Shown: positions 1-34,106 of the stretch, piece after piece | How the letters are laid out: each line of letters opens with the position of its first letter | Position numbering within the stretch: position 1 is the first letter of the stretch | Origin: Ignavibacteriota bacterium | GTDB lineage: Bacteria > Bacteroidota > Ignavibacteria > UBA10030 > CAVZMI01 | DNA: 34,106 nt | Direction of reading: 5' to 3' | Assembly (NCBI GenBank): GCA_963776275.1 | Contig: CAVZMI010000016.1 | Location: forward strand, 1-34,106 | The notes under the pieces: generated by a model | The model's input: only the letters and a program-made list of their open reading frames with translations | Told to the model about the DNA's origin: nothing | The model's database searches: none | Program-made: the position numbers and the translations under genes

Positions 1-794
1 CGGTTTCGGCATAAATGTCACAGTCTTATTCATTGCTCTTGCGGTATTTTTGACGATATATTTGAAGAGCATCAGATTATCGGCCATCCTCACAAGCGGT
101 GCATATCGGAGATCAATTTCAGCCTGACCCGCCGTTGCGACTTCATGATGTGAAGCCTCAATATGTAATCCGACTGACAAGAGGTTCTTAACCATTGCAT
201 CGCGTACCTCGAGGGTTGCATCGGCCGGCGGGACGGGAAATATCCCTCTTTGTAGCGAGGTTTATATCCAAGATTTGGTTTTTCTTCGCGTCCACTGTTC
301 CATCGGCCCTCGTTCGAATCAACATAGTAATAACTTGAGTGTTCGTTAGTGTCGAAACGAACATCGTCGAGAATAAAAAATTCTGCTTCCGGTCCATAAT
401 AAGCCGTATCAGCGACACCGGTGGATTTCAGATATGCCTCTGCTTTCTGGGCAATATTACGCGGACAACGTCCATATTTTTCTTTTGTGAGTGGTTCGTA
501 CACATCGCATATGATGCTCATTGTCTTGAACGTCGAGAATGGGTCGATAACGGCTGTTTCCGGATCCGGGATAATCAGCATGTCGCTTTCGTGAATCGTT
601 TTCCATCCACGAATGCTCGATCCATCAAATCCATGGCCATCTTCGAAGCTATTCTCAGTAAATTCGCCAACTGGAACAGAGAAGTGTTGCCATAATCCGG
701 GGAAGTCCATGAATTTAAAGTCCACCATCTTGACATTTTCGTCTTTCACGAGCTTCATGACTTTTTCGATTTCACCAATGTTTTTCTTCATCAT
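1..794 (-). pseudogene. glnA: Mirror copy of the 5' half of glutamine synthetase I; frameshifted and cut by the window edge
   Basis: Identical to the 8325-9755 protein up to KEGYFP, then one base is missing from a G4/C4 run near 235 (GGG here vs CCCC at 8882-8885). Confidence 0.85.
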
Positions 795-874
795 AATTTG
801 TCCTCACTTTTTGTTTATATTTTTTCCTTTTTAATTTTTCCTTTTTAATTTTGAGTAAGTATTCTTTTCTTTTT

Positions 875-1363
875 CTATCGCTGTTGATGTTCAACTTTGG
901 CAAACTGAACCTTCGGTATTTTTACATGCAAAGATTCCTTGATCGGCGAGAGAACTACATTTGTTGTCGTCTTGACTACACCAGGCCATACCTGGATTCT
1001 TGCAAGGAGTTTTTCCAGTGCCAGCGTGTCCTCGCAGCGAATTTTGATAAGATGAGTTCCTTCGCCGGTGATGGAATGGCACTCCATGATTTCATCGACG
1101 GGCTTCACATGTTCAATGAAAGTCGGATAATGTTTTGACGAATCCACCGTTACCAAGACAAATGCAGTAAGCCCTTTTCCGAGCTTTTGTGGATCAAGAA
1201 GAGCAAAATATCCCATAATGTAACCGTCATCCTCCAATTTCCTCATCCTCTCACTTGCCGCAGGGATCGAGAGTCCGACCAATGAAGCTAGATCGCTCCG
1301 TCGTGTCCGTCCGTTTTTCTGAAGGATTTCAAGAATCTTTAGGTCGATTTCATCGAGGATCAT
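875..1363 (-). CDS. Mirror copy of Lrp/AsnC family regulator
   Basis: 162 aa identical to 7756-8244. Confidence 0.85.
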   Translation of the reverse strand: MILDEIDLKILEILQKNGRTRRSDLASLVGLSIPAASERMRKLEDDGYIMGYFALLDPQKLGKGLTAFVLVTVDSSKHYPTFIEHVKPVDEIMECHSITGEGTHLIKIRCEDTLALEKLLARIQVWPGVVKTTTNVVLSPIKESLHVKIPKVQFAKVEHQQR

Positions 1364-1645
1364 TGTCGACTCCTTCTCCTTTTATTATTAATAATAAATA
1401 CTATTAAACTTAATTTATTAAGGATATCAATAACATTAACGTTATAATATAAATAATAGTTGCATAATGTCAAGTATTATTAATAAAAAAATGCCATTTA
1501 TTAATAATTTTTAAGGAATTATTGCACTTTTGCTTTCATTTTTAAGGGTTGGAAAAGAGCTTGCTCGAACACGTTAGGGACAGCGATTGGTTAACAATAG
1601 GGACCACTTGGAAGAAGAAAAATTGGAACAAGAATAGTTTGTCAG

Positions 1646-2303
1646 CTATACCTGGGCAGCTTTTCTGATCTCTTTAACTGCACCTGCAATATCTTTTTTC
1701 GAGAATATGGCATTACCTACTACCAACACACTCGCTCCTGCTTTCACGACGTTTGCAGCCGTCGTCGTATCAATACCACCGTCCACTTCGATAATAGCCT
1801 TTGAATTACTCGCGGCTATCAATTCCGCAGCCTGTTCGATCTTCTGGAGCGAATGTGTAATAAATTTCTGGCCTCCAAAACCCGGATTCACCGACATGAT
1901 CAACACTATATCAAGAGGCATCTATAATCTCTTTGAGTGTCGAAACATCCGTTGTGGGATCAATGGCAGCACCGGCTTGTGCTCCAAGTTCCTTAATCCT
2001 CTTCACCGTTTGTTGGAGATGAATGCAGGTTTCTTGATGGACTGTCACAATTTTAGCTCCTGCATGTATAAACTGCTCAAGAAAATCATCGGGCTTCTGG
2101 ATCATGAGGTGAACATCAAGAGGCAACGTTGTTATCCTTTTTAAGGCTTCAACGACCAACGGACCAATTGTGATATTCGGAACGAAATGACCATCCATGA
2201 TGTCACAATGGATCCAATCGGCTTTCCCGGCCTCGGCTAGTCGAATTTGCTTTTCAAGACATGCAAAATTTGCTGAGAGAATCGAGGGGGCTATTCGAAG
2301 CAT
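1646..2303 (-). pseudogene. rpe: Mirror copy of ribulose-phosphate 3-epimerase, split by a +1 indel near 1915
   Basis: IAPSILSANF, HCDIMDGHFVPN, MSVNPGFGGQ and EVDGG motifs spread over two frames. Confidence 0.8.
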
Positions 2304-2382
2304 GAGGAGCATCCCTTCCGAAATAATATAATTTTAGAACAGATTATATTTTGAGCGACCATATTTAAGAACCGCACCACAG

Positions 2383-3165
2383 CTATTCCTTGATTTCTGG
2401 TAATTTCTTCGCACCCGGTTGAACAACAAAAAGATCAATCGCCTGTCCCATTGCAACCTGATCCCCAGGATGAGGAAATTGTGTCAGGATCGTATTAGGA
2501 ACCAGCTCAGGAGTATTTTGGTATGTGATGTTGCCTACTTTAAGTCCTTTTTGCGCCAGGAGTCTTTGTCCTTCCTGAACAGATTTCCCTATAAGGTCTG
2601 GGACACTGACCTTGCCGGTTCCATCTCCAAGACTCATAGTTATTCCGATTGAACTCCCCTTTTTGATACGCGAATTGGCGGGCACTGACTGTGCCATGAC
2701 CGTGTTTTCTGGAAATCCAGGAGAAATCTGGTATTCGACTTCACCAAGATTAAGTCCGTTACGAGTCAGTGAAAACTTTGCATCCCGTAGTGAACGACCC
2801 TTAAGATCTGGTATGAAAACCGTGAGTTCGCCTCCGCTGATGGTAAGGTATATCCTTCTTCGATATTTCACGAATGATCCTGCCGGCGGATTTTGTGCTA
2901 TAACCTGTCCTGCCGCACGTCGTAGATCGGGACGTATGTCACCCTGTCGTGTGTCGAATCCCAATGAATCCAGCTTCTCCTTTGCATTTTCGAATGTCAA
3001 TCCTTCAACATCGGGAACTTCAAGCGTACCGCCACGATTGACTATCCAGGGCATGAGAAGATTATTGAGGAATAGAAAGGAAAGAATAAGGATGCCAAAA
3101 GCGATATAGACTTTTATTGCAATCCGCGAGGTAAAAAAACCGGTAATCTTTCTTTTCAGGTCCAT
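2383..3165 (-). CDS. Mirror copy of PASTA-domain membrane protein
   Basis: Same protein as 5956-6738 except an N/D change at residue 2. Confidence 0.8.
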   Translation of the reverse strand: MDLKRKITGFFTSRIAIKVYIAFGILILSFLFLNNLLMPWIVNRGGTLEVPDVEGLTFENAKEKLDSLGFDTRQGDIRPDLRRAAGQVIAQNPPAGSFVKYRRRIYLTISGGELTVFIPDLKGRSLRDAKFSLTRNGLNLGEVEYQISPGFPENTVMAQSVPANSRIKKGSSIGITMSLGDGTGKVSVPDLIGKSVQEGQRLLAQKGLKVGNITYQNTPELVPNTILTQFPHPGDQVAMGQAIDLFVVQPGAKKLPEIKE

Positions 3166-3348
3166 TGCTCTCCCACCGTTAATAAGAAATATAGCCATTC
3201 CCGACCATATTCTCAAGTCACAATATTTTTATAATTGCTTTTCCCGCCCCTTTTTTATATATTTTTCAGCACATTTCTGCACATAAACAGAATAATGCAT
3301 GCGCTACATCCGTTTTTTATCGAAAAAACTCAAACGTAATTAAAGCTC

Positions 3349-3926
3349 ATGGATACGATCGGTCCGTAATTCACCAAAAGAAATCGGATGGATTGAAATC
3401 ATATGTGGTTGTATGTTCAGCGGGAAAACAGAGGAATTGATCCGGCGTATACGGAGGGCTCAAATCGCCAGACAGAAGGTTATAATATTTAAACCGCGAA
3501 TTGACAGTCGCTTCAGCAAAGATCATATCGTTTCCCACAGTGAACAATCATTCATCTCAACGCTGGTCGACGATGCATCGGAAATCCCGGCACTTGCCGC
3601 AGACGCTCAAGTGATCGGAATCGATGAGGGGCAATTCTTCAAGGAAAATCTTGTCTCGATATGCGAGGAACTTGCCGACGCGGGAAAGCGAGTCATTGTA
3701 GCAGGACTTGATCAAGATTTTCGCTGGCCGGCCATTCGAGCCAATGCCGCAACTTCTTGCTGTCGCCGAGTACATTACAAAAACGCTTGCAATCTGTGTC
3801 GTCTGTGGAAACCCGGCTGATAGAACACAGCGAAAGAGCCGGACATCGATCGAACGGATTGCCGTGGGTGCCGCCGATCTGTATGAAGCACGATGCCGGA
3901 AATGTTTTGATCCCCCGAAAGAATAA
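3349..3926 (+). pseudogene. tdk: Mirror copy of thymidine kinase, with indels
   Basis: [20 protein letters not shown] and C-terminal [12 protein letters not shown] lie in different frames. Confidence 0.8.
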
Positions 3927-3977
3927 TAAAAAATATATTCCTTCACTGCTGTCTTTTTTTTTTTGGAGAAAATCTGC

Positions 3978-4515
3978 ATGGATTTCATCTCCCTCATTCG
4001 CGGCCTGATTGGCATGTGTGTTATTCTCGGAATAGCATTTCTCTTCTCGAACAACAAACGGAAGGTCAATTGGCAGCTTGTCGGAATGGGAATATTGATT
4101 CAGGTCATTTTTGCTATTTTTATTATCTACAGTGAGCAGCTTCGTAGCTCTTTTTAGACCACTTGGCTGGCCGAAGGATATTATAGCCTGGCTGGGTGGT
4201 GCAGTTGTGAGTCTACTCGGTTTCACTATGGAAGGGGCTAAATTCGTATTTGGACGCCTGGCTGTAAACTGGGTTTCGGAATTCTCTCGGTGTATATTTC
4301 GCTTTTAAAGTTCTGCCGACAATTATTTTCGTCTCCTGCCTTACTTCGGTATTGTATTATCTTGGAATTCTACAGCGGGTTGTACAGGGGATGGCGTGGG
4401 TGATGTCGAAACTCATGGGAACAAGCGGCGCTGAATCGCTGTCGAATACTGCAAATATTTTTAATCGGCCAGACCGAAGCCCCTCTGATTATACGACCGT
4501 ATATCTCAACAATGA
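3978..4515 (+). pseudogene. Mirror copy of 5' part of NupC-family nucleoside transporter, many indels
   Basis: MDFISLIRGLIGMCVILGIAFLFSNNKRKVNW, GAKFVFG and YYLGILQ...GAESLS fragments. Confidence 0.75.
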
Positions 4516-5147
4516 TTGTCCGAAGCATCCGAAGTATATGCCACCATCACACCTCCGGCAATTGTTGCCATTCCTCCAATCATGATCGTAAGAAGCTCGG
4601 AATTCGTCATTGTTGAAGTATACGGTCGTATAATCAGAGGGGCTTCGGTCTGGCCGATAAAAATATTTGCAGTATTCGACAGCGATTCAGCGCCGCTTGT
4701 TCCCATGGAATTCTTCGACATCACCCACGCCATCCCCTGTACAACCCGCTGTAGAATTCCAGATAATACAATACCGAAGTAGAGGCAGAGAGACGAAAAT
4801 AATTGTCGGCAGGACTTGAAAAGCGAAATATACACCGAGAGATTCCAAACCCGAGTTTACAGCCAGGCGTCCAAATACGAATTTAGCCCCTTCCATAGTG
4901 AAACCGAGTAGACTCACAACTGCACCACCCAGCCAGGCTATAATATCCTTCGGCCAGCCAGAGTGGTTTAAAAAAGCTACGAAGCTGCTCACTGTAGATA
5001 ATAAAAATAGCAAAAATGACCTGAATCAATATTCCCATTCCGACAAGCTGCCAATTGACCTTCCGTTTGTTGTTCGGAGAAGAGAAATGCTATTCCGAGA
5101 ATAACACACATGCCAATCAGGCCGCGAATGAGGGAGATGAAATCCAT
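4510..5147 (-). pseudogene. nupC: NupC/CNT family Na+/H+-nucleoside cotransporter, 5' part only, truncated at the fold-back apex
   Basis: CNT motifs FAFQVLPTIIF, GAESLSNTANIFIGQTEAPLIIRPY and GGMATIAGGV across frames; lies downstream of tdk. Confidence 0.85.
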
Positions 5148-5195
5148 GAGATTTTCTCCGAAAAAAAAGACAGCAGTGAAGGAATATATTTTTTA

Positions 5196-5772
5196 TTATT
5201 CTTTTGGGGGATCAAAAACATTTCCGGCATCGTGCTTCATACAGATCGGCGGCACCCACGGCAATCCGTTCGATCGATGTCCGGCTCTTTCGCTGTGTTC
5301 TATCAGCCGGGTTTCCACAGACGACACAGATTGCAAGCGTTTTTGTAATGTACTCGGCGACGGCAAGAAGTTGCGGCATTGGCTCGAATGGCCGGCCACG
5401 AAAGTCTTGATCAAGTCCTACTACAATGACTCGCTTTCCCGCGTCGGCAAGTTCCTCGCATATCGAGACAAGATTTTCCTTGAAGAATTGCCCCTCATCG
5501 ATTCCGATCACTTGAGCGTCTGCGGCAAGTGCCGGGATTTCCGATGCATCGTCGACCAGCGTTGAGATGAATGATTGTTCACTGTGGGAAACGATATGAT
5601 CTTTGCTGAAGCGACTGTCAATTCGCGGTTTAAATATTATAACCTTCTGTCTGGCGATTTGAGCCCTCCGTATACGCCGGATCAATTCCTCTGTTTTCCC
5701 GCTGAACATACAACCACATATGATTTCAATCCATCCGATTTCTTTTGGTGAATTAGGACCGATCGTATCCAT
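5196..5772 (-). CDS. tdk: Thymidine kinase (TK1-like); apparent 1-nt indel near the 3' end
   Basis: P-loop [22 protein letters not shown] and zinc CxxC pairs (CVVC, CRKC); the native end FDPPKE* is seen in the mirror copy. Confidence 0.93.
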
Positions 5773-5857
5773 GAGCTTTAATTACGTTTGAGTTTTTTCG
5801 ATAAAAAACGGATGTAGCGCATGCATTATTCTGTTTATGTGCAGAAATGTGCTGAAA

Positions 5858-5886
5858 AATATATAAAAAAGGGGCGGGAAAAGCAA
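5858..5886 (-). promoter_or_regulatory. Predicted sigma70-like promoter for tdk-nupC
   Basis: TTGCTT-17 bp-TATATT on the minus strand. Confidence 0.5.
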
Positions 5887-5955
5887 TTATAAAAATATTG
5901 TGACTTGAGAATATGGTCGGGAATGGCTATATTTCTTATTAACGGTGGGAGAGCA

Positions 5956-6738
5956 ATGAACCTGAAAAGAAAGATTACCGGTTTTTTTACCTCGCGGATT
6001 GCAATAAAAGTCTATATCGCTTTTGGCATCCTTATTCTTTCCTTTCTATTCCTCAATAATCTTCTCATGCCCTGGATAGTCAATCGTGGCGGTACGCTTG
6101 AAGTTCCCGATGTTGAAGGATTGACATTCGAAAATGCAAAGGAGAAGCTGGATTCATTGGGATTCGACACACGACAGGGTGACATACGTCCCGATCTACG
6201 ACGTGCGGCAGGACAGGTTATAGCACAAAATCCGCCGGCAGGATCATTCGTGAAATATCGAAGAAGGATATACCTTACCATCAGCGGAGGCGAACTCACG
6301 GTTTTCATACCAGATCTTAAGGGTCGTTCACTACGGGATGCAAAGTTTTCACTGACTCGTAACGGACTTAATCTTGGTGAAGTCGAATACCAGATTTCTC
6401 CTGGATTTCCAGAAAACACGGTCATGGCACAGTCAGTGCCCGCCAATTCGCGTATCAAAAAGGGGAGTTCAATCGGAATAACTATGAGTCTTGGAGATGG
6501 AACCGGCAAGGTCAGTGTCCCAGACCTTATAGGGAAATCTGTTCAGGAAGGACAAAGACTCCTGGCGCAAAAAGGACTTAAAGTAGGCAACATCACATAC
6601 CAAAATACTCCTGAGCTGGTTCCTAATACGATCCTGACACAATTTCCTCATCCTGGGGATCAGGTTGCAATGGGACAGGCGATTGATCTTTTTGTTGTTC
6701 AACCGGGTGCGAAGAAATTACCAGAAATCAAGGAATAG
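5956..6738 (+). CDS. Membrane-anchored protein with three PASTA domains
   Basis: N-terminal TM helix, then repeats VPDVEG, IPDLKG and VPDLIG, each with a Q.P..G motif. ATG 5956 follows GGGAGAG; PASTA-rpe adjacency. Confidence 0.88.
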   Translation: MNLKRKITGFFTSRIAIKVYIAFGILILSFLFLNNLLMPWIVNRGGTLEVPDVEGLTFENAKEKLDSLGFDTRQGDIRPDLRRAAGQVIAQNPPAGSFVKYRRRIYLTISGGELTVFIPDLKGRSLRDAKFSLTRNGLNLGEVEYQISPGFPENTVMAQSVPANSRIKKGSSIGITMSLGDGTGKVSVPDLIGKSVQEGQRLLAQKGLKVGNITYQNTPELVPNTILTQFPHPGDQVAMGQAIDLFVVQPGAKKLPEIKE

Positions 6739-6817
6739 CTGTGGTGCGGTTCTTAAATATGGTCGCTCAAAATATAATCTGTTCTAAAATTATATTATTT
6801 CGGAAGGGATGCTCCTC

Positions 6818-7473
6818 ATGCTTCGAATAGCCCCCTCGATTCTCTCAGCAAATTTTGCATGTCTTGAAAAGCAAATTCGACTAGCCGAGGCCGGGAAAGC
6901 CGATTGGATCCATTGTGACATCATGGATGGTCATTTCGTTCCGAATATCACAATTGGTCCGTTGGTCGTTGAAGCCTTAAAAAGGATAACAACGTTGCCT
7001 CTTGATGTTCACCTCATGATCCAGAAGCCCGATGATTTTCTTGAGCAGTTTATACATGCAGGAGCTAAAATTGTGACAGTCCATCAAGAAACCTGCATTC
7101 ATCTCCAACAAACGGTGAAGAGGATTAAGGAACTTGGAGCACAAGCCGGTGCTGCCATTGATCCCACAACGGATGTTTCGACACTCAAAGAGATTATAGA
7201 TGACTTGATATAGTGTTGATCATGTCGGTGAATCCGGGTTTTGGAGGCCAGAAATTTATTACACATTCGCTCCAGAAGATCGAACAGGCTGCGGAATTGA
7301 TAGCCGCGAGTAATTCAAAGGCTATTATCGAAGTGGACGGTGGTATTGATACGACGACGGCTGCAAACGTCGTGAAAGCAGGAGCGAGTGTGTTGGTAGT
7401 AGGTAATGCCATATTCTCGAAAAAAGATATTGCAGGTGCAGTTAAAGAGATCAGAAAAGCTGCCCAGGTATAG
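6818..7473 (+). CDS. rpe: Ribulose-phosphate 3-epimerase (apparent -1 indel at ~7205, probably a sequence error)
   Basis: Rpe motifs; adding one base restores EIIDDLDIVLIMSVNPGFGGQ. Confidence 0.92.
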
Positions 7474-7645
7474 CTGACAAACTATTCTTGTTCCAATTTT
7501 TCTTCTTCCAAGTGGTCCCTATTGTTAACCAATCGCTGTCCCTAACGTGTTCGAGCAAGCTCTTTTCCAACCCTTAAAAATGAAAGCAAAAGTGCAATAA
7601 TTCCTTAAAAATTATTAATAAATGGCATTTTTTTATTAATAATAC

Positions 7646-7675
7646 TTGACATTATGCAACTATTATTTATATTAT
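7646..7675 (+). promoter_or_regulatory. Predicted promoter for lrp-glnA in a very AT-rich region with TTATTAATAA palindromes
   Basis: TTGACA at 7646, then TATATT (16-bp spacer) or TATTAT (18-bp spacer). Confidence 0.55.
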
Positions 7676-7755
7676 AACGTTAATGTTATTGATATCCTTA
7701 ATAAATTAAGTTTAATAGTATTTATTATTAATAATAAAAGGAGAAGGAGTCGACA

Positions 7756-8244
7756 ATGATCCTCGATGAAATCGACCTAAAGATTCTTGAAATCCTTCAG
7801 AAAAACGGACGGACACGACGGAGCGATCTAGCTTCATTGGTCGGACTCTCGATCCCTGCGGCAAGTGAGAGGATGAGGAAATTGGAGGATGACGGTTACA
7901 TTATGGGATATTTTGCTCTTCTTGATCCACAAAAGCTCGGAAAAGGGCTTACTGCATTTGTCTTGGTAACGGTGGATTCGTCAAAACATTATCCGACTTT
8001 CATTGAACATGTGAAGCCCGTCGATGAAATCATGGAGTGCCATTCCATCACCGGCGAAGGAACTCATCTTATCAAAATTCGCTGCGAGGACACGCTGGCA
8101 CTGGAAAAACTCCTTGCAAGAATCCAGGTATGGCCTGGTGTAGTCAAGACGACAACAAATGTAGTTCTCTCGCCGATCAAGGAATCTTTGCATGTAAAAA
8201 TACCGAAGGTTCAGTTTGCCAAAGTTGAACATCAACAGCGATAG
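7756..8244 (+). CDS. Lrp/AsnC family transcriptional regulator
   Basis: LDEIDLKILEILQKNGR HTH start, RMRKLEDDGYI and ECHSITGE RAM-domain motif; SD AGGAG. Confidence 0.93.
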   Translation: MILDEIDLKILEILQKNGRTRRSDLASLVGLSIPAASERMRKLEDDGYIMGYFALLDPQKLGKGLTAFVLVTVDSSKHYPTFIEHVKPVDEIMECHSITGEGTHLIKIRCEDTLALEKLLARIQVWPGVVKTTTNVVLSPIKESLHVKIPKVQFAKVEHQQR

Positions 8245-8324
8245 AAAAAGAAAAGAATACTTACTCAAAATTAAAAAGGAAAAATTAAAAAGGAAAAAAT
8301 ATAAACAAAAAGTGAGGACAAATT

Positions 8325-9755
8325 ATGATGAAGAAAAACATTGGTGAAATCGAAAAAGTCATGAAGCTCGTGAAAGACGAAAATGTCAAGATGGTGGACT
8401 TTAAATTCATGGACTTCCCCGGATTATGGCAACACTTCTCTGTTCCAGTTGGCGAATTTACTGAGAATAGCTTCGAAGATGGCCATGGATTTGATGGATC
8501 GAGCATTCGTGGATGGAAAACGATTCACGAAAGCGACATGCTGATTATCCCGGATCCGGAAACAGCCGTTATCGACCCATTCTCGACGTTCAAGACAATG
8601 AGCATCATATGCGATGTGTACGAACCACTCACAAAAGAAAAATATGGACGTTGTCCGCGTAATATTGCCCAGAAAGCAGAGGCATATCTGAAATCCACCG
8701 GTGTCGCTGATACGGCTTATTATGGACCGGAAGCAGAATTTTTTATTCTCGACGATGTTCGTTTCGACACTAACGAACACTCAAGTTATTACTATGTTGA
8801 TTCGAACGAGGGCCGATGGAACAGTGGACGCGAAGAAAAACCAAATCTTGGATATAAACCTCGCTACAAAGAGGGATATTTCCCCGTCCCGCCGGCCGAT
8901 GCAACCCTCGAGGTACGCGATGCAATGGTTAAGAACCTCTTGTCAGTCGGATTACATATTGAGGCTTCACATCATGAAGTCGCAACGGCGGGTCAGGCTG
9001 AAATTGATCTCCGATATGCACCGCTTGTGAGGATGGCCGATAATCTGATGCTCTTCAAATATATCGTCAAAAATACCGCAAGAGCAATGAATAAGACTGT
9101 GACATTCATGCCGAAACCGATCTTTGCAGATAACGGATCAGGAATGCACGTCCACCAGAGTCTTTGGAAAAATGGAAAACCGCTGTTTTATGGAAATGGA
9201 TATGCAAACCTAAGTGAAATGGCGTTGAATTATATAGGTGGACTGCTCAGACATGCTCCGGCGATTTGCGCTATTGCCAGTCCTACAACAAACTCATACA
9301 AGCGTCTTGTTCCGGGTTTTGAGGCTCCCGTGAATCTCGCATACTCACAGCGAAACCGGAGTGCGGCTATTCGTATTCCGATGTATTCGGCCAATCCAAA
9401 AACGAAACGCATCGAATTCCGCTGTCCTGATCCTGCATGTAACCCATATCTTGCCTTTGCAGCGATGCTCATGGCCGGTCTTGATGGGATCATCAATAAA
9501 ATCGATCCGGGTGATCCGCTTGACAAGGATATCTATGACATGTCGCCCGAAGAATTGAAGGATGTTCCTTCAGCTCCCGGATCACTTCCCGAAGCTTTAA
9601 TGGCTCTCGAGCGTGATCATGATTTCTTGTTGCGTGGGGATGTGTTTACCGAGGATGTGATAAATGCATGGATTGACTATAAAATGGAAAAAGAAGTAAA
9701 GCCGATGGCTCTGCGTCCGCACCCTTATGAGTTTGGCCTTTATTTCGACTGTTAA
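8325..9755 (+). CDS. glnA: Glutamine synthetase type I (beta)
   Basis: [65 protein letters not shown]; adenylylation-loop-like DIYDMSPEE. Confidence 0.98.
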
Positions 9756-9856
9756 TGCACAGGGAAAGCTTTCTGCATAGGGCAAGTTATGGCCGCTCCA
9801 TAGATATTACTCATTATGTGATTGATGGAGCGGCACTAATATAAAAAGATATGTAC

Positions 9857-9889
9857 AGCCTCACCGGCAATTTCTGGTGAGGCTTTTTT
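9857..9889 (+). terminator. Intrinsic terminator after glnA
   Basis: AGCCTCACCGG-caattt-CTGGTGAGGCT followed by a T-run. Confidence 0.85.
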
Positions 9890-9995
9890 CTGACATCCCG
9901 CAAGTACCAAATGATTTACATCACTTTTCTCACAATCTGAAAACCGTATCTTTCAGCGTTTCACTTTAGAAAATGCTTTAAGAGACTTGGAAAAC

Positions 9996-10024
9996 TTGCT
10001 TTTAATTGAAGAGTGCATTAATTT
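9996..10024 (+). promoter_or_regulatory. Predicted promoter for the apt-lemA-TPM-HK run
   Basis: TTGCTT-17 bp-TAATTT. Confidence 0.4.
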
Positions 10025-10077
10025 TCATAATATCGAATAAATATACAGCCTTTATGACAATGCAATAGGGGAATTCA

Positions 10078-10617
10078 ATGAATCATTCAATCTCTGATCG
10101 TCTACAATCGATCATCCGAAATGTCACCGATTTCCCGAAAAAAGGAATTGTGTTTCGCGATATTACTACTCTCTTACAGGATAAAAATGCATTCACATCG
10201 GTCATCGATACATTTGTCGAACAATACCGTAACATTCCCATCGACGCAGTCGTAGGGATTGAATCAAGAGGGTTTATAGTAGGTGCTGCATTGGCACATC
10301 GGCTTGGTGTCGGATTTGTCCCGATTCGCAAGCCGGGAAAGCTGCCCGCGGCAACCCTTCGCGAGGAGTATGCGTTGGAATATGGAACTGATGCCATAGA
10401 GATTCATGCCGATGCGTTGAAAAAAGGAAGTCGTGTGCTGATTCATGATGATCTCTTGGCGACCGGCGGCACTGTCGCAGCTTCGTGCAAACTTGTCGAA
10501 CGGCTCGGTGCAATTGTCGTTGGAATTTCTTTTATTATAGAGCTTACATTTCTCCATGGCCGTGCAAAACTGCAGGGATATCAAGTGACATCATTAGTAC
10601 AATACGATAGTGAATAA
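10078..10617 (+). CDS. apt: Adenine phosphoribosyltransferase
   Basis: DFPKKGIVFRDITTLL, GIESRGF, RKPGKLP, YALEYG and PRPP motif VLIHDDLLATGGT. Confidence 0.97.
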   Translation: MNHSISDRLQSIIRNVTDFPKKGIVFRDITTLLQDKNAFTSVIDTFVEQYRNIPIDAVVGIESRGFIVGAALAHRLGVGFVPIRKPGKLPAATLREEYALEYGTDAIEIHADALKKGSRVLIHDDLLATGGTVAASCKLVERLGAIVVGISFIIELTFLHGRAKLQGYQVTSLVQYDSE

Positions 10618-10644
10618 AATCATCAATGTAGGGGGATATTATTT

Positions 10645-11253
10645 ATGAAAACAGGATTGCTGGTTGCTCTGATCGTCGTTGGGCTTCTCATTCTTTTTAG
10701 TCTGGGAATTATTATGTGGGGTACCGGAATTTACAATAATTTTGTGCAGCAGGACGAAGGAATAAAAGGAGCATGGAGTCAGGTAGAAAATCAATACCAG
10801 CGTCGGTACGATCTGATTCCAAATCTCGTCGAAACCGTCAAAGGATTTGCATCTCAGGAGCAGAAAGTCCTGATTGGTGTCACAGAAGCCAGGGCAAAAG
10901 TCGGCCAGATGAAGGTAACGCCAGAGGTACTTAATGATCCACAAAACTTCAAACAATTCCAGCAGGCACAGGATAATCTTTCGGGTGCTCTTTCCAGGTT
11001 AATGGTCGTTGTAGAACAATATCCCCAATTGAAATCCGATAAGAATTTTCTTGAACTTCAAGCACAACTCGAAGGAACCGAAAATCGAATCGCAGTAGAG
11101 CGGAAAAGGTACAATGAAGTTGTCCAGACGTATAACACCAGTGTCCGCGTATTTCCACGATCGATGATTGCCGGCATGTTCGGATTCCAGCAGAAACCAT
11201 ATTTTGAGGCCGAGACAGGCGCCGAGAAAGCACCTAAAGTCAATTTTCAATGA
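10645..11253 (+). CDS. lemA: LemA family protein
   Basis: N-terminal TM, WSQVENQYQRRYDLIPNLVETVKG, YPQLKS, LEGTENRIAVER, APKVNF. Confidence 0.95.
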   Translation: MKTGLLVALIVVGLLILFSLGIIMWGTGIYNNFVQQDEGIKGAWSQVENQYQRRYDLIPNLVETVKGFASQEQKVLIGVTEARAKVGQMKVTPEVLNDPQNFKQFQQAQDNLSGALSRLMVVVEQYPQLKSDKNFLELQAQLEGTENRIAVERKRYNEVVQTYNTSVRVFPRSMIAGMFGFQQKPYFEAETGAEKAPKVNFQ

Positions 11254-12008
11254 AAAAAAAATTTGTTACATGTCTTGTAGTGTGTCTCGGACTGATATCA
11301 CTCCATCTGCAGGCACAGAATCTTAAAATCCCGGTACTTCATTCGCGGGTAACAGATTTATCGGGAACGTTGAGTTCTTCCGAGCAGCAATCGCTCGAGC
11401 GGCTGCTGGCCGCTTACGAAGATTCGACGACGACACAGATTGCCGTTCTTCTAATCCCGACCTTAAATGGTGAAGATCTTTTCGAGTATACACAGACTGT
11501 TGCCGAGAAAAATAAAATCGGAACCAAAGAACATAACAATGGTATTTTACTTCTCGTCGTAATGAACGATCATAAAATACGTATACATGTCGGATACGGA
11601 CTTGAAGGAGCATTACCCGACGCTACTTCAAAATTAATCATCGAGAACGAAATATTACCTCAGTTTCGCGATGGACAGTATTACGACGGAATTCTTTCGG
11701 GTACCAGAGCGATCAAAGAAGCCATAGGGGGTGAATATAGAGTCGAAAAAACCCGGCACCGGTCGAGTCGTAATTTCGGTTGGCCCATAATTGTCACTAT
11801 TATTATTTTGTTCTCGATCATCTCACGGATGGCTCGTGGAGCAGGTGCGATGGTTCACGGACGGGGATATCGACGCTATTCGTCAGGATGGGGTGGATTA
11901 TGGTGGGGCGGGTTTGGAGGGGGTGGTTTTGGAAGCGGAGGTTTCGGAGGCGGATGGAGTGGAGGAGGGGGCTCGTTCGGCGGCGGGGGAGCGAGTGGAA
12001 GCTGGTGA
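11250..12008 (+). CDS. TPM-domain (YgcG/DUF477-like) membrane protein with Gly-rich tail
   Basis: Signal peptide, RVTDLSGTLS, NNGILLLV, IHVGYGLEGALPD and terminal GGGGSFGGGGASGSW; ATGA overlap with lemA. Confidence 0.93.
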   Translation: MKKKFVTCLVVCLGLISLHLQAQNLKIPVLHSRVTDLSGTLSSSEQQSLERLLAAYEDSTTTQIAVLLIPTLNGEDLFEYTQTVAEKNKIGTKEHNNGILLLVVMNDHKIRIHVGYGLEGALPDATSKLIIENEILPQFRDGQYYDGILSGTRAIKEAIGGEYRVEKTRHRSSRNFGWPIIVTIIILFSIISRMARGAGAMVHGRGYRRYSSGWGGLWWGGFGGGGFGSGGFGGGWSGGGGSFGGGGASGSW

Positions 12009-12028
12009 CATTTAAAAAATAAATATTG

Positions 12029-15000
12029 ATGGAACAGACTCAAACGAACATATCACTGGATGTCGCAACGCTGCTGCACAACATTCATGATGCACTTCTC
12101 ATTTGCGATCCGAATGGCATGGTTCTCGAAGTAAGCAGCGAGACTTCGCATCTACTCGGACAACCGGTAACATCTCTTCAGAATCGATCGATCGTCAGTT
12201 TCCTACCGCATGATCATCGTGATTCAGTAACTAGATTTTTTTCACCCAAATCCCGTTTGAACCGTCATACTGTGATATTCCCGTTCCACCGGACACATAA
12301 AGATGTACTCTCCCTCAAATTGGTGCTCCAGCGCTCGAAAAATTTTACCTTCTGCTCGCTAAGACCGGAAAACGAACACCCGACGGACGGGCATGATGTC
12401 CACGATAGGTACCACAAATTCATCAGTAGTTCGAAAGAGGGAATTGCAATCATTACCGAAGGAAAAATCGAGCATGCCAACAAGACCTTCCTGACGATCT
12501 ATGGATATCGGTCGCTTGCTGAAGTGAAACATAAGCAGTTCTCTTCTTTCATTGCACCCAAGGACCGGAAAAATATTCTTGAATTCATCGATGCACTTCG
12601 TTCGGGTAAGCCTGCACCCACCCGCTATGGATATACCGGAGTGAAAAAAGACGGTAAACCCATTGATGTCGAAGTGATTTCTACAATGATTCCTCATAAA
12701 GGAAAACTCTCTGTACTTGCTTTCCATCAGGATATTACTGATCGAAAGCGTCATGAAGCGGAATTCAAGGAATCAGGGAATCGGCTTCGATTGCTATCGG
12801 CGGCATTTATGAATTCCACCGATGCAATTACAATCATCGATCTTGAAGGGAATGTTCTGTATATCAATAAAGCCCGTGAAAAATTGCTCGGACACGGCGA
12901 TATAAAGATTATCGGAATAAACGGCGATATCCATGATACCCAAACAGAACAGACAATCTCACGTAGTATAGTCGCAGAAACAGTCGAGCATGGGACATGG
13001 ACGGGTGAAGTCCAGTATCAATTGAAAAATGGCAAGACGATTACGGTGCTATTATCCACTTCGCTAATTTCGGACGAGAAAGGAATTCCGATCGCGGTTG
13101 TAGGTAGTGCACGTGATATTACAGAACGAAAGCACCTGGAACTTGAATTAAGTGAATCGGAACGTCTCTTCCACAATGTTGTCAATACTATGGGTGATGC
13201 GGTGCTTCTTACCGATCTGCAAGGGGCCGTTCTTGATGTCAATAAGGAATTTGAATTAATCACGGGGTATTCCAAGAAGGAAGTTCTCGGGCTGCCGTTT
13301 CCATATCCGTGGCTTATTGAAGAGGACATGCCGAGGTATGTTACGTGGATTTCAGAATTACGCACTAAAAATTATATGCATGATTTCGACATGCGCTGGA
13401 TCACTAAGGATCGTTATGAAGTCCCAATCAGCCTGAATACGACATTGATGCGAAACGAACTCGGCGATCCAGTTGCGATGCTGAACATCGCGCGGGATAT
13501 TACGGAACGTAAAAAGCTTTCGGTTGCGTTGGAGAACAGGACGCGTCAGATTGAGATGCTCAATCGGATTATCGGTCATGTCAACGTCGGTATGATGAAT
13601 GACGATGTGCTTCAGGTCATCTGTAACGAATTGTTGACGTTTTTTTCCTTCGAACATATAACCATTGTACTCCTCGATCACACACGACAATTTTTGAACG
13701 TATACGGAGTAATTCATCGTGTCGAAGGCGTTCTCAAGCGGGGATCACGATTTCCGCTGAGTTATTCACTTGCAAAATTTCCCATTGAATGGATGCAGCC
13801 TGTATTGTACAACGATCTGGATCTTGAAAGTGAAGAAATCAAAGATACGATCGGATATCGGCATGGAGTTCGGGCGTTTTTATCGGTTCCCATTCTTTTT
13901 CAGGGGAATGTAATCGGCGCATTCAGCCTATCGAGCCATGAGAAGAATGTTTTCCCCCCGAGTGCGCTTTCAATTCTTCATCCGATTGTCGAGCAGATCG
14001 GTCTATCGATTGAAAAGACACGACTATACACCGAACTTAGGAACTCCGAAGAGAAATACCGGCTATTGGTCGAGACAGCACGCGACATGGTTTTTTCGAT
14101 CGATCTTGAAGGCCGATTCCGGTATGTGAGCCCGAGTGCCTTTTCACTCACCGGTTATACTGTGGAGGAACTGCTTGATCTTGGCGTATCCGATAAAATC
14201 ATTTATGAAGATGATTATCCACGTCTCAAAGCCTTACTCAGACTTCTTAAGCACAGCCGGGACGTCTTCACGAATGTGAAGAATATCGAATCCCGGTTTA
14301 TTCATAAAGACGGGATGACGATATGGGTCTCGATATCGTGGACACCGATCTTCGATGAGGAAGGGTATATCAGCGGTGTCCAGGGAATTCTCCATGATAT
14401 CACGGAACGGAAAACATCAGAACAAAAAATTAATAAGCAGCTGAATCAGCTGAATGTTTTATACGATTTCAGCCGTCGGATTACTTCATCGCTTAATGCC
14501 CGGGAAATCGGTGAGTTGATGTTCAGGTTTGCCGAAAGGATTATTCCTTTTGATGCGTTCTTTATCGATACATACGATCAAACACGCAAGATGCTTTTAC
14601 CGCTGATTTCGGTAGATACGGTAGGTGGGAAGAAAGTCATGCTGCCCGGACCGTTTGATCAGATTAAATTGGATCCTGCAACAGCCCTCTTCACCGCAAT
14701 TGTCGAAAAACGTTCCGTCATGATCGACAGAGTAGATGACGATTCTCAAATATTTATTTCAATACATCAACGTCCCTCACATCATACAGCGTCGTTAATT
14801 TTCGTTCCGATGTTCTCGAAGGAACGGATATTGGGAGGCCTTTCTATACAGAGTTCGATGTCGGAAATCTATACAAATGATCACCTTCATCTGATCGAGA
14901 GTATTGCAAACCTTGCCGCTCTTGCAATTGAAAAGGCAACCCTTTATGAAGAGACTGTAATGAAATCTTTTGAGATCCATGCCGGAACAAGGAACTTGAT

Positions 15001-15654
15001 GATTTTACTTATGTCGTTTCCCACGATCTAAAAGAACCGCTTCTCAGCATTGAAGGATTCAGCAAGATTCTATTTAACGATTTCGCGGAGGGACTTGGGG
15101 AAGAGGGGGCGGATTTTCTTCATTCCATAACCGAGTCATGCCGGCGTATGAAGACGTTAATTAACGATCTTCTTGAGCTTTCACGCATCGGCCGGATGGT
15201 TGATTCATCGGAACAGGTCTCTATCGAGGAGGTTATTAAGGAGATTCAAGAAGATCTCGAGTTTTCGCTTCGGGATCGAAACGCAGAACTTGTTGTCCAG
15301 CATCCGCTTCCGTCTATCACCGGGAACAGTATCCATTTCAAGATTGTATTCCGAAATCTGATCTCGAACGCCTTGAAATTCAACCTCTCAGCGACGCCGC
15401 GTGTAGAGGTCGGATGGGACGAAGATCCGGTCGTGTACCGGTTCTGGGTTCGTGATAATGGAATTGGTATTGATGAGAGGTATTTTGATAAAATATTTAT
15501 TATCTTCCAGCGGTTGCATCCCATCGAGGAATATGAGGGGACGGGAGCGGGGTTGACAATCGTGAAGAAAATTATTGAAATCCACAAAGGGAAGATCTGG
15601 GTCACGTCGACAGTGGGTGAGGGTTCGACCTTTTTCTTCACCATACCCAAGTAA
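12029..15654 (+). CDS. Cytoplasmic multi-sensor histidine kinase (~5 PAS + 2 GAF + HisKA + HATPase, ~1200 aa); 1-nt frameshift at ~14980
   Basis: Repeated PAS/PAC ends (DITDRK, DITERK x3) and two GAF-like segments. After the frame change: NKELDDFTYVVSHDLKEPL (H-box, CAC 15022), NLISNALKF, DNGIGI, IFQRLH, GTGAGL, GEGSTFFFTIP. No TM helix seen. Confidence 0.88.
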
Positions 15655-15696
15655 TAGCACCGTCATATTCACAATGCACAACCATAGGGGGAATAG

Positions 15697-16200
15697 TTGA
15701 CTAACGTAGGACAGGAATTATCGATACTCATTGTTGACGACAATCCAGACCATATTCGAATTATTTCCTGGGCTCTGGAACAAAACAAAAATAAAGTACG
15801 GACTATTCTCGTCCGCGACGGACAGACAGCCCTTGATTATCTGACGTCGAAAAGTTCAGTCGATGAATCAGGTAACCCGGCGGCACAGCCCGATTTAATT
15901 TTTCTCGATTTGAATTTACCAAAAGTCGACGGACGGGAAGTCCTGAGGTTCATCAAATCAACGCCGACATACCGTCGTATTCCGGTGATCGTATTCAGCA
16001 GCTCGGAGCGGCAGGAAGATATATCGATTGCTTACGAGCTGGGTGCAAATACCTATATTAGCAAATCTACAGTGTTCGATGAATTTTCCCAGGCGATGGA
16101 TATAATCAACCGATATTGGGGGCAAATCGCACTGTTACCACATACTAACCCGGAAGGAACCGATGCAATCACCAATTTCCATTCTGCTGATCGAGGATAA
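15697..16200 (+). CDS. Stand-alone response regulator (Rcp1-like receiver)
   Basis: ILIVDDNPD, PDLIFLDLNLPKVDGREVL, IPVIVFSSS, AYELGANTYISK; TTG start after GGGGGA. Confidence 0.9.
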   Translation: MTNVGQELSILIVDDNPDHIRIISWALEQNKNKVRTILVRDGQTALDYLTSKSSVDESGNPAAQPDLIFLDLNLPKVDGREVLRFIKSTPTYRRIPVIVFSSSERQEDISIAYELGANTYISKSTVFDEFSQAMDIINRYWGQIALLPHTNPEGTDAITNFHSADRG

Positions 16201-16837
16201 CCATAATTTTGTTCGTCTGGTCAATCTCTATCTTCAGAAAAATGAAACAACCAAATTCGAGATCACCGCAAAGGAAACCGGCTCCGATGCGTTGAAGTGG
16301 CTCGAGGAAGGTCACTCTGCCGATGCGATCCTCATGGATTACTTTCTCCCCGGACACAATGGGCTTGAGGTGACACGAATGCTTAACGAGCGGGGATTTA
16401 CTATACCGGTTATTTTTCTGACCGTTAATAAAGATATTTCCCTCGCAATCGAAGCAATGAAACTAGGTATCGAAGGGTATTTGGTTAAAGAAGAGATTTC
16501 GACGCCTGTCTTGCCCCGCACAATCGTCAGTGTTCTTGAAAAAGTGAAACTCCGCCACCGCCTCTCCGAACTGGAAATCAGTCAGAAACGGCTCGAAGCC
16601 GTACAGGAAATGGTCGTGAGCCTCAGTCAGGAATTGAATAATCCCATCACGGCGATGAAACTAAATGTGGATAGCCTCCTCCAGCGTGATTCGACAAAAG
16701 ATGTGAGAAGTTATCTTGTCATCATCCGCGATAATCTTGAACGCATGGAGAAAAAGATAGAACGACTTAAAGAATTAAAAGAAGATAAAACGGTTGTGTA
16801 TATTAAAGATCTTCGCATGTTTGACATATCATCATAG
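16163..16837 (+). CDS. Receiver-domain protein with C-terminal HisKA/DHp-like helices, lacking the His and an ATPase domain
   Basis: ILLIEDN, ILMDYFLPG, PVIFLT, GYLVK, then SLSQELNNPITAM. Confidence 0.82.
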   Translation: MQSPISILLIEDNHNFVRLVNLYLQKNETTKFEITAKETGSDALKWLEEGHSADAILMDYFLPGHNGLEVTRMLNERGFTIPVIFLTVNKDISLAIEAMKLGIEGYLVKEEISTPVLPRTIVSVLEKVKLRHRLSELEISQKRLEAVQEMVVSLSQELNNPITAMKLNVDSLLQRDSTKDVRSYLVIIRDNLERMEKKIERLKELKEDKTVVYIKDLRMFDISS

Positions 16838-16839
16838 CA

Positions 16840-17298
16840 ATGGGACGAAAAGATATCCATAAAATCCTATCCGAACAGGATATGCAGCAAGTTGCGGAAG
16901 TCATTCGTGAAATAGAAAAAACGACAGAAGGAGAGATTCGGGTCGCTCTTCGCGAAAAACGTCATTGGGGGGAGGGAAAACTATCACTCCACCAGCTTGC
17001 ACTGAAAGAATTCCATCGGCTTGGCGTGCATAAAACAGAAAAGCATATCGGCGTCCTGATTTTTCTCCTGATATCTGAACGGAAGTTCCATATCATAGCA
17101 GACGAGGGAATTCACGCGCAGGTTGAAGATGGGACTTGGGATGTACTTGCAGAGCAAATGAGCAGGCATTTTCGCGAAGGGAAGTTTTACGATGGGATTT
17201 GCGCAACGGCTCATGGAGTAGGCGATATTCTTGTGAAACATTTCCCGGCAAAAGCTGGTAATATTGATGAACTACCAGACAATGTCAGCGTATCATGA
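16840..17298 (+). CDS. Short TPM-domain protein (LemA-cluster partner)
   Basis: IEKTTEGEIRV, GVLIFLLISERKFHIIADEGI, HFP...DELPD. Confidence 0.88.
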   Translation: MGRKDIHKILSEQDMQQVAEVIREIEKTTEGEIRVALREKRHWGEGKLSLHQLALKEFHRLGVHKTEKHIGVLIFLLISERKFHIIADEGIHAQVEDGTWDVLAEQMSRHFREGKFYDGICATAHGVGDILVKHFPAKAGNIDELPDNVSVS

Positions 17299-17370
17299 GC
17301 GATGTCCGGCGGGACTCGCTGACATGACGTTATATTATCACAAACCGTTTGAGTGATCCTCCACTTATTC

Positions 17371-17399
17371 TTGATAATCACCCCTTTTTTTCGTACTTT
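17371..17399 (+). promoter_or_regulatory. Predicted sigma70-like promoter for the 17566-26993 gene run
   Basis: TTGATA-17 bp-TACTTT; predicted start ~17405-17406. Confidence 0.5.
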
Positions 17400-17405
17400 T
17401 ATCAA

Positions 17406-17520
17406 GTGTCTCGATTCAAAAATAACTTTAATAGGTTATAGCTAATTCGATTGCCATTTCCGGCAATCTAAAGTTGAACGGCGGCTTTCGGTCATTAAAG
17501 TTATTTTTGGTACTCGATAT
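17406..17520 (+). repeat. 115-bp nested hairpin element (REP/MITE-like or structured leader RNA)
   Basis: GTGTCTCGATT + perfect 16-bp arms CAAAAATAACTTTAAT (17417-17432) / ATTAAAGTTATTTTTG (17494-17509) + inner GATTGCC/GGCAATC hairpin (17449-17468) + GTACTCGATAT. Confidence 0.8.
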
Positions 17521-17565
17521 CAATTTAAATTTGGTCGGTATATCCTTCAATGGTTTGGAGTATCA

Positions 17566-18208
17566 GTGCGTGCATTGATGATCGTCTCATTCTTTTTTTT
17601 GTGCGTGGGAATGATACATACGGGATCAGGACATGCTCAGTCTCCTTCGCAATTACGACCGACCAACGTCGAACAACTACAGAAAATCGTCCGCTCTACA
17701 GTAGAGAAAGTTATTCAGGCAGAAGCATTTCAGCCTGGTCAGCGTATTCGGGTCAGGAACGTAAAAGATGAAAATAGCTGGCTCGTTAATCAGAGTACTT
17801 TCGATGTTTTATTTGCGCACGGTATAAAGGCGGTGGTCGCAGAAGCAGGGGATTCGGCGAATGCCGATGGAAATCTTGAAATTTTCCCGGTATCCCTCGG
17901 TGTTCGATATTCGCCGGTATTTCGCGATGGTCTCTTCAGTGAAGCACGGAACCGGACGAACCGTCGAGGGAAAATTCTCAGTCAGTGTTATCTGGAAGAA
18001 TGGATCGGTGGGTCTCGCAAAAGACTATACTGAAACTATCACGGATACAATCGCTGTCAGCGATCTTCCATCAATCGAGCATCCAACGTTACGGGCTGCA
18101 CGGGGTGAGCCACCTGCACAGGGTTTTTTTGATTCGCTGCTCGAACCGTTCGTCATTCTCGGCACACTCGCAATTGCCGTGTATCTTCTGTTCACAGTAC
18201 GAAGTTGA
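17566..18208 (+). CDS. Hypothetical exported protein with C-terminal membrane anchor; +1 frameshift at ~17950
   Basis: Signal-peptide-like N-terminus in ORF 17566-18033. C-terminal FFDSLLEPFVILGTLAIAVYLLFTVRS is in ORF 17861-18208. The span is 643 nt, one more than 214 codons. Confidence 0.65.
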
Positions 18209-19252
18209 ATGATGCGCGTACTCAGGACAATCCTGTTGCTCTCGATGGTGTTTGCGGCATCATCATACTGCCGGAGCGAGGAAGCGAATGACAGCTCGAG
18301 CAAATATGTGTCAATGTTGACATTCGGAGATGTTAATCTCGGGCGGCATGTCGGGAAAATGTTGCTACAGGGCGATACGCTTTATCCGTTTCGCAAGATC
18401 AGGCAGATCTTTACTACAACGGATATCGTATTTATCAATCTTGAAAGTCAGCTTTCAGACCAACAGGGAGAGACGCAGAATCCGAAAAATAATTTGATTT
18501 TTACAGGTCCGCCGCAGGGCGGTGCATCGTTAGCGCAGGCGGGAATCAACATTGTTTCAACGGCCAACAACCATGCATACGATTACGGATTCCAAGCCTT
18601 GAAAGAAACAATAGCAAATCTCGATGCGTCAAGAATATGGCATGTGGGGACGGCCATTGATTCAAGCCGTCGATACCGTCCGCTTGTAAGGCAGATTTCC
18701 GGGATTTCATTCGCTTTTTTTGCGGTCACAGAACCGATGAATTTCTCCTGTTGCGAATGGAAACCGTATATTGCTCTGGCCGATAGTGGAAAGCTTTTTC
18801 CGGAAATTCGAGCGATTCGTGACTCCGTTAACGTCGTAATTGTCAGTTACCACGGTGATGAAGAATACAAGGACAATCCGACAACCCGGCAAAAAAGATT
18901 CTTCCATCAGCTTGTTGAGGCAGGGGTCAATATCGTCTTGGGGCATCATAGCCATGTCCTGCAAGGAGTAGAAGTATATAAAGGGGGATGGTGTGTTTAT
19001 TCGCTGGGAAATTTTGTGTTCTCTCAGCCGAAGCGGAAGTGGACGCGGCTGAGTGCGGGTATTCGTTGGGTGTTTGAAAAGTATGAAGGTAAGGTAAGCA
19101 TCCGTTCGGTCACAATAATTCCGATCATGGCGGGAGTTCAACCTTCAGAATGTACCGATGCACGCGAACATAAGGAAATTCTTGATCGTGTCCATAGATT
19201 ATCAAATATCAAATTTCCGTGGTCGTTCAGTGATTCTTTACACATTGATTAA
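18209..19252 (+). CDS. CapA/PGA_cap family metallophosphatase-fold protein
   Basis: FGDVNLGR, INLES, STANNHAYDYG, VSYHG, GHHSHVLQ, YSLGNFVF. Confidence 0.9.
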   Translation: MMRVLRTILLLSMVFAASSYCRSEEANDSSSKYVSMLTFGDVNLGRHVGKMLLQGDTLYPFRKIRQIFTTTDIVFINLESQLSDQQGETQNPKNNLIFTGPPQGGASLAQAGINIVSTANNHAYDYGFQALKETIANLDASRIWHVGTAIDSSRRYRPLVRQISGISFAFFAVTEPMNFSCCEWKPYIALADSGKLFPEIRAIRDSVNVVIVSYHGDEEYKDNPTTRQKRFFHQLVEAGVNIVLGHHSHVLQGVEVYKGGWCVYSLGNFVFSQPKRKWTRLSAGIRWVFEKYEGKVSIRSVTIIPIMAGVQPSECTDAREHKEILDRVHRLSNIKFPWSFSDSLHID

Positions 19253-19262
19253 AAGGAGATCG

Positions 19263-20051
19263 ATGCGATATTTATTGCTGGCAGCATGCTGTTTTCTTTT
19301 CCTCATGGTAAATGGATGTGGGAGCGGTAAAGACTCGACTGCTCTCACGCCGGATGAGCGTTGGGAGCGAGCTAAACAGGCTTTCGAGAACGAGGATTAT
19401 CTGGATGCAATAGAAGATTTAAAAATCATCACGCTTCAATTCCAGGGAAGCGGCTATGGAGATTCGGCCCAATTTTATCTGGCAAAATGTTATTATAAAC
19501 GGAAAGAATATATCCTGGCTCAATACGAATTTGAAAATTTTATACGCACCCGTACCAGCAGCAAATTGCTTCCAAGCGCACGCTATCAACTGGGGATATG
19601 TTTCTACAGGTTATCGTCACAATCATCGCTTGATCAGCAGAATACGCGCAAGGCAATCGATGCATTCCAGTCGTTTATCGAATATAGTCCTGCAGATTCG
19701 CTTGTTCCTGATGTCGAAGCAAAAATCCGGGAATTGAACAACAAGCTTGCAGAACGAGAATATAAAATCGCCGAGCTCTATATGCGGATGCAATATTATC
19801 GTGCGGCGGTCATTTATTATGATGCGGTGCTTGAAAAATTCCATGATTCTGATCTGGCGGATGACGCACAGTTCGGCAAAGCGCGCGCGATGTTTATGAG
19901 AAAAAAGTATCCGGAAGCACACGATGAGATAGCGAGATTCTTCGAGCGATATCCCTCGAGCGACCGGCGTAGTGAAGGAGATGAGTTACGAATGGAAATT
20001 AATGCAAAGCTCAAGGGGCTGACCGACAAGGAGAAGACTCAGAAACCATAG
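19263..20051 (+). CDS. bamD: Outer membrane protein assembly lipoprotein BamD
   Basis: SD AAGGAG, lipobox VNGC, TPR helices, LDQQNTRKAIDAFQSFIEYSP, KLAEREYKIAELY. Confidence 0.9.
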   Translation: MRYLLLAACCFLFLMVNGCGSGKDSTALTPDERWERAKQAFENEDYLDAIEDLKIITLQFQGSGYGDSAQFYLAKCYYKRKEYILAQYEFENFIRTRTSSKLLPSARYQLGICFYRLSSQSSLDQQNTRKAIDAFQSFIEYSPADSLVPDVEAKIRELNNKLAEREYKIAELYMRMQYYRAAVIYYDAVLEKFHDSDLADDAQFGKARAMFMRKKYPEAHDEIARFFERYPSSDRRSEGDELRMEINAKLKGLTDKEKTQKP

Positions 20052-20065
20052 GCATTGAAGGGATC

Positions 20066-20545
20066 ATGAACGACTTCCCGAGATATGTGAAAAATTCGAT
20101 CGTTGAAATGACAGAGTACGTCTTCCCCAACGATACAAATCAAATGGGAAATCTGTACGGCGGACGATTGATGCACTGGCTGGATATTTGTGCCGCAATT
20201 TCGGCATCACGTCACAGCAATCGAGTATGTGTTACAGCATCGGTTGACGAGATCAACTTCATTCATCCGATTCATGTGGGTGAAGTTGTGATCCTCCGTG
20301 CGGAAGTGAATCGTGTTTTTCATACATCTATGGAAGTGGGCGTCAAAGTGTTTTCGCAAAATCTCCTCACTGGATCTCTCGCCCATACCAATACGGCATA
20401 TTTCACGTTTGTGAGTATTGATGAGAACGGGCATCCGGTCGAGGTTCCGCAAATTATCCCGGAATCCGAAGAGGAAAGACGCCGATACAATCAAGCCCTC
20501 AAACGAAGGGAGATCCGACTTCAACATAGGCAGAAACGTGGATGA
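20066..20545 (+). CDS. Acyl-CoA thioesterase (hotdog fold, YciA-like)
   Basis: VFPNDTNQMGNLYGGRLMHWLD, VTASVD, TSMEVGVKV, AYFTFVSID. Confidence 0.93.
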   Translation: MNDFPRYVKNSIVEMTEYVFPNDTNQMGNLYGGRLMHWLDICAAISASRHSNRVCVTASVDEINFIHPIHVGEVVILRAEVNRVFHTSMEVGVKVFSQNLLTGSLAHTNTAYFTFVSIDENGHPVEVPQIIPESEEERRRYNQALKRREIRLQHRQKRG

Positions 20546-20579
20546 TTCTGATCATTGCCGGTTTCGTTCTCTACTGGAC

Positions 20580-22742
20580 ATGCGAGTCCTTTTTTTGATC
20601 ACGGTAATTTTTCATATCTCAATCGCTTTTTCTCAACGTCAAACGGCGTCGTTTGCATTGTATTTCGAAATACCCACACACGCAAGACCAGTGTATACCA
20701 TGCTGGCTGATATCAACGCGGACAGTGTGAATGAAATTGTAACGCTCTCGCGCAATCCATCCTCACTTACAGTTTTTCGAATTCAACCCAGCGGAATATT
20801 CGAAACCCGTCAGGAAATTGATTTTACTGACTCGTGCGATATCGGTGCGTCCGGTTTTTTAAATGCTGATCAATATGCTGATGTCGTCGTTTTATTCCGG
20901 CAGGCACATCTTGTCCGATTCTATTTCGGCCAGGAAAACGGGACACTACGGGTTGGCGGACAGTTCTATCTTGACGGCATCTACGATGAGATCACTATTG
21001 CAGATATAACGCAGGACGGCCGTCCTGATATTATCCTGTACGGGAAAAAATCTCTCGGTATCACCGTTCTTCCCGGAAATGGTGATGGAACGTTCCGATT
21101 GCCGCAGACGATTCTTAAAGATATCCCGGTAGGGAAGACTGTCGTCAAATCGCTTAACAGCGACGGCATTCCTGATCTTGTGACCCTGGATTGGGTGACC
21201 AACACGATAAATATTTACTACGGGGATGGTATCGGTGGATATTCAGAAGAAACATCATTCCAGCTGAGCGATGAGATTGATGATCTTGCTGCGGTTGATC
21301 TTGATGGAAATAAAACAATCGACCTTGCCGTCGTATCATCAAAATCAAAATCGCTTCACACTTATTTCGGTACCGGAAGTGGAGAATTCCTAAAGGCACA
21401 GATCATTCGGCTTGAATTCAGTCCTACCTCGCTCTTTGCGGCAGATTTGAATGGCGACAGAAAACAGGATATTATTGTTATTGACAGACAGAATGCATAT
21501 GCCGGAGTGTTTATTAATCAGGGGCGTGGATTTTTTGGCGAAGTGACGGTGTTCGCAACAGGAACTCAGCCGACATCATACGTTCTAGGTTCATTAACGC
21601 ATGACCGTTATCCCGACCTGATAATAAGTGAACGGCGCAGCCAGAAGCTCATTGTGTACTGGAATGAAGAAAAAAAGGAAGTGCAGGGGAGAGAATATGC
21701 ACTCGGCCGGCTTCCCAAAGGAATCACTGTCGGTGATTTCAATCAGGATGGATTACTTGATGTAGCTGTCGCCAACGAATCGTCATCGACTCTCTCAATC
21801 CTTTACGGTCGGCGCGATAAATGCCTCAGGGGACAGATTGCCGTCAAAACTGTTTCATCGCCCCAATATCTGAACTACGTTGGTTCACAAAACGCTCATG
21901 CGGCATTCATCGTTTCAACAAATTACGCCGAACAGATTTCGGTCTACAACGTCGACCTCCAGGGTATGACGGCAAATGTATACCAGATTCCCACAGGAGG
22001 AATCCCATCCTTTGTTTATGGTTGGATTACACGATCGGGATTGATAGACTTGCTGACTGTGAATTATTCGAATTTGATCCCTGTTTCTGTGTCATTTTTT
22101 GAACAGGTCCGAGAGACCCGGTTTTCCGAGAAAAATTATCAACCTGCTGCTCCAAATACAATGCTTGGAGCAACTATGAGCGATATCAATAACGACAACC
22201 ATTTTGACATCGTCTATGTAGTCAAGGATAAACGATTCTCACGTCCATATCTCGTGACATCCTTCAGCGACTCGCTGCTGGAGCTTCACGAACGGCGCGT
22301 ATCATTCTATTTTCCCGATACCAGCTATACGTCTGTCATCATATCCGCCGGGGATTTTAATAATGATGGAAAAAACGATCTCGTTTTTATCAGCGGTAAT
22401 AAGAGTTCATCGAAAATGTATATCGCACTTGGACGGGGTGATAGTACTTTTACATTGACAAGCCAGTCGTTTCCTCATACTCTTGTCTCATATTCTCAAA
22501 ATATAAAATTACGCGATGCCGATGGTGACAGAGTTCTTGATATTCTTCTTGTCAACGATCTGACAAAATCTCTACTCTTCTTTCGTGGAAAAGGTGATGG
22601 AACATTTTTTCCGCCACGAACCATTGCAGAGGCAGAAGAAATTGGCGACTTTGAAAGTGTCGACCTTTTTAAAAATGGCACACCGCAATTACTGATGACA
22701 AATCTACGACGAAATACACTCACTATTACTTCAACCGAATGA
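20580..22742 (+). CDS. Secreted FG-GAP/VCBS repeat beta-propeller protein (~720 aa)
   Basis: Signal peptide from ATG 20580; about 12 D-x-N-x-D-G-x-x-D-like motifs (ADITQDGRPD, ADLNGDRKQD, GDFNQDGLLD, GDFNNDGKND...) and G.GDGTF motifs. Confidence 0.85.
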   Translation: MRVLFLITVIFHISIAFSQRQTASFALYFEIPTHARPVYTMLADINADSVNEIVTLSRNPSSLTVFRIQPSGIFETRQEIDFTDSCDIGASGFLNADQYADVVVLFRQAHLVRFYFGQENGTLRVGGQFYLDGIYDEITIADITQDGRPDIILYGKKSLGITVLPGNGDGTFRLPQTILKDIPVGKTVVKSLNSDGIPDLVTLDWVTNTINIYYGDGIGGYSEETSFQLSDEIDDLAAVDLDGNKTIDLAVVSSKSKSLHTYFGTGSGEFLKAQIIRLEFSPTSLFAADLNGDRKQDIIVIDRQNAYAGVFINQGRGFFGEVTVFATGTQPTSYVLGSLTHDRYPDLIISERRSQKLIVYWNEEKKEVQGREYALGRLPKGITVGDFNQDGLLDVAVANESSSTLSILYGRRDKCLRGQIAVKTVSSPQYLNYVGSQNAHAAFIVSTNYAEQISVYNVDLQGMTANVYQIPTGGIPSFVYGWITRSGLIDLLTVNYSNLIPVSVSFFEQVRETRFSEKNYQPAAPNTMLGATMSDINNDNHFDIVYVVKDKRFSRPYLVTSFSDSLLELHERRVSFYFPDTSYTSVIISAGDFNNDGKNDLVFISGNKSSSKMYIALGRGDSTFTLTSQSFPHTLVSYSQNIKLRDADGDRVLDILLVNDLTKSLLFFRGKGDGTFFPPRTIAEAEEIGDFESVDLFKNGTPQLLMTNLRRNTLTITSTE

Positions 22743-24418
22743 AACGCTTTTCATTTATACTTTTGTGCGGCCTAATCCCCATCGCCCTGAAAGGGGAAGT
22801 ACAAGATACGCGGCGACCGCTTCTTCAACAGATGCAGGAGCATTTTGCACTCCGAGAGGGAAGGACACTACCTCCACAGCACCCTACCAAATGTTCATTC
22901 AGCCTTGTTGCCAGGATTCGTACACTGGGCCGCAAGTTGACAGATGAAGAAAAACAAATGCTTCATCTTCTACAGACACGACCGACATGCCAGACGTTGA
23001 TTCTTAGCGCAAATGGACACTTCCGCATCCATTTTGACACGACAGGGACAAATGCGGGAGCGCTTTTTTATCAGGATAGTGTGCAGATTCCCAACTCTGC
23101 AAAGGAATATGCAGACTCCGTCGCGGAAATATTTGAAACTGTATGGGAAAAAGAGATCGCTGAAATGGGATATCCACCCACGCCATCGGATGACGGAATC
23201 GGCGGAGATGACGCCTATGATATCTATATAAAAGAATATGGTGGTATGGCATACGGTGAGACATACCCTGATTCAGTATTAAATCCCACAGATCCGACTC
23301 AAATCTCATCATCATTCATCATGATCGACAATGACTTTTATCGTTATTACAGTAAAGGTCTCAATGGAGCCAGAGTCACTGCAGCCCACGAATTTTTTCA
23401 TGCAATACAGATCGGCAACTATCGACTCTGGCTCGAAGATGCGAGTCCTTTTTTCTATGAGATCAGTTCGACATGGATGGAAGATGAGGTTTTTCCCGCT
23501 GTGAAGGACTATCTTCAATATGTCAGGTTCGCTTTTTCAATGACCGATATCCCTCTCAATGAAGCCAATGGTCTGGTTGAATATGGGAGGGCGATATTTG
23601 CAAAATATTTAGAACAAAAATTCGGACGTTCTGTCATCCGTGAAATTTGGAACGCGATACACAGTGTCCCGAGTCTCCAGGCAATTATCCTAACTCTCCA
23701 AAATCATCAAACCTCACTTGAGAGTGAATATCCAGAATTTGCTTTTTGGCATTATTATACCGGTCCCAAGGCCGATTTAACACAGTTTTTTCCCGATGGA
23801 TATCTCTATCCGGAAATTAAAATCTACGATCATATCGAGTTTATTCCCCCGACAAGTCAGAGTAATTATGAGCTAAGGAATCTGGCTTTCAAGTTTTTTC
23901 AGGTAGCCAAAAATGATACTAAAGATACGGCAACTCTTATAGCGACAAATGTGAATATTGTCTCAGCGTTGAATAATGCAACTGATGAGTATCCCTTTAG
24001 CTACCTGATTCAGAGTAACGGCGGAGACGAAACCTTTACACGACTGTCGAATGGTTTGTGGATAAAGCTGCAGGCCAACGATCCGCAAAACTGGAAAAGC
24101 ATTGCCTTTATTAATCCGAGCATCATCGCGAGTGATGATCCACCGTATCCGAATCCTTTTATCGCCGATGGGATGCGGCAGATCGTTTTTCCGATATGGA
24201 TCCAGACGGCTACGGATGCAGAGCTCGCCGTTTATTCATCTGATCTCAGGGAAATTTATTATGGACGAAAAGAGGCCAAACCGAAATTAATGAAAAATTT
24301 GATTTATTGGGATGGTGTCATGAATAACGGATTGCTGGCTCCAAGCGGAGTGTATTATTACGTCATAACTGTGAAGGGTGAAACCAGGCATGGTAAGATT
24401 GCAATTCTTCAAAAGTAA
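22739..24418 (+). CDS. Secreted HEXXH zinc metalloprotease (MXAN_6640-like) with C-terminal T9SS/FlgD-Ig-like domain
   Basis: HFRIHF, IDNDF, VTAAHEFFHAIQ, E..STWMED; C-terminal PYPNPF...WDG...G.LAPSGVYYY...GKIAIL. Confidence 0.8.
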   Translation: MKRFSFILLCGLIPIALKGEVQDTRRPLLQQMQEHFALREGRTLPPQHPTKCSFSLVARIRTLGRKLTDEEKQMLHLLQTRPTCQTLILSANGHFRIHFDTTGTNAGALFYQDSVQIPNSAKEYADSVAEIFETVWEKEIAEMGYPPTPSDDGIGGDDAYDIYIKEYGGMAYGETYPDSVLNPTDPTQISSSFIMIDNDFYRYYSKGLNGARVTAAHEFFHAIQIGNYRLWLEDASPFFYEISSTWMEDEVFPAVKDYLQYVRFAFSMTDIPLNEANGLVEYGRAIFAKYLEQKFGRSVIREIWNAIHSVPSLQAIILTLQNHQTSLESEYPEFAFWHYYTGPKADLTQFFPDGYLYPEIKIYDHIEFIPPTSQSNYELRNLAFKFFQVAKNDTKDTATLIATNVNIVSALNNATDEYPFSYLIQSNGGDETFTRLSNGLWIKLQANDPQNWKSIAFINPSIIASDDPPYPNPFIADGMRQIVFPIWIQTATDAELAVYSSDLREIYYGRKEAKPKLMKNLIYWDGVMNNGLLAPSGVYYYVITVKGETRHGKIAILQK

Positions 24419-25054
24419 ATGAGACAGCATATTCTTCATGTTGAGTCGCTCCGGAAAGATTTCAACCGGAGAACCGTATTCTCGGATATTTCATTCGAGA
24501 TCGGGAGCGGTCAGTCGATTGCGATCACCGGCAAGAATGGGAGCGGAAAATCGACTCTGGCGAAGATTCTCAGCGGCGTCCTGAGCGCAACCTCGGGAAA
24601 AGTACTTCTGAAATGCAGTGGAAGCGAAATTTCGGCCGACGAACGTCATGAACATATCGGCTTTGTCTCTCCCTACCTTCAACTGTACGACGAGTTTTCT
24701 GCACTCGAAAATCTCCGGCTTTGCGCATCATTGCGCGGTCTTCAATATGAGGACTTCCAAGGCGATGCACTTCTCGATCTTGTTGATTTATCGTCGCGCA
24801 AAAATGATCCTGTTCGTATCTATTCGTCGGGAATGAAACAGAGATTAAAATATGCATTTGCACTTCTTCACCAGCCGCAGATTCTGATCCTGGATGAGCC
24901 GACGGCGAACCTCGATTCCGAAGGTATCGATATGGCCCGATTGGTAATGAAAACACAATGTGAACAAGGCATTCTCATCATAGCAACAAATGACAAGGAC
25001 GACCTCCGCCATGTTGATACGGCTATATCGGTCGAGAAGGGAGGAGGCCGATGA
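24419..25054 (+). CDS. ccmA: Heme exporter ATP-binding protein CcmA
   Basis: GKNGSGKST, YSSGMKQR, ILDEP; precedes ccmBCDE. Confidence 0.85.
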   Translation: MRQHILHVESLRKDFNRRTVFSDISFEIGSGQSIAITGKNGSGKSTLAKILSGVLSATSGKVLLKCSGSEISADERHEHIGFVSPYLQLYDEFSALENLRLCASLRGLQYEDFQGDALLDLVDLSSRKNDPVRIYSSGMKQRLKYAFALLHQPQILILDEPTANLDSEGIDMARLVMKTQCEQGILIIATNDKDDLRHVDTAISVEKGGGR

Positions 25055-25725
25055 AGCAATGGATCCGTGCAACACTTGGTGTATTCCTGAAAGATATGGA
25101 GTCGGAACTTCGTACGCGATACGCACTCAATGCTCTGATAATGTTTGTGATAATAACGCTCTCGATGATTCTTTTTTCATTTGGAAATGAAATCGCTCCG
25201 CATTTTGTTCTCTCGGGGATACTATGGATTATCATATTCTTTGCAGCGATGTCGGGACTGTCCCGCACATTCGTGAGTGAAGAAGAACGGGGAACCGTCT
25301 TAACATTACAACTTCTAACGCATTCGAGCTCGGTGTTTTTCGGAAAACTCCTTCTTAACATCTTACTGTCATGTGTGATCAATACGCTAACAGTTGTTCT
25401 GTACTTGCTTTTAATCAGTAATTTCACAATTCAAACATGGTCTATCTTTTTTCTCATACTCTTATTGGGGAGCCTCGGATTAGCTTCCGGGGCGACGATT
25501 GTCGCAGCAATCGTCGCTAAAGCGAACACAAAGGGAACCTTGTATCCGGTACTCGCGTTTCCAATACTGCTCCCGCTGCTAATTGCAGTCATCAGCGGAA
25601 CACAGATGGCCGTCGAAGGTGCATCGCTAGCATCTGCAGGCGGTCTCCTGCAATTTCTATTTTCCTATTTGATTGTTTTTACGACATTACCGTACCTGCT
25701 ATTTGACTATATCTGGAAAGAATAG
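25051..25725 (+). CDS. ccmB: Heme exporter permease CcmB
   Basis: KDMESELRTRY, FVSEEERGT, LYPVLAFPILLPLL; six TM-like segments. Confidence 0.9.
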   Translation: MKQWIRATLGVFLKDMESELRTRYALNALIMFVIITLSMILFSFGNEIAPHFVLSGILWIIIFFAAMSGLSRTFVSEEERGTVLTLQLLTHSSSVFFGKLLLNILLSCVINTLTVVLYLLLISNFTIQTWSIFFLILLLGSLGLASGATIVAAIVAKANTKGTLYPVLAFPILLPLLIAVISGTQMAVEGASLASAGGLLQFLFSYLIVFTTLPYLLFDYIWKE

Positions 25726-25756
25726 AATATTGATAGTTAATTGGAAGGATTGAGCC

Positions 25757-26440
25757 GTGTTCTGGAAATTTGCTCTTGGAATCTGGATGACCGTCGTTAT
25801 TATTCTCGCTTTCACATTGCCTGCGGCGCCGAATCCGCAAGCATGGTACGAGATACCAAGCATTCCGGGTCTTGAAGAAAAAGGGCGCATTATTTTCTTT
25901 CATGTCCCCACGGCATGGGTCACTGTTGTAGCATTTCTGGTCTCGATGTCCTATGGCATACAATATCTCAGGAAAAATCGCATCGACGACGATATCCGGT
26001 CGGTGTCGGCTGCAGGACTTGGATTTTTGTTTTGTATCCTGGCAACAATCATAGGATCGATATGGGCAAAATTCAACTGGGGGTCTTTTTGGAACTGGGA
26101 TCCGCGCGAAACTTCGATCTTCATTCTATTGTTAATTTATGGAGCATATTTTGCACTACGCTCTGCAATCGAAGGTGATGAAAAGCGTGCACGGCTCTCG
26201 GCTGTCTATTCCATTATTGCGTTTGTAACGGTTCCGTTTTTTATTTTTATTTTACCCAGAATTGTCGAAAGTCTCCACCCCGATCCCATAATTAACCCAC
26301 AGGGGCAGCTTCACATGAATCTCACGATGTTTATTATTTTTTTGAGCTCTCTTGCAGGATTTACGGCATTATTTTTCTGGATGTGGAATCTTGCCGTCAG
26401 GATCGGGAAACTTGAATTCATCCGCCATTCCGAAAATTAA
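25757..26440 (+). CDS. ccmC: Heme delivery protein CcmC
   Basis: FFHVP, WWD motif GSIWAKFNWGSFWNWDPRET, SLHP; GTG start. Confidence 0.92.
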   Translation: MFWKFALGIWMTVVIILAFTLPAAPNPQAWYEIPSIPGLEEKGRIIFFHVPTAWVTVVAFLVSMSYGIQYLRKNRIDDDIRSVSAAGLGFLFCILATIIGSIWAKFNWGSFWNWDPRETSIFILLLIYGAYFALRSAIEGDEKRARLSAVYSIIAFVTVPFFIFILPRIVESLHPDPIINPQGQLHMNLTMFIIFLSSLAGFTALFFWMWNLAVRIGKLEFIRHSEN

Positions 26441-26454
26441 TAAGGAGCATACAC

Positions 26455-26598
26455 GTGTCGTTTCTTAGTGGTTTTTTCAACCAGCATTCTCTATATATTG
26501 TGCTGACAATCGTCCTCGTCATCTGGACCGGTATCTTTTTTTATCTTTATCGTCTCGAAAAAAGGATTAGCAGGCTGGAAGAGGCAATGAGGAAATGA
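26455..26598 (+). CDS. ccmD: CcmD family small membrane protein (47 aa, absent from the ORF track)
   Basis: SD AAGGAG, GTG start, MSFLSGFFNQHSLYIVLTIVLVIWTGIFFYLYRLEKRISRLEEAMRK*; stop overlaps the ccmE ATG. Confidence 0.85.
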   Translation: MSFLSGFFNQHSLYIVLTIVLVIWTGIFFYLYRLEKRISRLEEAMRK

Positions 26599-26993
26599 AT
26601 GTGAAGCTTAAATTTATTGCTGCTGCCATTGTTGTCGTCGTTTTTGTTATTTTTGGCGGGAAGGCTTTCTTTGAGAGTACAATGGAGTATTCCAACTTTG
26701 CGCATGCGAAGGAGACAGGTAAAAAAGTACCGGTGAAAGGCCGGTGGGTTCAGGAAAAAGGATCATACTACGATCCGAAGTATAATCAGTTTACCTTCTA
26801 TATGCGGGACACTACCCAGATGGAGGTAAAAGTCGTTCTTGACGGACCTAAGCCGAATAATTTTGAACTGGCATCGCACGTCGTGGCAACAGGACGTTTT
26901 GAAAACGATTATTTCCATGCGTCACAGGTTCTGACGAAATGTCCGTCGAAATATGAAGGTGTGCTGGAACAGAAAAATAAAACATCTCCATAG
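26595..26993 (+). CDS. ccmE: Heme chaperone CcmE, CxxxY type
   Basis: N-terminal TM, PNNF, VVATG, FHASQVLTKCPSKY. Confidence 0.92.
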   Translation: MNVKLKFIAAAIVVVVFVIFGGKAFFESTMEYSNFAHAKETGKKVPVKGRWVQEKGSYYDPKYNQFTFYMRDTTQMEVKVVLDGPKPNNFELASHVVATGRFENDYFHASQVLTKCPSKYEGVLEQKNKTSP

Positions 26994-27017
26994 ATTTAAA
27001 GTTCTTTCGGCTTCCGT

Positions 27018-27737
27018 TTAAATTGTAATAGAGAAAATATCCTTTATTCCAATCGCCTCGTATGAATAGAATGGCTCGCCATATCGGACACCAATCTGAT
27101 TCCCCCAATAACGTAATCGAGTCTCAATATGCTCGAGAAAATCAGGCCTGCTTAAAAGAGTTTCTCGTTCACGGCTGTTTGGATCGTAGAATTGTGAACG
27201 AAAGGCTCTGACTGCATTCATGCGGATTTCAAATTGTTCAGAGATATCGACGATGAAAGAGGGCGGAAATCCGTATCTCTGCATAAAGTGAAAAATTTTC
27301 TTCGGTCTGAATGGCTCTTGAAGTTTTCCGTTGTCGTATGTGTGCATTTTCTCGAGTCCGGCATAATACCAGGCTTCTTTCGCGAGTAAATGGGCATGTT
27401 CATGATCGGGGTGTCGATCAAGATGGTGAGGAATGATAAGTATCTCGGGTCGATATCTTCTGATCACTGTCATGGTTTTCAGACGATTTTCCAAGGTCAT
27501 TTCAATATTTCCATCGAGGAGTTCGAGATTCTCGCGAAGTTCCACGCCGAGTATTTTTGCAGCGCTCATTGCCTCTTTATGACGAATTTCTCGCGATCCA
27601 CGGGTACCGAGTTCTCCCTGCGTCAGATCAAGAATGCCTACTTTTTTTCCCTGTTGAACGAGCCTTGCAATTGTACCACCGCAGGCAAGTTCGATATCAT
27701 CGGGATGAGCGCCGACAGCCAAGACATCAAGCTTCAT
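27018..27737 (-). CDS. bshB1: Bacillithiol biosynthesis deacetylase BshB1 (PIG-L family)
   Basis: MKLDVLAVGAHPDDIELACGG, DLTQGELGTRG, DRHPDH, SQFYDPNS; true start inferred at 27737. Confidence 0.9.
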   Translation of the reverse strand: MKLDVLAVGAHPDDIELACGGTIARLVQQGKKVGILDLTQGELGTRGSREIRHKEAMSAAKILGVELRENLELLDGNIEMTLENRLKTMTVIRRYRPEILIIPHHLDRHPDHEHAHLLAKEAWYYAGLEKMHTYDNGKLQEPFRPKKIFHFMQRYGFPPSFIVDISEQFEIRMNAVRAFRSQFYDPNSRERETLLSRPDFLEHIETRLRYWGNQIGVRYGEPFYSYEAIGIKDIFSITI

Positions 27738-27763
27738 GGATTTCTTCCTAAGTTGTTGAAAAG

Positions 27764-27792
27764 AATATACGATATGAAGCGTAGAGAAACAA
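27764..27792 (-). promoter_or_regulatory. Predicted bshB1 promoter, back-to-back with the tmRNA promoter
   Basis: TTGTTT-17 bp-TATATT on the minus strand. Confidence 0.45.
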
Positions 27793-27798
27793 GATTTT

Positions 27799-27827
27799 TT
27801 GCCTTTAAGAGCGAAATATTGTATATT
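27799..27827 (+). promoter_or_regulatory. Predicted tmRNA promoter
   Basis: TTGCCT-17 bp-TATATT; predicted start ~27834-27835. Confidence 0.55.
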
Positions 27828-27834
27828 CACCTCA

Positions 27835-27952
27835 GTGTCTCGATTGTACTCGACACAGGTGTCTCGATTGTACTCGACACAGGTGTCTCGATTGTACTCG
27901 ACACAGGTGTCTCGATTGTACTCGACACAGGTGTCTCGATTGTACTCGACAC
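27835..27952 (+). repeat. Five perfect tandem copies of a 24-bp palindromic unit GTGTCTCGATTGTACTCGACACAG (last copy 22 bp)
   Basis: Units start at 27835, 27859, 27883, 27907 and 27931 with no spacers. Each unit can fold GTG-(TC bulge)-TCGA / TCGA-CAC. Confidence 0.97.
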
Positions 27953-27961
27953 TTAGCATCC

Positions 27962-28319
27962 GGGGGTGATTTGGATTCGACGGGGAATAGGATGCTCGAA
28001 ACTGCATACCGTGCTCTCCGAGTTGCACGTAAATAAAGCGGAAAAAACTTAAGTGCTAACTACAATTACGCACTGGCTGCTTAATTAGCAACCCGTTCTT
28101 TTACGATCTCACCTGATGGATTGTAGAAGGGCGTCGACTTTAGTCAGGCTCGCGGCTCTATGATCGGGCGGAGTACGCTAAACTCAAAGTCCCCATCTAG
28201 CTTCTGGAGTATCATGTCCGCCTCGAGTATCCAGCGGCGAAATAATAAAAGGCAGACTATGTATGGAGACGTTTTGAGGGTCTTATCTTCGGACGCGGGT
28301 TCAACTCCCGCCACCTCCA
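27962..28319 (+). ncRNA. ssrA: tmRNA; tag peptide (A)ANYNYALAA* at 28055-28084
   Basis: 5' GGGGGTGATTTGGATTCGAC; 3' T-arm GCGGGTTCAACTCCCGC then CACCTCCA, giving an acceptor stem with G3.U; TAAGT precedes the resume codon GCT. Confidence 0.96.
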
Positions 28320-28323
28320 CAAT

Positions 28324-28357
28324 AGAAATGTCCGCTGATTGCAAAGCGGACATTTCT
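28324..28357 (+). terminator. 13-bp stem-loop directly after tmRNA (terminator-like)
   Basis: AGAAATGTCCGCT-gattgcaa-AGCGGACATTTCT. Confidence 0.7.
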
Positions 28358-28383
28358 CAAGACACACTGTCAGAGATTCAACC

Positions 28384-29244
28384 ATGGAGTTAAAAATACC
28401 ATTTGCAAAGATGTCAGGAGCAGGTAACGATTTTGTCGTCATAGATAATCGTTCTGCCGCCATAACGACTGAGCATCAACGGCAGTTTGCGCGCCTTCTC
28501 TGCCATCGAAAATTTGGAATCGGCTCCGACGGACTTATCCTCCTTAATACGAGCAAAGAGGCCGAGTTTGAAATGGTTTATATTAATTCGGACGGATCAT
28601 CAGGCGCTATGTGTGGGAATGCCGGGCGTTGTATAGCACGGTTTGCTTATAGCAAAGGTATTACGGGGAGAATTTTGACTTTTAACGCACTTGGATATCT
28701 ATACCATGCCACTGTTGATGAGGATGTAGTGAAACTCTCAATGAAGAATCCTATTCGAAAAAAGACCAATATTAAAGTTTCACTTGAAAAAATAGAAACT
28801 ATTGCACATTTTATCGATACAGGCGCTCCACACTCGATAGTTTTTGTAGAGGATCTGAAACTCAGTCATGTCGACGAGGTAGATATCATCAAACTTGGTC
28901 CCTTACTCAGAAACCATACGATTTTCGGTCCTTTAGGAACAAACGCGAATTTCGTTGAAGTGATTAATGATAATACCATTAAAATGAGGACTTATGAGCG
29001 GGGTGTTGAAAATGAAACATTAGCATGTGGAACAGGAGCAGTTGCTTCTGCTATCATATCTAATCAGCTACGTGGTGTCGAAGAGCCTGTTAATATCATT
29101 ACAAAGGGCGGCGATACACTTAAGATACATTTCGAGAAAGTAGGAGATGATATTAAAAATGTTCTACTGGAGGGGGGAGCTGATATCATTTATCGTGGGA
29201 ATATTAATGTAGATATGGAGATTATGAAGATAACTAGTAAATGA
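28384..29244 (+). CDS. dapF: Diaminopimelate epimerase
   Basis: KMSGAGNDF, GIGSDG, NSDGS..MCGNAGRC, DTGAPH, GTNANF, RTYERGVENETLACGTG. Confidence 0.96.
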   Translation: MELKIPFAKMSGAGNDFVVIDNRSAAITTEHQRQFARLLCHRKFGIGSDGLILLNTSKEAEFEMVYINSDGSSGAMCGNAGRCIARFAYSKGITGRILTFNALGYLYHATVDEDVVKLSMKNPIRKKTNIKVSLEKIETIAHFIDTGAPHSIVFVEDLKLSHVDEVDIIKLGPLLRNHTIFGPLGTNANFVEVINDNTIKMRTYERGVENETLACGTGAVASAIISNQLRGVEEPVNIITKGGDTLKIHFEKVGDDIKNVLLEGGADIIYRGNINVDMEIMKITSK

Positions 29245-29391
29245 TCTATAACAATAAAGAAAGTTTTTAATCAATCTTACCATAAGTACCTCTCGTTCTA
29301 ATAGAAAATTTTGAAATAAAAGATTAATGAATGGGGAAGGATAAGGAAGAGAAAAAATATAGATTTACACAGGATATTGTATAATAATCTT

Positions 29392-29419
29392 ACTTTACAT
29401 AATACTGATTATTTGAATT
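29392..29419 (-). other. Candidate chromosomal dif site (XerC/XerD)
   Basis: Minus strand reads AATTCAAATAA-TCAGTA-TTATGTAAAGT (11-6-11). The XerD arm is 10/11 identical to B. subtilis TTATGTAAACT. It lies in an AT-rich spacer between convergent dapF and purL. Confidence 0.7.
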
Positions 29420-29448
29420 TCTTGTATTTGTTATCTCTTTAATGGCTA

Positions 29449-31686
29449 CTATTTTTCTATGATTGATTCAATAGCCTTATAGTACTTTTCTCTCATCTCT
29501 TCAACCGAAACATCTATAATTTCATCGATCCTGAGTCTATCACCTTCAACAATACCGATCTCAATGCATGGAATTTTTCTTTCAGAAAGCTTTCTCTTTA
29601 TTGTATCTACGTTCTTCTTTTCTGTGGTGATGATAATACGTGATTGGTCCTCTCCAAATAATCTCCTATCGCTTCGTAATCCGTTCTTTGGCAGTTGTAT
29701 CTTTGCACCTATACATTTCTCCTGATTACCCATACAACATTCTGCCAGTGTCACCGCAAGACCGCCGTCCGATATATCATGTGAAGATTTAACTATATTA
29801 ATTTTAATTAGCTCTCGTAAAGAGTTTAGAAGTTTTTCCTCAAATTCTAAATCGATATATGGTGCGTCTCCAGCGACTATTTTATGCAGATGAGAAAGGT
29901 ATTCACTTCCTCCCAATTCACCTCGTGCTTGAGCTCCGATAAGCAATATTATATCATTAGTATTTTTAAAGTTGGATGTCGTAATATGAGCCTGTTCCTC
30001 AATAAGTCCAACCATCCCAATAACGGGTGTTGGAAAAACTGCAGCATCTGGATTTTCGTTATAGAAGCTTACATTACCACCTGTGACCGGAGTATTTAAT
30101 ACCCTGCACGCATCACCCATTCCAAGAACTGCTTCCTTGAATTGCCAGTACATTTCAGGTTTGTATGGATTTCCAAAATTCAAGCAATTTGTTACTCCAA
30201 GTGGCGTACCGCCCGTACACGTAATGTTTCTCGCGCATTCAGCTACAGCTATTTGTGTGCCTCTACGCGGATTAATATACACGTATTTTCCATTACAGTC
30301 GGTCTTCATCGAAAGAAACTTGCCGTTTTCTTTGATGCGCATTACGGCAGCATCGGCTCCTCCCGGAGGAATAACCGTATTCGTCCGGACCATCATGTCA
30401 TACTGATGATATACCCAGCGTTTACTTGCAATATTTGGTGATCCCAGCAATTCAAGTAGAACCTTATTGTAGTCAGATGGCTCAGAAATAGATTTTGGAT
30501 CAAACTTGCGCACACTGGTGATATATGAAGGCTCTTTTGTTTGACGTTGATAAACGGGGGCACCACCACCAAGAACAAGACATTTTGAAGGGATCTCGGC
30601 TTTTATCTGTCCGTTTTTACGTACACGGAGAATACCATCATCTGTCACACTACCAACAACGACGCTGTGTAAGTCCCATTTCCTAAATATCTTCTTGACA
30701 TTTTCCTCATCCCCTTTTTTCACGCATAACAGCATACGTTCCTGTGATTCAGATAGCATGATCTCATATGCAGTCATACCCTCTTCACGTACCGGCACTA
30801 AATCCAGGTCGATGTCTATACCGGCATTACCTTTTGCACTCATTTCAGATGTTGAACAACTAATTCCAGCGGCGCCCATATCTTGTATACCAACAAGATA
30901 ATTACTGCGTATCACCTCAAGCGTTGCCTCTAGGAGAAGTTTTTCTGTAAATGGATCCCCGACCTGGACTGAAGGACGTTTTGCTTCCGATTCTTCAGAA
31001 ATTTCTTCCGATGCAAATGTTGCTCCATGGATCCCATCGCGTCCCGTAGAAGACCCTACAATCATCACCGGATTGCCTTTCCCGGACGCAATTGCCCTTG
31101 CCACTTCCCCATGTTTCACGATGCCAACAGCCATCGCGTTGACAAGCGGGTTTCCCTGGTACGATTTATCAAAGTATACCTCCCCTGCCACCGTTGGAAC
31201 ACCGAAGCTGTTGCCGTAATCACCTATACCCTTCACAACTCCTCGGAAAAGATGCTGAACATGGTCATCATTGATATCACCGAACCGGAGAGAATTAAGA
31301 GATGCAATCGGCCTGGCACCCATTGTAAAAACATCGCGCATAATACCGCCGACTCCCGTCGCGGCACCCTGGTACGGCTCTACAGCCGAGGGGTGATTAT
31401 GGCTCTCGATCTTGAAAGCGACGGCAAGTCCGTCACCGATATCGACAAGTCCGGCATTCTCTTCGCCGGCACTCACGAGCAGCTTTCCACCGCTTCTCGG
31501 CAGTGTTTTAAGTAAAGCAATAGAATTTTTATAACTGCAATGCTCGCTCCACATGACACTGAAAATTCCGAGTTCCGTGTATGTCGGCGTGCGTCCAAGA
31601 ATGTTTATAATAGTATTGAATTCTTCTTCTGTGAGGCCATGTTTTGAGGCCAGCGCGAGGTCAACAATCGGTTCTTCGAGTTGCAT
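29449..31686 (-). CDS. purL: Phosphoribosylformylglycinamidine synthase subunit PurL (small form)
   Basis: [69 protein letters not shown]. Confidence 0.97.
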
Positions 31687-31748
31687 GGAAAAAGAAATTT
31701 TTCCTTTCTTCGCAATATTCTGATACTACAATATACGGAAAAAGAAAT

Positions 31749-31787
31749 AAAAAATCTCATCCCCTTTTTCAGGAGATGAGATTTTTT
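31749..31787 (-). terminator. Intrinsic (potentially bidirectional) terminator after the FadL-family gene
   Basis: AAAAAATCTCATC...GATGAGATTTTTT inverted repeat. Confidence 0.8.
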
Positions 31788-31810
31788 AAACCAACCTTAC
31801 AATGACGAAA

Positions 31811-33064
31811 TTAAAATTTGAAGGTGAGATCAAGACCAATCAGATTTGCTTTCGACTTATACGTTCCATTAAAGCCGTGTATATTCGTTGTTATCGGCCG
31901 GTCCTTGAATGCAACCAGCATATAAGCAACATCTACTTGAATTGATTCGTCAACTTTATAGCCTACACCGACTGTAAAGTCGTTCCGATTCGCATCGGGT
32001 AAGAGAGGCTGGACATATGGATCTTCAACCGGCGAATGATCATAAATATATCCTGCACGGAGCTGTAAGTCGCCCATTGTATATTCGGCACCAAACCGAA
32101 TCATGTAGGTATCCTTATAATTCTCCGGTTCAACAGTGCTCTTCTGATATGCAGTCTCGGTCTTGAATGTTATCGGCAATACGTCGAATGAACTCCAGAC
32201 AATTCCCTGATAATCTGCCTCAAGCTCCAGATCCGGCATCAGTTTTACGGAAACACCGATGAAGTAATTCGCCGGCATCGCAATGGATGTCGATACATCA
32301 CCACCCGGGAGCACCGCAGCGATCTGAGCTGGAAAGTTATTAAAATTTGCAGTACCATCCAGGTCCATTTTCACTTTGCTTCTGTATGAAGCACCGATTG
32401 AAATCATTTCGATCGGTTTATATTGAACTCCTGCATTGAAACCTGCCGCGTATCCACTTCCTTTTAATGATAGATCACCTTCAATTACCATCGTTGCGCT
32501 TACCGGGACAGGCACTTTTCTTTTCAAAGTAACATTTGCGATGGCATAGTCAAAACCGACGCCGATTGAAAGTTCAGGCGACACACGATATGCAACTGTA
32601 GGATTAATATAAAAACTCTGAAGATTCGTTTCTGTGGCAATTGCACGACCTACCCACGTATCAGCCCATTTTGTACCGAGACCATATGGAGTAAAAACTC
32701 CCAGACCAAAACTCAATCCATTCCCCCCACCAGATGTGTTATATGTTATATACACATTCGGTGGTACGAAGGTTTGTTTTTCAAGTTTTGTTTCGATTGT
32801 CAAAGGAGTCGGGCCCGTGAATGTCGTTGTAGGTAGAATTAATGTCGCACCTGCCATCACCTGTGTACCCGGTAAAGATGTGATTCCAGCAGGGTTAAAG
32901 AAGATTGCCGATGGATCCCCCGCTCGTGCAACAAAGGCGCTTGCCTGCCCCAAAGCACGCGCACCTTGCTCGTTCAACTGAAAACCTCCCGCGGTAGCAA
33001 TCTGGTTGCTGCATATAACAGCGATCAAGACTGCCAGGAGAACAATCGTTAGTTTTTTGCTCAC
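31811..33064 (-). CDS. OmpP1/FadL/TodX family outer-membrane transporter
   Basis: GGFQLNEQGARALG..A...DPSAIFFNPAG, TPYGLGTKW, INPTVAY, LRAGY, LPDANR and a C-terminal Phe; GTG start after GGAGG. Confidence 0.92.
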   Translation of the reverse strand: MSKKLTIVLLAVLIAVICSNQIATAGGFQLNEQGARALGQASAFVARAGDPSAIFFNPAGITSLPGTQVMAGATLILPTTTFTGPTPLTIETKLEKQTFVPPNVYITYNTSGGGNGLSFGLGVFTPYGLGTKWADTWVGRAIATETNLQSFYINPTVAYRVSPELSIGVGFDYAIANVTLKRKVPVPVSATMVIEGDLSLKGSGYAAGFNAGVQYKPIEMISIGASYRSKVKMDLDGTANFNNFPAQIAAVLPGGDVSTSIAMPANYFIGVSVKLMPDLELEADYQGIVWSSFDVLPITFKTETAYQKSTVEPENYKDTYMIRFGAEYTMGDLQLRAGYIYDHSPVEDPYVQPLLPDANRNDFTVGVGYKVDESIQVDVAYMLVAFKDRPITTNIHGFNGTYKSKANLIGLDLTFKF

Positions 33065-33148
33065 AGCTTCCTCCATCAAGAATGTTTGGGTGTTGTTAAT
33101 TATATGGCGATGCTATCGATTAGAAATCAGGGTAAGTATAATCAAGTA

Positions 33149-33177
33149 ATTGTACTCATTATGACGGCAAAAGTCAA
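33149..33177 (-). promoter_or_regulatory. Predicted promoter for the FadL-family gene
   Basis: TTGACT-17 bp-TACAAT on the minus strand. Confidence 0.65.
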
Positions 33178-33229
33178 TATGGAGCTTCTTTTCTTTTTTA
33201 TCGTCTTTTTTGGTTACTTTCATATAGGT

Positions 33230-34106
33230 TTAATCGCGTAGCTCAACAACTGTAACACCCGTGCTCCCTTCATTCCATTCGCCTAAACGTTGCGACTTTA
33301 CGTGAGGATGGGTCTTCAAGAACTCGTTGATTTTCTTCCGTAATGCCCCTGTTCCCTTTCCATGAATGATATCCACGCGTCTAAGACCCGCTACAAAGGC
33401 TTCATCGAGAAATTTATCGACGGCGGCAATTGCCTCATCGCCAAGCATGCCTCTTAGATCTATTTCCCGCCGGAATTCTTCAGACCCCTGAAACGACGTC
33501 GTGTTGACGTATTGTGACGCGGGTTTTGGACTCTGGACTTTCCTGAGATGGGCTATCTCACATCTCATTTTCAAAGACCCAAAAGCTACTATTGCCTCAT
33601 GGTTATTATTGATTACTTCAACGACTTCTCCAACATCGCTGCCCGTGTGCAGACGGACACGGTCACCATGATGGATTTCCTCAGGTATCATTTCACCCTC
33701 TTCGGGTGCAAGTTCCTTACGAAGCTGCTTCACATCATTCTGAATTTGAGCAATCTCTTTCTTGGTCTTTGCCAGAATTTCTTTCGATGCGTCCGATTCC
33801 CTGATCTCGCGCACAACCCGCTCAATTGTTGTATTAATATGCCTAGTAATTTCTTCAGCCTGATCGACTGCCTGTTTTCTAATCTCCTTCAATTCCTTCT
33901 TGAATGTTCTATTCTTAAGTTCATATTCATCCCTCGATTGTTTCAGTTCTTCTTGAGCTTTTTGGATGGCTTTGATCTCTGATTGAAGCTGCTGTGACCT
34001 CAATTCGAGATCGGCGAGGAGGTTTTCGAGCCGGTCTTTTTGTGTACCGATAAGTGTCCGTGCATTCTTGATAATATTGTCGGGTATTCCAAGACGTTGC
34101 GCTATT
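33230..34106 (-). CDS. mutS2: MutS2 endonuclease, C-terminal part (coiled coil, KOW, Smr); runs off the window
   Basis: Frame is open to the window end (IAQRLGIPDNIIKNAR); Smr motifs EIDLRG, IIHGKGTGALR, GSTGVTVVEL. Confidence 0.92.
   Translation of the reverse strand, partial: IAQRLGIPDNIIKNARTLIGTQKDRLENLLADLELRSQQLQSEIKAIQKAQEELKQSRDEYELKNRTFKKELKEIRKQAVDQAEEITRHINTTIERVVREIRESDASKEILAKTKKEIAQIQNDVKQLRKELAPEEGEMIPEEIHHGDRVRLHTGSDVGEVVEVINNNHEAIVAFGSLKMRCEIAHLRKVQSPKPASQYVNTTSFQGSEEFRREIDLRGMLGDEAIAAVDKFLDEAFVAGLRRVDIIHGKGTGALRKKINEFLKTHPHVKSQRLGEWNEGSTGVTVVELRD

Follow-up and report, generated by a model that had tools for sequence, protein, structure and literature searches.

The window analysed here, a 34,106-nt stretch from an Ignavibacteriota bacterium, raises the question of why one palindromic motif should lie at the predicted start of transcription of two unrelated promoters, one of them that of the tmRNA gene. 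This genome (G000, a 96%-complete draft) was compared with those of its sister species (G001), the next genus (G002), and a related genus (G036).

Two copies of one motif behind promoter-like sites

At the first locus, GTGTCTCGATT (17406–17416) and GTACTCGATAT (17510–17520) enclose 93 bases. The features assigned there were as follows.

16840–17298, + strand: upstream gene, TPM-domain protein (Pfam PF04536, E 5.1e-17)
17371–17399, + strand: promoter-like site TTGATA-17 nt-TACTTT, 5′ of the 115-bp element (hexamers 17371–17376 and 17394–17399; score 8/12)
17406–17520, + strand: 115-bp family copy, with left end 17406–17416, arms 17417–17432 and 17494–17509, and right end 17510–17520, decayed to GATAT (nhmmer E 9.7e-26)
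17566–18208, + strand: downstream gene, small membrane or secreted protein, split over two frames in this assembly (no Pfam match)

The first G of this copy is the seventh base after TACTTT. The TTGATA/TACTTT pair was absent from the promoter-scan listing because its second hexamer matches at only 3 of 6 positions. The homologous block in the next genus carries TTGAAA-17 nt-TATTTT without an element downstream, and the spacer there measures ∼130 nt as opposed to 279 nt in this genome. In the same genus the downstream gene is a single open frame of ∼215 amino acids, which in this genome needs a frame change near 17990. The copy is flanked by AA and CA, not by a clean TA..TA, and is present at the orthologous site of the sister species.

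The first and last 11 bases of the 115-bp element make up the 22-bp unit that precedes the tmRNA gene. This unit, GTGTCTCGATTGTACTCGACAC, occurs at 27835–27856, 27859–27880, 27883–27904, 27907–27928, and 27931–27952. Its sequence had been given correctly in a preliminary description of this DNA, which left unsaid that five tandem copies stand there.

27018–27737, − strand: divergent gene, PIG-L family deacetylase (Pfam PF02585, E 3.3e-28; start codon read)
27799–27827, + strand: tmRNA promoter TTGCCT-17 nt-TATATT (hexamers 27799–27804 and 27822–27827; 9/12)
27835–27952, + strand: the 22-bp minimal unit (11 bases from the left and 11 from the right end of the family), repeated five times in perfect tandem with AG joints (sequence and Tandem Repeats Finder)
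27953–27961, + strand: ttagcatcc, the 9 bases with which the presumed leader ends, identical in the sister species
27962–28322, + strand: tmRNA gene, tag peptide ANYNYALAA (ARAGORN; Rfam RF00023, 184.4 bits)

Tandem Repeats Finder described the array as period 24, 4.9 copies, and 100% matches; its flanks, CA and TT, are again not a clean TA..TA. The first G of the array is the eighth base after TATATT, and 8 of 9 relatives' loci have the same TTGnnn-17-TAT(A/C)TT layout, ending 7–13 nt before the mature tmRNA 5′ end. A single tmRNA match exceeded the cut-off in this genome and likewise in the sister species, and Rfam searches at gathering score across the window returned nothing besides the tmRNA. 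The preliminary description was thus right that the same motif occurs at both loci (17406–17520 and 27835–27952), once with a 93-bp insert, and that hexamers spaced by 17 bp precede the first G in each case; both predicted promoters now gain comparative support.

A dispersed repeat family confined to one genus

Searches of this genome revealed a repeat family with 24 loci on 14 contigs, 22–325 bp in length and without coding capacity. It comes in forms of 22–23, 44, 115, and 215–325 bp with identical ends in all of them, as anticipated from the two window copies alone when a family of fixed ends and variable content was proposed; nhmmer recovered nine copies at exactly 115 bp and four long forms. 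The ends are imperfect terminal inverted repeats (GTGTCTCGAYT... and ...CTCGACAC), followed inward by a perfect arm of 12–16 bp, and the left end is identical to the reverse complement of the right end at 25 of 32 positions. Across 15 family copies and 21 pairs, 93.9% of cells were paired. The family 11-mer occurs 19 times in the genome, above chance when set against 0 occurrences of a reversed control. In the 44-bp form a second hairpin sits in the loop, and further tandem arrays with family ends were found at C6:162231 (six of 25 bp) and C25:17247 (three). Spacers within the arrays are AG or AA, never TA.

Among the genomes searched, the family is restricted to one genus, comprising this genome and the sister species. 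A 20-mer of the left arm matched 6 stretches in genome contigs: a single Bacteroidota MAG record accounts for four, all of them orthologous copies, and the other two are unrelated single matches at about chance level. The 20-mer matched none of the viral contigs searched. Comparison of four family loci with Rfam, which had been recommended as a check on an RNA motif, gave no match at E values up to 1.

Target duplication and recent movement

Orthologous sites in the sister species were compared for 22 of the 24 loci (leaving out units C12:56851 and C12:59454), and the element was absent from 5 of these 22. Empty sites, which the preliminary description had proposed to look for, were thereby obtained: three clean ones, empty in the sister species and filled here, indicate a 2-bp duplication, usually of TA. 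At C21:181925, one TA in the empty site corresponds to TA..TA in the filled one, and at C7:45183, an empty TA corresponds to CA..CA. The target at C20:7679 is CTAT, because of which the duplication is taken to be 2 bp and not 4; a 4-bp duplication of CTAG was thus rejected. The other two absences were not clean, with TA/CA filled against one CA at C3:72455 and an adjoining end-like fragment found in both genomes at C6:49084. Contig C17, which carries the region in diverged form, provided a fourth empty site. Both flanks are TA at 10 of 23 loci, where the frequency of TA in intergenic DNA, 0.0655, would predict far fewer (binomial P = 2e-18), and the target is often the TA of CTAG; IS630 elements reportedly prefer TA inside CTAG. 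The family has therefore moved since the split of the genus's two species. The two window copies, found in the sister species as well but not in the next genus, would be old insertions.

Relation to IS630 elements and search for a mobilizing enzyme

The related genus (G036) contains a TA-flanked, 1165-bp element of the IS630 family with a DDE_3 gene (69.6 bits). Its two terminal repeats are identical to the left end of the family at 22 and 23 of 32 positions (ungapped, tip-anchored), and only 4 of the 48,686 TAG-anchored 32-mers in this genome reach 23, all of them family ends. No DDE_3 (IS630) gene was matched in the draft assemblies of this genome, the sister species, and the next genus, and tblastn with four IS630 transposases of relatives gave no match in this genome (best E 0.24). 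Candidates carrying DDE_Tnp_1_2 or DDE_Tnp_1 domains (G001:C48, G001:C35, and G000:C29) were rejected as they are without family ends, and a 1.4-kb repeat in four copies proved to be an unrelated IS3-type element. Paired family ends 400–4000 bp apart were chance pairs around housekeeping genes only. It is thus similarity of the ends, and that only, which points to an IS630 partner; insertion sequences may have stayed unassembled in a draft of this completeness. Classification as a MITE needs no resident partner transposase. In our judgment the motif very probably represents the two termini of a MITE, a non-autonomous transposable element, here belonging to the IS630/Tc1-mariner type.

Alternatively, the family could be of the REP/REPIN type, with a RAYT (Y1 tyrosine transposase) mobilizing it in single-stranded form; the apparent duplication of TA would then combine an invariant dinucleotide at the target with a TA that belongs to the end of the element. 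REPs occur in clusters (described in PMC3116915), as does the minimal unit here, an imperfect hairpin of 22–23 nt; the genome has nine Y1_Tnp matches, about five of them full length. Moreover, GC-rich metagenome contigs commonly carry a hairpin whose inner bases are those of the unit and whose stems covary, in many cases arranged in inverted pairs 6–26 nt apart. However, a Y1/RAYT gene flanked by the motif, as the preliminary description had envisaged, was not among the nine places, none of which has family ends within 1.5 kb, and the hairpins on either side of the Y1 gene at C27:40241, though GC-rich, are different ones. No Y1-like frame was found within 1.5 kb of 80 metagenome loci, which is weak evidence because RAYTs are single-copy genes. 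The family ends match the IS630 repeat, and the CA..CA flanks at C7:45183, where the empty site is TA, fit a true duplication; IS200/IS605-like chemistry inserts without target duplication. Movement by a RAYT is consequently considered very unlikely. Six 15-mers of the GC-rich hairpin were sought in literature texts without a match. That the motif resembles REP-type repeats and has no mobilizing gene in the window, as had been stated, was borne out, the family being REP/MITE-like; none was found in the whole draft assembly either.

Placement at stop codons and promoters

A stop codon is overlapped by 9 of the 24 family loci (P = 1.6e-7 relative to TA sites; P = 1.1e-4 relative to CTAG sites), and 5 further loci lie 3–23 nt after one. 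At the stop-overlapping loci, TA together with the first G of the element remakes TAG. Relative to neighboring genes, 12 copies are sense, 10 antisense, and 2 ambiguous.

These figures bear directly on the idea, put forward from the two window copies, that the family inserts at transcription starts or is selected as a 5′-terminal RNA structure (acting in stability, processing, or the docking of proteins). The −10 boxes that both window copies follow at 7–8 nt do belong to promoters conserved in element-free relatives, a promoter-like site at matching distance was found at 4 of 23 loci as compared with 6.1% of 5000 control TA sites (P = 0.048), and a similar hairpin stands 15 and 55 nt before tRNA genes in two relatives. 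Once the two loci that prompted the idea are removed, however, the count falls to 2 of 21 (P = 0.37), both in the last codons of genes, and the search for further copies placed most of them 3′ of genes (14 of 24 at a stop codon or no more than 23 nt after it), an arrangement that the preliminary description itself had named as speaking against its proposal. The mixture of sense and antisense copies and the lack of any Rfam match point the same way, as do 60 metagenome loci of the related GC-rich hairpin, none of them closer than 1.5 kb to a tRNA or tmRNA gene. The copy at 17406 differs from its ortholog at 12 of 115 bases as opposed to 11 of 256 in its flanks, so diverging faster than they do. 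The two C-to-T changes that had been regarded as preserving the stem are ordinary decay: the sister species has only one of them, and its left end carries another C-to-T change, while compensatory changes in the outer stem are lacking throughout 15 copies. A tie to transcription starts or 5′ RNA selection is therefore regarded as highly improbable, and placement of the window copies behind −10 boxes appears tolerated rather than targeted. As they lie 6–7 nt after −10 boxes conserved in element-free relatives, the copies are nevertheless probably transcribed as leaders.

The placement would follow from the proposed transposition. An IS630-family transposase acting in trans, not in the assemblies, would cut the element out and paste it into TA. 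Since the element begins with G and terminates in C, a TAG (or TAA) stop codon hit at its TA would be restored, so that the insertion would be harmless and would persist. AT-rich DNA just 3′ of a −10 box would also offer TA targets, and a hairpin there would only lengthen the 5′ leader.

The tandem array at the tmRNA gene

Between promoter and tmRNA gene there are 5 units in this genome, 2 in the sister species, and 0 in the next genus. The unit differs by one base between the two species and is uniform within each. A 22-bp form keeping just both tips was probably multiplied at this gene by replication slippage or unequal exchange. The array might instead be a binding platform, either an operator array or a roadblock, for a regulator or transposase controlling tmRNA output. 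An array that is kept in two species and places five identical palindrome-like sites, at intervals of 24 bp, behind the promoter and ahead of the gene would suit such a role, but the difference in unit number and the one-base change, uniform on either side, form the pattern of slippage; similar family arrays occur in ordinary spacers, no candidate binding protein is known, and a platform seems exceedingly improbable.

With slippage of a tip-only MITE form as the preferred origin, the conserved upstream promoter, if still used, would transcribe the array as a 127-nt leader. The tmRNA 5′ end is made by RNase P, according to the account in PMC3968760, and this cut would remove the leader. A search listed 24 sequencing runs, each with a small share (at most 0.14 of words). 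Four RNA runs were examined, and coverage fell on conserved parts of the tmRNA alone, mostly at 90–99% likeness, with none on 27560–27949; these reads are therefore attributed to RNA of other organisms.

The smallest forms bear on the definition of the element. An 11-bp tip is probably too short for binding by a Tc1/mariner-type transposase, and the 22–23-bp forms may be self-mobile or hairpin-deleted relics, either way. An unlikely but more far-reaching reading is that the moving unit is defined only by the hairpin base, a 5-bp stem G-NNN-C/G-NNN-C with TCGAYT inside the 5′ side, CTC inside the 3′ side, and 0 to ∼300 bases in the loop. The 22–23-bp units would then be complete, not relics, and part of a hairpin family found across GC-rich bacteria of many habitats (the stem covarying, the inner bases fixed), with favored landing places in the leaders of RNAs that RNase P processes (the tmRNA in this genome and, in two relatives, tRNA-Gln and tRNA-Arg). 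If true, these units would be among the smallest mobile DNAs known, with the enzyme unknown.

Relation to known elements and significance

Small dispersed repeats of Nostoc (SDR; Elhai et al. 2008) are said to be 21–27 bp long, palindrome-like, and nested in one another, and by that description they look like the 22–23-bp units and the 44-bp form; the small units here differ in sharing their ends with a 115-bp MITE. A close likeness by description is RUP of Streptococcus pneumoniae, a MITE of 107 bp for which IS630-Spn1 is the presumed mover. As portrayed in PMC2229807, it shares with the present family a length of ∼100 bp, terminal inverted repeats that are short, TA both as target and at the termini, lack of coding, a long hairpin, and IS630-like ends. 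Its host phylum is different, however, and its sequence presumably so; here, moreover, the assembly has no IS630 gene, forms of 22–23 bp reduced to the tips are arranged in perfect tandem, and stop codons are overlapped at 9 of 24 loci. Correia/NEMIS elements of Neisseria, in the accounts of PMC3184786 and PMC2229807, are likewise MITEs (∼105–155 bp) with inverted repeats, target duplication, TA termini, size classes set by an internal segment, mobility seen from filled versus empty sites, and many copies 5′ of genes. They are described there as carrying promoters and an IHF site, and they further differ in host, the present family being confined to one genus of Bacteroidota. Given the host ranges of Correia, RUP, and ERIC (Neisseria, pneumococcus, and enterobacteria), membership in any of them is unlikely.

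Elements of the IS630-Tc1-mariner family such as IS630 and ISY100 insert at TA with a 2-bp duplication, and 34 of 39 products described in PMC2170065 were in TA and 2 in AA/TT. The TA target, 2-bp duplication, and rare non-TA targets are shared by the family here, which at 22–325 bp has no transposase gene, unlike these autonomous elements of ∼1.1 kb. REP/REPIN repeats, from what PMC3116915 describes, are similarly short extragenic hairpin repeats, mostly non-coding, with inverted doublets and tandem clusters, but REPINs adjoin their RAYT gene; here a 2-bp target duplication is present and the motif borders none of the Y1 genes. The MITE family is new, MITEs of the IS630 type being already known as a kind.

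What appeared to be a promoter-linked RNA motif thus becomes an ordinary, recently active MITE family, and the regulatory idea is unsupported genome-wide. The family very probably adds an IS630-type MITE in an uncultured genus of Bacteroidota, with the transposase not in the assemblies. It also illustrates that an element starting with G can occupy the TA of a stop codon and leave the protein unchanged, as at 9 of 24 loci. The array copy number (5 versus 2) could serve as a strain marker, and the single-copy tmRNA gene, whose presumed leader gains 118 bases from the perfect hairpin repeats, would be a natural test of how far RNase P tolerates such leaders.

Forms and structure of the repeat family

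Two members of a repeat family lie in the window, which is contig C16 of a 3.70-Mb draft genome (G000; 38 contigs, 45% G+C, 96% complete). The unit repeated in front of the tmRNA gene is exactly the two 11-base termini of the 115-bp form joined together, as the preliminary description had correctly noted, and the motif is confirmed at both loci. Its reading of the tmRNA unit was right in sequence, and left unmentioned the five-fold tandem array there, which tandem repeat analysis returned as perfect (period 24, 4.9 copies, 100% matches). The members discussed here are as follows, with loci elsewhere in the genome given as contig:position.

Members of the repeat family and the adjoining tmRNA gene
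17406-17520, window: 115-bp element, starting GTGTCTCGATT and ending GTACTCGATAT (sequence reading)
27835-27952, window: five copies of the 22-bp unit GTGTCTCGATTGTACTCGACAC with AG joints (sequence reading)
27962-28322, window: tmRNA gene, starting 9 bases past the array
C12:56851, C12:59454, C15:102222, C28:47434: 22-23-bp units with the family ends
C38:59372, C25:93191: 44-bp units with the family ends
C3:72455: 271-bp form with other content and the family ends
C6:162231: tandem array of six units, period 25
C25:17247: tandem array of three to four units

The family 11-mer occurs 19 times in the genome, versus 0 for its reversed control; 1 of the 15 places carrying it, C7:71672, was rejected as an unrelated match in coding sequence. 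A profile of the 115-bp form recovered nine copies (E 1e-21 to 1e-31), each exactly 115 bp long, and also matched four longer forms of 215-325 bp with both ends in common. Nested inside these long forms is another small inverted-repeat element, in some cases together with one to four 23-bp units. In total the family numbers 24 loci at which the same ends bound forms of 22-325 bp, so that the proposal of a fixed base with variable cargo holds.

Directly inside the ends, long arms pair over 16 bp, and two arm pairs vary by subtype on both sides (G-C versus T-A in 8 and 7 of 15 copies). Departures in the outer 5-bp stem are exclusively one-sided or unpaired. All nine 115-bp copies fold into long hairpins. 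Rfam gave no match to the family at gathering score in the window, and none at E up to 1 in four loci. The second element nested in the long forms (C20:7447-7679, C21:181925-182139, C3:40743-40986, and C25:17147-17471; inverted ends ..CCGTTCCAATTATA.. / ..TAGTTGGAACGG..) has CCGTTCCAA ends resembling IS630-family repeats in the relatives G465, G037, and G428, and from these ends it looks like a second family of IS630-type MITEs (non-autonomous elements) in the genus.

Mobility and target duplication

Insertion sites were compared with those of G001, the only other species of the genus, for 22 of the 24 loci. Copies stand at the same site in both species at 16 of these, many of them altered: 23 versus 44 bp at one site, the full long form versus a six-unit array elsewhere, an 8-base remnant at a third site, and two versus five units, by species, at the tmRNA gene. 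At C23:416499-416549, the element's last 8 bases alone remain in G001 (contig C3, locus L278), and the breakpoints fall in direct CTCGAC repeats of the element ends, which points to deletion between these repeats as a probable route of decay. At one further locus the flanks stand 4.7 kb apart in G001.

The remaining five loci are absent from G001, with flanks adjoining, and three of them offer clean empty sites. At C21:181925, ..cat-TA-gtacc in the empty site faces ..cac-TA-(element)-TA-gtacc in the filled one. The empty site of C20:7679 is c-TA-tcgta; the target is thus CTAT, and the duplication 2 bp rather than 4. C7:45183 has TA when empty and CA on both sides when filled, as expected if a polymorphic target had truly been duplicated. 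Less clean are C3:72455, with TA and CA when filled versus a single CA when empty, and C6:49084, which adjoins an end-like fragment common to both genomes. A further empty site, CTAG, was found on contig C17, in a diverged second copy of a region of C9. These regions (C9:11341-15571 and C17:32176-36413) place several kb twice in G000 at about 83% identity, either as a paralogous region or because the bin (estimated contamination 5.3%) includes DNA from another, related organism. Over 23 loci, TA flanks the element on the left at 15, on the right at 14, and on both sides at 10 (P 2e-18, at an intergenic TA frequency of 0.0655).

Candidate transposases

Searches for genes with the IS630-type transposase domain DDE_3 found none in G000, G001, or G002 (the next genus); elsewhere in the order, 20 of 150 genomes have one. 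The relative G036 contains a TA-flanked 1165-bp IS630-family copy whose two terminal repeats agree with the left end of the family at 22 and 23 of 32 positions in an ungapped, tip-anchored comparison; of the 48,686 32-mers starting with TAG in G000, 4 reach 23 matches, and all four are family ends. Elements of the IS630 family are described as targeting TA and duplicating 2 bp, with occasional use of other dinucleotides (PMC2170065). Given this insertion habit and the end match in G036, we read the repeat family as a putative MITE of the IS630 type, with a transposase absent from the draft assemblies.

Other enzymes were considered. The IS200-like/RAYT-like domain Y1_Tnp is encoded at nine places in G000, none of them flanked by the motif. 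These matches (C27:40241-40585 and eight others) compare with eight in G001 and nine in G002, and the C27 gene is flanked by GC-rich short hairpins of its own, a different repeat family. Candidates of the IS4/IS5 type have ends that differ from those of the family, as does a four-copy IS3-type element, which is unrelated to it. The four copies of this 1.4-kb IS3-like element (C5:65855-67260, C28:25132-26537, C28:60107-61503, and C35:1-1400) are 99.9-100% identical and carry a 346-aa transposase frame of the integrase-core type.

Position relative to genes and promoters

At 9 of the 24 loci, the element overlaps the stop codon of an open frame (195-588 codons), the stop being spelled by the flanking TA and the element's terminal G (or, on the opposite strand, C). 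Five more loci lie 3-23 nt downstream of such a stop; for these positions, two right-hand boundaries (C23:416499 and C6:162231) were corrected manually. Among usable sites, just 3.9% of those with TA and 8.7% of those with CTAG fall at stops by crude gene calls, so the excess is real (P 1.6e-7 versus TA and 1.1e-4 versus CTAG). No tetranucleotide of G000 is rarer than CTAG. By manual reading, 12 copies are sense, 10 antisense, and 2 ambiguous with respect to neighboring genes. Promoter-like sites (score at least 8/12, ending 4-10 nt 5' of the left end) precede 4 of 23 loci versus 6.1% of 5000 control sites; with the two window loci removed they precede 2 of 21, both in coding ends. The idea that the family is tied to transcription starts does not survive the positional test that the preliminary description itself proposed, with 14 of 24 loci at or within 23 nt after stops; nor do an orientation of 12 sense to 10 antisense and a promoter-like site at 2 of 21 loci fit it. 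Its interpretation thus stands for a family with variable cargo and falls for a transcription-start function.

The promoters predicted at the two window loci did gain comparative support. Relatives in the order have, at eight of nine loci, a promoter of the form TTGnnn-17-TAT(A/C)TT that ends 7-13 nt upstream of the mature tmRNA 5' end. In G000 and G001, the common promoter is TTGCCT-17-TATATT, the array sits between it and the gene, and the surrounding spacer sequence is identical; without the array, promoter and tmRNA would be 16 nt apart. Each of the two genomes has one tmRNA gene, so expression must occur with the array in place. The old promoter would be the likeliest route, by transcription of a 127-nt leader through the array, which RNase P, whose role in tmRNA processing is treated in PMC3968760, would then remove. 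Array units are uniform inside each species and one base apart between them, and number five in G000, a figure from a short-read assembly that may be misjudged, versus two in G001, as slippage or unequal exchange would give.

Upstream of 17406, TTGATA-17-TACTTT in G000 corresponds to TTGAAA-17-TATTTT in G002, and the spacer measures 279 nt with the element versus about 130 nt without it in G002. The 17406 copy is apparently an old insertion, since it is also present in G001 with 12 of 115 bases changed (flanks, 11 of 256). Its two C-to-T changes had been taken as G-U pairs kept in the stem; G001 has just one of them, plus a C-to-T change in the left end, a pattern of decay and not of selection. 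Both window sites are AT-rich stretches just 3' of a -10 box, where such DNA would offer TA targets and insertion would leave promoter and gene intact. The gene that follows the element (17566-18208) requires a frame change near 17990 in the G000 assembly, either a sequencing error or a pseudogene; in G002 its counterpart reads through in one frame, about 215 aa long. A 4.5-kb inverted repeat (1-4515 versus 4607-9119, 99.2% identity, 91-bp center) with mirrored tandem repeats at 814-852 and 8267-8298 makes up the initial 9.1 kb of the contig; it could be a genuine palindromic duplication or else a fold-back artifact of assembly at the contig end.

Distribution and a GC-rich hairpin in metagenomes

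Among 41 genomes (G000 and 40 relatives), the minimal pattern is restricted to G000 and G001. Searched against one genome per bacterial and archaeal species, the left-arm 20-mer gave six stretches, of which four, all in one "Bacteroidota bacterium" MAG record, are orthologous copies and two are single matches lacking the right end, at about chance level.

In metagenome contigs, the minimal pattern matched at least 122 stretches. Of 87 matches in 80 fetched loci, 80 belong to a single 22-mer type that differs in its loop bases and lies in GC-rich DNA (mean 65%). Over 85 loci (metagenome L107-L186 and viral L229-L233), this 22-nt hairpin has a stem G-NNN-C, inner bases TCGACT..GCTC, and a tail GAACGG, which follows 120 of 151 hairpin matches; inverted pairs, 6-26 nt apart, are frequent. 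Of 56 further hairpins whose stem was not the searched one, 39 pair completely over the 5-bp stem, in nine different sequences, versus 12.6 after shuffling, so there is a hairpin family in which the inner bases are fixed and the stem covaries. Inverted pairs gave sub-threshold Rfam matches to plant MIR6143 (56-62 bits, E 1e-9 to 7e-11; gathering score 75). The hairpin's 15-mers did not occur in the literature searched.

The hairpin type also occurs as single copies in a few genomes of the order. In G178 (L255:280-301) it lies 15 nt 5' of tRNA-Gln, preceded by a copy of the tRNA's first 13 bases, and in G017 (L256:580-601, minus strand) 55 nt 5' of tRNA-Arg, preceded by a copy of its first 9, as would follow if an element had inserted into the tRNA gene and the 5' part of that gene had been duplicated. 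None of 60 metagenome loci had a tRNA gene near the hairpin. The 44-bp form of G000 resembles a 23-bp unit that carries such a hairpin in its loop. The match in the stem was imposed by the search pattern, leaving about 11 inner bases freely shared, so the link may be chance, and the family termini are already accounted for by the similarity to IS630 ends. A reading of the family as a hairpin-base element is improbable.

Read as an IS630-type MITE, the family is comparable to the RUP and Correia elements as these are portrayed in PMC2229807 and PMC3184786. It adds two small curiosities, namely insertion that is neutral to stop codons and the presence of tandem units within the presumed tmRNA leader.
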